A program made the translations under genes and the position numbers. A stretch of 60,101 nucleotides of DNA from a virus (lineage: Duplodnaviria; Caudoviricetes): IMG/VR virus record IMGVR_UViG_3300044970_000208, positions 1-60,101 of that record; one strand, written 5' to 3'. How positions within the stretch are numbered: the first letter of the stretch is position 1; the number at the start of each line of letters is the position of its first letter. Of the stretch, positions 1-60,101 are shown in pieces. The notes under the pieces are model-generated. The model did not search any database. It saw nothing but the letters and a program-made list of their open reading frames with translations, and had not been told where the DNA came from.

Positions 1-127
1 TTGCAACAGAATAAGGGGGACTGTTCAGCATCCCTTTAGCTTCAACCGCTTCTCTACTCAACAAAATATTCATATGCTTCTATATAGGTCTTCATAGCTG
101 CCTATCTTCAGATGTGTAGGCTAGTGA
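1..127. repeat. Terminal direct repeat, copy 1 (circularisation overlap)
   Basis: Identical to 59975-60101; 127 nt is a common maximal assembler k-mer. Confidence 0.95.
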
Positions 128-1079
128 TGAAAGAGTATATAGCTAAACAACAACAAAGTAAACAAAAGAAGAAAAACTAACAATCAGCTATAGTTGATGT
201 CTTCACAGTCGAAATTGCGTTAGAGGCTTTATAGACTTCATAGACTGTGTTTAGCGTTTGATGATTGTCTATAATTGTCTGTCATCACAGAGCAACATCA
301 ATTCATATCAACAACATCATCTATGCTCACTGCATTGCTATGTTGTCTATATAGCCCCTACCCCCTACACCCCATAGTTTTACTCCGATTGAAAATGTTG
401 TCAAGCGATATATTTGCATTTGTTGTTTTGTTGCAACATAGTTGTTGTAAAGACAACACTGTTGTAGATGGTACAACACTTTCACAGTCGATTTTCTGTA
501 GCGCCATAGCCTGTGTTGTCAGAAACGCTTTAATGGTCCTGTAGGGGGTTGTTGTAGGAGCAAGGTAGGGTGGTACTGACCCTGTGACGTTAATCGATTG
601 TAGGCATGCTACAGGCCGTGGGTGGGCTACATAGAATACGGATAGAGCGTTTTAGACGGTGGTGGTTAACAGGTTGAAAAAGACCCTTCCGTGGGCTTGG
701 CGGTATACAAATAGCGCCCCACCCCCTACTGGCCCACGCCCGTGCCGCACAGGGCTGCGCTGCGCTGGCGTGAATGCATAGGTATGCGCTGCTGCGCTGG
801 TGAAGAACACGCGACATATACGTTTCACCAGCCTGTAAAAATCTTCAATGAATTCAAAGACTTACACGCATATGAGAAACTGATTCAAAAACAGTTGCCT
901 GATTTAATTGGGGACAGATTAGTGCCTGTTTTTTAAGCAAATGAGAGACTATCGAATGGCGGTATACGATAGCGATTAACTATCAACCATACCCCCATCC
1001 AACGAAGTCCTGCATCACCTACGCATACAACGACAACCGACAAAGCCCCTACAATCGACAGGGTCTAATAGCCCCACAG

Positions 1080-1109
1080 TTGACAGGGCTTTTGCAAGGT
1101 CGCTACAAT
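1080..1109 (+). promoter_or_regulatory. Early sigma70-type promoter P1
   Basis: TTGACA-18 bp-TACAAT, followed by TGAAAGCATCGA shared with P2 and P3. Confidence 0.85.
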
Positions 1110-1155
1110 TGAAAGCATCGACGGCATCGGGTCGTCGTCTTACCGAAGGTAAACA

Positions 1156-1323
1156 ATGCAAACTACTGAAATCATCATCGCCTTGCAAAACGCAAAACTC
1201 TTCGAAGCAGCGAAGCTGCAATGTGGCAACGTTGACAATTTGTCGATGCTTGTTGCTGTAGCAACAGGAAAGGTGGCGGCATACAATGAATTGTATGATC
1301 TGTACCGTGAATTGATGGCCTAA
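1156..1323 (+). CDS. Early hypothetical protein, 55 aa (MQTTEIIIALQNAK...), not in the ORF track
   Basis: First ATG after P1 and its RBS hairpin; open frame to TAA. Confidence 0.75.
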   Translation: MQTTEIIIALQNAKLFEAAKLQCGNVDNLSMLVAVATGKVAAYNELYDLYRELMA

Positions 1324-1343
1324 CATTTCCGAAGGAAAACATC

Positions 1344-1535
1344 ATGCAAAACATCATTCTTCGCAGCGTCACCAAAGGTGACTATGTCAAACGGAAAGCA
1401 GACAGCAAAGCTGTTTACATCAAGGGCGACTACGACAGGACGACGAAGTCGTTTGAGTTGAAGGATGTCGAAGACATAAACCGCTGTGTTTACGTCAAGG
1501 CAGACAAAATCGTCGTTATCGGCTTCACTTACTGA
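1344..1535 (+). CDS. Early hypothetical protein, 63 aa
   Basis: RBS hairpin, tight operon packing. Confidence 0.8.
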   Translation: MQNIILRSVTKGDYVKRKADSKAVYIKGDYDRTTKSFELKDVEDINRCVYVKADKIVVIGFTY

Positions 1536-1546
1536 AAGTAAACATC

Positions 1547-1774
1547 ATGTTCATCATCATTTCCCTCACATCACTCGCCATTGCTTCCTACATGATGCAA
1601 AACGAAATTGCTTTGCAACTGAAGAAAACCTTCGGTTTTATGACAATCGGTCAAGGCTTCAAAAAGCGTCATTACACATTCACCTACAGCGAAGCTGCAC
1701 AATGGGCAGCATGCTATGATGCAGCGACTGTGTATAAGCGTGGCAACTTCGTTGCAGCAAAGCGTTTCAAATGA
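1547..1774 (+). CDS. Early hypothetical protein, 75 aa, hydrophobic N-terminus
   Basis: RBS hairpin, tight packing. Confidence 0.7.
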   Translation: MFIIISLTSLAIASYMMQNEIALQLKKTFGFMTIGQGFKKRHYTFTYSEAAQWAACYDAATVYKRGNFVAAKRFK

Positions 1775-1782
1775 CCCCACAC

Positions 1783-1812
1783 TTGACAGGGGCTTTTGAA
1801 GGTCTGTATAAT
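1783..1812 (+). promoter_or_regulatory. Early sigma70-type promoter P2
   Basis: Perfect TTGACA-18 bp-TATAAT. Confidence 0.9.
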
Positions 1813-1860
1813 TGAAAGCATCGACGGCAATCCCGCCGTCACTTACCGAAGGTAAACACC

Positions 1861-2568
1861 ATGAAAAACGTACTCTCGATTTCCGCTGATGCAAAAACAG
1901 TCAAGGGCGAAACCCTTGGGTTTCTGACAGGTATTCTCTACCTTGCACCAGCCACAACAACCAAGTGGAACACTTGTTCAATGGCAAAAATTGCACAATG
2001 CGACAAAGCTTGTCTCTACAGTGCTGGTCGTGGAGCTTTTAGCTCTGTACAGCAAGCCCGTATTGCAAAAACTGTGCGCTTCTTCGAAGAGCGTGATAGT
2101 TTTATGGCTGACGTTGTTTTCTCGATCAAGTCGTTGATTCGCAAAGCCAGCAAAGCTGGATTGAAACCTTTGGTTCGCTTGAATGGTACATCTGACATTC
2201 GTTGGGAAACCGTAGGTTTGACAGTTGACGGTGTTGCTTATGCCAACATCTTCGATGTTTTCCCTGACGTTCAATTCTACGACTACACAAAAGACGCAAA
2301 CCGCAAGGCTTTGCCTTTGAACTATGATGTGACTTTTTCCTACAGTGGCGTTGAAGGCTTTAAGCCTTTTGTCAACAAGGCGATGGACAAGGGAATGCGT
2401 ATGGCTGTAGTGTTCCGTAGCGAAGCTACCATCCCTGCATCATTCAAGGGTATCCCGGTTGTGTCAGGTGACAAGTCTGACGTTCGTCACCTTGATGCAC
2501 AGGGTGTCGTGGTCGGTTTGTATGCCAAAGGCAAAGCCAAGAGCGATGCTACAGGCTTTGTAGTGTGA
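1861..2568 (+). CDS. GP88-family protein (Cys-cluster, radical-SAM-like)
   Basis: C-x7-CxxxCLY, RLNGTSD, FYDYTK and TFSYS motifs typical of phage gene product 88. Confidence 0.7.
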   Translation: MKNVLSISADAKTVKGETLGFLTGILYLAPATTTKWNTCSMAKIAQCDKACLYSAGRGAFSSVQQARIAKTVRFFEERDSFMADVVFSIKSLIRKASKAGLKPLVRLNGTSDIRWETVGLTVDGVAYANIFDVFPDVQFYDYTKDANRKALPLNYDVTFSYSGVEGFKPFVNKAMDKGMRMAVVFRSEATIPASFKGIPVVSGDKSDVRHLDAQGVVVGLYAKGKAKSDATGFVV

Positions 2569-2575
2569 GACAACG

Positions 2576-2597
2576 CTTCCCCTTCGGGGGAGGCTTT
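2576..2597 (+). terminator. UUCG-capped hairpin after the GP88 gene, possible weak terminator
   Basis: CTTCCCC-TTCG-GGGGAGG followed by a short CTTT tract. Confidence 0.45.
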
Positions 2598-2637
2598 GCA
2601 AAGTCCCTACAGCAAGCAAGGTTGAATAGCCTTGCAT

Positions 2638-2667
2638 TTGACAGGGGTTTTGCAAAGTCTGCATAAT
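2638..2667 (+). promoter_or_regulatory. Early sigma70-type promoter P3
   Basis: TTGACA-18 bp-CATAAT, homologous to P1 and P2. Confidence 0.8.
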
Positions 2668-2673
2668 TGAAAG

Positions 2674-2955
2674 CATCGATGCATCGGCATCATTACAGCA
2701 ACTGTGTTGCTTTTGTTCTTTAAAAACCTAGTGTGGCGTCAGTATGGCGTCAACATGTAAAGCAAAGCATGTTGACACCTGAAATAGGCCAGCGTGATTG
2801 TAAGCACGTAACGTCTTACACTGCTCATAGCACATGAGGATGAAAATGTGCATAGGGACTACATCATGGCATCGGGGTCGGTGCTATATGATGTGGCTTT
2901 CATAAGCCTTGTGGCACAGGGTCACAGGGTTTATATCAAGCCTTCCTGAAAGGAA
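2674..2955 (+). ncRNA. Structured ~280-nt leader or ncRNA downstream of P3
   Basis: No credible CDS; at least 6 consecutive stems with G-U pairs and a small pseudoknot. Confidence 0.5.
2697..2736 (+). promoter_or_regulatory. boxB-boxA-boxC-like antitermination site
   Basis: Hairpin AGCAAC-TGT-GTTGCT, then TGTTCTTTAAAAA (rrn boxA is TGCTCTTTAACA), then GTGTGG. Confidence 0.6.
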
Positions 2956-2962
2956 ACAAAAC

Positions 2963-3169
2963 ATGCAGTGGAATCTTGAAAATCTCAATGTCACTGCTGT
3001 CTATCTTGACAGCATTCCAGTTGCTGGCATGGTGACATTGTCCCGTGTCAGATATGGTGGTGAAGTATCACATCACATCACTCTCACATCACCCATCACT
3101 GTGTATGGCACAGTGCGTGACAGCGTTATCGTTGATCACAAACACATTCAAACTATTTCTTCTTCCTGA
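2963..3169 (+). CDS. Early hypothetical protein (MQWNLENL...), 68 aa
   Basis: Start reassigned to the ATG after the RBS hairpin. Confidence 0.8.
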   Translation: MQWNLENLNVTAVYLDSIPVAGMVTLSRVRYGGEVSHHITLTSPITVYGTVRDSVIVDHKHIQTISSS

Positions 3170-3180
3170 AAGGAAACAAA

Positions 3181-3390
3181 ATGTATACAACACGACGATC
3201 TGGTTTTGACCGTGAAGATGCCCGTCTGCATTATGCTCAGTTGCAAAGCCGCAAAGCAAAGCTTCAACATCACCTCTTCGCTCTTCAGGAAGCAAGAACT
3301 GAGGCGTACAACATGGGTGAATGGGACAGGGTTGACCGTATCCAGTTGGCTATCGATGACACATCCGATGAACTGAAAAAGCTTTCCTGA
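3181..3390 (+). CDS. Early hypothetical coiled-coil protein, 69 aa
   Basis: RBS hairpin, packing. Confidence 0.8.
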   Translation: MYTTRRSGFDREDARLHYAQLQSRKAKLQHHLFALQEARTEAYNMGEWDRVDRIQLAIDDTSDELKKLS

Positions 3391-3402
3391 AAGGAAACAC
3401 AC

Positions 3403-3789
3403 ATGAAAGTATTCGTCTATTTCAATCTGCATCGCAAATGCTTCAGCATCAAGGCACTGGAAGGCCCGAAGAAGGGCCGTGTCATTGCCCATCGTGACGA
3501 TGTGTTGCTCTTCGATGGCACATTCAAGGTGTCCGAAGCTGGTCGTCAGCGTGTCCTTCGTGAACGTAAAAAGAATGTGCATGCTGGTGTTGTCGGTCAT
3601 TGGGATGAGACAGGCACTGACCTGATAAGCATTGACCGTGTCACCACCATTGGTAGGCCCGTCACCTACAACCCATACAAATACAACACCTTTGTATACT
3701 TGTACGGTGAGCATCCTGTCGGTGGTTGTCGTCTTGTGGCACTGACTGTCAACGAAAACAAACGATCTCACATCAACGTCTGGAATTGA
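3403..3789 (+). CDS. Conserved phage hypothetical protein
   Basis: VYFNLH..CFS and FKVSEAGRQRVLRERKKNVHA motifs seen in a widespread phage family. Confidence 0.85.
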   Translation: MKVFVYFNLHRKCFSIKALEGPKKGRVIAHRDDVLLFDGTFKVSEAGRQRVLRERKKNVHAGVVGHWDETGTDLISIDRVTTIGRPVTYNPYKYNTFVYLYGEHPVGGCRLVALTVNENKRSHINVWN

Positions 3790-3854
3790 CAGCGCTTTGT
3801 AATGCTATTGTATCAGTAGCATTACTGACTCACTGTCGAGTCGTCCTGAAAGGA
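3788..3854 (+). ncRNA. Pseudoknotted intergenic RNA element, copy A
   Basis: ACAGC-N5, 12-bp stem GTAA..TTAC, T, 5-bp stem whose loop pairs with upstream GACAG, then GAA hairpin. Confidence 0.6.
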
Positions 3855-3860
3855 AACATC

Positions 3861-4037
3861 ATGCGTTTAATCACCAAGAAAAACGGCATCGAAATATGGG
3901 CACAGTTTGACCAGTCTGCACAGGTCTATGAGTTGTTCTTCGACAACGAAGGGCAGACATACACTGGATGGGCTGTTGATTCCATCAAAGATGCACTGGC
4001 TGCATCGACTTACATCATCCAAGAACAACTGTCCTGA
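3861..4037 (+). CDS. Early hypothetical protein (MRLITKKNG...), 58 aa
   Basis: Start reassigned to the ATG after the RBS hairpin. Confidence 0.8.
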   Translation: MRLITKKNGIEIWAQFDQSAQVYELFFDNEGQTYTGWAVDSIKDALAASTYIIQEQLS

Positions 4038-4048
4038 AAGGAAACATT

Positions 4049-4429
4049 ATGGGCCTCGATATGTATGCATTCACAGTGGATGCGAAAGATGTTGGTGACG
4101 CTGTCACTGATGTGGCACTGGGTGACAATGCTGTAGAGCTATTCTACTGGCGTAAGTTCAATGCTTTGCATGGTTGGATGGAAAACTTGTATCGCCTCAA
4201 AAAAGGCTTGCGAGTAAGCTTCAATTGCACTACAGTGAGATTGACCAGCGAAGACCTTGACCGACTAGAGATGGACACAGGTAATAACAAGCTTGTACCC
4301 ATCAATGGGTTCTTCTTCGGTGAGCAAACGATATATCCCGAAGACCTCGAAAGCGTTGCAACATTCGTTGCTAAAGCAAGAGAGGCACTGGCTGAGGGCA
4401 AGGCTGTGTATTACGACTCATGGTGGTGA
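4049..4429 (+). CDS. Conserved phage hypothetical protein (MGLDMY...YWRK.N.LHGW...YYDSWW family)
   Basis: Recognisable family motifs, RBS hairpin. Confidence 0.85.
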   Translation: MGLDMYAFTVDAKDVGDAVTDVALGDNAVELFYWRKFNALHGWMENLYRLKKGLRVSFNCTTVRLTSEDLDRLEMDTGNNKLVPINGFFFGEQTIYPEDLESVATFVAKAREALAEGKAVYYDSWW

Positions 4430-4456
4430 TCGCCTTCGGCTCACGTAGCTAACGCT

Positions 4457-4526
4457 ACAGCACCCCGTAACAGCCTTCACTGAGGGTTGTTACTGATGCG
4501 CTGTTGCATCGACACTTCCGTAGGAA
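4457..4526 (+). ncRNA. Pseudoknotted intergenic RNA element, copy B
   Basis: Same geometry as 3788-3854 with compensatory changes. Confidence 0.6.
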
Positions 4527-4531
4527 AACAC

Positions 4532-4798
4532 ATGAAAATCGCAGACTTCATCGCCCAAAGCAAGGGCAAGTTCATCACCATCAACTTCATTAAGAAAGAT
4601 GGCACTGTCCGTAAACTGAATGGTCGCATTGGTGTTACCAAGTATCTCAAGAACGGCACAGCCACTGTCGATCTTGACAAATACCTGATCGTCTATGACA
4701 CCCTCAATGCTGGCTATCGTAGCGTCAACAAAGACACCATCGTGTCGGTGACATGTGAAGGCTTGACCATCAACAACAACGCAATGGTGACAGCATGA
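4532..4798 (+). CDS. Small SH3/Sm-like beta-barrel protein (WYL_2/DUF2693-like)
   Basis: FIKKDGTVRKL and VYDTLNAGYRSV motifs. Confidence 0.6.
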   Translation: MKIADFIAQSKGKFITINFIKKDGTVRKLNGRIGVTKYLKNGTATVDLDKYLIVYDTLNAGYRSVNKDTIVSVTCEGLTINNNAMVTA

Positions 4799-5022
4799 AA
4801 ACATACGCTGTAACAATTGTACGATCTAGCTATGTTGACATCACAGTTGATGCCAACAACAAAGATGAAGCCGAAGCACTGGCTTGGTCACAACAAGACC
4901 GTATGCAGTATGAGTGGAACCCCTCTGATGAATGGGAGACACTCAGAGTTGATGAAATTAAAACACTCGGTGAGCTTGAAGCTGAAAGCACCGATGGTTT
5001 CCGCAACCCTGAAAGAGATTGA
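4795..5022 (+). CDS. Acidic hypothetical protein (DpnD/PcfM-like fold)
   Basis: ITVDANNKDEAEALA pattern; ATGA coupling. Confidence 0.7.
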   Translation: MKTYAVTIVRSSYVDITVDANNKDEAEALAWSQQDRMQYEWNPSDEWETLRVDEIKTLGELEAESTDGFRNPERD

Positions 5023-5023
5023 C

Positions 5024-5296
5024 ATGAGCAAAACATTCACCATCACCGTCTATTCAGACCCCGGTCATGCATGGGGCAAGGTCAAGCGTGATGTGCTGGT
5101 CAACCTCGGCATTGCCGACAAGATTAGCCGCTACAGCTACCAGCGTGGCGACTATGCCTACCTTGAAGAAGACTGTGACCTGACCACGCTGTGCATGGCA
5201 CTGAACGAACGAGATACCCGTGTCAAGTTTGTTGAGAAGCGCAGCGAACGTGACAGCAAAATCAGGTCTTACGAAAGGTATGAATATGGCTTCTAA
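5024..5296 (+). CDS. Conserved phage hypothetical protein (DPGHAW...YLEEDCD)
   Basis: Family motifs; start reassigned to MSKTF. Confidence 0.8.
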   Translation: MSKTFTITVYSDPGHAWGKVKRDVLVNLGIADKISRYSYQRGDYAYLEEDCDLTTLCMALNERDTRVKFVEKRSERDSKIRSYERYEYGF

Positions 5297-5386
5297 TGTG
5301 TGGCCGTTTCCGGCATTTCCTAACCCACTCGACACAGGCCGGAAACAACCTGTGTTTAACCCCAACAACCATGAGGATGCACCTTT

Positions 5387-5857
5387 GTGAGCGTAGCGAA
5401 ACACATCCCCATCGCTGTATTCTGTGGCGCTTTGTTGCTCTCGACAGCATCATGTGAGCATCAACCAGTACCCACCGTGGCACAGGCTAATGAGTTCTGT
5501 TGCATGCTGAAGAACATCTACCACGAAGCACGAGGGGAGGGTGTTGAAGGTATGCAAGCTGTGGCACTGGTCACATTGAACAGGGCTAAGCAGCAAGGCA
5601 AGACAGTCTGCGAAGTTGTATACCAACGTAAGCAATTCTCTTGGGCAAACACTGCGAAGGGTCGTAACAAACCCCTCACAGGCAACATAGATGTTGCATA
5701 CAACGTGGCGTCAGCCGCAATGAGCGACAAGCTCATTGATATCACCTTTGGTGCCACCCACTACCACACTAAGCAGGTCAAACCTGTGTGGCGTAAGGCA
5801 CTGGACAAGGTTGTTGTTATAAACAATCACATTTTTTATAAAGGAAAAACCCAATGA
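5387..5857 (+). CDS. SleB-like cell wall hydrolase (Hydrolase_2)
   Basis: NIYHEARGE, VTLNR, QFSW, GATHYH and HIFY motifs; signal-like N-terminus. Confidence 0.9.
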   Translation: MSVAKHIPIAVFCGALLLSTASCEHQPVPTVAQANEFCCMLKNIYHEARGEGVEGMQAVALVTLNRAKQQGKTVCEVVYQRKQFSWANTAKGRNKPLTGNIDVAYNVASAAMSDKLIDITFGATHYHTKQVKPVWRKALDKVVVINNHIFYKGKTQ

Positions 5858-6069
5858 CTATTCGTGACGATGACACCCCTGAGAAGGCAACACGTAGCCG
5901 AGGCCGTCCCTCATTCGCTGAGAAGGCAGAGCCTACCCTGCGTGACACCTTCTCGCTGGAGGTGATGAAGGGTGTGCTTGCCTCTGGTGTGACAGTGGAA
6001 GACCCGCTTGCACTGAGTAGGTATTGCTACAAGATTGCTGATGCACTGGTGAAGGTCAGAGATGAATAG
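5854..6069 (+). CDS. Hypothetical protein (TLRDxF...YxIADAL family) with RGRP AT-hook-like motif
   Basis: Motif recognition, ATGA coupling. Confidence 0.75.
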   Translation: MTIRDDDTPEKATRSRGRPSFAEKAEPTLRDTFSLEVMKGVLASGVTVEDPLALSRYCYKIADALVKVRDE

Positions 6070-6244
6070 TACTAACATAGCCTACACTGTAGGTAGGCTG
6101 CATGGGTTACGTAACATGCCTGCCTATCCACTCTTCCCCGAAGGTACTTGGGAAGCTATGCAATACAGACAAGGCTACATCGATGGTGCTGTGGCTCTGG
6201 AAGATGACATACTTAAGGAAAAGACATGGACAACGAAACAGTGA
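6062..6244 (+). CDS. Hypothetical protein, 60 aa
   Basis: Overlap packing; YRQGYIDG motif. Confidence 0.65.
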   Translation: MNSTNIAYTVGRLHGLRNMPAYPLFPEGTWEAMQYRQGYIDGAVALEDDILKEKTWTTKQ

Positions 6245-6381
6245 CAATATCCAAGAAAGAATACGAAGACTTACTCGACTCACAACTTTGGCTCGATTGT
6301 TTGGAGTCAGCGGGTGTAGATAATTGGGGTGGGTATGACGAGGCTATCAAAGAATATCGAGGTGCTAAAGATGCTGAGTGA
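6226..6381 (+). CDS. Small acidic protein, gp5.9-like (possible RecBCD inhibitor/DNA mimic), not in the ORF track
   Basis: MDNETVTISKKEYEDLLDSQLWLDCLESAGVDNWGGYDEAIKEY; AAGGA RBS. Confidence 0.6.
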   Translation: MDNETVTISKKEYEDLLDSQLWLDCLESAGVDNWGGYDEAIKEYRGAKDAE

Positions 6382-6610
6382 AATTGACATTCAAGACTTC
6401 GACGTGCTGCCAGTGCGTGAGTTGTACAAGGTGAAGCCACGTAGCTACATCAAGCTGCCGTGGATGGACGGTACAGGCATTGACGAGGTGGTGTTCTTTG
6501 ACCACATCGATGGTATGTACAGCTACTGTGTGAACATGAACAACGAAGTGATACATCTGCAAGCATGGGCAGAGGTTGCACCGCTTGTGAAGAAAGCAAA
6601 GCCCGACTAA
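6371..6610 (+). CDS. Hypothetical protein (FDHIDGMYSYC motif)
   Basis: Start reassigned to MLSEID after GAGG. Confidence 0.7.
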   Translation: MLSEIDIQDFDVLPVRELYKVKPRSYIKLPWMDGTGIDEVVFFDHIDGMYSYCVNMNNEVIHLQAWAEVAPLVKKAKPD

Positions 6611-6636
6611 TTTGTAGGGTTTTCTGGATGGTTTAT

Positions 6637-6666
6637 TTGACAAGCCATCTGGAAAGCCTTTACACT
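6637..6666 (+). promoter_or_regulatory. sigma70-type promoter P4 inside an inverted repeat
   Basis: TTGACA-18 bp-TACACT upstream of DUF932. Confidence 0.7.
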
Positions 6667-6714
6667 GAAGGCCCAACTCGGCAATCATGCCACAACCTAG
6701 CAAGGAAACACATC

Positions 6715-7554
6715 ATGGCAAATCACGTCATCTTCTCCCGCAACATCGACAACTCTGCTCTGACACTTGAGCAGATTCAACACCGTGCTCCTGCTGCGTT
6801 CAGCACCACCAAGTCTGAGCGTTTGAGTGACCGTTATGTATCGCTCAATACCAGTGATGTGCTGCCCATCATGGCAGACTATGGCTACCTTCCAACACAG
6901 GCTGCACAAAAGCGTAGCCGTAAGGCCAGCACCGAGCATGCTGCCCACATGTTGGCATTCAGTCGTACCACTGACATCGTTGAAGCTGGTGACATTCGTC
7001 CCGAGATCATCTTGTACAACTCTCACGATGGCACAGGCTCAGTGAAGCTGTTTGCTGGTGCATTCCGTTTCATCTGTAGCAATGGCATCGTGGCAGGTGA
7101 TGGCTTTCAATCCCGCATCTACCACAGCAAAGCATTGACAGGCTTTGAAGAGATGTTGCGTAACACAGTGGCTACATTGCCTGATCTGATGGGCCGCATT
7201 GACAGGATGCGTGGTGTGTCGTTGTCTGTTGGTCAAGTACATGACATGGCAATTGCTGGTGTTGCTACCCGTTGGGACGACTACACAGGTCAACCCCGTG
7301 GTGCTTACGCTGTGTCACAGACAGTCAAGGATGTGATGAATGTTCGCCGTTATGGTGACGAAGGCTACGATGCATGGACTGTGTTCAACCGCATTCAGGA
7401 AGGTGTGATTCGTGGCAATGCGATGATTCGCTCCATCACTGAGACACATCCCGAAGGTGTGATGCGTAAGGCTCGACCAGTCAACTCCATCAAGGAAGCT
7501 GTGCGTATCAACACAGAACTGTGGAATATTGCTGACGAATTCGTTACTGCGTAA
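6715..7554 (+). CDS. DUF932/DUF945 family protein
   Basis: SDRY, PEIILYNSHDG, AGAFRFICSNG and WTVFNRIQE motifs; start reassigned to MANHV. Confidence 0.9.
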   Translation: MANHVIFSRNIDNSALTLEQIQHRAPAAFSTTKSERLSDRYVSLNTSDVLPIMADYGYLPTQAAQKRSRKASTEHAAHMLAFSRTTDIVEAGDIRPEIILYNSHDGTGSVKLFAGAFRFICSNGIVAGDGFQSRIYHSKALTGFEEMLRNTVATLPDLMGRIDRMRGVSLSVGQVHDMAIAGVATRWDDYTGQPRGAYAVSQTVKDVMNVRRYGDEGYDAWTVFNRIQEGVIRGNAMIRSITETHPEGVMRKARPVNSIKEAVRINTELWNIADEFVTA

Positions 7555-7646
7555 CGTCAATGGCCTTAACCGCTATGGGGATGCCACTGCGTGGCAGCAA
7601 TCGGTGACAGCATGGAGAGACATGCAACAACACAACAACATAGGAA

Positions 7647-8474
7647 ATGTTAATGAATCAAAACAACGCTATCGGTATGTTCATGGGTCTGTTCATCGGT
7701 GATGCACTCGGTGCGCCATTGGAATTCACTGAGCCTAACACTGGCTCCCCACTCAAGGACATGGTCGGTGGTGGTGTTCATGAGACAGCACCGGGAGAGT
7801 GGACAGACGATGGTGCTATGGCAATGGCTATTGCTGATGCCTACCTCAGCTACAAACGCTTTGCTCCCGGCATCATTGCACAGAACTTCAAACAGTGGAG
7901 AAACAATGGAACTTTCGGTACTCGATCTTATTGTTTTGATATTGGAACTACTACTGCTGAAGCGCTGAGTGCATCGTCCAACAAGCGTCCCTATGGTGGC
8001 TCTTGTGCCCTCATGACAGACGGTAACGGTGCGATCATGCGACTGGCTCCACACATACTGTTCAACCACAACAACAAGACGATGGCGATTGCTGAGTCTG
8101 TTGCTGGTGGCTTGCTCACTCACGGTACAGGTAAGTGTGTTGCCTATAGTGCTGCACTGGCTGAAGAGTTGTTCGATGGGTCTGCACCAAACAAAACCCT
8201 GTACGACAAAGGCATCAAGGAAGAGAGTGGCACAGTGATGGGCTGCTATGCATCGGCATGGCAGTCTGTTGCAGCTACATCGTCCTTTGAAGACGCTCTC
8301 ATCCACGCTGTCAACAAAGGTGGTGACGCTGATACTGTTGGTGCTGTGACAGGTATGATTGCTGGTCGCATCTATGGCTACGATGCCATCCCTCAACGAT
8401 GGATTGATGCACTGGTTGACCACGACAAGTTGTTGGCGACAGCAACTATGCTTTACAACATGGGTGATGTATGA
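7647..8474 (+). CDS. ADP-ribosylglycohydrolase (DraG/ARH family)
   Basis: GDALG..EF, WTDD, GNGAIMR and GDADT metal-binding motifs. Confidence 0.93.
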   Translation: MLMNQNNAIGMFMGLFIGDALGAPLEFTEPNTGSPLKDMVGGGVHETAPGEWTDDGAMAMAIADAYLSYKRFAPGIIAQNFKQWRNNGTFGTRSYCFDIGTTTAEALSASSNKRPYGGSCALMTDGNGAIMRLAPHILFNHNNKTMAIAESVAGGLLTHGTGKCVAYSAALAEELFDGSAPNKTLYDKGIKEESGTVMGCYASAWQSVAATSSFEDALIHAVNKGGDADTVGAVTGMIAGRIYGYDAIPQRWIDALVDHDKLLATATMLYNMGDV

Positions 8475-8691
8475 CAAAAGGAACAACGTGACAATCAGAC
8501 TAACCAAAGACGGCACAGCCGTTGTAGACACCGAATACTATTGGCAACCCATTGCAACATGCCCAAGGTCTGCGAAGGTGCAGCTATTGAGTGTGCATGG
8601 TGTTGCTGTGTACGGGGAGTATCATGGCAAGGAAAAGTTCTGGACACATTGGGCACCGCTACCTAAGAAACCTAAAGAGGAAACAACATGA
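8467..8691 (+). CDS. DUF551-like phage protein
   Basis: WQPIATCP...THWAPLP; start uncertain (8467 or GTG 8488). Confidence 0.7.
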   Translation: MYDKRNNVTIRLTKDGTAVVDTEYYWQPIATCPRSAKVQLLSVHGVAVYGEYHGKEKFWTHWAPLPKKPKEETT

Positions 8692-8897
8692 GAGACACGA
8701 TAGACATGGCCCGTGAGTCATGGATTGACGTTTACGGGCTTGGGCATGACAGAGCAAAGTTTATTGAGGCACTTAAGCATTTTGAAGCCCTTGTCCGTGC
8801 TGATGAGCGTGAGGCGTGTGCTGGATTGTGCGAAGACCACTTCTTATCTGACGGCGACTGGTGCGCCAACGCCATCCGAGCAAGGGGAAACACATGA
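8688..8897 (+). CDS. Hypothetical phage protein (EREACA..C...CA.AIRARG family)
   Basis: Family motif, RBS. Confidence 0.8.
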   Translation: MRDTIDMARESWIDVYGLGHDRAKFIEALKHFEALVRADEREACAGLCEDHFLSDGDWCANAIRARGNT

Positions 8898-9982
8898 ACC
8901 TAGCCCGTTACATGCAACGTGTTGACAACGATGGTGTCGCCTACTACCGATACAACCCACCGTCTGACGCTGTCGAAGCCAACATTGTCAAGCGCATCAA
9001 GATAGGAACCAACCTTGTTGAAGCCATCAACTATTGCAACGAACAGAATGAATTGCTTGACGAGTGGAGGCAGCATCACCGCTACCTCAAGAACTTGACA
9101 GACAAGTCAACCGTCAACGATCTAACCAAGAGCTATATCAACAGTCTTGAACATAGCAGACTTGGTATAAAGACACGAGCAGACTATGCCTACTACCTCA
9201 AGCAATGGTATCAAGACCGCACAGCAGGGCAGGTGTTATTGCACACAAGGCTTGGTAGTTTGACGACACCAATGTGTCAACAAATCTATGACGCTCACGC
9301 CAGCAACAGCATCAGCTTATCCAACCATTCACTGGCTGTGTATCGTCTGTTGTTTAGCTATGCTATCCGCAATGGATTCTGCACCTTCAATCCGTTCACC
9401 AATGTCAAGCGTCAGACAGACCGACCACGCCGCACAGTGTGGACGAAGGAACACATCAAAGCTTTCATGGCTACAGCGTTCAGCAAGTATGAATGGCGAA
9501 GCATTGGCCTCATTGTGTACACAGCCTACTGTGCAGCGCAACGTCTTGGTGACATGCGTATGCTGACATGGGATAGCTATGACATCAACACAGGAGTGTT
9601 GTCGTTGGAGCAGAGCAAGCGTAGAGCTAGGGTGGCGATACCACTGCCGAAGGACTTGCAAGAGATGCTAAAGCAACAACACCTTGACCTATCATGGCAA
9701 CCCTATATAATGCCAGCTTCAACGAAGAATACACCCAAGCCCTACAGCTTGCAGCAGTTGAGCAAGGTGGGTAAGGTGGTGATGCAAGAGGCTGGATTGC
9801 CTGATGAGTTGCAGCTAATGGACCTGCGTAGGACCGCCATCACAGAGATGGTTGAAGTTGGTGTAGCTCTCACAAACGTCATGGCCCTGTCGGGTCATGC
9901 GACAGTGCATAGCCTTACGCCGTATGTCAAACACACATTGAAGAGTGCTACTGTGGCACAGGAACTGAGGGGTATGGTATGA
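8894..9982 (+). CDS. int: Tyrosine recombinase/integrase
   Basis: AQRLGD (R), QSK (K), MDLRRT, SGH and PY catalytic pattern; start reassigned to MNLARY. Confidence 0.88.
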   Translation: MNLARYMQRVDNDGVAYYRYNPPSDAVEANIVKRIKIGTNLVEAINYCNEQNELLDEWRQHHRYLKNLTDKSTVNDLTKSYINSLEHSRLGIKTRADYAYYLKQWYQDRTAGQVLLHTRLGSLTTPMCQQIYDAHASNSISLSNHSLAVYRLLFSYAIRNGFCTFNPFTNVKRQTDRPRRTVWTKEHIKAFMATAFSKYEWRSIGLIVYTAYCAAQRLGDMRMLTWDSYDINTGVLSLEQSKRRARVAIPLPKDLQEMLKQQHLDLSWQPYIMPASTKNTPKPYSLQQLSKVGKVVMQEAGLPDELQLMDLRRTAITEMVEVGVALTNVMALSGHATVHSLTPYVKHTLKSATVAQELRGMV

Positions 9983-10128
9983 CAATCGAACACATCATTG
10001 TCGGTGCTACTGGCGTAGGCTATGCCATCGTTGGTGTGCTGCAATGGAGCAAGGGTGAACTAAGTAACGGCATGATCTGGACAGGTTATGCCTTCGCACA
10101 AATTGGACTATGGATGAACATTAAATGA
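9979..10128 (+). CDS. Small two-helix membrane protein, 49 aa, not in the ORF track
   Basis: MTIEHIIVGATGVGYAIVGVLQW...; ATGA overlaps at both ends. Confidence 0.7.
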   Translation: MTIEHIIVGATGVGYAIVGVLQWSKGELSNGMIWTGYAFAQIGLWMNIK

Positions 10129-10349
10129 ACACATACAACTTGCCAATTGATTGGGACGCTATGCAGAAAATCACTGCTGCTGTACTCATCGAAGACCTAG
10201 ACAGCCTACACAACGACTGGAACACAGTGTATGGGCGTGACAGAGGTATGGTGTTTTCTCTTGAACGTGAGGAAGACCTTGCCGAAATATCAAAGCACAT
10301 TCAAGCTTTCAAACTACTCATCAAATACTACGGAGGAACTGTAACATGA
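10125..10349 (+). CDS. Hypothetical protein, 74 aa
   Basis: Coupled packing. Confidence 0.75.
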   Translation: MNTYNLPIDWDAMQKITAAVLIEDLDSLHNDWNTVYGRDRGMVFSLEREEDLAEISKHIQAFKLLIKYYGGTVT

Positions 10350-10993
10350 CAACAGCAAAACTTATCTGGACAACACCTGACGCTGACAAACACATCGGCT
10401 ATTGCGCCCGTGTCAGCAACCCCGGCAACCAAGACAACCCCAACGTGGCAGGGCTGCTCAATTATTGTGCAAAGAACAACCATTGGTCTGTGTTTGAAAT
10501 GGCTAGTGCATGCATCGAAGTGTCCACCACCCGCGACATTGCACGACAACTATTGCGACACAGAAGCTTCAGCTTTCAAGAGTTTAGCCAGCGCTATGCT
10601 GATGCTACACAGCTTGGTGAGTTTGCTATTCGTGAATGCCGCTTGCAAGACAACAAGAATCGTCAGAACTCTTTACAGACAGACGACTTTGACCTGACAG
10701 TTTGGTGGGCAGCAGCACAGGCTAGGATGATTGGTGAAGCTGAGTATTTGTATGGTGAAGCATTGAAGCGTGGTATTGCAAAAGAGCAAGCTCGTGCTCT
10801 GTTGCCTGAAGGGTTGACACCGTCTAAGCTGTACGTCACTGGCACTATGCGTAGCTGGATTACGTTCTTGCAAGCACGACTTGATGTAGCCACACAGAAG
10901 GAACATCGACTGGTGGCACAGGATGTGTTGGTTGTGTTGCGTGATGTTGCACCTGTGACGGTTGGTGCTTTCTTTCCTTTGGAGAATGTATGA
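10346..10993 (+). CDS. thyX: Flavin-dependent thymidylate synthase
   Basis: HWSVFE, RHRSFSFQEFSQRY (RHRx7S), TQKEH. Confidence 0.96.
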   Translation: MTTAKLIWTTPDADKHIGYCARVSNPGNQDNPNVAGLLNYCAKNNHWSVFEMASACIEVSTTRDIARQLLRHRSFSFQEFSQRYADATQLGEFAIRECRLQDNKNRQNSLQTDDFDLTVWWAAAQARMIGEAEYLYGEALKRGIAKEQARALLPEGLTPSKLYVTGTMRSWITFLQARLDVATQKEHRLVAQDVLVVLRDVAPVTVGAFFPLENV

Positions 10994-11244
10994 CCTGCAA
11001 CTGCCATCCCCTGTCACCATTCCTGTGGCAGCAACATCCCCGACCTTCCATCTTCGCTGACGATCCCTTGTTCAAGGCAAAGAACTCAGGCAAGACCGCA
11101 TCACAGATCAGCACAGAGGTGGTCAAGCGTAAGCGTGATGAAGGCGTTGAAGTTGGCACAATCTATGGCCTCAACAGAGAACGTGACGAAGCTTTGCTGC
11201 ATGCTAAGCGCTTCCATGTTTTCAGTAAGGCTGTAGCTAAATGA
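10990..11244 (+). CDS. Hypothetical protein, 84 aa
   Basis: Coupled packing. Confidence 0.7.
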   Translation: MTCNCHPLSPFLWQQHPRPSIFADDPLFKAKNSGKTASQISTEVVKRKRDEGVEVGTIYGLNRERDEALLHAKRFHVFSKAVAK

Positions 11245-12848
11245 GCTTTATCAAAACCCATGTTGCCTGTCCTGCTTGTGGCAGCAGTGATGGTGCATCA
11301 ATCAACGCAGACGGTAGCACCTATTGCTTTGTCTGTTCAACACTCACCCCCGGTACAGAAGGAATAACAGTGATCGAACCCATTACACCAGCAGTGTCTG
11401 ACACAAGCTTCATCAAAGCATTCAACACAGGTGTGCCAGTGTCTGTGTCAGAAAGACGCATCACCAAAACAACGATGGAGAAATATGGCACTGTCCGTGA
11501 CAACGGCAAATACTACTTCCCTTATTACGACAAAGACTCTGTGTTGGTAGCAGCAAAGGTCCGACCCGTAGACCGCAAAGACTTCAGCGCTGTTGGCAAC
11601 TGGAAAGCTGCAACGCTGTTTGGTCAGAACCTCTATCCATCTGGTGGTAAATATCTAACCATCACTGAAGGTGAGTTCGATGCGATGGCTGCATTCCAAA
11701 TGACAGGATCGAAGTGGCCTGTGGTGTCCATCAGGAATGGTGCAGCTTCAGCAGTCAAGGACTGTAAGGCACAGTATGAATACATCAACAGCTTTGAAAA
11801 TATTGTCATATGCTTTGATGGTGATGATGTTGGACGGAAGGCAGCGAGAGATGTTGCTGAAATATTTGGTGCGAAATGTAAGCTCTTCAAACCAGACACC
11901 AACTACAAGGATGCGTGTGACTGGCTTGCTGATTCAAAAGAGTCTCAGTTTGTCAGTCGGTGGTGGGCCAGTGAACCGTTCACACCTGACGGTTTAATCA
12001 ATGGTAATTCTTTGTGGGATATGGTGTCCGAACCAGTTGCCAAAGCTGATTGTCTTTACCCTTGGACGGGTCTTAATACTCTTGCTGGTGGTATCCGTAA
12101 AGGTGAACTCGTAACCATCACAGCAGGTAGTGGACTAGGTAAGAGTCAGATTCTCAGAGAGATAATGTTTCATGTGCTGAACAACACAGAGGACAATATA
12201 GGTTTAATGTTCATGGAAGAGTCCGTCAAACGAACAGCGTTGTCCATGATGAGTCTTGCTGTTGATGCGCCTCTGCACCTTCCTGAAACAGTTATCACTG
12301 ATGAAGAACGACGACTGTCTTTTGACAAGACAATGGGTACTGATCGACTTTATTTCTTCCAGCATTTCGGATCAAGTTCAATTGAGAACATTGTCAATCG
12401 TGTCAAGTACATGGCTAAAGGATTGGGTTGTAAGTATGTAGCACTAGATCACTTGTCCATCATTGTTTCATCACAGGAAAACGGAGATGAAAGAAAAGCA
12501 ATTGATGCTGTGATGACTGCCTTGAGAACGCTTGTTCAAGAAACAAACATCTGTCTCTTTGTTATCTCACACTTACGTAGACCTACAGGTACAGGTCACG
12601 AGGATGGTGCATCGACTAGCTTGTCTCAGCTTCGTGGTAGTGGAGCCATCGCACAACTCAGCGACATCGTGATTGGTGCTGAACGCAATGGTCAAGCCGA
12701 TGACCCCCGTGAACGTAACACTACGCAACTAAGGGTGCTCAAGAACAGGTGGAGTGGTGACACCGGACCTGCGTGTAAGTTAATTTACAACAAAGAATCA
12801 GGAAGGATGTACGAAACATTTGACGATCCTAACGAAGACGTACTGTAA
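11241..12848 (+). CDS. T7 gp4-like primase-helicase
   Basis: Zn finger CPACGSSD..CFVC, TOPRIM EGEFD/FDGD, Walker A GSGLGKS, LDHL, LRGSGAIAQLSD, KNR. Confidence 0.96.
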   Translation: MSFIKTHVACPACGSSDGASINADGSTYCFVCSTLTPGTEGITVIEPITPAVSDTSFIKAFNTGVPVSVSERRITKTTMEKYGTVRDNGKYYFPYYDKDSVLVAAKVRPVDRKDFSAVGNWKAATLFGQNLYPSGGKYLTITEGEFDAMAAFQMTGSKWPVVSIRNGAASAVKDCKAQYEYINSFENIVICFDGDDVGRKAARDVAEIFGAKCKLFKPDTNYKDACDWLADSKESQFVSRWWASEPFTPDGLINGNSLWDMVSEPVAKADCLYPWTGLNTLAGGIRKGELVTITAGSGLGKSQILREIMFHVLNNTEDNIGLMFMEESVKRTALSMMSLAVDAPLHLPETVITDEERRLSFDKTMGTDRLYFFQHFGSSSIENIVNRVKYMAKGLGCKYVALDHLSIIVSSQENGDERKAIDAVMTALRTLVQETNICLFVISHLRRPTGTGHEDGASTSLSQLRGSGAIAQLSDIVIGAERNGQADDPRERNTTQLRVLKNRWSGDTGPACKLIYNKESGRMYETFDDPNEDVL

Positions 12849-12854
12849 CGATAG

Positions 12855-12899
12855 TGTTGAGTGCTGAGTTATATTATGGTATAACTTTGGCACTCAACA
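12855..12899 (+). promoter_or_regulatory. Promoter embedded in a long inverted repeat upstream of the endonuclease
   Basis: TTGAGT-17 bp-TATAAC with TG extension; arms TGTTGAGTGC/GCACTCAACA. Confidence 0.65.
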
Positions 12900-12910
12900 A
12901 AGGAGTTACC

Positions 12911-13486
12911 ATGACAAAGAGAGATCGTGCAGAGTACTACAAACAGTACTATCAGAAAAATAAAGATAGTATTAAACCAAAGCAACAGGAGATGGGGAAG
13001 ATATGGAGAGCCAAGAATAAAGAAGAGTTAAGTGAAAAAGGTAAGAAGTATTACGCAGAAAACAAAGACCGTATCTTGGAGAGAACAGGTAAGAACAGCT
13101 ATGAGAAGTATCATCAAGACCCATCAGCAGCTATACAGAAGCAGCAGGAGTGGAAAAGGAACAACATCGAAAGGTATCTTGTTCAAAGCGCCAGAGCACG
13201 GGCTAAGAAGCAAGGAGTTCCTTTTGAGATAACCCATACCGACATAGTAGTTCCACTGAGATGTCCTTACCTAGATATAGAACTGTCTCCTTTTTCGGGC
13301 TGGTCTACTCCATCATTGGATAAGATTGTTCCAGAACTTGGATACGTTAAGGGTAACGTTCAGGTCATATCAACACTAGCAAACACCATGAAAAATCAAG
13401 CATCCATTGAACAGTTATTGACATTTGCCCACTCCATAATTAGACTACACGAATCTCAGACCGAAGTGGAACAGGACGTGCTATGA
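12911..13486 (+). CDS. Free-standing HNH-like (homing) endonuclease
   Basis: Basic helical N-terminus, CPYL, PSLDKIVPELGYVKGNVQVIS..AN.MK; AGGAG RBS before 12911. Confidence 0.8.
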   Translation: MTKRDRAEYYKQYYQKNKDSIKPKQQEMGKIWRAKNKEELSEKGKKYYAENKDRILERTGKNSYEKYHQDPSAAIQKQQEWKRNNIERYLVQSARARAKKQGVPFEITHTDIVVPLRCPYLDIELSPFSGWSTPSLDKIVPELGYVKGNVQVISTLANTMKNQASIEQLLTFAHSIIRLHESQTEVEQDVL

Positions 13487-13635
13487 ACGAAGTCGAACAA
13501 TTCTGGAACGCCATAGTTAAGAAGTGGCCTACACCACAACCTAGCTACCACCAGCTAGACCCAATGGAGCAGATGATGCTGGTGCAATCGATCAACATCA
13601 TCCTTCAAATCTTGAACAACCGCGAAAGGAACTGA
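13483..13635 (+). CDS. Hypothetical protein, 50 aa (MNEVEQFWNAIVKKWP...)
   Basis: Fills the gap exactly; ATGA overlap. Confidence 0.65.
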   Translation: MNEVEQFWNAIVKKWPTPQPSYHQLDPMEQMMLVQSINIILQILNNRERN

Positions 13636-13636
13636 C

Positions 13637-14110
13637 ATGAAAGCAATCATCGGTCCCTATCCAGACGATGACACAAAGCGTGTTGAAACCATCCTCCTTG
13701 ATCCCTACGACACATGGAACATGGACCACACCTTAGCCCTCATCATTGTGCCAATGCTCAAGCAGTTGAAGGCTACGAAGCATGGTGCTCCATTTGTTGA
13801 TGACGAGTATGTGCCAGAACATCTTCGCTCTACAGCAGCAGCACCTAAAGAGAATGAGTGGGACACTGACACCAACCATTTCAAACGATGGGACTATGTA
13901 CTTGATGAAATGATTTGGGCAATGGAACAGATCGCTAACGACAATGACGAAGACCTGTTCTATGACATGTCCGAGGTAAATGAAGAAGCTAACATTATGG
14001 AGCAGGTTGAACAGATCAAGTGTGACATTGAAGGTCTTCATAAACATCACGAACGTATCGCCAACGGTACTAAGCTGTTTGGTATTTTCTTTCAAAGCCT
14101 TTGGGACTAA
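13637..14110 (+). CDS. Conserved phage hypothetical protein
   Basis: DTWNMDHTLALII.PMLKQLK..KHGAP family. Confidence 0.85.
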   Translation: MKAIIGPYPDDDTKRVETILLDPYDTWNMDHTLALIIVPMLKQLKATKHGAPFVDDEYVPEHLRSTAAAPKENEWDTDTNHFKRWDYVLDEMIWAMEQIANDNDEDLFYDMSEVNEEANIMEQVEQIKCDIEGLHKHHERIANGTKLFGIFFQSLWD

Positions 14111-14112
14111 CT

Positions 14113-14238
14113 ATGAAAACCTACGCAGAACTTGAACGTGAAGCTTACATGGCTGGCAACATAGAGTTGGCTAAGCTTTATGCTTTGCTTGATGACGCTG
14201 AGCAAGAGTTGCTTAGCCGTGAATATGGAGGCACATGA
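14113..14238 (+). CDS. Hypothetical protein, 41 aa (MKTYAELEREAYMAG...)
   Basis: Fills the gap. Confidence 0.55.
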   Translation: MKTYAELEREAYMAGNIELAKLYALLDDAEQELLSREYGGT

Positions 14239-14396
14239 TGAGTGACGGTGGTAAAGGATACACACAACGACCACGCTCCATTGCTGATGAAGAGTGGAGC
14301 AGTCGATGGGATGCCATCTTCGGTAGGGATAAGCCGGAACAACCAGAGGAACAACCCAATGATAAAGTGGCTGAACAAGACGCTGATAGAAAGTGA
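14235..14396 (+). CDS. Small protein (GKG..RP...WDAIF family), 53 aa
   Basis: GGAGG RBS; motif common in aquatic phages. Confidence 0.6.
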   Translation: MMSDGGKGYTQRPRSIADEEWSSRWDAIFGRDKPEQPEEQPNDKVAEQDADRK

Positions 14397-14826
14397 TCAT
14401 CTATGTGCTTGCTTCACTGAGAAAGAGTATTACAAGACATTGAAGTCTTTGAATATACCCATTGCAGATTGGGACAGGTGGTTGATGCAAGATGCCTTAG
14501 CCACCACCCACTACTTCACCACTCCGAAGGGCAGCAGAGTTACCATCGTTTGTATTCCTGTTAAACCTGAAGCAGATGGTATTGATGTTGCAACATTGTT
14601 GGTACATGAAGCTGTTCATGTGGTGCAGGAATACTTCAGGTACATTGGTGAAGACAATCCCGGCAGTGAGATTGAGGCATACGCTATACAGAACACCAGC
14701 GCTCATCTGTTGAATGCATATCGTGATAGACTATTCCCGAAACCAAAGAAGGAAAAGAAAGATGGATTACATATGGGACATAGAAACGTACAAGACAGCG
14801 TTCACGTTCTCAGCGATCAGCGCTGA
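14359..14826 (+). CDS. HExxH (zincin-like) protein
   Basis: LVHEAVH...EIEAY; start reassigned to MIKWL. Confidence 0.65.
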   Translation: MIKWLNKTLIESDHLCACFTEKEYYKTLKSLNIPIADWDRWLMQDALATTHYFTTPKGSRVTIVCIPVKPEADGIDVATLLVHEAVHVVQEYFRYIGEDNPGSEIEAYAIQNTSAHLLNAYRDRLFPKPKKEKKDGLHMGHRNVQDSVHVLSDQR

Positions 14827-16831
14827 TGAGTCGCATGCTGTAGCGTTTGAATGTTCACAACGAAAGAACGAAGCTGACAAGCTGTTCAGTTTCCTTGACG
14901 AACTCAAGCGCAAGAAGCACAGGATGGTGGGCTACAACAACATAGGCTTTGACTACCCTGTGTTGCATGACCTGTTGTCGGTGCGTGACAAAGCCCTCAC
15001 CGTATCTGGTAAGGCTGTGGCTACACGAGTGTACAAGAAGGCGCAGTCCATCATTGCATCTGACGACAGGTTCGGTCACATCATTCGTGATAACCAATGT
15101 CATGTGCAGCAGATTGACCTGTACAAAATTATGCACTTCGACAACCCTGCAAGAGCTACATCGTTGAAGGCGCTTGAATTCAACATGAAAGCTGACAGTA
15201 TTGTTGACCTGCCATATGACCCGCACAGTGACTTGACGGATGATGAAGTTGAAGTGTTGCTTACATACAACATGCACGATGTGAAGATGACGTTGCAGTT
15301 CTACAAAGAATGCTTGTCACAGATCAACTTCCGTGAAGAGTTGTCTGTGAAATACAACCGCAACTTCCTCAACCACAACGACACCAAGATTGGTAAAGAC
15401 TATTTCATCATGCGTCTTGAAGAAGACATGCCGGGTAGTTGCTATCGCATTGGTAAGAAGGGTGAGCGTCATCTGAATCAGACTAAACGTGATGTCATCC
15501 ACATCAAAGATTGCCTGTTCAACTACTACGACTTCCAGCGTCCTGAGTTTCAGCTTGTGTTGCAATGGTTTGCTGCACAGTCTTTGACAGAAACAAAGGG
15601 TGCGTTGTCTGATATTGAAGAGAGCGACCTCGGTGACTTAGCCGCCTACGCTGAGATGGTGACGAAGCGTCAGAAGTGGTTCAACAAACCAAGCGATGAT
15701 GTTGTTGCTGGCTTCAAAGCTTTGCACCCAATGGGTTGGGTGTCAGAGGAAGAGTTGAAGGCTAAGAAGAAGGGTGAGAAACAATACAGCTATTGGAAGA
15801 ACTGGAAAGTTGCTACCAACTTGAACGTTGTCATCGGTGGCTTTCGTTTCGACTTCGGTACTGGTGGCATTCACGGGTCCATTGAGAGCACCATCGTTAG
15901 TGACAGTGACACTCATATGATTATTGATGCTGACGTTGCATCAATGTATCCCAACATTGCCATTGCCAATCGTGTCTACCCTGAGCACTTGTCTGAGAAG
16001 TTCTGTGACATCTATCAAGACGTTTACAACCAGCGTAAGAGCTACCCCAAAGGCAGTGCTGAGAACGCCATGCTGAAGCTTGCATTGAACGGTGTATACG
16101 GTGATAGCAACAACAAGTACAGCCCCTTCTATGACCCTCAGTACACGATGTCAATCACCATCAATGGTCAGCTTAGTCTGTGCCTGTTGGCTGAGAAGCT
16201 GATGGACATTGAAGGCTTGTCCATTGTGCAGGTCAACACTGACGGTATCACTGTGAAGCTGTCTCGTAGCAAGCGTGACCAATACGACAGAGTCTGTGAC
16301 GCATGGCAGAAGCAAGTTGGTTTGCAGCTTGAGTATGCTGAGTATTCAAAGATGATTATTCGTGACGTGAATAACTACATTGCTGTGTACACAAACGGTA
16401 AGGTCAAGCGTAAGGGCGCTTATCAGTATGAAGACTTAGGCTGGCATCAAGATCAGGGTGGACTTGTGATACCGAAAGCTGCTGAAGCCGCTATGCTTCA
16501 AGGCATTCCACTTGACGTATATATCAAGGGTCATAAGAACAAGTATGACTTCATGCTCAGGGCTAAGGTGCCACGTAGCAGCAAACTTGTGATGGTGATG
16601 GATGATGGAACTGAGGTGGTTCAACAGAACACATGCCGCTACTACGCATGCAATGCTGGTGGTGAATTGATCAAGGTGATGCCACCATTGAAGGACGAGG
16701 CTGAGCCTAGACGTATATCGATTGGTGAAGGCTACGGTATGTGGACATGTAATGATGTCAACGACTTCACATGGAAAGATGTTGACTATCAATATTACAT
16801 TGACGCTGCTGAAAAGCTGGTGATACAATGA
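14762..16831 (+). CDS. DNA polymerase family B with 3'-5' exonuclease
   Basis: ExoI DIETY, ExoII YNNIGFD, ExoIII YNMHD; motif A DVASMYP, motif B KLALNGVYG, motif C NTDG. Confidence 0.92.
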   Translation: MDYIWDIETYKTAFTFSAISADESHAVAFECSQRKNEADKLFSFLDELKRKKHRMVGYNNIGFDYPVLHDLLSVRDKALTVSGKAVATRVYKKAQSIIASDDRFGHIIRDNQCHVQQIDLYKIMHFDNPARATSLKALEFNMKADSIVDLPYDPHSDLTDDEVEVLLTYNMHDVKMTLQFYKECLSQINFREELSVKYNRNFLNHNDTKIGKDYFIMRLEEDMPGSCYRIGKKGERHLNQTKRDVIHIKDCLFNYYDFQRPEFQLVLQWFAAQSLTETKGALSDIEESDLGDLAAYAEMVTKRQKWFNKPSDDVVAGFKALHPMGWVSEEELKAKKKGEKQYSYWKNWKVATNLNVVIGGFRFDFGTGGIHGSIESTIVSDSDTHMIIDADVASMYPNIAIANRVYPEHLSEKFCDIYQDVYNQRKSYPKGSAENAMLKLALNGVYGDSNNKYSPFYDPQYTMSITINGQLSLCLLAEKLMDIEGLSIVQVNTDGITVKLSRSKRDQYDRVCDAWQKQVGLQLEYAEYSKMIIRDVNNYIAVYTNGKVKRKGAYQYEDLGWHQDQGGLVIPKAAEAAMLQGIPLDVYIKGHKNKYDFMLRAKVPRSSKLVMVMDDGTEVVQQNTCRYYACNAGGELIKVMPPLKDEAEPRRISIGEGYGMWTCNDVNDFTWKDVDYQYYIDAAEKLVIQ

Positions 16832-16973
16832 CACTACTGTCCGGCACTCTTCAAGAGATTGAGAGCAAAACGTAAGGCTGATCTAAGCACTACTCTGTAC
16901 CTTCGCCGTTACTAGAAGGAAGTGATCACTACAGGTTCGGACTTCTCGGGGTGACAAGCCCCACCTATAAAAA

Positions 16974-17005
16974 GCAGGAAGCTGACCCCTGTTAAATTGG
17001 TCAGC
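16974..17005 (+). promoter_or_regulatory. H-type pseudoknot upstream of ssb
   Basis: S1 GCAGG/CCTGT, L1 AA, S2 GCTGACC/GGTCAGC, L3 6 nt. Confidence 0.6.
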
Positions 17006-17026
17006 AACAAACCAAAGGAAACTCAA

Positions 17027-17437
17027 ATGAGTGATAAAGTGAAACTGAAGTGCGACATTTATTGGGCACAACTCAATCGTAAGAACGAAATGTCTGATGC
17101 ATATCAGGTAAATCTGTGCAATCTTTCTGACAAGGCTGTCGCTGCGTTGGAAGACATGGGCATCTCTGTTCAGGAGAACGCTGAGAAGAAGCCTGAGATG
17201 GGTAAGTATATTACCTGCAAGTCTCAGAAGCCAATCAAAGCTTTCGATACTGACGGTGTTGACATCGTTGAAGACATTGGAAACGGTAGCAAAGCTGTGT
17301 GTATGATCAGTGCTTATAGCTGGACGTACAAGAACAAGAAAGGCGTTAGTCCTTCACTGGCTAAGTTGGTTGTCACTGACTTGGTTGTATACGAAGGTGC
17401 TAATAGTGTATCTGCTGAAGATGAGGACGTACTGTAA
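17027..17437 (+). CDS. ssb: Single-stranded DNA-binding protein (T7 gp2.5/DUF2815-like)
   Basis: IGNGS motif, acidic tail, position between polymerase and exonuclease. Confidence 0.75.
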   Translation: MSDKVKLKCDIYWAQLNRKNEMSDAYQVNLCNLSDKAVAALEDMGISVQENAEKKPEMGKYITCKSQKPIKAFDTDGVDIVEDIGNGSKAVCMISAYSWTYKNKKGVSPSLAKLVVTDLVVYEGANSVSAEDEDVL

Positions 17438-17622
17438 TGCAAATCAAACTAGACCTCCACCTCGAAACTGTCAATGCTTGCCTCACAGCATTGGGTAAAC
17501 TGCCTTACGAGTTTGCTGCACAGCACATCAATGTCATTCAGCAACAAGCTGGTCCTCAGTTTGAAGCGGCACAGGCTGCTACCAAAGCTGAAGCACAAGA
17601 GCCTGCTGGTCTGAGTGACTGA
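17437..17622 (+). CDS. Hypothetical protein, 61 aa
   Basis: L.ALGKLPYE family; coupled. Confidence 0.75.
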   Translation: MQIKLDLHLETVNACLTALGKLPYEFAAQHINVIQQQAGPQFEAAQAATKAEAQEPAGLSD

Positions 17623-18320
17623 TGAAGGCATTGCTCGATAGCGATATATTCGCTTACAGAGCATCAGCAGCATGTGAGGATGAAGATGTTGATCAAGCTT
17701 GTCGATCCGTTGACAGCCTCATCATCAACACCCTCATGTGCGGTGTAGACAGATGTGGTTATGTAGATCGGTGGCAACTCTACCTCACAGGTAAGAACAA
17801 CTTCAGATACAACATAGCCGTGACAGCGCCTTACAAAGGCAACAGAGTGGACAAGGTTAAGCCTAAGCATTTAGCAGCGGTGAGACAACACTTGGTTGAC
17901 CATTGGGGCGCTGTTGTCTGTGATGGTATTGAAGCAGACGATGCCATTGCTACAGATGCTACATCCCTTGGTGACGAGGGTGTCATTGTTTCCTTGGACA
18001 AAGACTTAGATCAGGTGGAGGGATGGCATTACAACTTCATCAAGAGGGATGCCTACTACATCACACCTGAAGAAGCTGTACACAAACTGTACATGCAAAT
18101 CTTGACAGGGGATAATGCAGACAACATCATTGGCTTGAAAGGTATTGGACCAGTGAAAGCTGAGAAGATATTGGAAGGTGCTGTTGATGAATGTGAAATG
18201 TATCAACGATGTGTTGAAGCCTATGACGGTGTTGAAGAGCGTGTCATAGAGAATGCACATCTTCTTTTTCTACGTAGACATGAAGGTCAAATATGGAAGC
18301 CACCAACGCAAACAAATTGA
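17622..18320 (+). CDS. 5'-3' exonuclease (T7 gp6-like)
   Basis: YKGNR, EADD, DKDL, GDNADNIIGLKGIGPVKA. Confidence 0.93.
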   Translation: MKALLDSDIFAYRASAACEDEDVDQACRSVDSLIINTLMCGVDRCGYVDRWQLYLTGKNNFRYNIAVTAPYKGNRVDKVKPKHLAAVRQHLVDHWGAVVCDGIEADDAIATDATSLGDEGVIVSLDKDLDQVEGWHYNFIKRDAYYITPEEAVHKLYMQILTGDNADNIIGLKGIGPVKAEKILEGAVDECEMYQRCVEAYDGVEERVIENAHLLFLRRHEGQIWKPPTQTN

Positions 18321-18634
18321 AACCGAATGATGTAGCTATTGTGCTGCGTCCTCACTACAAAAAAGGTGAGAAGTGGGATGGAAATTTCCAAGTGATGATT
18401 AGTGGTGTTGGCCCTGTCACTATGGACGAAGAAGACTTCGCTAGTCTTGTTCATATCGGCATGATTATTGCCGCCACTGTTCCATTGATTGATGAAGACC
18501 CTGCGCTGGCTGATCGTTTTCTTGAGAAGGTGAAGGCCATCTACAACCAATCTGCTATTGACGAACTTGAGGATGTCAAGGATGCAGAGTTTGTGTTGTC
18601 TAAGTATACGAAGACGATTGGGGGTGTGCAGTGA
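18293..18634 (+). CDS. Hypothetical protein, 113 aa
   Basis: Packing, codon usage. Confidence 0.75.
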   Translation: MEATNANKLKPNDVAIVLRPHYKKGEKWDGNFQVMISGVGPVTMDEEDFASLVHIGMIIAATVPLIDEDPALADRFLEKVKAIYNQSAIDELEDVKDAEFVLSKYTKTIGGVQ

Positions 18635-19143
18635 CTGATAAGAATTGTGAGAATTGTTTTTACGGAGACTATTCTGCTGATGATGATCCTTGCAATAGTT
18701 GCTGTGCAGACTCAATGAATGGTAAAGACATGTACTCCAAATGGGTAGCCATTGATGTATTCAAGAACATTGACAACCACGGTGAAGCTATGGTGAAACG
18801 ACAACACAGTCCACAAGTTCATGAAGAAGATATTGTGACTGGACATATCAAAGTTGAAGGTGTCAAGTACGACAACGACAAACCTCAATGGTCTTTGCTG
18901 CCCTTCAAAGCTTTGAAAGAAGTTGTTGATGTGTTGACCTATGGCGCGAAGAAGTATGCACCAGACAACTGGAAGAAGGTGCCAAATGCTAAGCAGCGTT
19001 ACATCGATGCAGGTTTTCGTCACTTCACTGCCTATGCTGCTGGTGAAAAGCTAGACCCCGAAACTGGTAAGAGTCATCTTGCTCACGCTATGTGTTGCCT
19101 GCTATACTTGCTGGCCTTTGAAATAGGAGAAGATCGTGGCTAA
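18631..19143 (+). CDS. DUF5664 dATP/dGTP diphosphohydrolase-domain protein with Cys-rich N-terminus
   Basis: GVKYD..KP.WSLLP, YGAKKY..DNW, RH, DPETGKSHLAHA. Confidence 0.85.
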   Translation: MTDKNCENCFYGDYSADDDPCNSCCADSMNGKDMYSKWVAIDVFKNIDNHGEAMVKRQHSPQVHEEDIVTGHIKVEGVKYDNDKPQWSLLPFKALKEVVDVLTYGAKKYAPDNWKKVPNAKQRYIDAGFRHFTAYAAGEKLDPETGKSHLAHAMCCLLYLLAFEIGEDRG

Positions 19144-19312
19144 GATTACACTCACCTTTGTTGCCGAAGTAGACAACTCAGAACTTGACAGCATCTACAC
19201 ACACGAAGACTTGCTTGTTGAAGACTTGAAAGAACATGTGACGTATGCACTGTCTCGACTGAACATTGAAGACGTATGTTTCAGGAATGTAGATGTGGAA
19301 GGACTAACATGA
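19136..19312 (+). CDS. Hypothetical protein, 58 aa (GTG start)
   Basis: AGGAG RBS; fills the gap. Confidence 0.6.
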   Translation: MAKITLTFVAEVDNSELDSIYTHEDLLVEDLKEHVTYALSRLNIEDVCFRNVDVEGLT

Positions 19313-19500
19313 AGCTAACAGTTACAACAGCAGAGAACGGGTTTGTTGTTGACGTTGAGGAGCCTGAAGACAGTCATTACTACTTCGTTGCTCTTGATGT
19401 TGCTGATGTATGTGGCATCATTGAGAATCTATTGGTTGATACCAAAGATCAACTCGACATGACCAACATAGCTTTTGAAGCGGTTCACAGTGACCGTTAA
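19309..19500 (+). CDS. Acidic hypothetical protein (MKLTVTTAENGF...)
   Basis: RBS, coupling. Confidence 0.7.
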   Translation: MKLTVTTAENGFVVDVEEPEDSHYYFVALDVADVCGIIENLLVDTKDQLDMTNIAFEAVHSDR

Positions 19501-19873
19501 AGAACGCAATGGTGGTGAATGGACAGAGGCACGATTCAGAAGTTTCGTGACCTCTGCCTTACGTGCAGCGTCAAGGCGTTGGCCTCCTAAGTACAAGGCT
19601 TTGAAGGAAGCTTTCGTGGGTAGGAAGGTGAATGCTAAGACGGGTAAGCAGGCAATGCATTACCAGTGCGCTGAGTGCTCTAAACATTTCGTAGCAACAG
19701 ACGTTCAAGTTGATCACATCCATCCTGTTGTAGACCCTAAGAAGGGCTTCACTACATGGGACAACTTCATTGAACGTATGTTCTGTGAGATAAAGAATCT
19801 TCAGGTGCTATGTAAGCCTTGCCATAAAATCAAAACTGATCAAGAGAAACTTGAAAGGAAAAAGAAAGTATGA
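19475..19873 (+). CDS. HNH endonuclease
   Basis: CAEC..VDHIHP..NLQVLCKPCHKIKT; start uncertain. Confidence 0.88.
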   Translation: MKRFTVTVKERNGGEWTEARFRSFVTSALRAASRRWPPKYKALKEAFVGRKVNAKTGKQAMHYQCAECSKHFVATDVQVDHIHPVVDPKKGFTTWDNFIERMFCEIKNLQVLCKPCHKIKTDQEKLERKKKV

Positions 19874-20760
19874 GCTTCCTAAAATATCAACACCTTGAAC
19901 GCTACGGTAACACCGAAGTGGAAGGCATTGAAGTGGGTACATGCTATGTCTTCCCTAAGCTGGACGGTACTAACGGTAGTGTCTGGTATGAGGACGGCAC
20001 ACTGCGATGCGGTAGTCGCAACCGTGAGCTTGCACCAAACAACGACAATGCTGGTTTCATGAACGCCATGATGGACAATGTGTCCGTGTTAACGTATGTA
20101 ATGGCGAACAACGAACATATACTGTACGGTGAATGGCTTGTGCCGCATACACTGAAGACCTACAACGACGATGCATGGCGCAAGTTCTATGTGTTCGATG
20201 TGTTTGATCGCAAGAAAGAACGACTGCTTAGCTATGACGAATACTCTGAGGGCTTGGTTGCTGCTGGTATCAACGTCATTGCCCCTATTGCCATCATCAA
20301 GAACGGTAGCATCGACCACTTTACTGAGTGTCTTAGCAAGGCACACTACTTGGTGAAGGATGGTGAAGGTAGTGGTGAAGGTGTTGTCATCAAGAACTAC
20401 GACTACAAGAACAAGTATGGTCGTCAGACTTGGGCTAAGATTGTCACCAACGAATTCAAAGCCAAGCATCACATTGCAATGGGTGCGCCTGTTGTTGGTT
20501 GTGAAATCGTTGAAGAGAAGATTGCTGCTAAGTATGTGACGCAAGCTTTGGTTGACAAGGTGGAAGCAAAGATTGTCAACGAGATGGGTGGATGGTCATC
20601 GAAATATATCCCTCGACTGATCAACACTGTGTGGTACGATGTAGTCACTGAAGAGACTTGGAACTTTGTCAAAGAGTTTAAGAATCCGAAGGTGGACTTC
20701 AAGGTGTTGTCGCATTACGTGACAGCGAAGATTAAAGAACTGAAAAAGGAACTGTTCTAA
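19870..20760 (+). CDS. RNA ligase family protein (Rnl2-like)
   Basis: Motif I KLDGTN, SRNR, GEW, FDV, EGVVIK, AK. Confidence 0.85.
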   Translation: MSFLKYQHLERYGNTEVEGIEVGTCYVFPKLDGTNGSVWYEDGTLRCGSRNRELAPNNDNAGFMNAMMDNVSVLTYVMANNEHILYGEWLVPHTLKTYNDDAWRKFYVFDVFDRKKERLLSYDEYSEGLVAAGINVIAPIAIIKNGSIDHFTECLSKAHYLVKDGEGSGEGVVIKNYDYKNKYGRQTWAKIVTNEFKAKHHIAMGAPVVGCEIVEEKIAAKYVTQALVDKVEAKIVNEMGGWSSKYIPRLINTVWYDVVTEETWNFVKEFKNPKVDFKVLSHYVTAKIKELKKELF

Positions 20761-20981
20761 TGATTACTGAAGAAAAAGACCCGTGGAAAAAACGAAGTGC
20801 AGGTATGACTTGTTCAACATGTATCTGGTTTGTACCAAAGTTTGGAGATGCCCCAGTCAAACCGGAAAATCATAAGATTGTCGGGCGATGCCGCCGCCAC
20901 GCCCCCACTATGGGTGGCTATCCTGTGGTTTATATGAACGATTGGTGTGGGGATCACCGCATTGACGAGAATAAAGTATGA
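20760..20981 (+). CDS. Small Cys-rich protein
   Basis: CSTC, GRCRRHAP, DWCGDH. Confidence 0.75.
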   Translation: MITEEKDPWKKRSAGMTCSTCIWFVPKFGDAPVKPENHKIVGRCRRHAPTMGGYPVVYMNDWCGDHRIDENKV

Positions 20982-21151
20982 AAATCGAACTTGAAAACTA
21001 CAGAGAAAACGAAGACGGTTCTGCCGACTTCAATGTCAGCATGGACGAAGCAGCTAAAGAGTTTCTGCTACGCTATGCTCTTATCGCTTGCATCACCGAT
21101 GCTATCGAAGCTGGTAAAGCAGCTACACCAACAACAGAGGAAACAGAATGA
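20978..21151 (+). CDS. Hypothetical protein, 57 aa (ENEDGSA motif)
   Basis: ATGA overlaps on both sides. Confidence 0.7.
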   Translation: MKIELENYRENEDGSADFNVSMDEAAKEFLLRYALIACITDAIEAGKAATPTTEETE

Positions 21152-21462
21152 ACATCGATAGTTATCAACGGTCAGCAATGACCTTCCGTTTGCCTACAGC
21201 AGATCGTGAATATGCACTACTCAACCTAGCTGCTGAAGCTGGTGAAGTGTTGGGCAAGGCTGCTAAGCTGCGCCGAGATGGGGGCGATGTTGAACAATAC
21301 AACACAGCCATCAAGAAAGAACTTGGTGATGTGATGTGGCAGGCTGCTGCTGTTGCTCAAGACCACGGCTTTACATTGTCCGAAGTTTGTATACACAATC
21401 TGCAAAAACTGTGGGGTAGAAAAGACAATGGTACACTACAAGGTAGCGGCGACCTTCGCTGA
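21148..21462 (+). CDS. mazG: MazG-like nucleotide pyrophosphohydrolase
   Basis: EAGEV, ELGDVMW, N..KL..R, GSGD.R. Confidence 0.9.
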   Translation: MNIDSYQRSAMTFRLPTADREYALLNLAAEAGEVLGKAAKLRRDGGDVEQYNTAIKKELGDVMWQAAAVAQDHGFTLSEVCIHNLQKLWGRKDNGTLQGSGDLR

Positions 21463-21492
21463 GTGATATAACTCCATCCCTTTTCCACACCC

Positions 21493-21516
21493 AAGGAGCT
21501 TCGGCTCCTTTCTTTT
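21493..21516 (+). terminator. Intrinsic terminator-like hairpin between mazG and nrdA
   Basis: AAGGAGC-TTCG-GCTCCTT-TCTTTT. Confidence 0.65.
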
Positions 21517-21539
21517 CCACTAAACCAAGGCAGTATAGA

Positions 21540-23318
21540 ATGAAATATAAAGTTGACATCGACCTATCACGAGACAATCTTTTCGATGAACTAGGTAAGC
21601 AACGACTCAAAGAAAGCTACATGAAAGATGACGAAGTATCTCCGCAAGAACGATTCGCATTCGTATCAGCATCGTTTGCAAGCAACCAAGAACATGCTCA
21701 GCGACTCTATGAATACTCTAGTAAGCACTGGCTCAGCTATTCTACTCCTGTCCTATCTTTTGGTCGTTCTAAGCGCGGGTTGCCTATTAGCTGTTTTCTT
21801 AATTTTATGGATGATAGTGCAGAAGGTTTGGTCGATAATCTTTCAGAGACAAACTGGTTATCGATGATGGGTGGTGGTGTTGGTGTTCACGTTGGTATTC
21901 GCAACAGCGATGACAAGTCCACAGGTGTCATGCCTCACTTAAAAATCTATGACGCTAGTTCATTGGCCTACCGTCAAGGACGTACACGCCGTGGTAGCTA
22001 TGCTGCCTACCTCGATATTCACCACCCCGATATCATCCAGTTCTTGGAGATGCGTAAGCCCACTGGTGATCAGAACGTGCGTACACTGAACCTGCACCAC
22101 GGCATCAACATCACCGATGAGTTCATGAACATCATTGAACGATGCATGAAAGATGACAACGCTGACGATAGCTTCAATCTGATCAACCCTTCCAATGGTG
22201 AAGTTGTTGAAACAATATCTGCTAAGTATTTGTGGCAGAAGATTCTTGAGTTGCGTATGCAGACGGGTGAACCCTACCTCATCTACATTGACACAGCTAA
22301 CAAAGCTTTGCCGTCTTGGTTGAAAGACAAAGGGTTAAAGATTAACGGTAGCAATCTCTGCACTGAAATCTTCTTACCAACAAACGAGAACCGCACAGCA
22401 GTGTGCTGCTTGTCTTCACTGAACTTGGAATACTATGACGAATGGAAAAGCAACAAACAGTTTATCCTTGATGTTATGGAGATGCTTGATAATGTACTTC
22501 AATACTTTATTGACAATGCTCCAGACTCTATCGCCCGTGCTCGTTCTAGTGCGATGATGGAGCGAAGTATCGGTATTGGCACACTAGGCTTTCATGCTTT
22601 CTTGCAGAAGAAAGGTGTTGCCATTGATGGTGTATTGGCTAAGAGTTACAACAATGAAATCTTCAAACACATTTATAACCAGTGCGTTATTAGCGATGCA
22701 ATCTTGGTTACGTCACGAGGTGAATGCCCTGACGCGCATCTCAGCGGTATTCGTCGTCGCTTCAGTCATTGGACTGCTATTGCACCTAACGCCAGCAGCA
22801 GCCTAATCATGGGCAACACCAGCCCCTCTGTTGAACCATACCGCGCTAACGTATTCCGTCAAGACACATTGTCTGGTGCGTTCGTGTACAAGAATCGTTT
22901 CCTCAAAGCTGAGCTTGAGAAGCTTGGTATGGACGATGACGACACATGGGCATCTATCATCAGCAACGATGGGTCTATTCAGCATCTGGATGTGTCTGAG
23001 AAACTGAAGGAAGTGTACAAGACAGCAATGGAGATTGATCAGCGCTGGTTGATTGAGCTTGCAGCAGATCGTCAGAAGTACATTGATCAGGGACAATCGA
23101 TCAACCTGTTCTTCCCCGCTAATGTGTCTGTGAAGTATCTGCATAGCGTTCACTTCCTTGCTTGGAAGAGTGGACTCAAGAGCCTGTACTATCTGCGTAG
23201 TGAGAAGGTGCGTAAGGCTGACAAGGTTGGTGCTCAGATTAAGCGTCAACGCATTGAAGATGAAATTGATTTGAAACAAATTGCAGATGGTGACACCTGC
23301 TTAGCTTGCGAAGGATGA
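21540..23318 (+). CDS. nrdA: Ribonucleotide reductase class I, alpha subunit
   Basis: ISCF, SNLCTEI, CCLSSLN, APNASSS, LYYLR, C-terminal CLAC. Confidence 0.96.
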   Translation: MKYKVDIDLSRDNLFDELGKQRLKESYMKDDEVSPQERFAFVSASFASNQEHAQRLYEYSSKHWLSYSTPVLSFGRSKRGLPISCFLNFMDDSAEGLVDNLSETNWLSMMGGGVGVHVGIRNSDDKSTGVMPHLKIYDASSLAYRQGRTRRGSYAAYLDIHHPDIIQFLEMRKPTGDQNVRTLNLHHGINITDEFMNIIERCMKDDNADDSFNLINPSNGEVVETISAKYLWQKILELRMQTGEPYLIYIDTANKALPSWLKDKGLKINGSNLCTEIFLPTNENRTAVCCLSSLNLEYYDEWKSNKQFILDVMEMLDNVLQYFIDNAPDSIARARSSAMMERSIGIGTLGFHAFLQKKGVAIDGVLAKSYNNEIFKHIYNQCVISDAILVTSRGECPDAHLSGIRRRFSHWTAIAPNASSSLIMGNTSPSVEPYRANVFRQDTLSGAFVYKNRFLKAELEKLGMDDDDTWASIISNDGSIQHLDVSEKLKEVYKTAMEIDQRWLIELAADRQKYIDQGQSINLFFPANVSVKYLHSVHFLAWKSGLKSLYYLRSEKVRKADKVGAQIKRQRIEDEIDLKQIADGDTCLACEG

Positions 23319-23320
23319 AC

Positions 23321-24277
23321 ATGACACGACAATACAAAATGAATACGGAAACTACAGCGTTCCGTCCCTTCACCTACCCTTGGGCATATGACGCTTGGCT
23401 GCAACATGAACAGAGTCATTGGTTGCACAGCGAAGTGCCAATGTCTGAGGACGTTAAAGACTACAAGAAACTCAACAAAGATGAACAAGAGTTTCTGACA
23501 AAGATATTGCGCTTCTTTGTACAAGGTGACTTGGATATTGGTAGCGGCTATCACGACCATTACATCCCTGCGTTTCGTAACCACGAAATCAAAATGATGT
23601 TGAGTGGTTTTGCTGCCCGTGAAGCGTTGCATGTTGCGGCCTATGCTCATTTGATTGAAACACTTGGTCTGCCTGAGTCAACCTACAACGAGTTCTTACA
23701 ATACAAAGAGATGCTGGACAAGCATGAGTATGTGCAGCGCATTGAAGGTGCTCCAATGGCTGAGAAGATTGCCACCATCTCCGCATTCGGTGAGGGCATG
23801 CAACTATTCTCTAGCTTTGTAATGTTGCTCAACTTCGCACGTAACGGCAAACTGAAGGGGTTGGGTCAGATCATTAGCTGGTCCATCACCGACGAGACAA
23901 TGCATGCCGAAGGAATGATAAAGGTATACAGAGAATATGTTAAACATCACCAAGACGAAACGACACCTGAGCAGATTAAGAAGATTGCTCAAGAGATGGT
24001 GGATATTGAAGACAAGTTCATTGATCTTGCTTTCGGTATGTTGGAAGTTGAGAAGCTTACCAAAGAAGAAGTGAAGCAATACATTCGCTACATTGCTGAT
24101 CGTCGCCTCATCTCGATGGGCATGAAGGGTATCTACAAGATTAAGAAGAATCCTTTGCCTTGGGTTGATGGCATGCTCGGTACATCACACACCAACTTCT
24201 TTGAGCAGAAAGTGACAGACTATAGCAAGGGTGCTCAGACTGGTACATGGGATGATGTGTGGGGTAGGGCAGCATGA
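23321..24277 (+). CDS. nrdB: Ribonucleotide reductase class I, beta subunit
   Basis: EALH..AY, EG..LFSSF, DETMH, NFFE. Confidence 0.95.
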   Translation: MTRQYKMNTETTAFRPFTYPWAYDAWLQHEQSHWLHSEVPMSEDVKDYKKLNKDEQEFLTKILRFFVQGDLDIGSGYHDHYIPAFRNHEIKMMLSGFAAREALHVAAYAHLIETLGLPESTYNEFLQYKEMLDKHEYVQRIEGAPMAEKIATISAFGEGMQLFSSFVMLLNFARNGKLKGLGQIISWSITDETMHAEGMIKVYREYVKHHQDETTPEQIKKIAQEMVDIEDKFIDLAFGMLEVEKLTKEEVKQYIRYIADRRLISMGMKGIYKIKKNPLPWVDGMLGTSHTNFFEQKVTDYSKGAQTGTWDDVWGRAA

Positions 24278-24456
24278 GAAACTTCACTGTCAGCTACAGC
24301 AGCCAATGCAACGTCTTCAAAGGTGTGTTGCATGTTAAAGCAAACACCATCTCTGAAGCACAGGACAAGTTCTTTGAATGGCTGCGAGAACAACCCACAT
24401 ATCCACATCTTTGGCAACTCACTTTCGAGTTCACAGAGATCGGAACTAGTCTATAA
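24274..24456 (+). CDS. Hypothetical protein, 60 aa
   Basis: Coupled packing. Confidence 0.65.
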   Translation: MRNFTVSYSSQCNVFKGVLHVKANTISEAQDKFFEWLREQPTYPHLWQLTFEFTEIGTSL

Positions 24457-24509
24457 TGTCCCCTAAGAAGCCCCATGTCGGGGCTTCTTCACAACCAAAG
24501 GAAGTATTG

Positions 24510-25256
24510 ATGGTTACTAAACGAAAAGCAGCACCAGCACAGGTCCACGAATCACCAGCACCAGCTACTAAAAACAATAGCTTGCGTGTACGACTCGATG
24601 ACATGGCAACGATCCAGCCCAAGACAGCAAAGCAGAAGGAATTCTTCGATGCCTATAACGCTGGTGACTACTTCATGTGTTTGCATGGTGTTGCTGGTAC
24701 AGGTAAGACTTACATTGCTCTGTACAAAGCGCTTGAAGAAGTGATGGACAAGACTAGCCCGTATAAGAAGGTCGTCATTGTTCGTAGCTCTGTGCAAAGT
24801 CGTGACATGGGTTTCTTACCCGGTGACGCTAACGAGAAGATGGAGACATTCATCCAGCCCTATCGTCAAATCTGTGCTGACCTGTTCAACCGCAAGGATG
24901 CATGGGATAGATTGTCTGAACAGGGCTACATCGAATTCATTTCGACCAGCTTCATTCGTGGCACCACCTTCACCAACTCCATCTTGTTGGCTGATGAAAT
25001 TCAGAACATGGGATTTGAAGAACTCGACACCATCGTCACTCGTGTCGGTCACACATCGAAGATCATCTACTGCGGTGACATCCGACAGACTGACTTGAAG
25101 AAGAAGGACGACAAGACAGGCTTACCAAAGTTCTTGGACATTGTGCAGGACATGAGAGAGTTCAGCAGGTTTGAGTTTGGTATGGATGATATTGTCCGAA
25201 GCAGCTTGGTGAAGAACTACATCATTGCTAAAACACTTTATGAGGATCGTCAATAA
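24510..25256 (+). CDS. phoH: PhoH family ATPase
   Basis: GVAGTGKT, GFLPG, IRGTT, DEIQN, TRVG, GD..Q.D, DIVRS. Confidence 0.95.
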   Translation: MVTKRKAAPAQVHESPAPATKNNSLRVRLDDMATIQPKTAKQKEFFDAYNAGDYFMCLHGVAGTGKTYIALYKALEEVMDKTSPYKKVVIVRSSVQSRDMGFLPGDANEKMETFIQPYRQICADLFNRKDAWDRLSEQGYIEFISTSFIRGTTFTNSILLADEIQNMGFEELDTIVTRVGHTSKIIYCGDIRQTDLKKKDDKTGLPKFLDIVQDMREFSRFEFGMDDIVRSSLVKNYIIAKTLYEDRQ

Positions 25257-25456
25257 TGTTAGTCATTAACTTGCGACAAGGCATCGGCTTTGACATTGAA
25301 TACAACGAAGACATCTGTCACATCGTTGACACTGGTGAAACACATGACACACTGCATGCCTTCAACGGCATCATCTTGTTGTTACCCTTCATCAAAATCT
25401 ATCTCGGTGATTTCGATCAAATTGGTGAACTAATCCCGAGCAAGAAAGATGATTGA
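25256..25456 (+). CDS. Hypothetical protein, 66 aa
   Basis: Coupled packing. Confidence 0.7.
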   Translation: MLVINLRQGIGFDIEYNEDICHIVDTGETHDTLHAFNGIILLLPFIKIYLGDFDQIGELIPSKKDD

Positions 25457-25937
25457 GGTAGTCATCACAGGCGACATGCTTGTCACTGCCCGAGACAAAG
25501 CGGCAGAGATGGGCAGGCTGCGTAACAGCATCATCAGTGGGGCAGGCAACTTAGCTGGCTTCATAGGTGAGGCTATTGCTCAGCAGGTTATGGAAGGTGT
25601 ACTCGCTAACACCTACGACTATGACCTCATCTTGTGTAACGGTAAGACAGTGGATGTGAAAACTAAACAGACTTCTGTTAAGCCGTTAGAAACCTATGAG
25701 TGTTCTATTGCTGCTTTAAATACAACCCAAGAGTGTGACTACTATGCTTTCGTTCGTGTGAAGAATGACTTCAGCATTGGTTGGTTCTTGGGTGTGTACG
25801 AAAAACAACAGTACATGCTTGACGCAAAGTATCTGACTAAGGGTACAATTGATAGTGACAATGGCTATGTAGTTAAGAGCGATTGTTACAACCTTCCTAT
25901 CCACCAACTAAAGGAGCATACCCATGCAACCCGCTAA
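25449..25937 (+). CDS. Putative PD-(D/E)xK nuclease-fold protein
   Basis: GE helix, YDYD, DVKTK pattern. Confidence 0.55.
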   Translation: MIEVVITGDMLVTARDKAAEMGRLRNSIISGAGNLAGFIGEAIAQQVMEGVLANTYDYDLILCNGKTVDVKTKQTSVKPLETYECSIAALNTTQECDYYAFVRVKNDFSIGWFLGVYEKQQYMLDAKYLTKGTIDSDNGYVVKSDCYNLPIHQLKEHTHATR

Positions 25938-26097
25938 TAAAGCCACCATCATCTTCACCGATAACAATGACGGTGGTCTTGAGATGCAAATCTTGTTTGA
26001 CCCTGAACCAGTCAACAAAGAATCCAACGCACACATCGCTGCTGTGTTGGCCTACCAATACATCACAGAGAAAGCAAGCGAAGATGAATCAGCCTGA
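25924..26097 (+). CDS. Hypothetical protein, 57 aa (MQPANKATIIF...)
   Basis: AAGGAG RBS; fills the gap. Confidence 0.65.
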   Translation: MQPANKATIIFTDNNDGGLEMQILFDPEPVNKESNAHIAAVLAYQYITEKASEDESA

Positions 26098-26377
26098 TCA
26101 ACCTATCAAGCGCACCTCTGTCACCACGACAGACATGCAGCAGAAAACTAAGAAGGTGGAGTACTTTGTTGTGCCTGACACGACAACAACACTCTGCTTC
26201 ATGCACCTGCACTGTGGCTTTCTTATCATTGGTAAGAGTGCCTGTGTAGACCCCGCTAAGTTCAACACAGCCCTTGGTGAAAAGTATTCCTATGAGGATG
26301 CCATCAACAAGATGTGGGAACTAGAGGGCTATCTGTTGTCCAACGAACTATATGGAGATGGTTATGCAACAATTTAA
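26084..26377 (+). CDS. N4 Gp49/Sf6 gp66 family protein
   Basis: TLC....GF...G.SACVDP..F....G...A..K.WELEGYLL; start reassigned to MNQPD. Confidence 0.85.
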   Translation: MNQPDQPIKRTSVTTTDMQQKTKKVEYFVVPDTTTTLCFMHLHCGFLIIGKSACVDPAKFNTALGEKYSYEDAINKMWELEGYLLSNELYGDGYATI

Positions 26378-26537
26378 ACGACCACAACATTTACTGAGCA
26401 TTCAATTCGGTAAAGGCTTTTATGCCTTTAGTCGTGGATGGCTTGGTAATAGCTACGACCCTGACAGTTTAGCTGGTAAGGAATGGCAACGTGGATGGGA
26501 CGCTGCCTACTTTGACAACCTTGCTAAATTAAAATGA
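26364..26537 (+). CDS. Small Rmf/CrpP-like protein
   Basis: GF.AF..G...N.Y.....EWQRGW. Confidence 0.6.
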   Translation: MQQFKRPQHLLSIQFGKGFYAFSRGWLGNSYDPDSLAGKEWQRGWDAAYFDNLAKLK

Positions 26538-26917
26538 CATCATTCAATCGACTTCATAACATGAGGAATCCCAATCAAGGGACAGCAAAGAAGGTGTTGT
26601 GCGTATGCTCAGCAGGCTTGTTGCGTAGCCCTACATTGGCTTGGATTCTTTCTAACGAACCCTTCAACTACAATACCAGAGCAGTTGGTACATCCAACGA
26701 GTATGCTTTGATTGCACTTGACGAAGTTCAACTTCAATGGGCTGATGCTGTAGTATTTGTTGATGATGGTAATTACCGTGTTGCATGTTACGATCACGAA
26801 GAACTCATCGTCAACATGGAACATCATGTGTTGGAGATTCCTGACATTTATCAGTTCCGTCATCCCAAGCTTGTAGAGGCTGCAACAAAGCAGTTGAAAG
26901 AAGCGTTTAAGGTGTAA
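26534..26917 (+). CDS. Low-molecular-weight protein tyrosine phosphatase-like protein
   Basis: VCSAGLLRSPT (Cx5R), WAD, IPD. Confidence 0.85.
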   Translation: MTSFNRLHNMRNPNQGTAKKVLCVCSAGLLRSPTLAWILSNEPFNYNTRAVGTSNEYALIALDEVQLQWADAVVFVDDGNYRVACYDHEELIVNMEHHVLEIPDIYQFRHPKLVEAATKQLKEAFKV

Positions 26918-26919
26918 AC

Positions 26920-26951
26920 AAAAAGGGGAGCCTATGTAGCTCCCCTTTTTT
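26920..26951. terminator. Bidirectional intrinsic terminator between the two arms
   Basis: AAAAAGGGGAGC-loop-GCTCCCCTTTTTT. Confidence 0.92.
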
Positions 26952-26965
26952 ATTGTCGGTACTTA

Positions 26966-29900
26966 TCACCGACGACTTGCTAGACCACCCTTTGCCAGCT
27001 TTGGTACAAACTTTCTCACCTCATCCAATGGCTTAGTTCGTTTAGCTTCATCAGTGGCTTTAGAAATTGCAGGCTCAGTCTGCTGAAACTTCTTCAGTTT
27101 GTCTGTAAGTTCATACAGGTTCTGTGCTTTCTGCTTGGCCCCGCCAGCATCTAAGATGTCAGCAACCTCACGCATCTGTCGTTGAATACCTGAATAGTCT
27201 GCAAAGTTGTTAATTGCAGCTTGGTATTGCTGACCAAGACCGGACTTTGTAGACGTTGCTGTAGCCATATCCAGATAGCTGTTCATCAAATCTTTGATAC
27301 CAGTGTATGACATGTATGCAAGCTTCATCTTTTCTTTAGGGTCTGGAGTGGTACGAGCAAGCTTCATATACTCAGCCACAACTTCTTCTTCACCCTTCAT
27401 CGTTGCCCTACTCAGACCTTTACCACCAGTCTCCAGCACCCGAGCAACATCCTTCTCACCACTACGCAACTTAGCATCTCTACCTTTGACACGAAGCTTC
27501 TCAGCTTCCAACATCATGTCTTCTGTTTCTAAGAAACCAGCACGAGGTAGACCAATCGGACGAACAACACCGGGTGCGCCAGTGACAGCGCGAAGGATTG
27601 TGTTCATGTCTTTCCTGTCATACTTCTCAGGAGCCATGTTGATTTTGTTGAACACATAATCAGCGTATGGAATCTCGGTGACAACATAGTTCTGTGGTTT
27701 TGTTCCACCAAACGGTGTACCTCTAAATCCAAGATTTAAGTCTTTAGTGAACGAAGGAGCACCCACCATCATTTCAGAATGGAAGAACTCATCACGCTTA
27801 GATGGGTCCGTAAAGCCTGACTTCTTCAACGTGTCCACGTCTTCAGTAACACCTTGACCGTGGAACAACTTAACAGGTGGCACATCCTTATACTTCTCAC
27901 GCAGTGTTTCAAGACGTTTCTGATATTGACCAGCCATCTTCATAACATCGGCAAGCATAGAGGGGTCTTTAGGATTGAGTTCAACACCACGAGAATATCG
28001 ATAGTCACCCAACACCACACCCAACACATCGTCATCTATTGACGAAAACTTATCGTTGTTACGGAGCTTAAAAAAGCTGTCTTCGCGTGTCTCTTTGATG
28101 GCAGCAACAGCTTTGTTACGCGCAACAACACTGACATTACCAGTGATGCTATTAACATCACCAGACAAATACTTAGGATCAACACCGTATTCATCAGCAA
28201 CCGGTTCAGCCTTTCTAACCACAGCCTTACCACCAACACTGACAGGATTACCGTCCATGTCATATTCAACTTCATCCACCAAAGACTCAGCAGACTCATC
28301 AGCCTTCTTAGCAAATGGCTGTGGTGGCATCTCAGAGAACTTCAACCCTTTAGCCTGACCAGTGAAGCTATGTAGAGTGTTGGCATAGTCTTCAGGGTTA
28401 GCTACCTTCCAACTCTTCAACTGAGCAGGTGTGTACAGGTCAAGCATCGCCTCTTCACCCATGATGTAGTCTTCGTCAGCAAAGGCTTTAGAAGGCGCAG
28501 GAGCCTCTATCGCCTGTGCTGGTGGGGTAGGCATGGCTTGTTCTGTTGGTGCTGCTGTAGGGGCTGTGATAGCCTTTGGTGCAGCTTTAGCAGAAGGTGT
28601 GATAGCCTTTGGTGCAGCTTTAGCAGAAGGTGTGATAGCCTTTGGTGCAGCTTTGGTTGGTGCAGGCTTCTTAGTCAGCATGTTTGCCATCTGATCCATC
28701 ACAGGTGACGGAGCTTCGACAGGTGCGCCAGCATCTTTCCTAACTTGTTGCAACAAATTCATTGTTTCATCAAGCAATGTAGACTTACCAGTCTTCTTCA
28801 ATGCTTCTTTGGCAACAACACCACCAGCAGCAAAACCGGGTTTGTCATCCTGTACAGCCAATGGTGCTCTCTGTACAGTTTTAGCCAACTGCAAAGCAAT
28901 ACCAAACTTACGGAAGTCTGTGTCCTCAGTTAAACTTCTACCAAGTTGTTGTTTATACAAATCAGTTGTAGCCTTACGAACCTTTGGAGGCAAAGCTTCA
29001 AACTTCTTCTGTTCAATTGGAGGAACTTGTTCACGACTATAGTAGTCCTGAATAGATTCCAGTGTTGCAATGTTCTTGGCTTGTGTCTGAAGTTGTGAAA
29101 GTCGATTCTTCAACTCACCAAACTGACCTTCTCTTGAAGCGTTCTTATATTCATCGCTGCGAAGATAGGGCAACAACATAGCTTCAATGTTTTCTGCCAT
29201 GAATTTACGAGCTTGAGAGTCAACAGTTTTATCACCAGTGGTTCTGAAGACAGACTGGTAAGGAATATTAAGACGTTCAATCTCAGTTTCGATTTCATTC
29301 TTTGGAGGAACCAAAGCCAAACCTGTCATCTGCTTGAATGGACCTGTGTCGCGTGGTGCAGCCTTTTCTCGTGTTGCTGGTTGGTACTCAGGCAACGCTT
29401 GCTTCAAGATGGGAATACCCTTCTGAATAGAGCGACCAATAATCTCACCAGCACCAAGCTTTTCACCGGGCTGAGTGACAAAGATGTCACGCTGCATTGC
29501 CTCGTCCCTGTCGAATGCGCTGATCAAATCACTGAATTGATTCAATGGGACAGTGGCGCGACCAAGCCATGCACCGATAAACTCAGCACCAGACTTGCTC
29601 ATCTTATTCAAAGCAGCTTCATCGGATTCATCGCCTGTGAAGTTGGCAGAAATAGACGATGCGGCTTCACGAGCCACATCAACCATCTGACCTTGTGTAC
29701 CTACAGCTTTGAAACCAGTCAGTGCTTCAACCAAGTCTTTGGTCTTGAAGTCTTCAGGATTACCGTTGATTGTTTTGTAATAGAAGTCTGCAAGCGCAAG
29801 AGGAACGTTCAAGGGAAACAAAAACTTAGCGTCAACGGTTGTGCCGTCATCGCTCTTCATAATGTTCCAAGGAGTGTCTTGGTTTTCTTCACGATATTTG

Positions 29901-32362
29901 TACGCAGCAATGAGTGTTGCAGCACCTGTGGCTTGCTGTGCAATACGAGTTGAACCCTGCATCAACAAAGCCTGCCCTGCCTCGTCACCATTACGAAGCA
30001 TGCTGACACCTCTAATCATGTCTGCTGCACCCATACCTGCGGTAAGGCCGGGGTTGTAATGTTTCCATGTCCACTTAGTGGCGTTGACAAGGAATCGTGC
30101 AAAAGGAAATACCACAGTGCTTACAGGTCGAGCAGCTTCAACGCCTTTAACAAACGCCAGTCCCAATCCTTCTGTGGGTGTCTTGCTGAATGTGAATTCA
30201 AGAGCATCGTCAACACCTTTACGCAAGATGTCGATGGGGATATTCTTACCCTGCGCCATTGTGTCCAGCATATCCAAACCAACTTGTCGCATGTGATAGT
30301 CAATCGACGAAGCAAACACAGCACGACGAATGTAGTTGTCCATCAACACAGCAGGTGTATTCAAGATACGCACAGGAGCAATCAAGTCAGTCTGCTTCAT
30401 CTCTTCAGCAGTCGCCAACATCTTGCTCATCAGCATTGGGTTGTTCTTCAGAGCTTCTTCAGTGATGTCCTTAGACAATTCTTGTTGACCGAGATAGAAC
30501 CATGTATCGACTGTGTCATCGATAGCGCCATGTATACCGCGACCAATGTCACCCTTAACAGGACTACCACGCATTTCACCAGCAAGCTTACGACCAGTGT
30601 TGAACAGCAAAGATTCAAGACCTTCTTCAACAGCACCGTATGTAGAGTTGACACCAACACCAAATGCGTTACGCATCACCGTAGCCATGTTGGTTGTCAT
30701 GGCTGTAATCATGTTGCGGTCAGCACGATCAATGTAACCTTTCAATGTTGCCAGTGCGCCAGTTGAGGGGTCTGGTTTACCCAACAAAGCGTCAACAGCT
30801 TTGGCTGATTCAGGGTCAACCTCTCGCATCTTATTGATCATGCGGCTGATGACAGACTTGCTTTGCAGAGTACGAGCAGCGTCACTGGTAGATACACCAT
30901 ACATTGCAGAAAACTTCTCAAGAGCGTCAGTGTCTAAGCCACCAGCTTCAAGACGTGTCAGGAAGTTTGGTAGGTCTGTGCCTGCATCCTCAAGCGATTG
31001 AGTAATGACGTTGTCAGGAAGACTGTCAAAGCTTTGCAGAGTACGTTGAACTGCTTCAAAGGTTTGCTCACCCGGTTTAGGTGACATGTCAGGAATCTGT
31101 TTCCAGATAGAAGCAGCAATCAAATCAGCTTGTTTGTCTAACGAGTTCTTCACCTGCATCTGTGCGATGGCAGTGGGAGCGCCTTGTTCATCAAGCAAGT
31201 CACCACCATCATAAATGTTAGTGGTTGTTACAGCTACGTTGTCTGCGTCCTTGTCACCAGTTAAAGTGTCAGGTTTCTTAGCGATGTCGAGTTGCTTCTT
31301 ACGAGCATCAAGAATCTCATTGAGAGTGAAGTCATTACCTTTGAGAAACTTGGTAGAGCCTTTAGCAGCCAGTGCTAATGGTCCCACTTCAACAGCCAAA
31401 CTCAGAGGCGCAGTGATTGCACCAGTCAATGCAGCTTCACCAATATCAATACCTTCAGCAACTTGCTTTTCAATCTGTTCAATCTGTGGCAGCACTTGTT
31501 GTTGTTGCTCTTCAGACAACTGAGGTAACAAAGTCCTCATCTCTTTAGCAGCAGCATCAGCAACAGACAACTCACGCTTCTGTCCATACACGTTGGACAA
31601 GACGTTGGTGGAGGTTTCTGTAGCCAGTGGAGCGCCAACACCGACAGCGCCTGTCTTAGACAACACAGCCTTCTTCAATCCTTCCTGTGTTGCTTTACGC
31701 ATCAAAGGACCAGTGACAACTTTACCAACACCGAGACTAGCCACCGTTGACGGAGCGCTAACAACACCAGCCATGTAGTCTGACACAGCCCTTAATGGGT
31801 TCTGACCACCCTTACTCAAGAAGCCAGCAGTCTTATCAAACAAAGCATAAGCTTCACCAGCCTTCAACACATCTGCTGGTTTGGAATTGTTGATCCAGTC
31901 TTGCTCAGTGAAGTAGTTGATTTCGTTGGTGTTGATGAATCGCATGTGACGAGCGAAACGATCAACATAAGCTGACGCAGATTCACCCGGTTTAGGTTGA
32001 CCAGTCTTACCGAAACGCAATGAAGCGTAGTCCTGAATCTTCTTCAAGTTCTCGGGATTGGTGTACAGTTGTTCAAACGGAATAGTTTCTGTCTTAGCAG
32101 CAGTCTTATCTGCTTCACGCTTTGTTTGCTGACGAGCCAGTGCAGCCTGAGAAGCCTCAAGAACATTGAAGCCTTGAGGCTGTGCAGGAGCAGGTGTTGG
32201 CGCAGCCTGTACAGTTGGTGCTTCCTGTTGAATAGGTTGTGAAGGTGGAATGGTCTGTGTGGGTTTAGGCAGCTTCTTCAAAGCCTCTGCCATTTGTTCC
32301 TTTGACATTCCGTCAGGAAACTCAACAGGACCAACACCAATAATGTCAACGATCTGAGCCAT
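26966..32362 (-). CDS. Giant internal virion (ejection) protein, 1798 aa, with putative C-terminal ADP-ribosyltransferase domain
   Basis: Size and position after the other internal proteins; LFHG...PSFT...ETE near the C-terminus. Confidence 0.75.
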   Translation of the reverse strand: MAQIVDIIGVGPVEFPDGMSKEQMAEALKKLPKPTQTIPPSQPIQQEAPTVQAAPTPAPAQPQGFNVLEASQAALARQQTKREADKTAAKTETIPFEQLYTNPENLKKIQDYASLRFGKTGQPKPGESASAYVDRFARHMRFINTNEINYFTEQDWINNSKPADVLKAGEAYALFDKTAGFLSKGGQNPLRAVSDYMAGVVSAPSTVASLGVGKVVTGPLMRKATQEGLKKAVLSKTGAVGVGAPLATETSTNVLSNVYGQKRELSVADAAAKEMRTLLPQLSEEQQQQVLPQIEQIEKQVAEGIDIGEAALTGAITAPLSLAVEVGPLALAAKGSTKFLKGNDFTLNEILDARKKQLDIAKKPDTLTGDKDADNVAVTTTNIYDGGDLLDEQGAPTAIAQMQVKNSLDKQADLIAASIWKQIPDMSPKPGEQTFEAVQRTLQSFDSLPDNVITQSLEDAGTDLPNFLTRLEAGGLDTDALEKFSAMYGVSTSDAARTLQSKSVISRMINKMREVDPESAKAVDALLGKPDPSTGALATLKGYIDRADRNMITAMTTNMATVMRNAFGVGVNSTYGAVEEGLESLLFNTGRKLAGEMRGSPVKGDIGRGIHGAIDDTVDTWFYLGQQELSKDITEEALKNNPMLMSKMLATAEEMKQTDLIAPVRILNTPAVLMDNYIRRAVFASSIDYHMRQVGLDMLDTMAQGKNIPIDILRKGVDDALEFTFSKTPTEGLGLAFVKGVEAARPVSTVVFPFARFLVNATKWTWKHYNPGLTAGMGAADMIRGVSMLRNGDEAGQALLMQGSTRIAQQATGAATLIAAYKYREENQDTPWNIMKSDDGTTVDAKFLFPLNVPLALADFYYKTINGNPEDFKTKDLVEALTGFKAVGTQGQMVDVAREAASSISANFTGDESDEAALNKMSKSGAEFIGAWLGRATVPLNQFSDLISAFDRDEAMQRDIFVTQPGEKLGAGEIIGRSIQKGIPILKQALPEYQPATREKAAPRDTGPFKQMTGLALVPPKNEIETEIERLNIPYQSVFRTTGDKTVDSQARKFMAENIEAMLLPYLRSDEYKNASREGQFGELKNRLSQLQTQAKNIATLESIQDYYSREQVPPIEQKKFEALPPKVRKATTDLYKQQLGRSLTEDTDFRKFGIALQLAKTVQRAPLAVQDDKPGFAAGGVVAKEALKKTGKSTLLDETMNLLQQVRKDAGAPVEAPSPVMDQMANMLTKKPAPTKAAPKAITPSAKAAPKAITPSAKAAPKAITAPTAAPTEQAMPTPPAQAIEAPAPSKAFADEDYIMGEEAMLDLYTPAQLKSWKVANPEDYANTLHSFTGQAKGLKFSEMPPQPFAKKADESAESLVDEVEYDMDGNPVSVGGKAVVRKAEPVADEYGVDPKYLSGDVNSITGNVSVVARNKAVAAIKETREDSFFKLRNNDKFSSIDDDVLGVVLGDYRYSRGVELNPKDPSMLADVMKMAGQYQKRLETLREKYKDVPPVKLFHGQGVTEDVDTLKKSGFTDPSKRDEFFHSEMMVGAPSFTKDLNLGFRGTPFGGTKPQNYVVTEIPYADYVFNKINMAPEKYDRKDMNTILRAVTGAPGVVRPIGLPRAGFLETEDMMLEAEKLRVKGRDAKLRSGEKDVARVLETGGKGLSRATMKGEEEVVAEYMKLARTTPDPKEKMKLAYMSYTGIKDLMNSYLDMATATSTKSGLGQQYQAAINNFADYSGIQRQMREVADILDAGGAKQKAQNLYELTDKLKKFQQTEPAISKATDEAKRTKPLDEVRKFVPKLAKGGLASRR
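28565..28654 (-). repeat. 33-bp in-frame tandem repeat, about 2.7 copies (KAAPKAITPSA)
   Basis: Unit TGTGATAGCCTTTGGTGCAGCTTTAGCAGAAGG on the plus strand. Confidence 0.95.
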
Positions 32363-32365
32363 TAA

Positions 32366-33712
32366 TTATTCCCAAGAATTTGTATTAGGGTTCCATTTGA
32401 GTGCAGGCTTAGCGGCAACGGGTGGTGCAGCAGGCTTAGCAACAGGTGCGGTCCCACCACGAGGTGTTGCAATCGGAGCAGGTGCAGCAGCGGGTGTTGG
32501 TGTTGGTGTACCACCTCTACCAACTATTTCAGGCACAACAGGTTTAATTGCTTTACCAGCGTCATCGAACCTGATGCCAGCAGACATCATAGCGTTCTTA
32601 TGCATCTCGGAGCGAGGCGTTCCATCAGGCTTTGTCATCTCTTTAATGATGGCGTTAGCAGCAATGGCATCACCTCTGCGGAACAAATCACCTTGTGACA
32701 AGTCACGCAATGTCATTGTCACATTACCCTGTGCATCGGTGTTAGTGATGAGTTGACCCGGTGGAAGCTGTTGTTCAATTGTTGTGGCCCTTGTGCGAGT
32801 TGCAACCTGAATCAAGTTGGACTGTGAAATCTTATCAGCATCTGTCTTACCTTCAGAACCCGGTGCTTTCATCAAAGCTTGACGTTGACGCAACAAAGTT
32901 GTTGCTGTTGCAGCACCTTGCTTATCGCCAGCGGCTTGCTTCTGTTGAATCTCTGTAACCAAGTCAGATTGAATCTGTGATTCTGTTTTCTTTTCAACCT
33001 TACCAATTTCCTCAATGGTGTTGATACGGGCAAGTCTTTCGCTGGCAACGTTAACAGCTTTCGGGTCATTAGATTCTTTAGCATTTAGTAATTCAACTTG
33101 TGCTTGATCTTTAAGTTCTTTGAATCCTTTAGGTTCTTGCAACACACCCATGTCAAACGTAGCGCTACCAGTTGGTCGTGCAATTTTCTCGCTAGAGCGC
33201 AATTGCTCCAATGTCATACCCATACCACGGGCATACTTCTCCATATCCGTTTCCATCCGTTTCTTACCGATACCACGGAACAATGCACCAATAGGACTAC
33301 CAGTAGCTTCAGCGGGTTCAAGAGAAGCCTTAACCTTCTCTACGATTTCGGGCAAGATTGCGGCACGTTCAGCACCAAGCGCCTTAGATTCATTTCCCTT
33401 GATGACACGAATGTAGTTGTTTAAATCAACAGACGAAGGATTCTTTGTTTTCTTAATAGCTTCAAGCGCTACAGGATTGGCAAGCAACTCATTGACCTGT
33501 TCAGGTGTAGCGTTCTTCCACATTGTTTCAATGTATTGCTTCTCAACATTCATTTTGTTTGTAAGCTCACGATTGGCTTCAGCGTTTTCTTCATAACGCT
33601 TATACAAACCATTGAAGCTGGCTTTCGCCATCTGCTTAGCATCTTCTTCGGCCTGTTCAGCGCTGGTGACAAACTGTTTAGCAGCACCGCCAAAAAACGA
33701 CAATAAACTCAT
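32366..33712 (-). CDS. Putative internal virion protein, 448 aa
   Basis: Helical, Gly-rich N-terminus, position. Confidence 0.7.
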   Translation of the reverse strand: MSLLSFFGGAAKQFVTSAEQAEEDAKQMAKASFNGLYKRYEENAEANRELTNKMNVEKQYIETMWKNATPEQVNELLANPVALEAIKKTKNPSSVDLNNYIRVIKGNESKALGAERAAILPEIVEKVKASLEPAEATGSPIGALFRGIGKKRMETDMEKYARGMGMTLEQLRSSEKIARPTGSATFDMGVLQEPKGFKELKDQAQVELLNAKESNDPKAVNVASERLARINTIEEIGKVEKKTESQIQSDLVTEIQQKQAAGDKQGAATATTLLRQRQALMKAPGSEGKTDADKISQSNLIQVATRTRATTIEQQLPPGQLITNTDAQGNVTMTLRDLSQGDLFRRGDAIAANAIIKEMTKPDGTPRSEMHKNAMMSAGIRFDDAGKAIKPVVPEIVGRGGTPTPTPAAAPAPIATPRGGTAPVAKPAAPPVAAKPALKWNPNTNSWE

Positions 33713-34212
33713 TACATCACCTCTTTATTCTTACGCGCCATCAACCCTTTAGGCTGTGCCTCTTCCATCACAGGCTCAGCAGACTCAACAGGTTCTGACA
33801 CTTTCTTGGCAAACTCACGCAACACTCGTGGATGTACTGTTGTACCCTTCACCAAGTCTTCAGTGAACTTCACAGTCTTGATGTTGTTGAAGTCAGCAAT
33901 AGATTGCAACACTTCAATGATGACAGGCATAACCAAAATGCCAGCATCCAATGTGTGTCTACCTTTATGAACACCAGTGAGCATGAATGTCTCAGCAATG
34001 GTAGCCAAAGGAATCTCAGACTCCAACGCATCTAATATGTCATTAGCAGCTTCAGCTTGCCCAAGTGCATTGATGTAACTCTTAGCAACAGAAGAAACAT
34101 CTACAACTTTAGGTGCGTTCATCCAAGGACGACCCTTCGATGGAGCCGTCCAAGAGATGCCGGGTGGTGCGATGGAAATTACATCACCAACTTTGCTTTC
34201 ATTTTCGAGCAT
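33712..34212 (-). CDS. Conserved hypothetical virion-module protein
   Basis: PGISWT...PW..AP motif. Confidence 0.75.
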   Translation of the reverse strand: MLENESKVGDVISIAPPGISWTAPSKGRPWMNAPKVVDVSSVAKSYINALGQAEAANDILDALESEIPLATIAETFMLTGVHKGRHTLDAGILVMPVIIEVLQSIADFNNIKTVKFTEDLVKGTTVHPRVLREFAKKVSEPVESAEPVMEEAQPKGLMARKNKEVM

Positions 34213-34414
34213 TTAAAATTTCCTCTTTAGCTTCACGAATACCTTGAACAATATCGGCAATAGTCTGAAGTTGATCACGCTCTTTAGCAGCAGCGCCACC
34301 TTCACCAGTCGGTGACAACAAACCTTTACGAGACTTTTTAGGTTTGCTTTGTCGTTGACGTGAAGCAATGATAGCTTCGATTTTGTCGTAATAGGTTTTG
34401 ATGTGTTGTTGCAT
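34199..34414 (-). CDS. Hypothetical protein (MQQHIKTYY...)
   Basis: Fills the gap. Confidence 0.65.
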   Translation of the reverse strand: MQQHIKTYYDKIEAIIASRQRQSKPKKSRKGLLSPTGEGGAAAKERDQLQTIADIVQGIREAKEEILNARK

Positions 34415-34415
34415 A

Positions 34416-36830
34416 TTAGTTCTCGTCGTCGTCAAACAAACCTACCAATGCACCCCAGACGTTGTCATTCTCCAGAAGCTTCAGTGCAGCAGCACCGAGA
34501 TTACCAGAAGCATTAGCAGAGGCTGTGGTCTTAGCGGCTTCAACACTAGAATTAGAAGTCAAAGTGGCTTTAGCAATTTCCGTCACCCTGTCCTTCTCAC
34601 TCTCACCAGTCTTCCAAGACATCTCTAACAAGTCTCGATAGGTCTGTGATACCTGAGCATAATTAGCAGCGGAAAGGTCTGTATAGTTTTTAGCATTAAC
34701 AGCATTAGCTGCGTTGATGGCAGCAGTGTTAGCAGTAGAAACATCAGCCAAGATTTTAGCATTGGCAACGTTAATCTGCGTAGTCATGTTAGCGTTAAAC
34801 TCTTGACGTTGATTAGCCGCCTGAGCATTGAACTTGGCAATCTCGTTACCCGCTGCCATGTTAGCGACAGAGATTTTGTTAGCTTCAGTGGCATTAAACT
34901 GATTAGCCGTAAGAGCCAGTGTAGCATTAACCTTTTCAACATCAATTGCATTTGTTGCATTTGTCAGCGAAGCAGCATTAGCAGCAGCAGCATCGGACAA
35001 AATGGATTGTGAAATTTGTTGACTCTTCACTACAGCCATTTGTTGCTGGTTGTCCAAGTTCTTCAAATCTGTAGCCAAGAAAGCCTGAGCATTCAACACA
35101 GCAGCCTGTTGACGATTGTTCAGATTGGTCATGTCCATCGAAGCAATGGTAGCTGCGTTGGCAATAGTTGTTTGCTGAGCAGCACTCAAGTTCGCAATAC
35201 CAATGTCCTTCATCAACTGTGAGTTATTCAGTGCGGCAGTTTGTGCAGCAGTGAATGTGGTGTTGAGGTTGTCCGAAATACGTGCAGCATTCAAGACAGC
35301 AGCTTGTTGCTTATTGTCCAATATCTTACCCTGACGAGCAGCTTCAATCTGAGCATTAGCCAAAGCCGCTTGCTGACGATTGGAAGCGTTGCTAATATCA
35401 ACTTGCACCTGCATAGAACTATTATGCAAAGCAGCTTGTTGTAAGTTATTCAGATTGATGTTTGCCATCTCAGCATAACGAGCAGCATTAACTACAGCAG
35501 CTTGTTGTTGGTTAGACAAATTCTGTCCCTGCAACGCAGCCCTAATCTGTGTATTAGCAAGCATTGTTTGTTGCATGTTAGACAGATTCTGGCTTTGAAG
35601 AGAAAACGAATTGGTAGCGTTAGTCAAACGAGCTTGTTGTTCGTTAGACAGATTTTGAAGTTGCAAACCCTGTTGAGCAGCAGCATTAGCCAATGACACC
35701 TGCTGACGGTTATTCAGATTCTGCATACCCATTTGCTGGAACACTTGAGCGTCCTGTGCAGCAATAGGTAAAGCGCTTTCCATAGCGGCTTGGAAGATGG
35801 CAGTAGCAGCCATAGAACTACCACCCAAACCACGAGAGGCCATAGCAGCATTAGCAGCGCGAATAGCACCAGCAGCCCAAGCAGGAGTAGCACCATCGTT
35901 GAAGCTCTTCATCAACTCTGTAAGCTGTCCTTGTACAGTGGATTGTGCATCAACATTACCCTGTGCAGCAGCAGCAAGAGTGCCGTCATCAACAGTGAAC
36001 TTATCAAGACGAGCAGCAACAACTGTAGCATCAGGTGCCAATCCTTCAGCAGTAATGGCTGTAGCCTGTGCCATATCTGCTTCAGCAATCTGTGCAGGTT
36101 TGACAAGTTCTTCAGCTTTCACAACACCTTGTGCTGCCTGTACAGCAGTAGGAGCAGCAGCTTGAGCAGCCTGTGCTGTTACAACAGGCATATCTGTTTG
36201 AGCAGTGACAAGTTCACCAGCCTCTGTAGTTCTAGTGCCAGCAACTACGGGAGCTACAAATTGACTACCTACTTGTTGTTGAGTAGCTAATGCTCCTTGA
36301 GAGACAGTGCCTTGTTGTGCAGTTACCTGTGCTTGTGGTGCAACAGTTCCTGTAGCAGCTTGTTGACCAGCTTGAGCAGCTTGGAGTTCTGCTGTAGTAT
36401 CTGTAGTTGTTGCGGTTGTTGTCTTGACAGGTGTGGGTGCAGCTACTTGGGTTGTAGTAGCCGCTGGTGCAGCAGCAGCCTGTGTAGCAGCACCAGCAGT
36501 TCCGGCTTGTGCAGTCATGCCGGGAGTAATATCGGTAGTGGCGGCTGTTACAACTGGTGCTGATGCGATGGTCGGAGTAACATTGGTTTCTGTTGTACCA
36601 CCAGCGAGTGCTGCAATTGGTGTAGTAGTAGTAACAACACCACCAGCTTGATAGTTCTTTACAAGCCCACCCTTCGCCATACGTGTAGCGAACTTGTCAG
36701 TGATAGCAGCATACTTCATACCCAATGCTGGTGAGCTATTGAGGAAGTCATCGAAGCCCTGCATAGGACCATCATAACCAAGCTTACGGGCTACGATTTC
36801 CTTTTGTTTTGCTGTAAAGTTTTCAGCCAT
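34416..36830 (-). CDS. Putative ejection/DNA-pilot protein, 804 aa, with A/Q/N-rich 22-residue repeats
   Basis: NLxNxQQ repeats, composition, position. Confidence 0.75.
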   Translation of the reverse strand: MAENFTAKQKEIVARKLGYDGPMQGFDDFLNSSPALGMKYAAITDKFATRMAKGGLVKNYQAGGVVTTTTPIAALAGGTTETNVTPTIASAPVVTAATTDITPGMTAQAGTAGAATQAAAAPAATTTQVAAPTPVKTTTATTTDTTAELQAAQAGQQAATGTVAPQAQVTAQQGTVSQGALATQQQVGSQFVAPVVAGTRTTEAGELVTAQTDMPVVTAQAAQAAAPTAVQAAQGVVKAEELVKPAQIAEADMAQATAITAEGLAPDATVVAARLDKFTVDDGTLAAAAQGNVDAQSTVQGQLTELMKSFNDGATPAWAAGAIRAANAAMASRGLGGSSMAATAIFQAAMESALPIAAQDAQVFQQMGMQNLNNRQQVSLANAAAQQGLQLQNLSNEQQARLTNATNSFSLQSQNLSNMQQTMLANTQIRAALQGQNLSNQQQAAVVNAARYAEMANINLNNLQQAALHNSSMQVQVDISNASNRQQAALANAQIEAARQGKILDNKQQAAVLNAARISDNLNTTFTAAQTAALNNSQLMKDIGIANLSAAQQTTIANAATIASMDMTNLNNRQQAAVLNAQAFLATDLKNLDNQQQMAVVKSQQISQSILSDAAAANAASLTNATNAIDVEKVNATLALTANQFNATEANKISVANMAAGNEIAKFNAQAANQRQEFNANMTTQINVANAKILADVSTANTAAINAANAVNAKNYTDLSAANYAQVSQTYRDLLEMSWKTGESEKDRVTEIAKATLTSNSSVEAAKTTASANASGNLGAAALKLLENDNVWGALVGLFDDDEN

Positions 36831-36841
36831 GTTGTTTCCTA

Positions 36842-37306
36842 TTAAGCTACTAGACCGGGCAAATACACAGTTTTACCATCTCTCTTAACTGCTGTCATCA
36901 CTTGCTTCTTAAGATTGGTAGGATCATACGATACATGTACCCAACCACTGTCAGGCACACCGGGTGTATAAAACTCAAGTATCAACTGTGTGAATTGTAA
37001 CCGTTCTTTAATGTACTCAGCAAGCTCTGCGTTAGCAACACCGGGTATCTCAATGTCAGCAGCTTGTCCTTTGCAATGATCGCTGGTCTTGCTGCCACCA
37101 ATTGAAGCATTCACTTCCGGGCTTCGATAGCCGCTATTAACTTTGACACCTTTAGCGTAATGGTCACGTATAGGTTGCAACACATTAACAACCAGTAGTT
37201 GTAAAGCTGAGATGATTTCTTGAGTAGGTTCATTGTTGAGTCCTCTGCGTAATGCTGTTTCACTCTGTGTCAATTCGTTCAAGCTGAAGTTGGGTGACAG
37301 TTTCAT
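36842..37306 (-). CDS. Endolysin, peptidase M15A family
   Basis: SGYRS, SDHCKGQAAD, WVHVS. Confidence 0.92.
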   Translation of the reverse strand: MKLSPNFSLNELTQSETALRRGLNNEPTQEIISALQLLVVNVLQPIRDHYAKGVKVNSGYRSPEVNASIGGSKTSDHCKGQAADIEIPGVANAELAEYIKERLQFTQLILEFYTPGVPDSGWVHVSYDPTNLKKQVMTAVKRDGKTVYLPGLVA

Positions 37307-37713
37307 TTCTTTGCTTTCATATCCATAATCTTCTCAAGAGTACGACCACCAAAATAGAACGACATAATCAACATACCCCACTGACCCAGTAGTTCAACAT
37401 AAGCTTGGTTGGTGTTATAGTCGAATGCGCTCATCATTGCAAAGGTTGAATATGCCAGCAAGATGAAAATGAGTGTCATAGGTCTGATGTTCTTGGACAA
37501 CCAAGAGTCACTACCCATGTCGGCCTTAAGACGATCAGTCAAGTTGTTCTGCTCAGTCTTATACAGATCGGTTTCATTAGCCATTTTAGCCAACTCACCG
37601 TCCTGTGCCATCTTCGCTAAGTCAAGCTGAGCCTTTGCTTTAGCTTCAGGGTCGGGAATAAGCTTGTCAATAAGTTTACCACCTACCTCAAGTAATGCTG
37701 TTAATGGAAACAT
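37303..37713 (-). CDS. Holin (GTA 3TM-like)
   Basis: SWLSKNIRP, hydrophobic helices, FYFGGR; adjacent to the endolysin. Confidence 0.75.
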   Translation of the reverse strand: MFPLTALLEVGGKLIDKLIPDPEAKAKAQLDLAKMAQDGELAKMANETDLYKTEQNNLTDRLKADMGSDSWLSKNIRPMTLIFILLAYSTFAMMSAFDYNTNQAYVELLGQWGMLIMSFYFGGRTLEKIMDMKAKK

Positions 37714-37714
37714 A

Positions 37715-38335
37715 TCAGTTACCTCTCTTTGTCAACATAGCGCTGGCAATCTCCAGCATGAATTTTGTTTGTTCAATATTCTGTGGAGGCTCTGCCCAAC
37801 CTACAGTGATTTGACCTACAAACTTATAGCTATCTGGAGGGACGCTGACTCGACAAGTATAGGTCACACCCTTCTCCAAATACCACAGACCCACTTCAGA
37901 CTGTGCGTAGCGATAATCACCACAAGGTATTTCATTGGTCATCAACTTAACCACATCAGAGTTGTTAGATGCGTTTTGGCTAAACAGACCAACATCAATA
38001 TCTTCAATCGTTTTGTCCCTACCTTCTTTGGTGTATGCTCTGTACAGCGTTCTACTATTGAACAATGGATTGACTTTAAAAATTGCTACCACCGTAGCAC
38101 CTGTCTTATTCAACAACATTGAACTTGCATCATCTACTCTTGAAACATTTATCTCTGGTAGCTTCTTAGATTCTTTGTAGGCATCCCGCATAAACTCTTG
38201 GTTCTGCCAAAGAAAGTATCCTACAAACGCCACAATACCCATCACAAGAATTGCAAACAACTTAAAAGGTGAGTCTACATAACCAAGAACTTTGTCCAAG
38301 GTTGTATTGGTGTTTGGCTTTTCGTCACTCATCAC
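37715..38335 (-). CDS. Membrane-anchored protein of the lysis region
   Basis: N-terminal TM helix plus soluble domain. Confidence 0.7.
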   Translation of the reverse strand: MMSDEKPNTNTTLDKVLGYVDSPFKLFAILVMGIVAFVGYFLWQNQEFMRDAYKESKKLPEINVSRVDDASSMLLNKTGATVVAIFKVNPLFNSRTLYRAYTKEGRDKTIEDIDVGLFSQNASNNSDVVKLMTNEIPCGDYRYAQSEVGLWYLEKGVTYTCRVSVPPDSYKFVGQITVGWAEPPQNIEQTKFMLEIASAMLTKRGN

Positions 38336-38775
38336 AAATGCTTCATGTAAAGTACAATGCCACCAACTAGCAGCCCTGCCAAGATAATGACAGCCACACC
38401 AATAGCAATGTATTCGGCTATGTCTTCAAGCTGTTGTTTACGCCTTAGTGCTTCACGAGCAGCAGCTTCTTTAGCTTCTCTTCGTTGCCTTGCTGCTTGG
38501 GCTTGGAACTTCAACCAGTCATTCCACATACCCGGTCTACCAGCATACACCATGCGCTCACGCAGTTCTTCTTCCTGTTGACGAAGCTGATCCAGCGCCA
38601 TGAATTCTTCAAGGTCTGAACCTCCACCTTTCTTGGTAGCGTTCTCCTGAAGCTTGGCCTTATTGTCAAAGTAGTCAAAGACCCGAGAGCCAAGCGCAGA
38701 CAACTCTTTACCATTGGCTAAAGCACCTTTGATTACAGCAAAGGCTGCATTGGCTGCTGCAATTTCGGCAATCAT
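38332..38775 (-). CDS. Coiled-coil protein with C-terminal TM helix
   Basis: Composition, coupling. Confidence 0.75.
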   Translation of the reverse strand: MIAEIAAANAAFAVIKGALANGKELSALGSRVFDYFDNKAKLQENATKKGGGSDLEEFMALDQLRQQEEELRERMVYAGRPGMWNDWLKFQAQAARQRREAKEAAAREALRRKQQLEDIAEYIAIGVAVIILAGLLVGGIVLYMKHL

Positions 38776-38996
38776 CTATGGTTCCACCAAGTGATGACAC
38801 CCGCAACAATACCGACAATAAAGATGATTGGTTTAGCAGCCTTGGCAATCCATTCCAAAACAAGGAAGGCACCGGAGGCTGCTTCAAAGGCTTTGACAAC
38901 ACCATCGGTATTCTTGTCAATCCTATCTACTTTGGCTTCGACAGCAATGAGGCGATCATATATCTCTCGATGTGAGACTTCCACAGCGTCAGACAT
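38772..38996 (-). CDS. Small membrane protein
   Basis: Coiled coil plus C-terminal TM helix. Confidence 0.7.
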   Translation of the reverse strand: MSDAVEVSHREIYDRLIAVEAKVDRIDKNTDGVVKAFEAASGAFLVLEWIAKAAKPIIFIVGIVAGVITWWNHR

Positions 38997-39006
38997 GTGT
39001 TACCTT

Positions 39007-39309
39007 TCAAGCAGCCCAAGGCGTGCCAGTGGCTGTCACAGGGTTCTTCTGCAACTCAATGTTTTGAGCCAGAGCAGCTTCGGTGGCGTCTTTGTCCACA
39101 CCGCTGTCCCAACACCATTGAAGCACCTCTGCCTCTGTAACGTCTGCGTAGGGCACGGAAGAAGTGCCATCGGCCCACGAGCAGGTCGAATAGGCGGAGG
39201 CCGAGTAGTCTCCATCCACGGCGGTGCAAGTCCAGTGCGCTGTGGTGATGAAGCCGTTGGAGACTTCGTAGTCGGTTTGGGTGATTGCCCAGTTGTATGC
39301 GATGGTCAT
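39007..39309 (-). CDS. Tail-fibre-associated small protein
   Basis: PYADVTEAEVLQW...PW motif; follows the fibre gene. Confidence 0.7.
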   Translation of the reverse strand: MTIAYNWAITQTDYEVSNGFITTAHWTCTAVDGDYSASAYSTCSWADGTSSVPYADVTEAEVLQWCWDSGVDKDATEAALAQNIELQKNPVTATGTPWAA

Positions 39310-39327
39310 GGTGAGTCCTTTTGGGGG

Positions 39328-40872
39328 TTAAATTGAAGTGATAGTTTCCCATGCCGTTGTGTAAACACAGAGCTTTGCAAGGGTTGTGTCATACACCATC
39401 AGGCCAGCAGCAGGAGAGGCAATAGCGTTCTTCTGTGTGGTGGTCATGTTGGGCATCCTCACGCCCTTGGTGGTGCTTTGAGCGTCTAGGATGGCTGATG
39501 CGTTTGGCGAATTCGTCCCAATACCTACGTTGCCGGAGGAGTCGATACGCATGCGCTCTGTGCTGGAGGTTGTATTGGAAAAAGTTAATGCGCCACCGTC
39601 TTCCGAAGTAATGCGGCCTTTTTCGCCACCAGCATTACCCAAAAAAAGAAACGCAGCATTTGTTCCGCTTCCAACCGCGTAAAAAGAACCATACCCAGCA
39701 GACCCTCGGGAGTAGACAATGCAGTTTGTATCAACTACCTCCAGTTTTGAAACCGGGTTACTTACGCCAATACCAACGTTACCGCTGGAGTCGATACGCA
39801 TACGCTCTGAAGCGCCAACACCAAACGAAGTGAAGTTCGCTGCATTTGTATCGTTGTTGTTGATGGCGAGGCCACTACCAATTAGTTTTGCAAAATCAAC
39901 AGTCGTTGTGCCTGAGTTGGCTATGTTTCTGACAATTTGCCTAAAAATTGCGCCGCCGCCCGCTGTTGTATTTACAAAATCAACATAGGTAAACGCAGCT
40001 TGATTTTGTTCGATTTGGAGTTTTGCAGCGGGCGAACTCGTCCCAATACCCAGACCTGTGCTGGTCAGGCGCATACCTTCAACGCCAGCAACCGTTGCTG
40101 CAACATTATCAGCAGCAGGGAAGAAGATACCTGTGTTGGTGTCGCCTGTGGTGGTGATCGCTGGTAATGCCTCTGTGCCAGCCTGAACCGTAGTCACGCC
40201 CGAGGCAGACAGCGTAGTGAATGCGCCTGTGTTGGCCGTTGTAGCGCCCACAGTGCCGTTGATGTTGATGGAGGCAGTACCTGTCAGGTTTGTCACTGTT
40301 CCACTGGATGGCGTGCCAAGAGCGCCACCATTCACTACAGGCGCACCAGCGGTGCCAATGTTTACCGCAAGAGCCGTTGCTACACCTGTTCCAAGGCCTG
40401 ATACGCCCGTACTGATGGGTAGCCCTGTGGCGTTGGTCAGGGTTGCACTGGTGGGTGTTCCAAGAATTGGAGTGACCAGCGTGGGAGAGGTAGACAACAC
40501 CATGCTGCCAGTGCCTGTGACAGCATTGCTCAGAGTCACGCCACCATATGTCAATGCGCCACCAAGCGTAGTTGTCCCTGCAATGTTGGCATTACCAGCC
40601 AACCACAGGTCTTTAAACTTCAACGAGCCAGAGCCAATGTCAACAGTATTGGTAGTCTTTGGAGTGACAGCAGTAGCACCAACTACCACGTCCTGTGTCG
40701 GACCCAACACAAGAATGGGAGCGCCTTCACCAGTGGTGCCGTCATGGTTGTGACCAGTGGAGCTATTGAATGCTGCTTGAATACCATCGAACTCATTGTC
40801 GAGGTCTGCGGCGTTGATGATGTTGCCATCAGCAATGTTATTAGTGGTGTCTGTACGGGTATAGCCTGCCAT
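39328..40872 (-). CDS. Tail fibre protein, 514 aa
   Basis: N-terminal DGNIINAADLDNEF..GHNHDG anchor; repeated ERMRIDSSGNVGIG units. Confidence 0.85.
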   Translation of the reverse strand: MAGYTRTDTTNNIADGNIINAADLDNEFDGIQAAFNSSTGHNHDGTTGEGAPILVLGPTQDVVVGATAVTPKTTNTVDIGSGSLKFKDLWLAGNANIAGTTTLGGALTYGGVTLSNAVTGTGSMVLSTSPTLVTPILGTPTSATLTNATGLPISTGVSGLGTGVATALAVNIGTAGAPVVNGGALGTPSSGTVTNLTGTASININGTVGATTANTGAFTTLSASGVTTVQAGTEALPAITTTGDTNTGIFFPAADNVAATVAGVEGMRLTSTGLGIGTSSPAAKLQIEQNQAAFTYVDFVNTTAGGGAIFRQIVRNIANSGTTTVDFAKLIGSGLAINNNDTNAANFTSFGVGASERMRIDSSGNVGIGVSNPVSKLEVVDTNCIVYSRGSAGYGSFYAVGSGTNAAFLFLGNAGGEKGRITSEDGGALTFSNTTSSTERMRIDSSGNVGIGTNSPNASAILDAQSTTKGVRMPNMTTTQKNAIASPAAGLMVYDTTLAKLCVYTTAWETITSI

Positions 40873-40903
40873 ATGTTTTCCTTAGCTAGTTAGTTATAAC
40901 GCA

Positions 40904-42883
40904 TTAGCGTCTGTCATGTGTACTATATTCAATCGTTGCAGCATCAAGAGAGAACGGTGGGTTCTGACTGTCAGAAACAAACTGAATTGAAACACTAAAG
41001 CCTGAGCCAATTAGTTGTGTCTCAAACTGTTTCGTCAGCTTATTACCATAAACTGTAGTACCATACTTAGCGCCACTGTTGCCATAGAAACCTACAGTGC
41101 CTGTCTCGTTTGACAAGTTGATAGTGGCAGGCTGAATAGACCCTGCGTTGTCAAAGTCAAGCTTCAAGTTGACAGAGGTGGTGACGCCCCCTTGCGGGTC
41201 TGTATAGAGCACCATCTTGTAGAACGTCTTACGCACACGAGGATCATTGATGTAAACAAAAGGTGTAGCAAACGAAGCGACAATGTTAGAGCCGTCAAAG
41301 CTATTACCACTCTCCATCTGATAGACAAAGCCATCACTGTGAGCAAACACCAATGTCTCTGTCTGATTGACATAGTCACCATCACAGACATAGGCTTTGA
41401 TACCAACTGTCTCAGCCCACGACATAACACCAGTGTCGTTGCCGACTGTCTGTGTACCCATGATGCCTTTGGCGCTTGATGTAGACACGCTGCTGTTATA
41501 CCCCAACAAACGGTATTGGCTTTTCTGCTTGATGACACAGCTTGCAAAAGACGAGCTAGATGCAATGAGACTTGTCATCTCCTGTTGAATAGGTTTAGAC
41601 ACCACACCCAAGTTGAAGTCGCCAACACGGTCTGTAGCGCTAAGCAGACGCAATCCTTCAGGACCGAGGAAGATGACATCACCACCAATTTCCTCAACAG
41701 TGTCAGAAGCAACACAGCCTACGTTGCGTGTAATTGGTTGCAGCACAAAGTCTTGTAAGGTGTTGCCTGTCAACTGACTGATGGTTTTATCGGTGAAGAT
41801 GATGAGGCTTTCACGAAACACGATGAGTGCAGTGATTGCTCCCCCAACATTGATGACACCAGCACCGTTGGCAGCAGAAAAGTCAGAGTCGGTGTAAGGT
41901 GCAGTGAAGGTGATGGTTTCACCTTTAGCGAAGAACATCTGATTTTTGTGATAGACAACAAACTCAGCACCAACTACATCAGACGGAGCAGAAGATAACA
42001 CTGTGAAGGTTGTACCATTCCATGTGAAAGGGAAACCATAGCCGTCAACACCTATCACCTTTTCTACAGTGGCAATGCGATACTTAGCCACACGCAACTT
42101 ACCACCATTGGCACGACTGACAGACCTCCATGTAATAGCAGCATTGTCGGCTGGACTAGATGCTAAAGCTGGATAGATCGAAATAGAAGCAGCAGTGGAT
42201 GTGACAGTCGGTACAGCCAATACGGTATACACCAAAGTAACACCAGCGATACTGAAGGTGTCACCAATCTGTGGAACGCTAGTCAGGCCGTCAACAGCCA
42301 ATGTTGTTCCTGTCTGACTACCACCATTGACCAACACAGTGCCATATACAGGCTTGTTGATTTTGGTGTAGCCTGAGCCAGTGGTGGAATAGATGTCACC
42401 GTTGCGATAGGCCAGCACAGTGCTGTTCCAAGCAACAACACCCTTGATAAGTCCTGTATGACTGGTAAAGGTGATGGCTGCTTTGTCGGCAGGGCTAGAC
42501 GCTAACGATGTTGTCAGTGTAAGCGTTGCTTGCTTGTATGTGCTGTTGTAGCTAACACCAGCAGTGGCAATTGTGTAGGTGCCTGTAACACCAGCAATGG
42601 TGAATGTGTCGCCAACTACAGGGGCAGCAAACAAGTTAGAGACAAGCAATGTTGTCCCTGTTTGGCTACCACCTTGTACCAACGGCTCACCATAAGCTGG
42701 AACGAAAGAGCTTGAGTATTTATCAAAACCTTCGATGCGGCGATAACCACCGTCCACTGAAGGCTCAAAGTTTCTTAGCAATCGTGCGCTACCGGGCGCT
42801 TGAGTACCGTGCTGTAGAGGTGACAGATTCGACACCAATCCTCCACGAAACTCGAAAGGATATGTCTGCCATTTATCAGCCAT
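40904..42883 (-). CDS. Tail nozzle/stabilisation protein (tail tubular B-like)
   Basis: GGL..NFEPSVDGGYRRI N-terminus, beta-rich, follows the adaptor. Confidence 0.7.
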   Translation of the reverse strand: MADKWQTYPFEFRGGLVSNLSPLQHGTQAPGSARLLRNFEPSVDGGYRRIEGFDKYSSSFVPAYGEPLVQGGSQTGTTLLVSNLFAAPVVGDTFTIAGVTGTYTIATAGVSYNSTYKQATLTLTTSLASSPADKAAITFTSHTGLIKGVVAWNSTVLAYRNGDIYSTTGSGYTKINKPVYGTVLVNGGSQTGTTLAVDGLTSVPQIGDTFSIAGVTLVYTVLAVPTVTSTAASISIYPALASSPADNAAITWRSVSRANGGKLRVAKYRIATVEKVIGVDGYGFPFTWNGTTFTVLSSAPSDVVGAEFVVYHKNQMFFAKGETITFTAPYTDSDFSAANGAGVINVGGAITALIVFRESLIIFTDKTISQLTGNTLQDFVLQPITRNVGCVASDTVEEIGGDVIFLGPEGLRLLSATDRVGDFNLGVVSKPIQQEMTSLIASSSSFASCVIKQKSQYRLLGYNSSVSTSSAKGIMGTQTVGNDTGVMSWAETVGIKAYVCDGDYVNQTETLVFAHSDGFVYQMESGNSFDGSNIVASFATPFVYINDPRVRKTFYKMVLYTDPQGGVTTSVNLKLDFDNAGSIQPATINLSNETGTVGFYGNSGAKYGTTVYGNKLTKQFETQLIGSGFSVSIQFVSDSQNPPFSLDAATIEYSTHDRR

Positions 42884-43605
42884 TACTTGACCCTTTCACC
42901 GAATGCAGAAAACAAGCTTTGGTTAATGGCAGTAGAGCGCATATAGCTGACACGATTGACCAACATAGTACGCATACGTTTAATGCCTTCTTCAAACTTA
43001 CCCTTAGCTAAGTTGGCAGCTTGTTCATTACTACGAAACATGTAGGCGTGATACATAGCACCATCAATGATGACGTGTCTAAAACGCTCAGGAACAGCAG
43101 GAACGTCTGTAGTGTTTATCAAATCAACAGGGACTCGATAATACTCATACACAATTTCATAAGCCTGATCAGGGGCTGGTACAACCAACCACTCCAAACT
43201 AGGTGCATGAACAATATGTTTTGGAATAGTTAACTTAGAAGTGTCTGTTGAATATTCTTGATCAACAGCCCTCTCAAGGTAGTCTTCATATTGCATAATA
43301 GACAGCTTCACTGTGTCATTACCAAGTGTACTGTCAGCTTTGATACGGAAAGTGTCAAAGTCAATGGTGGATGTGTCAGACGGAAAAGCGTAACGAGTGG
43401 TTCCGACTGACAATACATCCTCAGTGATTACATGATTGAAGGGCCAGTCTTGACCAGCATCATAAACATCACGCAATGAAGCGTTAACAGAGTCTTTGAT
43501 TTGTGAATAGAAACCAGAAGTGTTATTGAAATTAGCAGAGGTAAGTTCGACCTCATTGAGTCGTCGATTTACTTCATTAACCAAATCGATATAATTGTAA
43601 GACAT
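42883..43605 (-). CDS. Head-tail adaptor (tail tubular A-like)
   Basis: LVNEVNRRLNE, WPF, P.PD..Y, PERFRHVI. Confidence 0.75.
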   Translation of the reverse strand: MSYNYIDLVNEVNRRLNEVELTSANFNNTSGFYSQIKDSVNASLRDVYDAGQDWPFNHVITEDVLSVGTTRYAFPSDTSTIDFDTFRIKADSTLGNDTVKLSIMQYEDYLERAVDQEYSTDTSKLTIPKHIVHAPSLEWLVVPAPDQAYEIVYEYYRVPVDLINTTDVPAVPERFRHVIIDGAMYHAYMFRSNEQAANLAKGKFEEGIKRMRTMLVNRVSYMRSTAINQSLFSAFGERVK

Positions 43606-43606
43606 A

Positions 43607-43924
43607 TTATTGTTCCTTAATTTTCAAACGTACAACACGCTCGGCTATACTATTCCTATTGTCAGTCATTGTACAGTATATCTTATACTCAGCATTATTA
43701 GTACCAAGATTTAAATTGATAGTAGCAACATCACCACTTATAGTCTGCGATACATTCTGAAGACCGTTCACTGTTGTTGCTGGAGAAAACACTGTCTTAA
43801 CACCACTCTCATTATCTACCGACCATACAACTGAAGTGATTGTATTACCCGCCAGATACCTAGACCAATCAACACTATAGTCCAACAACTCATCTTTATC
43901 TTTACTGGGCCATTTGAATGACAT
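43607..43924 (-). CDS. Small virion protein (fibre-tail adaptor-like)
   Basis: KDKDELLDYSVDW motif. Confidence 0.7.
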   Translation of the reverse strand: MSFKWPSKDKDELLDYSVDWSRYLAGNTITSVVWSVDNESGVKTVFSPATTVNGLQNVSQTISGDVATINLNLGTNNAEYKIYCTMTDNRNSIAERVVRLKIKEQ

Positions 43925-43938
43925 ATTTATTCCTTAGT

Positions 43939-46900
43939 TTATTCATCAACACTTGTTGTTCGATCATCCGAAGTTGATCGTCTTGACACGTATACTGCTC
44001 TATCTACAACGGACACCAGTCCTGTCCGTTCAGCGGAAACAGACTCTCGTGGAACATACACTGTTCTATTCATGGCAGGTACAACCAATACTCGTTCGCT
44101 AAAAATAGAATATCTAGGTACATACACTGTCCTTTTTCTATTGTATAAATCCTTTACCGCTTCGTAATCGAATCGTATAGTTGTAACAGAAATAGGACCA
44201 AACGTCACAACACTTTGTTCAATAATGTAGGACGCTGCTGTAAATTTACAGGAGTATACATCTGTCACACCTGCACTCTCCGACACAGAAAGTGTAAGAA
44301 TGCGAGCAGCTTGACTGGTGTCTGACATTGATGATGAACCAGCAAACGATGAGTTGTACACGCTACCTGCTGGACTGAACGACTCCACAGCCTGTGCAGT
44401 TTCTGCTGAAGCCGCACTGAATGTACTAGCCACGACTTGGGTTACGTCTGTGCCTTGAGCAAGTTCAGCTATTGTTGGGTTGGCCGTGTAAACATTGGTC
44501 TGGACCTCAAAGGCTGTGGCGGACTCCGCAATGTTCGGGCGTGTTGTGTTCGCGTTGACCACAGAGTCTAGTGCCGTCAGAGCTTCGTTAATTGCGCCCC
44601 CTACTGTTATGAGTGCGTTAGCCACATCAGCACCTGACACTTGCTCAGGGACAACTGCGTTAAACGCGGCAACGGCTGCAAGGACTTCAGAAGCGGTAGT
44701 GGCCTCGGACACCGACAGGTTCAAGATCAGCACCGCAGTAGCAATCTCCTGCGCTGTCGTGGCCTCCGAGATGTTGGATAAGAACAACAACCCGCCAGCG
44801 GCACTGTCCGCTATGGCTGCAAGTTCAGACACCTGCGAACTCAATACTGCTTGAGCCGCAAGCTGCTCAGAGCCTGTGGTCAATTCCGCAATGGTGGCAG
44901 ATAACGTCAGTGCTGCGCTGACAAGTTCAGAAGACGTTGCCGACTCCGCCACCGAAGCGATGAATGCGCGGAAGGCTTCTACGGCATCTGCAACCGTGGC
45001 TGATTCACTAAGAGCGCCAAGGCAGATGAACCCTGCTGCTTGCGCGTCTGCGGCTGTGATGGACTCCGACACACCAATATTTAGCGTGGCAAGGCTGCTC
45101 TGTGCGTCTGCGGATGTAGCTGACTCAATAATGAACACCGAGATGAAGGGAGCCACCACCGTGCCGTTGATGTAACTGACGGACAGATATTCCATCGTCC
45201 CGTCATTGGACAAGAAGTTTAGCCCCGTGTTGTTGCCCGCGTCCGTGGACAATAAGCCCATGTTCCACGCTGTAGGCTTTTGCAAGATGGCCTGAGTCGT
45301 GTTGGTAGAGCCAAGCTGCAACAGGTTACCCAAAGCACCACTGATTGTGAAGCTCGTGAACTCGTTGGTTGTGCCTCCAGTAAACTGGATACGGCCAATG
45401 GCTGTGTTGGTCAGACCTGCGAACTTGTTGGAGCCTGTGACAGTCAGCGTACCTGTACCGCCTTGATTCAGTGTCGGGTAGGTTTGAATGCCACCGCCTG
45501 CAAACGTCTTGGAAGATGCGCTGGTCAGGCTGATCGTGCCTGTGCCTGTGACTGTGAGGTTTGTTGATGTTGCCGCAGACCAAGGCGAAGTTCCTGCAAT
45601 TGTCCAAGTGCCAGAGCCAATTGCAACAGTTCTTGTGGTTGTCGCGCTAGTCGCAACTGAGGCTCCTGAGGAATTTAAAGTTACATTGAACCCGTTTGCG
45701 TCAAAGGTTCCTTGTGAGACTGCAAATACGGATGATGAACATAAAAACGCATCTTGAATTGTTACTGATCCAGAAGGTGTGTTTGTTCTAATGCCTTGAG
45801 TAAACGTCTTGCCAGAACTTGTAATCGTCTGGCTTCCACGCCCAGCAAAAGTCAAATCCCCTGTACCCGTCAGCGTAGTGCCAGTACCGTTGATCCAGTT
45901 GCCGTAGATCGCAGGTGTCTGCGAAACCGTTGCCAACGTCATCGTGTTGCTGGTACGGGCAGACATATCAATCGTGCCAATGTTGTAGGAGACGCTGAAA
46001 CTGGTGGTATTCCCGCTAGATGGATATGGCGTTGGACTAGAAGGGAACACAGCAATATCTTGTGCCAATGGAAACGCAGTGTTATCTGCCGCGCCTCCAT
46101 TAGTGAAAGACCAAGCGGCGTTCCAGTTTGACGATGTGGCATTCCTATAAAACACCGTCTTAGCCGCATCAAACGTAATCCCGCTGTTACCCTTGCAGTC
46201 ACCCAAGCGAGTACCACTAACAGGAGCCGCTGCACCAGCAATGGTGATGTCACGGAAATCAATGTCGGTCAGCGATGCAACAGCAGCGCAGGTCAGTGTG
46301 CGTGTTGTTCCGATGGTGTCTGACCGCACGAACGTCCGCATGGTTGCGTTGGTTCCCGCAGAGAGCGTCAGAGTGCCGTTGATGGTTTGGTTTGAATCAA
46401 CAATAAATGGCTTAATGCCTGCACTGGTACGACCTGTTACGCTCAAATTACGAAATGTGTTTTCGCCAGAAACTTGCTGCTGTGTGGCGTTTGCTCCCGT
46501 AAAACTTACGTCATAGAACGTAAGCCCTGTTGCCGCTACGTTTAAGTTGGGGCTTGTTGCAGATGACAAAACGATGGTTGATGTTCCGGCATTAAACGTC
46601 ATCCCTGTAGTAGTACCGAACTGCACCACAGAACCAGTACCACTCAGCGTCACCGTACTGCTACCCAGATTGATCGTGCGGGTGTTGCTGTTGCTGGACG
46701 ACAGGGCTGTTGCAGTGACGTTGAAGTTGTTGGTGGTGAAAGTCCCGCCAGAAATTGTTATAGAGCCTGATGATGCAAAAGCATCTTGAAGCTCGACTGT
46801 TGGCGAGCCTGTTGAAGATATTTGAATTGGGCCAACAGTTTTGCCGTTGCTTGTTATTTGCAAAGTCCCGGGGCCAACAAAAACCACTGTTCCTGTGTAG

Positions 46901-47175
46901 CTCCAAGTCATTCCTGAGCCGCAAACAAGATTTCCGTATGCTTGAACTTGGCTTGATCCAGCAAACGTCCCTGTAAACCCAGTAAAGTTGAGATTTTTAC
47001 AGGTTGCTGTTGCGGAAACCGTACAAGTCACCACGCCAGACGCACCATCAAAAAACACATCATCAGCAGACGTAGGCACAGTTTCCCCGCCAGCGCCGCC
47101 AGACGAAGCTGCCCACTTAGTACCAGCCGTAGCATCCCAGTTGGCAGTACCCCCAACCCAGTAGCGATCTGGCAT
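43939..47175 (-). CDS. Long fibre/spike-like virion protein, 1078 aa
   Basis: G/T/S-rich beta-helix-like N-terminal two thirds; ESAT-type repeats towards the C-terminus. Confidence 0.75.
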   Translation of the reverse strand: MPDRYWVGGTANWDATAGTKWAASSGGAGGETVPTSADDVFFDGASGVVTCTVSATATCKNLNFTGFTGTFAGSSQVQAYGNLVCGSGMTWSYTGTVVFVGPGTLQITSNGKTVGPIQISSTGSPTVELQDAFASSGSITISGGTFTTNNFNVTATALSSSNSNTRTINLGSSTVTLSGTGSVVQFGTTTGMTFNAGTSTIVLSSATSPNLNVAATGLTFYDVSFTGANATQQQVSGENTFRNLSVTGRTSAGIKPFIVDSNQTINGTLTLSAGTNATMRTFVRSDTIGTTRTLTCAAVASLTDIDFRDITIAGAAAPVSGTRLGDCKGNSGITFDAAKTVFYRNATSSNWNAAWSFTNGGAADNTAFPLAQDIAVFPSSPTPYPSSGNTTSFSVSYNIGTIDMSARTSNTMTLATVSQTPAIYGNWINGTGTTLTGTGDLTFAGRGSQTITSSGKTFTQGIRTNTPSGSVTIQDAFLCSSSVFAVSQGTFDANGFNVTLNSSGASVATSATTTRTVAIGSGTWTIAGTSPWSAATSTNLTVTGTGTISLTSASSKTFAGGGIQTYPTLNQGGTGTLTVTGSNKFAGLTNTAIGRIQFTGGTTNEFTSFTISGALGNLLQLGSTNTTQAILQKPTAWNMGLLSTDAGNNTGLNFLSNDGTMEYLSVSYINGTVVAPFISVFIIESATSADAQSSLATLNIGVSESITAADAQAAGFICLGALSESATVADAVEAFRAFIASVAESATSSELVSAALTLSATIAELTTGSEQLAAQAVLSSQVSELAAIADSAAGGLLFLSNISEATTAQEIATAVLILNLSVSEATTASEVLAAVAAFNAVVPEQVSGADVANALITVGGAINEALTALDSVVNANTTRPNIAESATAFEVQTNVYTANPTIAELAQGTDVTQVVASTFSAASAETAQAVESFSPAGSVYNSSFAGSSSMSDTSQAARILTLSVSESAGVTDVYSCKFTAASYIIEQSVVTFGPISVTTIRFDYEAVKDLYNRKRTVYVPRYSIFSERVLVVPAMNRTVYVPRESVSAERTGLVSVVDRAVYVSRRSTSDDRTTSVDE

Positions 47176-47177
47176 TT

Positions 47178-47360
47178 TTACACCTCCTCAGTTGGAGGCA
47201 CTTCTTCCACAGGAGGAGCAGTCACCACAGCAATCCAGTTGTCCACACGCTGCTGCTTCATGGCTTGGATTTCTTCATCAGTGAACGCATGGTCGTCAGG
47301 CAGATGCAAGGCATCACGAAATACGCCGTGTGCTGTGTTGAATTCAAAATCAATTTTCAT
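47178..47360 (-). CDS. Hypothetical protein, 60 aa
   Basis: GGAG RBS. Confidence 0.7.
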   Translation of the reverse strand: MKIDFEFNTAHGVFRDALHLPDDHAFTDEEIQAMKQQRVDNWIAVVTAPPVEEVPPTEEV

Positions 47361-47371
47361 GTCAATTCTCC

Positions 47372-47400
47372 AAAAGAAACACCCGCCGTAGCGGGTGCTG
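47372..47400 (-). terminator. Intrinsic terminator
   Basis: Minus strand CACCCGC-TACG-GCGGGTG-TTTCTTTT. Confidence 0.7.
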
Positions 47401-47424
47401 CACCAAACTTAGGGTGACACCCAA

Positions 47425-48003
47425 TCAGGCTGCGTCGAGGGAAAATGTATAAACAACATTCAATGTGTCACCACTCACCACCACTCGGTCGCCGGGAGAT
47501 TGAAAGTCCGAAGCAGAGAACAATGTGCCCGATGTGCCAGTGTCCACACTTGCCAAGAACGCTCCAGCAACAGTGCCACCAGCGCCAGTGATGCCAAACG
47601 AGGCAGGAGAAGCTGTGTTGTTGATCACCGATGGATCAGCCGTGGTGGCTGTGCCAAACACAGCAGCTTTGCGGTTGCCAGAGTAGTCAGTGAACTCAGT
47701 CCAACCGGAGTGCGAGGCCAGCGTGTCAGCGGCAGCAATCGTGGTGCCAGAACCGGGGCCTGTGATCAGGCCAATGTACCAAGTGGTGATCTGCGTTGCA
47801 CCATCCAGATAGACCGACACCATGCTTTGCAGGCCTTGGTTAACCACCAAGTTGTGCATCTCCTCTTCCCATTTGACGTGGCCGTCAGCGCCAACGCACT
47901 GAACTTTGTATACGCCGCCAGCCTTAGCCTTAGCTTCTGGCTTAGAGCCACACACAAGTCCTGAAGATACTTTATCAGTGGATTGTGCAAGATTATTGAA
48001 CAT
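47425..48003 (-). CDS. Virion structural protein, 192 aa
   Basis: NLVVNQG and GDTLNV.Y motifs of phage fibre-base proteins. Confidence 0.7.
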   Translation of the reverse strand: MFNNLAQSTDKVSSGLVCGSKPEAKAKAGGVYKVQCVGADGHVKWEEEMHNLVVNQGLQSMVSVYLDGATQITTWYIGLITGPGSGTTIAAADTLASHSGWTEFTDYSGNRKAAVFGTATTADPSVINNTASPASFGITGAGGTVAGAFLASVDTGTSGTLFSASDFQSPGDRVVVSGDTLNVVYTFSLDAA

Positions 48004-48026
48004 AATGGTTCCTTATATTATTTAAT

Positions 48027-48063
48027 AACAAAAGGGAGAGCCTCGCGGAAGACCCTCCCTCTT
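48027..48063 (-). terminator. Intrinsic terminator
   Basis: Minus strand GGGAGGGTC...GGCTCTCCC-TTTTGTT. Confidence 0.7.
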
Positions 48064-48079
48064 GGGTCAGCCTAAAAGA

Positions 48080-48571
48080 TTAGGCCAATTGGTCGCGGTC
48101 AACTTCGTCGGCAGCAATGCGGCCATCGACGTTCATCAACACAGCCCATACACGAGCAACACCAGAAGTAGGTGCAGTGGTGGCAGTGGCAATCAACAAG
48201 TCAATAGTGTCAGCAGTAGCGCCAATCACGACAGGCTGGAAAGCAGCAGCGTTCTGTGCATAAGCACCAGCGGCAGCAGCGTCAGCATCAAAGCCGTCAA
48301 CGAACACGTCAGCGTCAACACCAGTCACGCCCAAATCGAAAGTGGTGTCGTTCGACTCGCCGCCGAGGACGGTAGTGATTTCGATACCAGCATTCAAGAT
48401 GACGGTGTTGGCGGGAACAGAGATGCACTCGATCACGTCAGTAGCAGCCAAGGCAGAACCTTTAGCAGTGGCAGCGGCAGCGAAGTCGATAACTTTATCG
48501 ACAAGGTAAGGCACGGAGCCAGCAGTGCGACCAGCGGTAGCGCCGCCAGCAAGAGTAGTAACAGTAGCCAT
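48080..48571 (-). CDS. Capsid decoration/auxiliary protein
   Basis: Immediately downstream of the major capsid gene, beta-rich. Confidence 0.65.
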   Translation of the reverse strand: MATVTTLAGGATAGRTAGSVPYLVDKVIDFAAAATAKGSALAATDVIECISVPANTVILNAGIEITTVLGGESNDTTFDLGVTGVDADVFVDGFDADAAAAGAYAQNAAAFQPVVIGATADTIDLLIATATTAPTSGVARVWAVLMNVDGRIAADEVDRDQLA

Positions 48572-48594
48572 TTTAAATTTCCTTTATGTGTAAA

Positions 48595-48631
48595 TATATA
48601 AACGGGGAAGCCTTGTGAGCCTCCCCTGTTT
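48595..48631 (-). terminator. Terminator after the major capsid gene
   Basis: Minus strand GGGGAGGC-loop-GCTTCCCC-GTTT. Confidence 0.7.
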
Positions 48632-48633
48632 CA

Positions 48634-49704
48634 TCAGGCAACGTTGTACTTTGCAGTCACGATACCTTCAGGGCGCAGGATTTTGCGACCATACAGGTGC
48701 ATACCGCGAACGATGTCAGCAAAGCTGTCGGGGTCACGATATGTCTCAGTCTTTGTCAACTGTTGAGCAGTTGCCACAGCAGAGTCATGACCAGCGACGA
48801 TCACGCCGAAGTTGCTGGACTGAGCAGAAGTACCGGAAGTACCGGGGCCAGTACCGATCTTAGGTGTGTTGTTCGACACATAGATACGGAAGCCGTGCAG
48901 GTTGTTCAGGATCAGGCCGTTTTGCAGACCGGAACCACCGAAGTCACCATTCAACAGGCGGCTGTCTTCGTCCTTCAACATCTCAACGAACACGGGGTCA
49001 ACGACCAACCAACGACCTTGAGTGTCAACAAACTGCTGATCCAACAGACGACCCATACGGGCAATCACGGTCAGAGGCGACACAGTGGTAGTCGAAGCGC
49101 CAGTAGCACCGGGGAAACGTGGAGCCAATGGGATGGAGTCACCAGCAGAACCAGCGCTAGTCAGGTTGCTGAAGTTGGGACGGCTCAGCTTCATGCTCGA
49201 CAACAGTTCGTCAGAACCAGCAGAGGCAACAGCTTTGGTGCCGGGGGCAGTGGTACGGGCGGTGTCGCCATTCACATGCTTGGCAGACTGAGCGTAACCC
49301 GACAGATATGCCAACACGTCTTGGTCATAGTTGTCGCGCAAACGATAGGCAGCACGGTCCGAAGCCATCTGCATGAAGTTCACATGCGAGTGAGCAGCTT
49401 CAATGTCGTCGATCTTGAAGGCGTAGTAGTTAGCCTGATCAACAACCAGAGTGAAGTCTTCGTCGTCGAGGTCTTGAGCGGTGATCTGAGTACCACGAGC
49501 GTAGGCTTGGACGCTAACCTCCGGCTCCTTGATGATTTTTACACTATCCCCCATGTTAGCGATTTCACCGAAGTAATCGCTATTGGTGATGTCTTCAACG
49601 GTAGAAGCTTTACGGAATGCAAGTTGTACTTGCTTGGAATAGATAACTGGACTGAACGAGCCATTGGGCAAATTGCCGTGGCCGACTGCGGATGGAAAAG
49701 CCAT
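48634..49704 (-). CDS. Major capsid protein
   Basis: GNLPNGSFSPVIYSK, GEIANMGDSVKI, FADIVRGMHLYGRKILRPE; after the scaffold; strong codon bias. Confidence 0.92.
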   Translation of the reverse strand: MAFPSAVGHGNLPNGSFSPVIYSKQVQLAFRKASTVEDITNSDYFGEIANMGDSVKIIKEPEVSVQAYARGTQITAQDLDDEDFTLVVDQANYYAFKIDDIEAAHSHVNFMQMASDRAAYRLRDNYDQDVLAYLSGYAQSAKHVNGDTARTTAPGTKAVASAGSDELLSSMKLSRPNFSNLTSAGSAGDSIPLAPRFPGATGASTTTVSPLTVIARMGRLLDQQFVDTQGRWLVVDPVFVEMLKDEDSRLLNGDFGGSGLQNGLILNNLHGFRIYVSNNTPKIGTGPGTSGTSAQSSNFGVIVAGHDSAVATAQQLTKTETYRDPDSFADIVRGMHLYGRKILRPEGIVTAKYNVA

Positions 49705-49782
49705 TTTTAAATCTCCTATAGATATATTGGCATATAGTTAAATACGCTAACACTACTACAGAGGCTGACTTCGCTAGGTGCG

Positions 49783-50361
49783 TTACTTTTCCGAAGTGCC
49801 CAACGGAAAGTACCGGGCTAACAAAACTTCAGGTGTTTCTGACAGTTTGTTGTTTTGCGTTACAAGATGACTCAGTAGTAGGAACAGTTCTTCTGTATAC
49901 TCCTGCTTCATTTTATTGATAGCTGCACAGACAAGTTGTACGTTACCGACAACATAACCCTTGCTGCTATCTACCCTGTCAAGACTTACGGTATTAAACT
50001 GGTTGGCTGTTGCAAGCAGCGGCAGTTTTGTGTAAGCACATTGACCATTCTGTTTTTCCCACAGATCAAGAACATCCTGATCTACGAGATTAAATTCTTT
50101 AGTTCGACCCCTTGCCTTTGTACAAAGATTCTTAAGGCGAGAGTCGATCTCTCTGTTATATCTTGGAACATACGATTCACTGTAGCAAGTTACCCTACGC
50201 TTGATATGTTCACTATTTTTATAGTAATAGTCTTTACTTATACTTTTAGCACATACCTTACAAGCGCTAGTTACTCCAAACTTTTTAGTCTTATCCTTAT
50301 GGAATTCACTAATCGACTTGGAAGCACCACACTGACCACATGTCTTAACAACATCATTCAT
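49783..50361 (-). CDS. Free-standing HNH-like (homing) endonuclease with N-terminal Zn finger
   Basis: CGQC..CKVC; QNGQCAYT..SLDRVDSSKGYVVGNVQLVC..IN.MK. Confidence 0.85.
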   Translation of the reverse strand: MNDVVKTCGQCGASKSISEFHKDKTKKFGVTSACKVCAKSISKDYYYKNSEHIKRRVTCYSESYVPRYNREIDSRLKNLCTKARGRTKEFNLVDQDVLDLWEKQNGQCAYTKLPLLATANQFNTVSLDRVDSSKGYVVGNVQLVCAAINKMKQEYTEELFLLLSHLVTQNNKLSETPEVLLARYFPLGTSEK

Positions 50362-50443
50362 AACGACCCCTGACTAGGTTTAATAAAGGACTAGGCAGTG
50401 AGTCAGCACTGTCAGGGGAGCTACCCTTTTCGTCCTATGTAAA

Positions 50444-50473
50444 GTTATATCAGACTTTTTCAGCCCGTGTCAA
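50444..50473 (-). promoter_or_regulatory. sigma70-type promoter for the endonuclease and capsid genes
   Basis: TTGACA-18 bp-TATAAC on the minus strand. Confidence 0.75.
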
Positions 50474-50476
50474 CTA

Positions 50477-51331
50477 TTATCGCGCATTGCCACTCAAGTC
50501 GTACACAAACTTACCAGTCTGCATAGCCTTCTGAATGGCTTCAACGTTCTTCTCATACTGCAAAGAACTCATCTTAGCCACTTGCGATTCGTAGATGACA
50601 CCTTCAGTGTCTACACTGGATGGGGCAGACCTGCTACCACGGGTGTTGATGCTTTCTGCTGCACCAGAAGTCTTTTTCTCCGACTTCGATTTACCAATGT
50701 TACGATCAACCTTATAAAGATCAATGGCGCGAGCAGCAGAACGAGCATCTGTATCGTTCTCATACAAAGCTTGTTGTACCCAAGCTGGTTGTTCTTCTGC
50801 CCAATTGTGGAAGTCATCGGTGTCTCGGATAGTGTCGAAGTCTGGATGCAGCTTCAACAATTCAAGTTCAGCCTTCTCTCGTGCTGTCAGTTTATCTCGC
50901 TCGTCCAAGGCTTTGAAGCGTTCATCAAGTGCTGCTGTTTGTTCTTTGGCTTTCTTGATGGCAATGGTTTCAACAATTTTCGCCACGTCTGGATAGGTCT
51001 TTGCCCATGTTGCCAGTTCTTCTTCGCTGGTCGGCAGCTTGATTTGTTGCTCGGTAGATTTTGTAAGCTGTTCTTTCAGTTCGTCAATTTGCTTCTGCAA
51101 AGCCAAAGCTTGTTGTTGTGAGTGACGACGAAGATCACCGTATCGTTTCTTGAAGCTCTTCTCTTCAGCGCTCAAGTTGCTGTCGTCTTCGACAATCTCT
51201 TCGGCTTCTGGTTTCTTCTCTTCACTGAGTTGTTTAAGCTCAGCTTCTTCTCGTTCGATTCGCTCACGATTGGCGTTGCGTTTACCAAAAGGGGCAACTA
51301 CAGTTTTCTGTTCCATTACCGTTTCAGACAT
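50477..51331 (-). CDS. Capsid scaffolding protein
   Basis: Acidic coiled coil, FKKRYGDLRRH, HPDF..I....F..W; upstream of the capsid gene. Confidence 0.8.
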   Translation of the reverse strand: MSETVMEQKTVVAPFGKRNANRERIEREEAELKQLSEEKKPEAEEIVEDDSNLSAEEKSFKKRYGDLRRHSQQQALALQKQIDELKEQLTKSTEQQIKLPTSEEELATWAKTYPDVAKIVETIAIKKAKEQTAALDERFKALDERDKLTAREKAELELLKLHPDFDTIRDTDDFHNWAEEQPAWVQQALYENDTDARSAARAIDLYKVDRNIGKSKSEKKTSGAAESINTRGSRSAPSSVDTEGVIYESQVAKMSSLQYEKNVEAIQKAMQTGKFVYDLSGNAR

Positions 51332-51456
51332 AAATACCTTTTAAGTTGGGGCTGCACTGTAGGAGACAATGTTGTCTCGGAGTCAGGTAGCCAATGATGG
51401 TGGGTGTTATTAAGTACCAGTCTGCCCACCACAGACTTTGGTATTCTGATTGTAGC

Positions 51457-52785
51457 TTATTTACGACGAGTTGCTAAGCCACCTTTAGCAAGCTGTGCTT
51501 TCTCACCAATAAACGGTGTGTACTTACCATCCGTGCCTTTACGCATAGCGAAGCCTTTGATGGGGGCATCTCTATAGATGTCACCATATTCAAAATTAAC
51601 AGGACGCCTTGAAGTACCAGAGGTAATTTCGTTTACAACAGCACCAGCACCAGCAAGACCAATCAATCTTCTTGCAAATTTCAAAGAATCTTTAGGATCA
51701 ATAGGAGCTTCATCAGGTACGTCTGAAGCAGGCTTGTTAATGAACGAATCAGGATCACCCAAGTCAGGAGCCGTTCCTGTTTTTGTAACACCAGATTCAG
51801 ACAACTCGCCTTCAGGTGTTTTCACTGTAATACCTTGACCACCACCCATATCAGTAATGTTGGGTGATGTTGGCATTTTTAAACCAAGACCATCGGTAAC
51901 ATTAAGACTGTAATCAACAGGGGATGTTCCGACTGTTGAACCAGCACCCGTAACAGGGTCAACTTTCAAACCATCAGTGGTCGGTAAAGTGACACCGCTT
52001 GTCAAAGAATAGTCAGGTTTAACATCAGCGCCTGCGCCAATTTTTGAAATGTCAAAAACATCGTCAGAAATTGCAGCACCACTACCCTGTGGTATTGCTT
52101 CATCAACAACCCTGTTCGTTATGCCACCGGGGTTTTTCTTATAGTCATCGATTGCTTTAGTAGCGTAGCTGATTGCATCGTTAATGATTGATGTAGTGAC
52201 AGCAGAACCTACGTCACCTTTACTAATCTGTGCAACCACTGCGGTATTCACTGCATTCTTTGCAACGTCTGGTAATTCGTTGAAGCCGGGAATGTCCTGA
52301 GTAATCAAAGAAACACCAGCACTAGCGCCTCCCAAAACAAAAGCAGCAAGTGGGTCTTTACCTAACAAAGCTGCTGTAGTTCCTTGAGTAACTGCTTTAG
52401 TCACAACAGTATTCAGTGTTCCTGTAATATTGCTGTTAGTCAATGTCTGACCAATTGCTTCAGCACCAACATTACCCACAAGAGGCAGGGCCGCACCAAT
52501 TACAGCAGACTTAACATCACCACCATTCAGTGTAGTGTTAATTAGTGTTTGACCAACCACCTGTGCCGCTACACCAGTTAGTCCAAGTTGAGCACCTAAC
52601 GCAGCGCCAGCACCGGGAAAAGTTACAGCAAGAGCAACAGCGGCAAGCTTTTTAGGGTCTTCGACAATTGCTTCAACAGTGTTCTTTACAGGTTGAAAAA
52701 TTTCGTCGTCAATTTTACGACCAGCACTTTCTATAACTCTGACAGGATTGAGTTCAACACCTAAGTTTTTTCTTGCCCACCCCAT
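51457..52785 (-). CDS. Putative internal virion protein, 442 aa, G/A-rich hydrophobic helices
   Basis: Composition; ends LAKGGLATRRK. Confidence 0.7.
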   Translation of the reverse strand: MGWARKNLGVELNPVRVIESAGRKIDDEIFQPVKNTVEAIVEDPKKLAAVALAVTFPGAGAALGAQLGLTGVAAQVVGQTLINTTLNGGDVKSAVIGAALPLVGNVGAEAIGQTLTNSNITGTLNTVVTKAVTQGTTAALLGKDPLAAFVLGGASAGVSLITQDIPGFNELPDVAKNAVNTAVVAQISKGDVGSAVTTSIINDAISYATKAIDDYKKNPGGITNRVVDEAIPQGSGAAISDDVFDISKIGAGADVKPDYSLTSGVTLPTTDGLKVDPVTGAGSTVGTSPVDYSLNVTDGLGLKMPTSPNITDMGGGQGITVKTPEGELSESGVTKTGTAPDLGDPDSFINKPASDVPDEAPIDPKDSLKFARRLIGLAGAGAVVNEITSGTSRRPVNFEYGDIYRDAPIKGFAMRKGTDGKYTPFIGEKAQLAKGGLATRRK

Positions 52786-53162
52786 TACAACCTCACTTCG
52801 GCTGTAAAAAAACCACCGTCTTCTGTAATGGAAATATCAAACTCCAGCTTTGCAATCTCAAGTAGTTCGTTTATTTTAGGATTTTGATAAGTTGTTCGCG
52901 CCTTAGATGCTCCAGCTTTTTGCATCATTTTCCAAAAAGCAATATTAGCGTTCAACAAGTTCTTTGCTGTATCGGCATTAAAACTATGATGTTCAACAAC
53001 ACCGTCACCAACACCACGATAAAGAATCAATGTATTACCTTGCTGAATGATGTCACCACCAGCACGTATCTCATCATTGATGCCCGTAAGAAGACTACCA
53101 ACAGTCGTACCCGGTGGATGATTGCGTTGAGCATCAATCTCCAAAATCTCTTTAGGTGTCAT
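52785..53162 (-). CDS. Hypothetical protein, possibly GNAT-like fold
   Basis: ATG at 53162 after GAGG; the fold guess is weak. Confidence 0.6.
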   Translation of the reverse strand: MTPKEILEIDAQRNHPPGTTVGSLLTGINDEIRAGGDIIQQGNTLILYRGVGDGVVEHHSFNADTAKNLLNANIAFWKMMQKAGASKARTTYQNPKINELLEIAKLEFDISITEDGGFFTAEVRL

Positions 53163-53163
53163 A

Positions 53164-53538
53164 TTAGTCTTCCTCATTCATGATGGAGTCAATCTCATTT
53201 GAGAAAGCTTCATCATCCATTTCGTCTTCTTCACCGCCATGCATAGCGTCAGCGTCTTCCACTTCGTCAGCATTACCCATCTGACCAATCTCTTCCATGC
53301 GCTTCAAACCAGCTTTAGCTTTGTCACGCAGCTTCATCAACGTAGCCAAACCAATGTAACGAACCACATCAGCAGGGAAGACAAACTCGCCCTCGCTCAG
53401 CTTAGCGTCAATGTCGTCCCTCACTTCTTCTTGCAAAGAACCGGGAGGCACTTCATTGCCAGAAACTGGATCGACTGTGCCACCTTCTTGCATGACACCG
53501 CCTTCAGCAAACATAGTATTCATTTGATCAGCCAGCAT
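53164..53538 (-). CDS. Conserved head-module protein (DDIDAKLSEGEFV)
   Basis: DPVSGNEVPPGS..EEVRDDI.A.LSEGEFV motif. Confidence 0.8.
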   Translation of the reverse strand: MLADQMNTMFAEGGVMQEGGTVDPVSGNEVPPGSLQEEVRDDIDAKLSEGEFVFPADVVRYIGLATLMKLRDKAKAGLKRMEEIGQMGNADEVEDADAMHGGEEDEMDDEAFSNEIDSIMNEED

Positions 53539-53737
53539 TGATTTCATCCTTTAAATATTTGAGATGACGCAGTGCAGCAATAGCCCCTTGCGCCTTAAAC
53601 ACTTCTTGCAGGTCTGTCGCCTGTTCAAGTTTACGTTGTTGTTGTTCGATGTCGTAGTCAAGCTTATTAACAAAGGCATCCCATACATGAGGACTGTTCA
53701 GCATACCTTTGAGTTTTGGAAGGAACGACTTATCCAT
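53528..53737 (-). CDS. Small conserved protein downstream of the portal
   Basis: AQG....LR motif, position. Confidence 0.75.
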   Translation of the reverse strand: MDKSFLPKLKGMLNSPHVWDAFVNKLDYDIEQQQRKLEQATDLQEVFKAQGAIAALRHLKYLKDEINAG

Positions 53738-55818
53738 TACTGAATACCTGCTGGAGCTTGCGGAGGTGCAGCGCTAAAACCTTGCTCACCGGGTTGTGCA
53801 GCAGCACCAATACCGATGTTGCCACCGCCACCGCCCGTCATATCTGCAACGCCGGGAGGACCGCCAGCACCCGGCACAGGTGGAGCACCCGGCTCTGTCG
53901 GTGCAGCAGGAGTAGCAGGCTGCATCAACGCAGCTTGACGTGCAGCTTCTTCCATGTTGTTAGACACCTTATCAGGATCAAGGTCCATCGACTTAGCAAT
54001 CTCACGGATAATGTAAGGCATCTTAGCAAAAGGCATCAACTGAGGATTGGAAACAATCTGCATGAATTGCATCAGACGCTGACTTCTCACTTCGTTAGCC
54101 ATCAACGATTCTGTACCACGAGCATTAACTTCCAAGTCGCCTTTGATTTCAGGATCGAAGTCAAATTGCATGTTGAAGTTGAAGAATGCTTTACCCAATG
54201 GAGCAAGCAGATAATCGTCAACGTTCTTAATCACAGTCTTAATAGAGCCGCTGGCAGCATTCATCAGCATCGAAATACCAGACGCTGTACGACCAACACC
54301 ACTCACACCAGTTTGACCGTGAGCAAACGATGGCATACCTGTCGATTCATCGGCAAGCTGACGAGCCTTGTCAAACATCTGGAGGTTTTCTTGTGACACG
54401 TTAGGAAACTTCGTACCAAACAAAGCTTGACCGGGAGCACCGCCTTGACGACGAAACACCTTACCGGGATAGACGCTCATGTCTTGACCGGGGACAAGGT
54501 TGGTTTCATCAATCTCGAAAACGAGGTTGCCTGACAAGACTCCGTTGTCCACTGCCATACGCATAAAACCATTCATTAAGGTTTGAGTGTCGTCCATGTT
54601 TTCAGCGACACCAACACCTGCCAGAGAGTAGGGGTTTAGTTCGTATGGAACAGCGTAGTACGGAATCTTTGCTGGCTTAAAAGGATTCAACACAAGACGA
54701 ATAATCTTACCGTTGCAATACCAAATGTTAGCTTGTAGTTCACCATCAAACTCTTCAGGCACTTCAATATCATTCTCTTCAAGCAACTTAACATCAACGT
54801 TGCCCCAGTATTCCAACACTTCAAAGCGATCAACACCATAGTTGAGAGCGTAGTCTTTGAGAGTGTCTTCCCAATACTTCTTTGTATAGCCTTCACCGCC
54901 TGCAACGATTTCATCAATCACATTGCCACGGAAGTGAGGACGCTTCTTCAAAGCACGAAGCTGTGTGCGTGACATCTTGTGACGCTCAATGACGTATTGG
55001 CATTCGTCTGTATTGTTTGCGTCTGGGTCCCAATAGAAGTTCCACAACGAAACGTGTGACGCTTCTGGTACGGTCTTGATGGTTGGTTTGTATTCACCGT
55101 CCTCAGCCCAATTAGGATATTCTTTGTTGACAGCGAACGGACCCTTCATCACACCTGTACCAAACAACGCCATTTCAAAACCTGACAAGCGCAAATGCTT
55201 ACTGGCACCACTCTCATCAAGCTGATCGTGAATCTTTTTCTCCATTTTCTTAGCTGCCACCATAGCAGGATGGAAAGTGATGGAAGTTGGTGTGACACCC
55301 GGTCCCTTTTTCAGACCCGGCAAGTCTTTCAAGTCATCCTTCATCGCACCCAACATCTCTTCCAGCTTGTCGAGGTCAAAGTCGTTGCCAATGCTGGCAG
55401 CGCCTTCTTCACCGAACGGAATAGCTGGTGCAGCAGGTGCAGCTTTGGGGTCGAAGTGAACAGAATCAACAACACCTTCAGGTAATACTGACGGGTCAAT
55501 GCTCAGCGGAAACTTGTTGTTAGAAAACAACACATCGATGATCTGACCATAAGCCGCCAACACCTTAGTCTTTGTCACCTTCACAAATACACGAGACTTC
55601 TCTGTTGATGTGAATTGCATATCAGGACCATACAGGCCGCGATAGTTGCGGTAGGCACGTAGCCAACGTGTCTCGTCAGAGCGACGACTTTCTTCAGCAC
55701 GGCTGTAGCGCTCGTTGACGAACGCAATCAGGCCACCAGCTTTGAAGGTGTCTTCGGTTTTGGTAGAGTCGTCCAAGACAATGTTCTTGTCGCTTTGTGG
55801 TTTGTCAATAAGTGCCAT
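53737..55818 (-). CDS. Portal protein
   Basis: 693 aa directly after terL; FGTGVMKGP, GRTASG, Pro/Gly tail. Confidence 0.9.
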   Translation of the reverse strand: MALIDKPQSDKNIVLDDSTKTEDTFKAGGLIAFVNERYSRAEESRRSDETRWLRAYRNYRGLYGPDMQFTSTEKSRVFVKVTKTKVLAAYGQIIDVLFSNNKFPLSIDPSVLPEGVVDSVHFDPKAAPAAPAIPFGEEGAASIGNDFDLDKLEEMLGAMKDDLKDLPGLKKGPGVTPTSITFHPAMVAAKKMEKKIHDQLDESGASKHLRLSGFEMALFGTGVMKGPFAVNKEYPNWAEDGEYKPTIKTVPEASHVSLWNFYWDPDANNTDECQYVIERHKMSRTQLRALKKRPHFRGNVIDEIVAGGEGYTKKYWEDTLKDYALNYGVDRFEVLEYWGNVDVKLLEENDIEVPEEFDGELQANIWYCNGKIIRLVLNPFKPAKIPYYAVPYELNPYSLAGVGVAENMDDTQTLMNGFMRMAVDNGVLSGNLVFEIDETNLVPGQDMSVYPGKVFRRQGGAPGQALFGTKFPNVSQENLQMFDKARQLADESTGMPSFAHGQTGVSGVGRTASGISMLMNAASGSIKTVIKNVDDYLLAPLGKAFFNFNMQFDFDPEIKGDLEVNARGTESLMANEVRSQRLMQFMQIVSNPQLMPFAKMPYIIREIAKSMDLDPDKVSNNMEEAARQAALMQPATPAAPTEPGAPPVPGAGGPPGVADMTGGGGGNIGIGAAAQPGEQGFSAAPPQAPAGIQ

Positions 55819-55875
55819 AGTTTTCCGTAAAGATGTTGCAGAGGTATAACATTGAACCTCTTAGTAGTAAATGTT

Positions 55876-57462
55876 TCAATATCCAAACACAGGGTCTGCT
55901 ACAGTCATACCAGATTTCTGAGAAGCAGGATCGAAATCAAACAATCCACTACGTGGACGGCTCATAACACCGTAGCGCAAAGCATCATAGGTGTGATCGT
56001 TGCTAACTTTGGTGTTAATGTCTTCGTTGTTTGTTTTATCAATTGGTAAAGTTGGTAAATCAGCGATGATTTGTGTGCAGGTGTTAAAGAACACCATACG
56101 AGGCGCTTCAGTGTATTGATCAACCTGCAATCTGCGGTGTATTTCGTTCTTACCTGCCACCCTACTACCAGCAGAACGGTCAGCAGGTCGCCATCTGCAC
56201 CCCTTCATAATCATTCGTTCAGCAATAGAGGGTCCAGTGTCACCACGTTTGTGCCAACATGAGCTATCCAGTACACCATAACGAATCTTTTCCTCAGATT
56301 CAGCGTTCAATATCATCACAGCCAAGTCTTCTGCCAACACTTTGCTGACATAAAGCTCTCTGTAGACAACCAAACTGTCGTCAGGTGCTACAGCAAACCA
56401 CAACACAGCGCTATGGCTACCATATCCGTAGTCACAAGACCTGAATCTGGGCCAATTTGACGGGATGGTGAAGGGTTCTACCACATGAATGGCTCTATTG
56501 AACTCCGAGAACGCTGCACCTTCAGCAATATCCCAGTTTCCTTCAAGCAATTGCTTACGTTGATGCTCCGGTAGAGACAACAACATGGTTTCGTAGTCAC
56601 CAGACTCAGCCAAATAAGGGTTGTCTGCTAGTTTTGCAGAGATGAACTTGCGCTTAAACAGAGGCAAGCCCTCTTTGCTGTGCCCTTTTGGGTACACCAG
56701 CATCTGTCCTGTATCAATATCGGTAGCATAAAAGCTTTTACCGGGCGGTGCAGGGACAATGAACATCTTCCTGACCCATTGATGACCGGGTCCACCGGGG
56801 TTGGTGGTAGCTCTCATGAATACTGGCAGGTCTGGAGCAGCAGTACGCAGACGAGAACGCATGTAGTTGTAGGCAAACGGTGTAGGCCACTGCGTCAATT
56901 CGTCCCAAGCGATGTAGGAGAACGACAAACCCTGATAACGCATAACGTCTTCATCACGGTCAAGGTAGGACATCCACAGTTTGCCACCACTTGGATGCTG
57001 CCATTGCATCTTTCTCTCACTCCATTTGATGCCGGGATATATCTTCGGATACATCTCTTGCGATTTCCAAATGAGTTCACGCAATTCTTCGGTGGTGTGA
57101 CGAAGAATGAGTCCAGAGAATTGGGGATGGGCTATGTAGCGAAGAGGATCGGCAAGAATGGCATAGCTTTTTCCACCACCTGCTGCACCACCGTACAACA
57201 CTTCACGTTCAGGAGCAGCTAGGAAAGCTGTCTGAGGACCGGGATTGGGTTTGAATATGACGTTCTCATACTCAACAGGCTCAACTATCGGTGCTGTTGT
57301 CGGAGAAGGTGGCGCTAAGTTGGACGAATCGATCACTACTGAAGAAGCTGTCTTGTCCGGTGCCTGTTCTTTTTTCGTACTCTTGCGCTTTCTTAAGGGC
57401 TTTTTCGTACCTGTCGGCAAGCTCTCGATAAGTAGAGGACTTACGTCTTTGGGACTGTTCAC
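55876..57462 (-). CDS. terL: Terminase large subunit (start uncertain)
   Basis: YGGAAGGGKS, WDE, TTNPGG, DYG, DHTYDALRY. Confidence 0.95.
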   Translation of the reverse strand: MNSPKDVSPLLIESLPTGTKKPLRKRKSTKKEQAPDKTASSVVIDSSNLAPPSPTTAPIVEPVEYENVIFKPNPGPQTAFLAAPEREVLYGGAAGGGKSYAILADPLRYIAHPQFSGLILRHTTEELRELIWKSQEMYPKIYPGIKWSERKMQWQHPSGGKLWMSYLDRDEDVMRYQGLSFSYIAWDELTQWPTPFAYNYMRSRLRTAAPDLPVFMRATTNPGGPGHQWVRKMFIVPAPPGKSFYATDIDTGQMLVYPKGHSKEGLPLFKRKFISAKLADNPYLAESGDYETMLLSLPEHQRKQLLEGNWDIAEGAAFSEFNRAIHVVEPFTIPSNWPRFRSCDYGYGSHSAVLWFAVAPDDSLVVYRELYVSKVLAEDLAVMILNAESEEKIRYGVLDSSCWHKRGDTGPSIAERMIMKGCRWRPADRSAGSRVAGKNEIHRRLQVDQYTEAPRMVFFNTCTQIIADLPTLPIDKTNNEDINTKVSNDHTYDALRYGVMSRPRSGLFDFDPASQKSGMTVADPVFGY

Positions 57463-57754
57463 TCTTAATCCTCTTCATCAAACCAACATGACTTATTTCT
57501 CTACCAGTCACAGTAGTGAGCCAAGCAGCAACCTGTCTCAAACTATATTGCTTCAGATGTTTCTTAGCTTTCTCCAGCGCCTCTAGTTCTAAAGGTACAG
57601 GAACAAGCCATCCATCATCAGCTTCATCAACTACATAACCAAATGGGATAGTCCTTCCCAGTCGTGGTATCTTAACATACTCTTTTGCATCTTTTGGTTG
57701 TGGGAGTATAAAGACACCGAGGCCGAAGTCGTAAGCTGTTGTAGCCTCTGTCAT
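57281..57754 (-). CDS. HTH/recombinase-domain-like DNA-binding protein
   Basis: RTIPFGY, YSLRQVAAWL, ISHVGL. Confidence 0.65.
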   Translation of the reverse strand: MTEATTAYDFGLGVFILPQPKDAKEYVKIPRLGRTIPFGYVVDEADDGWLVPVPLELEALEKAKKHLKQYSLRQVAAWLTTVTGREISHVGLMKRIKSEQSQRRKSSTYRELADRYEKALKKAQEYEKRTGTGQDSFFSSDRFVQLSATFSDNSTDS

Positions 57755-58125
57755 TCTTCTTCACGTTCCTTAGCAGGCAATATCATGACACCACCTGTGT
57801 TGCTCTCTACCTGCACCTTCTCAGTCTTCACCAAACCTGCACGGTCAAGCAAGTCTTTAGCGGCTGACATCTTCTCTTTGAGGCCAAGCTCTGTAGGATC
57901 GTCAATGGCAGCAATCATAGCCACCGCAGCCTTTGGAGCCGCCATAGCAATGTAAAGCTGTGTAGCTTCAATGATCTCTTCCTTCAACGCATTGGTGAGT
58001 TGTCTGCGGCTATAGCCTTCAGAGAACCCCGCCATCTTCATAGCGTGGTTGATGTTGCCATTGGCTTCAGCAAACAACACCTCAAGGAATCGTTTCTGTT
58101 GTTCTGTAAGTTCTTTTTTAGCCAT
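57751..58125 (-). CDS. Putative terminase small subunit
   Basis: LTEQQKRFL..AGFS HTH, AAKDLLDRAG, ILP. Confidence 0.65.
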   Translation of the reverse strand: MAKKELTEQQKRFLEVLFAEANGNINHAMKMAGFSEGYSRRQLTNALKEEIIEATQLYIAMAAPKAAVAMIAAIDDPTELGLKEKMSAAKDLLDRAGLVKTEKVQVESNTGGVMILPAKEREEE

Positions 58126-58480
58126 TGTTTAAAGGGTCGTAATATTCTTCAACACTCACTGTTGCGTCCATTGTGGAGCCAGCTTCAGGTGTTACAACAA
58201 TGTAGTCACCAGCACTCAATGCCAGATAGCTACCGTCAATTTTCAGATAGTTGTAAGCAGAAACAGTGTAGCCACCAACAATGTAATATTGTTTGTTCAA
58301 GCTTTCATCATGCCATTGAATCGACACTGTCTTATTACCAGAAGTGGTGTTGGTTACAAAGAGCAACTCAACCCTAGAAGCATGATTGGGAGGACAAGTA
58401 TAGATGGTGTTGGCAGCACCAGCTACCAAGTTGGCACCAACACTACGAGTCTTTACAGCCTTACCGTTTCCGTTAGCCAT
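58118..58480 (-). CDS. Beta-rich hypothetical (possible virion) protein
   Basis: IYTCP motif. Confidence 0.7.
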   Translation of the reverse strand: MANGNGKAVKTRSVGANLVAGAANTIYTCPPNHASRVELLFVTNTTSGNKTVSIQWHDESLNKQYYIVGGYTVSAYNYLKIDGSYLALSAGDYIVVTPEAGSTMDATVSVEEYYDPLNNG

Positions 58481-58638
58481 CACTTCTTAGCTTTCACTTT
58501 AGCTTCAGACAACGCAATTGCTATAGCCTGCTTAGGACTCTTCACAACTTTGCCGCCTTTGCCGCTGTGTAGAGTGCCTTCTTTGAACTCACCCATCACT
58601 TTGGCAACTTTAGCGGTTTGCTTCTTTGTCTGCTTCAT
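58480..58638 (-). CDS. Small basic DUF6496-like protein, 52 aa, not in the ORF track
   Basis: KVMGEFKEGTLHSG...KQAIAIALSEA. Confidence 0.75.
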   Translation of the reverse strand: MKQTKKQTAKVAKVMGEFKEGTLHSGKGGKVVKSPKQAIAIALSEAKVKAKK

Positions 58639-58793
58639 TTCTTTTTAGCCTTCATAGGTTTGCCAACACCCACCATAATGGCGATGACAGGCTTACCACC
58701 CTTGCCTTCTTTGGCAAGACACTTACCAGCAGCCTTGCACTTGGCAGGAGAGGGGCAGCCTTCGCAGGGCTTGAATGTTTTCTTTGTAGCCAT
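58635..58793 (-). CDS. Small basic Cys4 protein
   Basis: FKPCEGCPSPAKCKAAGKC. Confidence 0.7.
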   Translation of the reverse strand: MATKKTFKPCEGCPSPAKCKAAGKCLAKEGKGGKPVIAIMVGVGKPMKAKKK

Positions 58794-58794
58794 G

Positions 58795-59055
58795 TTATTT
58801 CTTCGCTTTCTTAACAGCACCACCCTTAGCCATCATTGGCTTCTTCTCAGCCATGCCACCATACATCATTTTCTTCGGAGCCTTCACAGCACCACCCTTA
58901 GCCAGCTTCACACCAGCCTTACCAGCAGCCTTCTCTTCCAGCTTCACAGCCTCATCGAGATATTGATTGCGTACATCTTGAGGCAATGTTTTGTCCTTTG
59001 CCATCTCACGCAATTTAGCAACCTTAGCTGCTGTGTTCATCTGAGCCATAGCCAT
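58795..59055 (-). CDS. Lys-rich protein with AKGG repeats
   Basis: LAKGG, MYGG, MAKGG; AAGGA RBS. Confidence 0.75.
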   Translation of the reverse strand: MAMAQMNTAAKVAKLREMAKDKTLPQDVRNQYLDEAVKLEEKAAGKAGVKLAKGGAVKAPKKMMYGGMAEKKPMMAKGGAVKKAKK

Positions 59056-59112
59056 GATATGTTTCCTTAAATAAAAATAGAGGCCATGCCTCAACATTAT
59101 AGTTATAGCATG

Positions 59113-59346
59113 TTAACGGTATTTAGCCGTCTTCTTTGCCACACTCTTAGGCTGAGCAACAAACTGCTTACCCTTCGCCTTACCTTCACGCTTAGCCTTT
59201 GTCGTTGCTGCATACTCAGCAGAGCTTAGAGCCTTTATAGCCTTCTCAGGCAAATAACGCTCCCCCGTTTCCGACGAAGGTTTACCAGACTTTGTTGTCC
59301 ATTTCTGGTCTGTCCATTCCTTTAGAGACTTCTGTGGCGCTTTCAT
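59113..59346 (-). CDS. Small basic protein (DUF5872-like)
   Basis: QKSLKEWT.QKW.TKSGK..ERYLP. Confidence 0.75.
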   Translation of the reverse strand: MKAPQKSLKEWTDQKWTTKSGKPSSETGERYLPEKAIKALSSAEYAATTKAKREGKAKGKQFVAQPKSVAKKTAKYR

Positions 59347-59516
59347 TTGTAGCCTCCACCAGCAGCCTTGTATTCCTTAGCCAATAGCTGTGCCTTACGA
59401 GCGCTCCATTCGCCTGCATCACCACCTTTAGTGCCAGCTTTGATCTTCTCAAACAACGCCTTACGCATTGTTGGCTTGGTGTAGTTGCCAGCCTCATTCA
59501 CTTTAGATTTAGCCAT
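59343..59516 (-). CDS. Small basic protein, 57 aa, not in the ORF track
   Basis: NYTKP.MRK..WSARKAQLLAKEYKAAGGGYK. Confidence 0.75.
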   Translation of the reverse strand: MAKSKVNEAGNYTKPTMRKALFEKIKAGTKGGDAGEWSARKAQLLAKEYKAAGGGYK

Positions 59517-59791
59517 TACCATTTCACCTTATGTGACCAATACCTAGCCGACATCTTGTCCGGTGTAGGGTCTTGAGCGTTATGCCGTGCGTAGTAGGAC
59601 TTTTTACGAGCCTTGTCCTTTTCACTGGTTGGATTGTCACCAGCGCCTTTAACACCCTGCTGACCAAAGCGAATGAGCTTCACCTTGTCACCATCCTTTG
59701 CCAACACAGCATGACTCTTTGTCGGATGATCGGGTGTTGCTTTCGGCTTGTTGTAGCCACTAAACTCTTCACTGCCTCGTTTGATTGCCAT
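59516..59791 (-). CDS. Small basic protein (IRFG..ARH..YWS..KW family)
   Basis: Family motif; start reassigned to MAIKRG. Confidence 0.75.
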   Translation of the reverse strand: MAIKRGSEEFSGYNKPKATPDHPTKSHAVLAKDGDKVKLIRFGQQGVKGAGDNPTSEKDKARKKSYYARHNAQDPTPDKMSARYWSHKVKW

Positions 59792-59792
59792 A

Positions 59793-60047
59793 TCAATATC
59801 GTCCTTTACCTTTGCGGTCACGCCAGCCTTCATCGCGCATAGCCTTCTCTACAACATCTAAAGGGAAGTAGTAGCCTGTATGCTTTTCTAAAGCGGCTCT
59901 AACATAATAAACATCACTGTGCGGTATGTGTGTATTGTCTAAGTTGTCGCGATGTAACGCTTTAAACACTTCCGTTGCAACAGAATAAGGGGGACTGTTC
60001 AGCATCCCTTTAGCTTCAACCGCTTCTCTACTCAACAAAATATTCAT
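59793..60047 (-). CDS. Hypothetical protein, first gene of the late arm
   Basis: HIPHSDVYYVRAALE motif. Confidence 0.7.
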   Translation of the reverse strand: MNILLSREAVEAKGMLNSPPYSVATEVFKALHRDNLDNTHIPHSDVYYVRAALEKHTGYYFPLDVVEKAMRDEGWRDRKGKGRY

Positions 60048-60101
60048 ATGCTTCTATATAGGTCTTCATAGCTGCCTATCTTCAGATGTGTAGGCTAGTG
60101 A
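59975..60101. repeat. Terminal direct repeat, copy 2
   Basis: Identical to 1-127; overlaps ORF 59793-60047. Confidence 0.95.

Follow-up and report, generated by a model that had tools for sequence, protein, structure and literature searches.

Ten early genes and the hairpins over their start sites

The window (the whole stretch of 60,101 nucleotides analysed here), from an uncultured freshwater phage, carries a run of ten consecutive early genes with starts between 1156 and 4532, together with three promoters of the sigma-70 type whose spacers and leaders are near-identical. Each of the ten genes has a perfect stem of 4-6 bp over its ribosome binding site, with the Shine-Dalgarno sequence as the 3' arm, a GAA loop in nine cases and GTA in one, and the end of the hairpin 3-7 nt 5' of the ATG. 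An earlier note had described these ten hairpins from the letters of the DNA, and all of them were confirmed.

1080-1109, + strand: early promoter P1 (TTGACA, 18 nt, TACAAT; 11 of 12 consensus positions)
1119-1137, + strand: inverted repeat CGACG...CGTCG right behind P1, read from sequence; candidate hairpin at the 5' end of the earliest transcript
1140-1152, + strand: start-site hairpin 1, TTACC GAA GGTAA, spacer ACA, ATG 1156
1326-1338, + strand: start-site hairpin 2, TTTCC GAA GGAAA, spacer ACATC, ATG 1344
1529-1541, + strand: start-site hairpin 3, TTACT GAA AGTAA, spacer ACATC, ATG 1547
1783-1812, + strand: early promoter P2 (TTGACA, 18 nt, TATAAT; 12 of 12 consensus positions)
1823-1840, + strand: P2 leader hairpin GACGGC-AATCCC-GCCGTC, 2 nt before start-site hairpin 4
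1843-1855, + strand: start-site hairpin 4, TTACC GAA GGTAA, spacer ACACC, ATG 1861 (gene 4, Pfam GP88)
2638-2667, + strand: early promoter P3 (TTGACA, 18 nt, CATAAT; 11 of 12 consensus positions)
2943-2955, + strand: start-site hairpin 5, TTCCT GAA AGGAA, spacer ACAAAAC, ATG 2963
3163-3175, + strand: start-site hairpin 6, TTCCT GAA AGGAA, spacer ACAAA, ATG 3181
3383-3397, + strand: start-site hairpin 7, TTTCCT GAA AGGAAA, spacer CACAC, ATG 3403 (gene 7, Pfam Phage_L5_gp82)
3844-3854, + strand: start-site hairpin 8, TCCT GAA AGGA, spacer AACATC, ATG 3861
4032-4042, + strand: start-site hairpin 9, TCCT GAA AGGA, spacer AACATT, ATG 4049
4516-4526, + strand: start-site hairpin 10, TTCC GTA GGAA, spacer AACAC, ATG 4532

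Four of the hairpins contain the TGA of the upstream gene, as had been noted before: hairpin 3 encloses that of gene 2 (1533-1535), and hairpins 6, 7 and 9 enclose those of genes 5, 6 and 8, respectively. The stop of gene 1 (1321-1323) lies 5 nt 5' of hairpin 2, and the 5' arm and loop of hairpin 5 would provide the TCC-TGA end of a possible upstream ORF of 27 codons (2866-2949, + strand), a stretch with a homologous counterpart in 4 of 20 hairpin-rich loci. Counting this ORF, an upstream stop occurs within or near the hairpin in six of the ten cases. Among 153 distinct start-site hairpins of relatives, 53 enclose the upstream stop, three have it in the spacer and 25 have it 1-15 nt upstream, and for 62 no upstream ORF ended within 40 nt. 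The same held for nine out of ten hairpins of the type TTACC-GAA-GGTAA, whether in the 4-bp or the full 5-bp form, indicating that translational coupling is not the whole story. Both window copies of this type sit directly behind promoters P1 and P2, and stem types generally differ, one set occurring behind promoters and another at internal junctions.

Early-gene specificity and conservation of pairing

The motif was counted over the whole window and on both strands as a perfect stem of at least 4 bp with a GNA loop and an ATG 3-7 nt downstream. Fourteen sites were identified, 12 of them at 1140-4526 on the + strand, compared to a mean of 3.39 (sd 1.59, maximum 7) when the entire window was simulated 100 times under a first-order Markov model. 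The motif was absent from the 64 other gene starts of the window except for one weak look-alike on the - strand (TGGT-GGA-ACCA, 38789-38779, 3 nt before ATG 38775), the 3' arm of which lacks a Shine-Dalgarno sequence. The earlier observation that no perfect copies were seen before middle or late genes stands, apart from this borderline exception. The sequence GAAAGGAA is present seven times in the window, and a complementary TCCT accompanies all five early copies, but neither of the two copies before middle genes (13637 and 19870). The 3' arm and spacer correspond to the ordinary ribosome binding site of the phage's remaining genes (AAGGAA(A/C)), and the complementary 5' arm is the sole part peculiar to the early genes.

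In an alignment of the ten window hairpins, 94% of cells were paired, and changes on both sides were found at two of five stem pairs (nine cells). This covariation score was matched by none of 500 shuffles, and slid controls gave no such cells. The motif is common to a large clade of lake phages of about 56-60 kb, and the compensatory pairing proposed earlier was seen again in comparison with the nearest relative, L007, where hairpin 3 (TTACT-GAA-AGTAA) corresponds to TTACC-GAA-GGTAA, as well as across the clade. The GTA variant of hairpin 10 also precedes its orthologue in L007. At the start site of gene 4, 20 relatives displayed TTACC-GAA, TTACC-AAA, TTCCT-GAA, TTCC-TAAA and TTTCC-TTAA, so that stem and even loop vary (loops GAA, AAA, TAAA or TTAA) while pairing is preserved. 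At loci picked by a protein and not by the motif, at least four complementary bases were present in 111 of 120 distinct NNNNN-GAA-AGGAA-A..ATG sites; G.U pairs were nearly missing (one TTTCT among the 120). The free variation at the gene 4 site, together with the arbitrary sequences of the hairpins within ORFs described below, indicates that pairing is conserved rather than a recognition sequence, and the shared sequence-specific operator that had been suggested was not borne out, although a binder recognising shape alone is conceivable.

Hairpins within early genes and at sites of gene gain or loss

Perfect hairpins are not restricted to the start sites, and the first two operons were found to contain a so far undescribed excess within the genes.

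1207-2429, inside genes 1-4: field of 16 perfect triloop hairpins with stems of 5-6 bp, starting at 1207, 1368, 1402, 1440, 1465, 1625, 1743, 1962, 2002, 2033, 2147, 2207, 2245, 2305, 2354 and 2417

Synonymous-codon shuffles of the first two operons gave 3.27 such hairpins instead of 16, and 37 homologues contained 183 in-gene hairpins as opposed to 44.2 in their shuffles. In gene 4 the hairpins covary across relatives and remain at fixed codon positions between proteins of 66-81% identity; their stem sequences differ, and amino acids change to accommodate them. As a second new observation, lineages with one of the two kinds of hairpin, start-site or in-gene, tend to have the other: start-site hairpins were present in 20 of 21 loci with at least four hairpins in gene 4 and missing from 23 of 27 loci with three or fewer. 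The trait is restricted to early transcription units; the hairpin-rich zone starts directly behind P1, with no enrichment in the approximately 1.1 kb of non-coding DNA upstream, and hairpin density peaks in the first 1.3 kb and then decays.

Within the early zones, 7-bp helices were strongly enriched when perfectly Watson-Crick paired (67 vs 13), and hardly so with one G.T (34 vs 24) or another mismatch (106 vs 63). Enrichment dropped with loop length from 5.9-fold for triloops to 2.7-fold for tetraloops, 1.8-fold for the next length and about 1.2-fold thereafter; a preference for triloops over tetraloops is not predicted by nearest-neighbour RNA thermodynamics. In-gene loops showed no strand preference (TTC 34, GAA 25, TTT 17, AAA 15), and of the 16 in the window 12 are closed by C-G and 13 have RAA or TTY loops.

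The start-site motif also marks the borders of whole genes that are present or absent, which is likewise new. L007 lacks genes 5 and 8, each excised exactly between two motif copies: on the + strand, gene 5 is bordered by hairpins 5 (2943-2955, left) and 6 (3163-3175, right), and gene 8 by hairpins 8 (3844-3854, left) and 9 (4032-4042, right). Of 858 ends of similarity blocks, 21% fell into the motif, compared to 4.8% at random positions. As the junction is a near letter-for-letter repeat, it is also a site of early gene gain and loss.

Possible roles of the early hairpins

We tentatively favour, at somewhat less than an even chance, a role in RNA: in early mRNA transcribed by the host, the hairpins would mask the Shine-Dalgarno sequence within a portable stop-SD-start junction. 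Each small early gene begins with such a junction of 20-25 nt. Its 5' arm, UUCC(U) or UUACC, frequently coincides with the final codons of the upstream ORF. Next come a loop of three nucleotides, in most cases GAA and often including the upstream UGA, and a 3' arm, AGGA(A) or GG(U)AA, which is itself the Shine-Dalgarno sequence; a spacer rich in A and C then leads to the AUG. In early mRNAs produced by the host RNA polymerase from the three promoters, the arms would pair and hold the Shine-Dalgarno sequence in a small hairpin, to be opened by a ribosome finishing the upstream ORF or by an arriving 30S subunit. Translation of adjacent cassettes may thereby be tempered or coupled, and the naked junction covered. 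The junction would then belong to a group of hairpins with minimal loops that is present throughout the lineage near the 5' end, at start sites and within ORFs of early transcripts, and this group may form a cis-encoded shield of the first transcripts before any phage protein is made. Of the analogues known, the start-associated sequences of Cluster K mycobacteriophages and the PeSL cassettes found in T4-type phages come closest.

At 37 °C the predicted RNA folding energies of the start-site hairpins ranged from -1.3 to -3.9 kcal/mol; at 10-20 °C, as might prevail in a lake, they were -2.5 to -6.6 kcal/mol. None clearly surpassed its shuffles (z-scores -1.40 to +0.24). The weak folding at 37 °C and pairing probabilities below 0.7 in three of the ten local contexts indicate that occlusion of the Shine-Dalgarno sequence is not demonstrably strong. 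The neighbouring P2 leader hairpin is kept in relatives with seven G.U cells at two pairs (pair 15-27: GC 13, AU 2, GU 2; pair 18-24: GU 5, AU 4, GC 1), such that G.U is tolerated as in RNA helices.

An action in DNA appears unlikely, but is the strongest of the alternatives. Here, perfect palindromes that are short and have a minimal centre, either AT-rich or GNA, would be extruded as hairpins or cruciforms from supercoiled early DNA, the negatively supercoiled part of the genome that enters first and is transcribed first; a protein would read them, or DNA topology or processing would change, and the start-site copies would be palindromes forced around a fixed Shine-Dalgarno sequence in short intergenic gaps. 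The enrichment of perfect Watson-Crick helices only, its steep fall with loop length, the equal frequency of GAA/AAA and TTC/TTT loops, the closing pairs and loops of the in-gene hairpins and the density peak behind P1 are all consistent with this, and an excerpt of work on N4 describes in vivo extrusion, under physiological supercoiling, of hairpins of 5-7 bp whose 3-base loop has the form G..A (PMC4496689). However, the zone begins at the first promoter and not in the non-coding DNA before it, G.U pairs occur in the P2 leader hairpin, and six of the ten start-site hairpins are closed by T-A, not by the C-G that a very stable DNA mini-hairpin needs. Their DNA folding energies were only -1.0 to -3.2 kcal/mol, with parameters that may omit a special GNA bonus, and a structure-similarity search with the gene 7 model identified no hairpin-reading protein. 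The earlier idea of hairpin promoters of the N4 type, as one form of DNA-level action, was rejected: the genes are driven by three consensus sigma-70-type promoters, and transcription starting about 8 nt downstream, as the N4 excerpt has it (PMC4496689), would exclude the Shine-Dalgarno sequence from the transcript. A domain search, run without a positive control, detected no RNA polymerase domain of the T7 kind, and the 1798-aa ORF of the virion module matched no PHROG or Pfam family.

In T4, early genes are shut off by RegA and RegB. That the hairpins similarly mark early transcripts for a trans-acting repressor or endoribonuclease that reads their shape is rather doubtful, although their strict early-gene specificity, the geometry conserved despite weak stability and the co-occurrence of start-site and in-gene hairpins by lineage would fit. 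Loop and stem vary freely at orthologous sites, leaving no sequence operator, and GGAG, the RegB target according to an excerpt of PMC1702504, is missing from the motif. Gene 7 tracks the trait (19 of 20 hairpin-rich loci, none of 26 hairpin-poor loci and none of five hairpin-poor whole records) and its family is highly conserved (identities of 64-96% in the 120 best of 2566 hits). However, a quick gene 4 tree reduces this phyletic link to only one or two evolutionary events, and the gene 7 model (pLDDT 80) displayed no known nucleic-acid-binding fold, with no Foldseek hit at E <= 0.001 and a best VIA Z of 3.4.

It is improbable that the hairpins themselves lack a function and are kept perfect by process instead of selection, with identical junctions spreading with cassettes through recombination and template switching at replication, a known mutational route, correcting quasi-palindromes and so mimicking compensatory change. 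The indels of genes 5 and 8 between motif copies, the identical TTCCT at 74% of GAA-AGGAA sites, the enrichment of perfect helices alone and the minimal loops would be expected from such events, but they do not account for in-gene hairpins at fixed codon positions with differing stems, their excess over synonymous shuffles or the separate stem types, and replication errors would ignore the promoter boundaries of the trait.

Two further hairpins lie on the + strand; a terminator scan did not list the first.

2575-2594, + strand: GC-rich hairpin GCTTCCCC-TTCG-GGGGAGGC 3' of gene 4, terminator-like with a weak T-run, read from sequence
2697-2721, + strand: hairpin AGCAAC-TGT-GTTGCT with a T-run behind it, some 30 nt downstream of P3, resembling an attenuator or terminator

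Start-site hairpins of the early genes

A perfect stem (4-6 bp) with a 3-nt loop, GAA in nine cases and GTA in one, stood in front of all ten genes starting between 1156 and 4532 (genes 1-10, plus strand) and was followed by an A/C-rich spacer (3-7 nt) and the ATG. The Shine-Dalgarno (SD) bases were located in the stem itself, the 3' arm reading AGGA(A), GGAAA, GGTAA or AGTAA. The motif occurred at none of the 64 other listed gene starts of the window. Sites of this form numbered 14 on both strands of the window, 12 of them on the plus strand between 1140 and 4526, as compared to 3.39 ± 1.59 (maximum 7) in 100 simulated sequences. The start-site hairpins are real and far beyond chance, and the earlier note's description of a hairpin capping each early gene, with perfect copies lacking before middle and late genes, withstood both counts. 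The sole non-early site fitting that description, a weak 4-bp TGGT-GGA-ACCA hairpin (38779-38789, minus strand) located 3 nt before the late-gene ATG at 38775 and with a 3' arm devoid of an SD, is probably due to chance.

The sequence AAGGAA(A/C) also precedes many middle and late genes at the same distance, where it is unpaired. The 3' arm and spacer of the early sites therefore represent the usual ribosome-binding site of the phage, and the complementary 5' arm alone is special to the early genes. Seven copies of GAAAGGAA were present in the window; TCCT stood in front of all five early copies and in front of neither of the two copies preceding middle genes (13637 and 19870).

Among the ten window hairpins, 94% of the cells were paired, and two of the five pairs were altered on both sides (C-G, A-U and U-A at one pair, U-A and C-G at the closing pair). 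The covariation score was reached by none of 500 shuffles, and slid controls yielded no such changes at all. In addition, the closing pair of hairpin 3 was altered in a compensatory manner between the window and its nearest relative (L007, about 75-92% identical in nucleotide sequence, in pieces). Taken singly, the hairpins were weak at 37 °C, with folding energies of -1.3 to -3.9 kcal/mol as RNA (-1.1 to -3.9 over both RNA calculations; z -1.40 to +0.24 versus shuffles) and -1.0 to -3.2 kcal/mol as DNA, none clearly beyond its own shuffles; at 10-20 °C, RNA folding gave -2.5 to -6.6 kcal/mol. An Rfam scan of positions 1-6000 (E <= 1), whose covariance models cannot score hairpins as short as 13 nt, identified nothing at the hairpins, and its sole match was a chance-level snoRNA at 182-206. 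A trans-acting antisense RNA was rejected: every complement of the motif was simply the opposite strand of the motif itself, and a search with up to two mismatches returned 9 matches versus 5.16 expected, none of them in a plausible hairpin loop.

Gene 10 (4532-4798) is the last gene with a hairpin and carries the GTA-loop variant, which is kept as such in relatives; in MW202701, the start site of its homologue is plain and lacks a hairpin. A comparison of gene 10 with WYL_2 (an Sm-like SH3 barrel) was borderline, at 26.3 bits versus a cut-off of 26.7.

The early region is served by three nearly identical sigma-70-type promoters, P1, P2 and P3 at 1080, 1783 and 2638, which agree with the consensus at 11-12 of 12 positions. 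A promoter scan of 1-6000 yielded three sites of this quality, and none at a hairpin junction. P1 precedes genes 1-3, and P2 precedes gene 4, which is followed by a GC-rich hairpin (2575-2594). In the third unit, a hairpin with a T-run (2697-2721) is located some 30 nt behind P3 and is followed by a possible 27-codon ORF (2866-2949) and genes 5-10; this hairpin may be attenuator-like, so that genes 5-10 may need read-through or coupling. The regions of the three promoters (1080-1130, 1783-1835 and 2638-2690) share the hexamers and a GGGCTTTTGCAAGGTC-like spacer, and their transcripts begin with the same bases, TGAAAGCATCGA. In relatives, this spacer is likewise kept and, as judged from this conservation, may hold an operator. 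An extra small hairpin was present near the 5' end of each early transcript. In the leader of gene 4 (Pfam GP88, ATG at 1861), G.U pairs occurred beside A-U and G-C at identical positions across relatives; here, RNAalifold returned the start-site stem only, as the leader hairpin aligned poorly, and a structure named by the authors was then counted.

As stated in the earlier note, four copies contain the upstream TGA, which was located in the loop of hairpins 3, 6, 7 and 9. The TGA of hairpin 5 is the end of the possible 27-codon ORF, and the stop of gene 1 lies 5 nt before hairpin 2, while no ORF ends near hairpins 1, 4, 8 and 10. With the 27-codon ORF counted, an ORF thus ends in or just before six of the ten hairpins. 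In relatives, an ORF end was found inside the hairpin, in the spacer or 1-15 nt upstream in 81 of 153 cases, and none within 40 nt in 62. None of the start-site hairpins is followed by a T-run. The stem classes differed in position: for TTACC-GAA-GGTAA, no upstream ORF end occurred within 40 nt in nine of ten cases, the window copies lying directly behind P1 and P2, whereas the TTCCT-GAA-AGGAA class is located at internal junctions.

Hairpins inside the early reading frames

A scan for perfect triloop hairpins with stems of at least 5 bp identified 20 within 1140-2429, four of which were start-site hairpins while the other 16 were located inside genes 1-4:

1207-2429, both orientations: field of 16 perfect in-gene triloop hairpins with stems of 5-6 bp

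Elsewhere in the window, triloop hairpins occurred at about 1 per kb. Shuffling of synonymous codons in genes 1-4 resulted in 3.27 hairpins in total (per-gene maxima of 2, 3, 2 and 5), as opposed to the 16 observed; the hairpin counts of 13 other genes treated in the same way were at expectation. The density in the early region is about one mini-hairpin per 60-70 nt, and in relatives the dense hairpin zone is 3-5 kb long and starts with the first early promoter or directly downstream of it.

The same was observed for the homologues of gene 4, in which 183 in-gene hairpins were counted versus 44.2 expected (n=37). Those of one lineage, with more than about 64% protein identity, contained 4-11 hairpins each, and the remaining homologues 0-3. 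The hairpins occupied identical alignment columns with differing stems, for example AAGGCT/AGCCTT, AAGGTT/AACCTT, AGGGTT/AACCCT, TGGCT/AGCCA and CGGCT/AGCCG at one site, and AAACC/GGTTT, AAAGC/GCTTT and GAAGCT/AGCTTC at a second. Covariation was determined in an alignment of 40 sequences with 13 helices named from the same data. In total, 71.8% of the cells paired as compared to 31-44% with the partners slid, a percentage that is biased because the structure was drawn from the same sequences; the fair controls are the counts of double changes in slid and shuffled alignments. Cells altered on both sides numbered 146, versus 40-85 when slid and 68.9 ± 6.1 when shuffled, and none of 500 shuffles attained the observed covariation score. 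In alignment A1, columns 97-115 (window about 1955-1976) hold TCCAC-GAA-GTGGA or CAAGTG-GAA-CACTTG, overlapping, depending on the lineage; from these alternatives it looks as if having a hairpin there matters more than its exact register. A smaller excess with less conserved positions was found for gene 7 (27 hairpins versus 9.7 in 19 rows of homologues).

The loops of the gene 4 hairpins were AT-rich and occurred in both orientations (TTC 34, GAA 25, GTA 19, TTT 17, AAA 15). With stems of at least 6 bp, triloops were enriched 5.9-fold, tetraloops 2.7-fold and loops of 7 nt or more about 1.2-fold. Perfect 7-bp helices (67 versus 13) were the sole enriched class, the near-perfect ones comprising 34 versus 24 with one G.T, 12 versus 15 with one A.C and 106 versus 63 with another mismatch. 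As a discriminator between RNA and DNA, the comparison of G.U with A.C was ambiguous (for gene 4, the table gave 115 for o and 114 for x). The spacing of the hairpins was scarcely more regular than random (CV 0.72 versus 0.86 in simulations), and the base composition skew of the early region revealed nothing remarkable.

The covarying hairpins within reading frames are the more surprising part of the finding. In the literature on phage hairpins and early inverted repeats we found no prior description of such hairpins inside first-operon ORFs; searches on phage triloop GAA hairpins and on inverted-repeat enrichment in early regions returned nothing relevant, and the motif string itself occurred only in unrelated eukaryotic papers.

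Distribution in the phage clade and gain and loss of early genes

A search of IMG/VR with the gene 4 protein identified 591 related stretches, 80 of which were kept for analysis; these loci were thus chosen by protein and not by motif. The 20-nt junction pattern was present in at least 163 stretches, in up to 7 copies on one contig, and most of the contigs were up to 56-60 kb long. Within the 80 loci, 418 perfect triloop hairpins were located 2-8 nt before the ATG of ORFs of at least 35 codons. The main types were TTCCT-GAA-AGGAA (84), TCCT-GAA-AGGA (30), TTTCCT-GAA-AGGAAA (13) and TTTACT-GAA-AGTAAA (5), accompanied by TTACC-GAA-GGTAA (6, plus 5 TACC-GAA-GGTA), TTACC-AAA-GGTAA (4), TTCCT-GTA-AGGAA (3) and the tetraloop form TTTCC-TAAA-GGAAA. 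Among 120 distinct sites of the form NNNNN-GAA-AGGAA-A..ATG, the 5' arm read TTCCT in 89 and NTCCT in 22. Across 596 Gb of bacterial genomes, a 21-nt motif pattern gave only 37 single scattered matches and at no locus more than one copy; the motif is therefore a trait of the phage clade and not of a host, and an origin from a host or prophage was rejected.

At the start site of gene 4, 20 hairpin-bearing relatives contained TTACC-GAA-GGTAA, TTACC-AAA-GGTAA, TTCCT-GAA-AGGAA, TTCC-TAAA-GGAA or TTTCC-TTAA-GGAAA, and more distant homologues a plain, unpaired SD. Pairing is thus kept while both stem and loop vary, which favors a structure and speaks against the shared operator proposed in the earlier note, in its sequence-specific form. 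The compensatory pairing described there is borne out here as well as in the window.

Start-site and in-gene hairpins occurred together. Among 48 loci, 20 of the 21 with at least four gene 4 hairpins also had start-site hairpins, and of the 27 loci with three or fewer, 23 had no start-site hairpin and four had one. On a quick gene 4 tree, the trait requires two changes, of which the well-supported branches force just one, suggesting that the hairpin trait is one evolutionary invention, possibly plus one loss. The presence of gene 7 followed the same division:

3403-3789, plus strand: gene 7, 128 aa, Pfam Phage_L5_gp82, seen only in hairpin-rich lineages among those sampled

It was present in 19 of 20 hairpin-rich loci, in none of 26 poor loci and in none of 5 poor whole records; given the gene 4 tree, this link amounts to at most two independent events, and the tie of gene 7 to the hairpins is a lead, not evidence. 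The family gave 2566 matches, the best 120 of which were 64-96% identical, and some 190 nt of the gene are 68-73% identical in nucleotide sequence to 127 mycobacteriophage records. A predicted model (pLDDT 80) gave no Foldseek match at E <= 0.001, a best VIA Z of 3.4 and only its own family in the atlas, and a search of PDB sequences gave no match (best E 0.16).

The hairpins also mark sites of gene gain and loss. Genes 5 and 8 are absent from L007, where at both sites the upstream flank leads to a single T(T)CCTGAAAGGAAACA copy and directly on to the next gene; in the window, the additional gene is flanked by two T(T)CCTGAAAGGAAACA copies. In pairwise comparisons of the early zones of 16 genomes, 176 of 858 similarity-block ends (21%) were located between hairpin and ATG as opposed to 4.8% of random positions, an excess that is only supportive since gene borders are natural block ends.

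The window is the complete IMG/VR record of 60,101 nt. A 127-nt exact repeat is present at both ends (1-127 and 59975-60101). A length of 127 is also a k-mer length common in assemblers, so that the repeat may be an assembly overlap instead of a physical terminal repeat and the start point of the record may be arbitrary. Few convincing genes were found at 1-1078 and at about 57.5-60.1 kb. The plus strand of 1-27 kb encodes a T7-like replication set (primase-helicase, family A DNA polymerase, gp2.5-like SSB and exonuclease) together with thymidylate synthase, ribonucleotide reductase, PhoH, RNA ligase and an integrase; terminase, portal, capsid, tail and lysis genes occupy the minus strand of 27-57.5 kb. 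The largest ORF (1798 aa) was without a match to any PHROG or Pfam family. Three of the genes in this phage with a T7-like replication module lie at:

7647-8474, plus strand: ADP-ribosylglycohydrolase
8861-9982, plus strand: tyrosine integrase
19870-20760, plus strand: RNA ligase

The predicted tyrosine integrase suggests a temperate life style, although scanning bacterial genomes for the motif revealed no prophage copy. The closest record is the uncultured spring phage MW202701 (63% DNA polymerase identity), and the closest cultured phages by the same protein are Limnohabitans phage DC31 (52.8%) and Curvibacter phage P26059A (51.1%), a kinship that may serve as a weak hint to the host. The DNA sequencing runs containing the window stretch are lake-water metagenomes.

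Proposed action of the hairpins and relation to known systems

Whether the hairpins act as RNA or as DNA was weighed on position and on structure. We favor action as RNA, counting with it a trans-acting factor that would recognize the RNA, as the evidence from position was weighed somewhat higher. The hairpin zone matches the early transcription units and leaves out the non-coding DNA in front of P1, leader hairpins are located near the 5' end of each early transcript, with G.U pairs in those of gene 4, and the start-site hairpin is built upon the translation signal, with an upstream stop in half of the copies where a terminating ribosome would melt it. Action as DNA, which is the less probable of the two, would be consistent with the lack of G.T tolerance in the enriched class, the preference for minimal loops, the symmetry of loop orientation between the strands and closing pairs that are often C-G with G..A loops; perfect pairing may, however, simply be required, as 5-bp helices have no stability to spare. 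There is also a precedent in phage N4, whose hairpins extrude in vivo (PMC4496689).

The narrower suggestion of the earlier note, N4-type promoters, did not hold, and of its DNA alternative only a DNA-level role in general survives, behind the RNA one. N4 has three hairpin promoters used by an injected virion polymerase of ~3500 aa, with transcription starting ~8 nt downstream (PMC4496689). They resemble the hairpins studied here in their small stems with non-conserved bases that are free provided they pair, their 3-base loop with a 5' G and a 3' A, and their early location. However, N4 promoters are few per genome and located ~8 nt upstream of a transcript start, whereas the present hairpins hold the SD, 16 of them lie inside ORFs, in both orientations, and the early promoters are of the sigma-70 type. 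No phage RNA polymerase was recognized in the window; PF00940 was silent across the whole record, but equally so in control genomes.

Acting as RNA, each junction might constitute a self-contained stop-SD-start unit for a swappable early gene. The SD would be closed by pairing with the tail of the upstream sequence when free of ribosomes and readily opened in use, and translation would be evened out or coupled, with less single-stranded A-rich junction RNA exposed. These effects are proposed on the grounds of SD accessibility and of the action of RNase E and Rho on naked RNA. The two stem classes, behind promoters and at internal junctions, fit such a unit. As a speculation, the wider hairpin field, which has its highest density in the first operons and thins out further on, would provide cis-encoded protection until phage proteins take over. 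A broader proposal, which we consider rather doubtful, is that one freshwater lineage has packed the early region transcribed by the host with perfect mini-hairpins of minimal loop size, present together with the highly conserved early protein of the L5 gp82 family, and that their structure is a code by which the first nucleic acid in the cell is marked or protected. As RNA, the hairpins would shield the transcript in cis from host RNases or Rho, or label it for shut-off at a later stage; as DNA, they would be extruded by supercoiling in the manner of N4 and read by a new protein.

Among the known systems, the SAS of Cluster K mycobacteriophages is the closest analogue in anatomy. Pope et al. 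(2011; PMC3203893) describe it as a 13-nt repeat, 5'-GGGATAGGAGCCC, of function not known, which is non-palindromic; they report no covariation, and departures in the extended SAS do not support RNA pairing according to the authors. Both elements are 13 nt long, located 3-7 nt before starts that are mostly ATG, contain the SD core, occur in one orientation before non-structural genes only, sometimes overlap the upstream stop, and are conserved before genes of different families. However, the SAS is a fixed asymmetric sequence, whereas the phage element T(T)CCT-GAA-AGGA(A) with its variants is a perfect hairpin in which stem and loop vary and pairing is kept. The element does not belong to the SAS; it also has another host range and is accompanied by many in-gene hairpins.

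Hairpins that sequester the SD for translational coupling or control, as in the MS2 operator and in coupled ribosomal-protein operons, are single, gene-specific and usually more stable. They share with the present element the SD in the 3' arm, and the upstream stop lies in or just before the phage hairpin in about half of the cases; the phage hairpin, by contrast, is a weak standard one before every early gene, including the first genes without an upstream ORF. The PeSL of T4-type phages combines a sigma-70-like promoter with a terminator stem-loop (Arbiol et al., 2010, PMC2839356; PMC4122927). Like our junctions, it is a short repeated motif flanking small non-essential early ORFs of a variable region, at which insertions, deletions and replacements occur between close relatives (PMC2839356). 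The present element sits on the ribosome-binding site and contains neither a promoter (three promoters serve ten genes) nor a terminator, the hairpins being without a T-run, and is thus not a PeSL. T4 RegB, an endoribonuclease that cuts GGAG in early SDs (PMC1702504; PMC3014915), likewise targets marks in the ribosome-binding sites of early mRNA, with a possible role in early-gene switch-off; GGAG occurs in none of the ten motifs, and no RegB-like protein was recognized among the scanned early proteins. The start-site element is new as a variant; its kind is known and still unexplained.

Early start-site repeats of phages such as the SAS have gone without an assigned function in the 15 years since they became known, and the present case is cleaner, offering a true hairpin with compensatory evolution, hundreds of environmental genomes and natural gene gain and loss at its copies. 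How phages standardize and time the expression of swappable, often anti-defence, early genes, and whether the same device drives cassette exchange, thereby become testable questions. The covarying hairpins within ORFs would reveal selection on nucleic-acid structure of sufficient strength to remodel the gene of a conserved protein. In practice, the junction could be used as a portable part for phage engineering and as a marker of early accessory genes in metagenomes.

A different arrangement was observed in the more distant relative MW202701.1, which has no GAA hairpin. At 5700-9230, several of its small genes are preceded by a repeated early leader of its own, (G)TTCTA(T/C)AGGA(C/T)A(C/T)AA, which would pair only via G.U and a 4-nt loop and may be an independent start-site motif.

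Follow-up and report, generated by a model that had tools for sequence, protein, structure and literature searches.

Genomic context and architecture of the two copies

The window, i.e. the whole stretch of 60,101 nucleotides that was analysed (IMG/VR record IMGVR_UViG_3300044970_000208), comes from a lake phage, and among its early genes four open reading frames for proteins of 128, 58, 126 and 88 amino acids follow one another on the plus strand (Table 1). Two intergenic copies of one common RNA plan are located among these genes, copy A at 3788-3842 and copy B at 4456-4510, both on the plus strand. From 5' to 3', a 5' strand of 6 nt and a linker of 5 nt precede a 12-bp hairpin (H1), after which come a single nucleotide and a 5-bp hairpin (H2); the 6-nt loop of H2 is complementary to the 5' strand, making a pseudoknot. 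The core is 55 nt in size, the helix lengths are fixed, and H1 is enclosed within the knot. H1 has one U.G pair in copy A, the 10th pair of the stem, and two G.U pairs in copy B; both 12-bp hairpins with 3-nt loops were recovered by a hairpin scan. The mean column identity between the two copies is 76% in the alignment. The initial annotation of this DNA had described two copies with the same plan and divergent sequences, and every part that it listed is present. The GAA and GTA hairpins that it counted with the copies, in which an anti-Shine-Dalgarno segment pairs with the Shine-Dalgarno (SD) sequence, were seen as the same motif at other gene junctions of the phage, and are a generic gene-junction feature outside the element.

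Table 1. Positions of the neighbouring genes and of the parts of the two copies in the window
Feature	Position	Strand	Basis
128-aa gene (Pfam Phage_L5_gp82), upstream of copy A	3403..3789	+	gene call, Pfam
Copy A, pseudoknot 5' strand GACAGC	3788..3793	+	sequence; helix 1 covariation
Copy A, linker, 5 nt (GCTTT in type A copies)	3794..3798	+	sequence, alignment
Copy A, hairpin H1, 12 bp, 3-nt loop TAT	3799-3810 / 3814-3825	+	sequence, hairpin scan, covariation
Copy A, junction, single T	3826	+	sequence, alignment
Copy A, hairpin H2, 5 bp	3827-3831 / 3838-3842	+	sequence, covariation
Copy A, 6-nt loop of H2, pseudoknot 3' strand	3832-3837	+	sequence, covariation
Anti-SD/SD mini-hairpin UCCU-GAA-AGGA, 5' of 58-aa gene	3844..3854	+	fold prediction
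58-aa gene, between the copies	3861-4037	+	gene call
126-aa gene, between the copies	4049-4429	+	gene call
Copy B, pseudoknot 5' strand (T)ACAGC	4456..4461	+	sequence, covariation
Copy B, linker, 5 nt, ACCCC (RYCCY in type B copies)	4462..4466	+	sequence, alignment
Copy B, hairpin H1, 12 bp, 3-nt loop ACT	4467-4478 / 4482-4493	+	sequence, hairpin scan, covariation
Copy B, junction, single T	4494	+	sequence
Copy B, hairpin H2, 5 bp	4495-4499 / 4506-4510	+	sequence, covariation
Copy B, 6-nt loop of H2, pseudoknot 3' strand	4500-4505	+	sequence, covariation
Anti-SD/SD mini-hairpin (GTA), 5' of 88-aa gene	4516..4526	+	fold prediction
88-aa gene (WYL_2 / Sm-like barrel), downstream of copy B	4532..4798	+	gene call, Pfam, structure model

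The computed folds are very stable (-21 to -30 kcal/mol), and two nested alternatives, H1 together with H2 and the pseudoknot helix together with H1, are nearly iso-energetic. When the whole window was searched with a covariance model without filters, only the two copies and their antisense echoes were obtained, and the next best match scored 13.3 bits.

The UGA stop codon of the 128-aa gene (3787-3789) overlaps the 5' strand of copy A, and the stop codon before copy B (4427-4429) is located 27 nt upstream of that copy; the start codons that follow the copies are the ATG of the 58-aa gene at 3861 and that of the 88-aa gene at 4532. Among the 47 contexts with an identified upstream open reading frame, the stop codon is at model positions 2-4 in 33; these 33 stops, which end genes of 7 unrelated families, are TGA, except for TAA in L085. 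In the remaining contexts, the stop codon precedes the 5' end of the element by 7-36 nt (19-36 nt for copies after the 126-aa gene; one value of -45 is a mis-call). On the other side, the next ATG follows the 3' end of the model by 13-33 nt (27-33 nt in eight contexts), and in most copies H2 ends about 3-8 nt before the SD sequence, which is outside the predicted fold; the downstream cistrons keep an SD sequence of their own. In the 16 distinct contexts found after the 128-aa gene, the element is present in 9, and in 7 the stop codon and the ATG are one base apart. As judged from these junctions, the element stands where these phages otherwise have a tight stop/start junction with translational coupling. 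In the relative L051, a divergent copy is located not between cistrons, but in the untranslated leader of an early operon, with no upstream open reading frame.

The nearest strong sigma-70-type promoter (2638-2667) is about 1.1 kb upstream of copy A and about 1.8 kb upstream of copy B. A consensus scan found no promoter or terminator at 3786-3860 or 4454-4531, and no convincing terminator within 2 kb downstream of the copies. The conserved TTGACA at the 5' end was considered as part of a promoter and rejected, as the scan gave no site there and no -10 sequence is conserved, because the H1 loop varies. A terminator was rejected as well, since H2 is not followed by a T-run and none was found in the scan. 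Pairing of the linker with the SD sequence, compared by eye across contexts, was inconsistent.

Conservation and covariation

A covariance model was built from copies A and B of the window only, and then run on related phage loci. With this two-copy model, plus-strand matches of 42-79 bits were obtained in related uncultured phages, and minus-strand matches did not exceed 25 bits; with a further search counted in, the corresponding values were 42-82 bits and at most 27.5 bits. Covariation was measured on 25 distinct sequences, which give 565 pair cells. Standard pairs make up 97.9% of these cells, compared with 84.6% in shuffled sequences (none of 500 shuffles reached the observed value), and their share drops to 28-57% when the partners are slid out of register. 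Changes on both sides were found in 11 of the 23 pairs overall: 7 of 12 in H1 and 2 of 5 in H2, both of which are 100% paired, and 2 of 6 in the pseudoknot helix (helix 1, columns 3-8 with 54-59), where 91.9% of the cells are paired. For example, among 24 sequences the pseudoknot pair of columns 5:57 is C-G in 14 and U-A in 9, with a single broken case, and the switch between the two pairs is present in type A and type B backgrounds alike. In contig L014, each copy fits its own loop (AUAG/CUAU in copy A and ACAG/CUGU in copy B). The pairing between the H2 loop and the 5' segment, which had been proposed from the two window copies, is thus backed by compensatory C-G to U-A changes, and the check by a covariance model that had been suggested with it yielded homologues at the 42-79 bits given above, with covariation in three helices.

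G.U pairs account for 51 of the 565 cells, and the U.G wobble at the 10th pair of H1 is invariant (25 of 25 sequences); therefore, the fold belongs to the sense-strand RNA. The initial annotation had argued from the G-U pairs that the plus strand is favoured, and both the invariant U.G and the restriction of high scores to the plus strand agree with this. The lengths are fixed (11-12 bp, 1 nt, 5 bp and 6 nt) across five sequence types, the marine relatives included. The apical loop of H1 varies freely from 3 to 8 nt, the unpaired linker differs by type (GCUUU or RYCCY), and the single nucleotide between the hairpins may be U, C, G or A. Base pairs are conserved at the base of H1 (GURA/UYAC), at the invariant U.G and at the G-C start of H2. 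The marine type E copies allow only 4 of the 6 pseudoknot pairs (3 consecutive and 1 isolated). The bare pattern GTAA-N19-TTACTGA has 3 matches in the window at up to one mismatch, against 1.05 expected, and 12 of 100 shuffles also reach 3; a chance origin is ruled out by the conservation, and the window by itself would not do so. The comparison supports all three helices, including the pseudoknot, and indicates that the element is a real structured RNA of the plus strand.

Relation to known RNA families

A search of the whole window against Rfam 15 at the gathering score gave no matches, and the search of 3700-4600 at E <=10 gave a single one, an unrelated minus-strand match of 12 bits; no tRNA or tmRNA gene was found in the window by ARAGORN. 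The earlier view that no family can be assigned therefore stands after the Rfam search, which had no relevant match. The motif is new relative to Rfam, a comparison outside which the 8,495 candidate structured RNAs from IMG/VR (PMC10690425) lie; as far as the accessible part of that source describes them, these candidates resemble the element in kind, as intergenic motifs of uncultured phages, about 60 nt long, that show covariation. The element is thus a well-supported structured RNA absent from Rfam, and its size of 55 nt suits direct structural and biochemical study. Its topology is unusual, in that the entire loop of one hairpin pairs with a strand upstream of it and the knot encloses a 12-bp hairpin.

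We also considered an integron attC site. Such sites have conserved AAC and GTT core triplets, extrahelical bases and a folded bottom strand. The base of H1 is TAAC..GTTA in some copies only, others having TAAT..ATTA, TGAT..ATCA or TAAG..CTTA; furthermore, bulges are absent from the stems, and the G.U pairs speak for folding of the top (sense) strand. This candidate was rejected.

Distribution and mosaic boundaries

The carriers are a few related phages, uncultured and podovirus-like. The copy number in complete relatives is 0, 1 or 2; the element is absent from 4 of the 11 complete genomes of the group, and it is dispensable. BLAST homology of the window to its relatives breaks at 3785/3787 and at about 3845-3869, i.e. 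at the edges of copy A. Near-identical elements are flanked by different genes in different relatives, and in two-copy genomes a variable gene cassette is located between the copies; the element coincides with mosaic gene boundaries. Marine relatives have the element with no homologue of the early proteins of the window within 2.5 kb. In BLAST searches against GenBank phages, copy A had only chance-level matches, and copy B matched two uncultured genomes filed as Zobellviridae. The element pattern had no match in 185,579 prokaryote genomes, and no relatives of the primase/helicase, searched as a prophage route to the host, were found in the same 185,579 genomes. A look-up of RNA sequencing runs gave none with the sequence.

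Possible functions of the element

The element probably sets the expression of the next gene. Our best guess, which is a tentative one, is that it punctuates the mRNA and that a trans-acting factor reads it. Three features hint at such a partner: the fixed lengths, the conservation of certain base pairs and the free variation of the apical loop. The element would be transcribed within the early polycistronic mRNA, where it would stand between the upstream cistron and the accessory cistron or cistrons that follow. A trans-acting macromolecule, for which an endoribonuclease is the best candidate, may recognise the shape and the few conserved base pairs. Cutting or binding, with a stable fold remaining at the RNA end, would release the downstream cistron from its coupling to the upstream cistron by processing or stabilisation, so that the stability and translation of the downstream cistron could be set independently. 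In phage T7, RNase III sites are single long irregular hairpins with an internal loop, present at most early gene boundaries. Like such sites, the element is structured, divergent in sequence and conserved in shape, and is placed after a stop codon and ahead of the following ribosome binding site in an early polycistronic mRNA; unlike them, it combines two hairpins with a pseudoknot, each complete genome has 0-2 copies of it, and its cleavage is hypothetical. This low copy number, compared with the several processing sites per operon of T7, is one of the points against a punctuation site. A simple protective hairpin would need neither a pseudoknot nor conserved pair identities, and complete relatives manage without the element. 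The leader position of the L051 copy and the incomplete pseudoknot of the marine type E copies also fit this explanation poorly. The reader of the element, whichever it is, would reveal how phages add genes to operons with independent expression, and a compact natural insulator of this kind could also be useful for synthetic operons. If the partner is RNA polymerase or the adjacent Sm-like protein, this would be a new example of RNA-based control in phages without a cultured host.

A possible but doubtful alternative to the punctuation site is that an RNA-binding protein binds to the element and controls initiation at the adjacent SD sequence, the best candidate being the 88-aa Sm-like (WYL_2) protein, which would then be autoregulatory like T4 gene 32. 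The 88-aa gene is the commonest downstream neighbour (23 of 49 contexts). Among 24 distinct contexts of its close homologues (>=75% identity), in which both element types and no fewer than 6 upstream genes are represented, the element is directly upstream in 22 and one gene further up in the other 2. The 88-aa protein scores 26.3 bits against Pfam WYL_2, just under the cut-off of 26.7, and its homologues carry PF10902; its structure model (pLDDT 78) resembles Hfq, Rof/YaeO and WYL domains, although these fold matches are weak (best E 0.017, TM 0.5-0.6). The short distance from H2 to the SD sequence in most copies would suit an operator, but the eight contexts with 27-33 nt between the element and the ATG would not. 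Furthermore, at least 9 other gene families also follow the element, genome G001 has the element and no detectable 88-aa gene, and the marine relatives have it apart from any homologue of the early proteins of the window. The association is also confounded by shared ancestry: a phyletic link to a partner gene was rejected, since several clade-specific genes associate equally well with element-bearing contigs. Like the T4 gene 32 operator in the account of PMC10690425, the element is a pseudoknot immediately 5' of a gene whose product is small and binds, here putatively, nucleic acids; unlike that operator, the present element also precedes many other genes and has an extra 12-bp hairpin inside the knot, and its binding by the 88-aa protein is putative.

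It is improbable that the conserved stretch is mainly a DNA-level exchange point for shuffling accessory early genes, with the RNA fold being secondary. The agreement of the homology breakpoints with the edges of the element, the different genes on either side of near-identical elements, and the variable cassette flanked by the copies in two-copy genomes are all expected of such a recombination module. In T4-like phages, such exchanges are mediated by PeSL motifs, small conserved intergenic sequences that, in the accessible part of PMC4122927, are composites of a terminator stem-loop and an early promoter. The element resembles PeSL, as described there, as a small conserved intergenic motif marking gene-exchange boundaries in a variable early region, but has RNA-type covariation and neither a promoter nor a terminator, the defining parts of PeSL. 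The compensatory changes and the invariant U.G point to selection on the sense-strand fold rather than on DNA identity, and copies within one genome, with the 76% mean column identity given above, are too divergent for efficient homologous exchange. The pattern was also not found outside the phage group in the prokaryote genomes searched.

The initial annotation had pointed to a likeness with the put antiterminator of phage HK022, in which case the nascent double hairpin would bind host RNA polymerase and make it resist pausing and termination downstream. We regard this as quite improbable. The two hairpins one nucleotide apart, the two sequence-divergent copies in one early region, the leader position of the divergent L051 copy and the failure to find an N-like protein are consistent with it. 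However, the second stem has only 5 bp and a pseudoknot is added, the copies are far from the nearest strong promoter, a translated stop codon lies across the 5' end of copy A, the 2 kb downstream contain no convincing terminator, and 4 of the 11 complete genomes lack the element. Model R2, run on the whole HK022 genome without filters, had no match at 27.6-30.1 kb, which we take to be the early control region (neither a put site nor an early promoter is annotated in the record); the best matches elsewhere had E-values of 0.057 and 0.087. The Rfam search of the same HK022 region showed no put family, and thus the blank Rfam result for the window is uninformative with respect to put. In the accessible parts of PMC9378689 and PMC8632103, put RNA is presented as two long stem-loops in a V shape, about 65-70 nt in total, without a described pseudoknot, in untranslated leaders 0-270 nt from the promoter (about 270 nt for putR). 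So far as these sources go, the element is like putL and putR as a cis-acting RNA of a phage early region with side-by-side hairpins and two divergent copies per genome, and unlike them in its 55-nt size, its 12- and 5-bp stems and 5-6 bp pseudoknot, and in being intercistronic, 1.1-1.8 kb from the promoter and dispensable. The likeness thus holds for the two hairpins one base apart, and fails for the second stem, the pseudoknot, the position and the model search. In a wider form, which also seems quite unlikely, a protein-independent RNA riding on host RNA polymerase (or the ribosome) would be a portable expression adaptor for accessory gene cassettes; if true, it would be a second, structurally unrelated class of put-like antiterminators, outside lambdoid phages, with a pseudoknot replacing the second long stem.

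It is very improbable that the element is cut out as a stable species of about 55 nt and acts by titrating or mimicking an RNA-binding factor of the host, such as a defence component. A dispensable element with a very stable fold and a patchy distribution among accessory early genes, as is often seen for anti-defence functions, would suit such a decoy, but the element has no promoter or terminator of its own, its position is always the same, just upstream of a start codon, and the Rfam search found no similarity to a catalogued RNA.

A catalytic or ligand-sensing RNA, i.e. a new small self-cleaving ribozyme or a pseudoknot riboswitch, had also been named at the outset and has a slight chance at most. 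Small ribozymes are common in phages, the pseudoknot is compact with a fixed geometry in a phage intergenic region, and the nearly iso-energetic nested alternatives would permit a switch. However, no Rfam ribozyme or riboswitch matched even at E <=10, the conserved nucleotides are nearly all helical, with the linker, the junction and the H1 loop varying, and the SD sequence is outside the fold with no terminator following.

A recoding signal, with the UGA and the structure promoting read-through, selenocysteine insertion, frameshifting or bypassing, is close to refuted by frame analysis: although the UGA is embedded in the 5' strand and H1 starts 10 nt after it, a stop-to-hairpin spacing resembling that of recoding stimulators, in-frame read-through of copy A reaches UAG after 9 codons, H1 loops differ by 1-5 nt between copies with the same flanking genes and thus no frame is kept, copies after the 126-aa gene are 19-36 nt from the stop codon and the L051 copy has no upstream open reading frame, and the downstream gene has its own SD sequence and ATG. 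A coding function of the element itself was likewise rejected, since the loop lengths differ by 1-5 nt and the pairs covary. The copies are crossed by open reading frames at 3726-4037 and 4487-4798, and certain gene calls of 99-105 aa in public records reach into copy B.

Fold and covariation of the element

The window contains two structurally matching pseudoknotted RNA elements, copies A and B, which sequence reading confirmed exactly. Each consists of a 6-nt 5' strand, a 5-nt linker, a 12-bp hairpin (H1) with a 3-nt loop, one U, and a 5-bp hairpin (H2) whose 6-nt loop is complementary to the 5' strand; an independent hairpin scan of the window recovered both 12-bp stems. The core fold of the initial annotation thus stands, but the "GAA" and "GTA" hairpins that it included are mini-hairpins of the generic kind found at gene junctions and belong to the downstream genes, not to the element.

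From the window alone, the pattern shared by the two copies was not significant. A covariance model built from these two copies only was searched against IMG/VR loci fetched via two neighbouring proteins, and gave plus-strand matches of 42-79 bits in related loci (minus strand, 25 bits or less); the check suggested earlier therefore yielded both homologues and covariation in related phages. The 28 matches collapsed to 25 distinct sequences, in which standard pairs occupied 97.9% of 565 pair cells. Slid-partner controls gave 28-57%, and shuffled controls 84.6%, with the observed value reached by 0 of 500. Kinship among the sequences inflates the shuffle test; stronger arguments come from the slid-partner control and from switches that arose independently more than once. 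All cells of H1 and H2 were paired (100% each), with both-sided changes in 7 of 12 and 2 of 5 pairs, respectively. The proposed pairing of the second loop with the 5' segment was also borne out, as 91.9% of the pseudoknot cells were paired and 2 of its 6 pairs changed on both sides. Among 24 sequences, its central pair was C-G in 14 and U-A in 9 and was lost in the remaining one, and the switch from one pair to the other was present in both sequence types. Only sequences found without a constraint on both pseudoknot strands entered the covariation statistics; later pattern scans, which demanded ACAG and CTGT, were left out.

Because each of the copies in L014, a locus of a related phage, matches its own loop and not that of the other copy, the pairing is intramolecular. 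H1 alone gave -12 to -17 kcal/mol, and H1 with either H2 or the long-range helix about -14 to -25 kcal/mol; these two nested alternatives were usually within 3 kcal/mol, and the nested minimum free energy fold chose the long-range helix over H2. Since H2 and the long-range helix both covary and have no nucleotides in common, a pseudoknot is the simplest reading, although the element may alternatively be a two-state switch. The first and last nucleotides of the H2 loop are strictly linked (A and C in 12, G and U in 12, no other combination among the 24 distinct sequences of the unbiased set). The pseudoknot alone does not account for this linkage, which would be expected if an isosteric wobble pair closed H2 in an alternative state.

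G.U pairs occupied 51 of the 565 cells, and one U.G pair in H1 was invariant (25 of 25 sequences). As these would be A-C mismatches on the other strand, the fold belongs to the sense strand, in agreement with the earlier assignment to plus-strand RNA. This is also the strand of all flanking genes, which points to mRNA, transcription itself being inferred.

Distribution and novelty

Five sequence types were distinguished. Types A and B are the two copies of the window, type C is the divergent copy in the related locus L051, and types D and E are from two uncultured marine phage genomes, assigned to Zobellviridae in GenBank. All types keep an 11-12-bp hairpin with GURA at its start and UYAC at its end, a single junction nucleotide, and a 5-bp hairpin that starts with G and has a 6-nt loop. 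The H1 loop varies from 3 to 8 nt across copies, and the pseudoknot of type E is weak (4 of 6 pairs, three contiguous and one isolated). Pattern scans of IMG/VR found type A in 17 stretches and type B in 10, together 23 distinct loci; 17 metagenome stretches were matched, and scans of 185,579 prokaryote genomes gave no match. R2, a covariance model of the element, scored no more than 21 bits anywhere in another 100 related loci. Copy number in the group's eleven complete genomes is two in the window, one in six and zero in four; the element is dispensable.

The initial annotation assigned the element to no RNA family, and our Rfam search returned no family matching it. No description of the motif was found in Rfam or in the literature searched. 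PMC10690425 catalogues 8,495 candidates for structured RNAs from IMG/VR, among which the motif may already have a number. As far as could be seen, its fold, pseudoknot, context and distribution are undescribed.

Gene context

The window is a complete virus record of 60,101 bases with direct terminal repeats, in which small early genes precede the replication module on the plus-strand left arm. Early gene junctions are mostly very tight, with the stop codon within a short anti-SD/SD hairpin a few bases 5' of the ATG. In the recurrent junction UUCC-UGA-AAGGAAACA-N2-4-AUG, the stop codon lies in the loop of a 4-bp hairpin of this kind, which suggests that the terminating ribosome couples the translation of neighbouring genes.

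Features of the window
Feature	Position	Strand	Remark
Copy A core	3788-3842	+	H2 loop ends 3832/3837
Copy B core	4456-4510	+	H2 loop ends 4500/4505
88-aa protein gene	4532-4798	+	borderline Pfam WYL_2 match
Sigma-70-type promoters (three, near-identical)	1080-1109, 1783-1812, 2638-2667		consensus scan; 18-nt spacer each
Terminator-like hairpin and T-run	2697-2711		about 30 nt past third promoter
Leader hairpins	2866-2887; 2902-2934		within 2860-2940; second, 14 bp
Recurrent junctions	2943-2965, 3163-3183, 3385-3405, 4031-4051		
19-bp hairpin	6616-6666		TTGACA in loop and 3' arm, then TACACT
Replication module	left arm	+	T7-type primase/helicase, family A polymerase, thymidylate synthase, ribonucleotide reductase
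Portal, terminase, large structural genes	right arm	-	
ADP-ribosylglycohydrolase	7647-8474		Pfam match
dATP/dGTP diphosphohydrolase N-terminal domain	18631-19143		Pfam match
RNA ligase	19870-20760		Pfam match
PhoH	24456-25256		Pfam match
Perfect palindromic hairpins	24465-24489; 26920-26950		A-runs and T-runs on flanks

An upstream ORF could be identified in 47 contexts; in 33 of them (a count that leaves out a 34th, the mis-called L100), its stop codon lies at model positions 2-4, inside the pseudoknot 5' strand. It is TGA except in L085 (TAA), and seven unrelated upstream gene families show this arrangement. After the 126-aa gene, the stop codon is instead 19-36 nt upstream of the element, and in L051 the copy belongs to an untranslated leader; the overlap thus seems to reflect compaction and not a requirement of the mechanism. 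Downstream, the ATG always has an AGGA-type SD ahead of it; most contexts place it 13-18 nt past the end of the model, and eight place it at 27-33 nt. Copies in L005, L006, L012, L094, L095, L099 and L201 have a further small hairpin, GGAC-UARC-GUCC, between H2 and the SD, which extends the gap to the ATG to 27-33 nt.

The downstream gene in 49 contexts is the 88-aa WYL_2/Sm-like gene in 23, the 58-aa gene in 8, the 126-aa gene in 6, and otherwise one of about eight kinds of small genes. After the 128-aa gene the element is absent in 7 of 16 distinct contexts, and there a single base separates the stop codon from the next ATG. In BLAST comparisons, homology of the window to its relatives ends at 3785/3787 and at about 3845-3869; the element is therefore a separate module located at boundaries of the mosaic. 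Genomes with two copies have a small variable cassette between them. In the marine relatives this is one gene, between divergent copies at 2486-2548 and 3004-3065 (L217) or 2486-2548 and 3000-3061 (L218), for a predicted lipoprotein with a signal peptide and a lipobox-like cysteine.

Possible function

The fixed helix lengths, sequence-conserved base pairs and free apical loop suggest macromolecular recognition rather than a mere stabilising hairpin, and the position of the element, in place of a coupled junction and just 5' of an independent SD, suggests a post-transcriptional role. Because of these recognition features and this position, we tentatively favour, as one possible explanation, a punctuation site that would be read by an endoribonuclease or other RNA-binding factor, while the fold would protect the RNA end thus produced. 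Such a site would make the expression of accessory cistrons downstream independent of that of the upstream cistron.

The main rival, that the element serves as an operator to which the 88-aa protein encoded next to it would bind, we consider rather unlikely. The 88-aa gene has the element upstream in 22 of 24 contexts though the neighbours change, and the protein model (pLDDT 78), an N-terminal helix and a bent beta-sheet, is weakly similar to Hfq, Rof/YaeO and WYL domains. However, the complete relative genome G001 carries the element without this gene, and the marine copies have unrelated neighbour genes. Some public gene calls lengthen the protein to 99-105 aa, reaching into the element.

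The likeness to the HK022 antiterminator RNA put, drawn in the initial annotation, holds for the two stems one base apart and fails elsewhere. In the passages on put in PMC9378689 and PMC8632103, put is about 65-70 nt with two long stem-loops and no pseudoknot described, sits no more than about 270 nt from early promoters, and acts on far-downstream terminators. The element differs from it in size, second stem, pseudoknot and position, and in being dispensable. A covariance model search detected no similarity to the element in the HK022 genome. In the part of the HK022 record expected to contain put, Rfam reports no family for it, and thus its silence on the element has no bearing on put. A ribozyme or riboswitch is unlikely, as there are neither conserved unpaired nucleotides nor an Rfam match, and a recoding signal is excluded because no reading frame is preserved.

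Among other systems, attC sites are alike in the logic of marking cassette boundaries, but the element lacks their core triplets and bulges and differs in strand. PeSL motifs resemble the element in their behaviour at mosaic boundaries and differ from it in being terminator-promoter composites, as described in PMC4122927.

Other features of the window

The three sigma-70-type promoters match 11-12 of 12 consensus positions, and the same leader, starting TGAAAGCATCGA, follows each. The terminator-like hairpin is followed by about 250 nt of untranslated leader, in which two hairpins are conserved; the first is kept in relatives, and in L051 the divergent element copy directly follows it. The 19-bp hairpin combines a stem-loop with a promoter, in a manner that recalls PeSL motifs. 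The dATP/dGTP diphosphohydrolase N-terminal domain is typical of purine-modifying phages. Both perfect palindromic hairpins are likely bidirectional terminators, and the second lies where the two gene arms converge.
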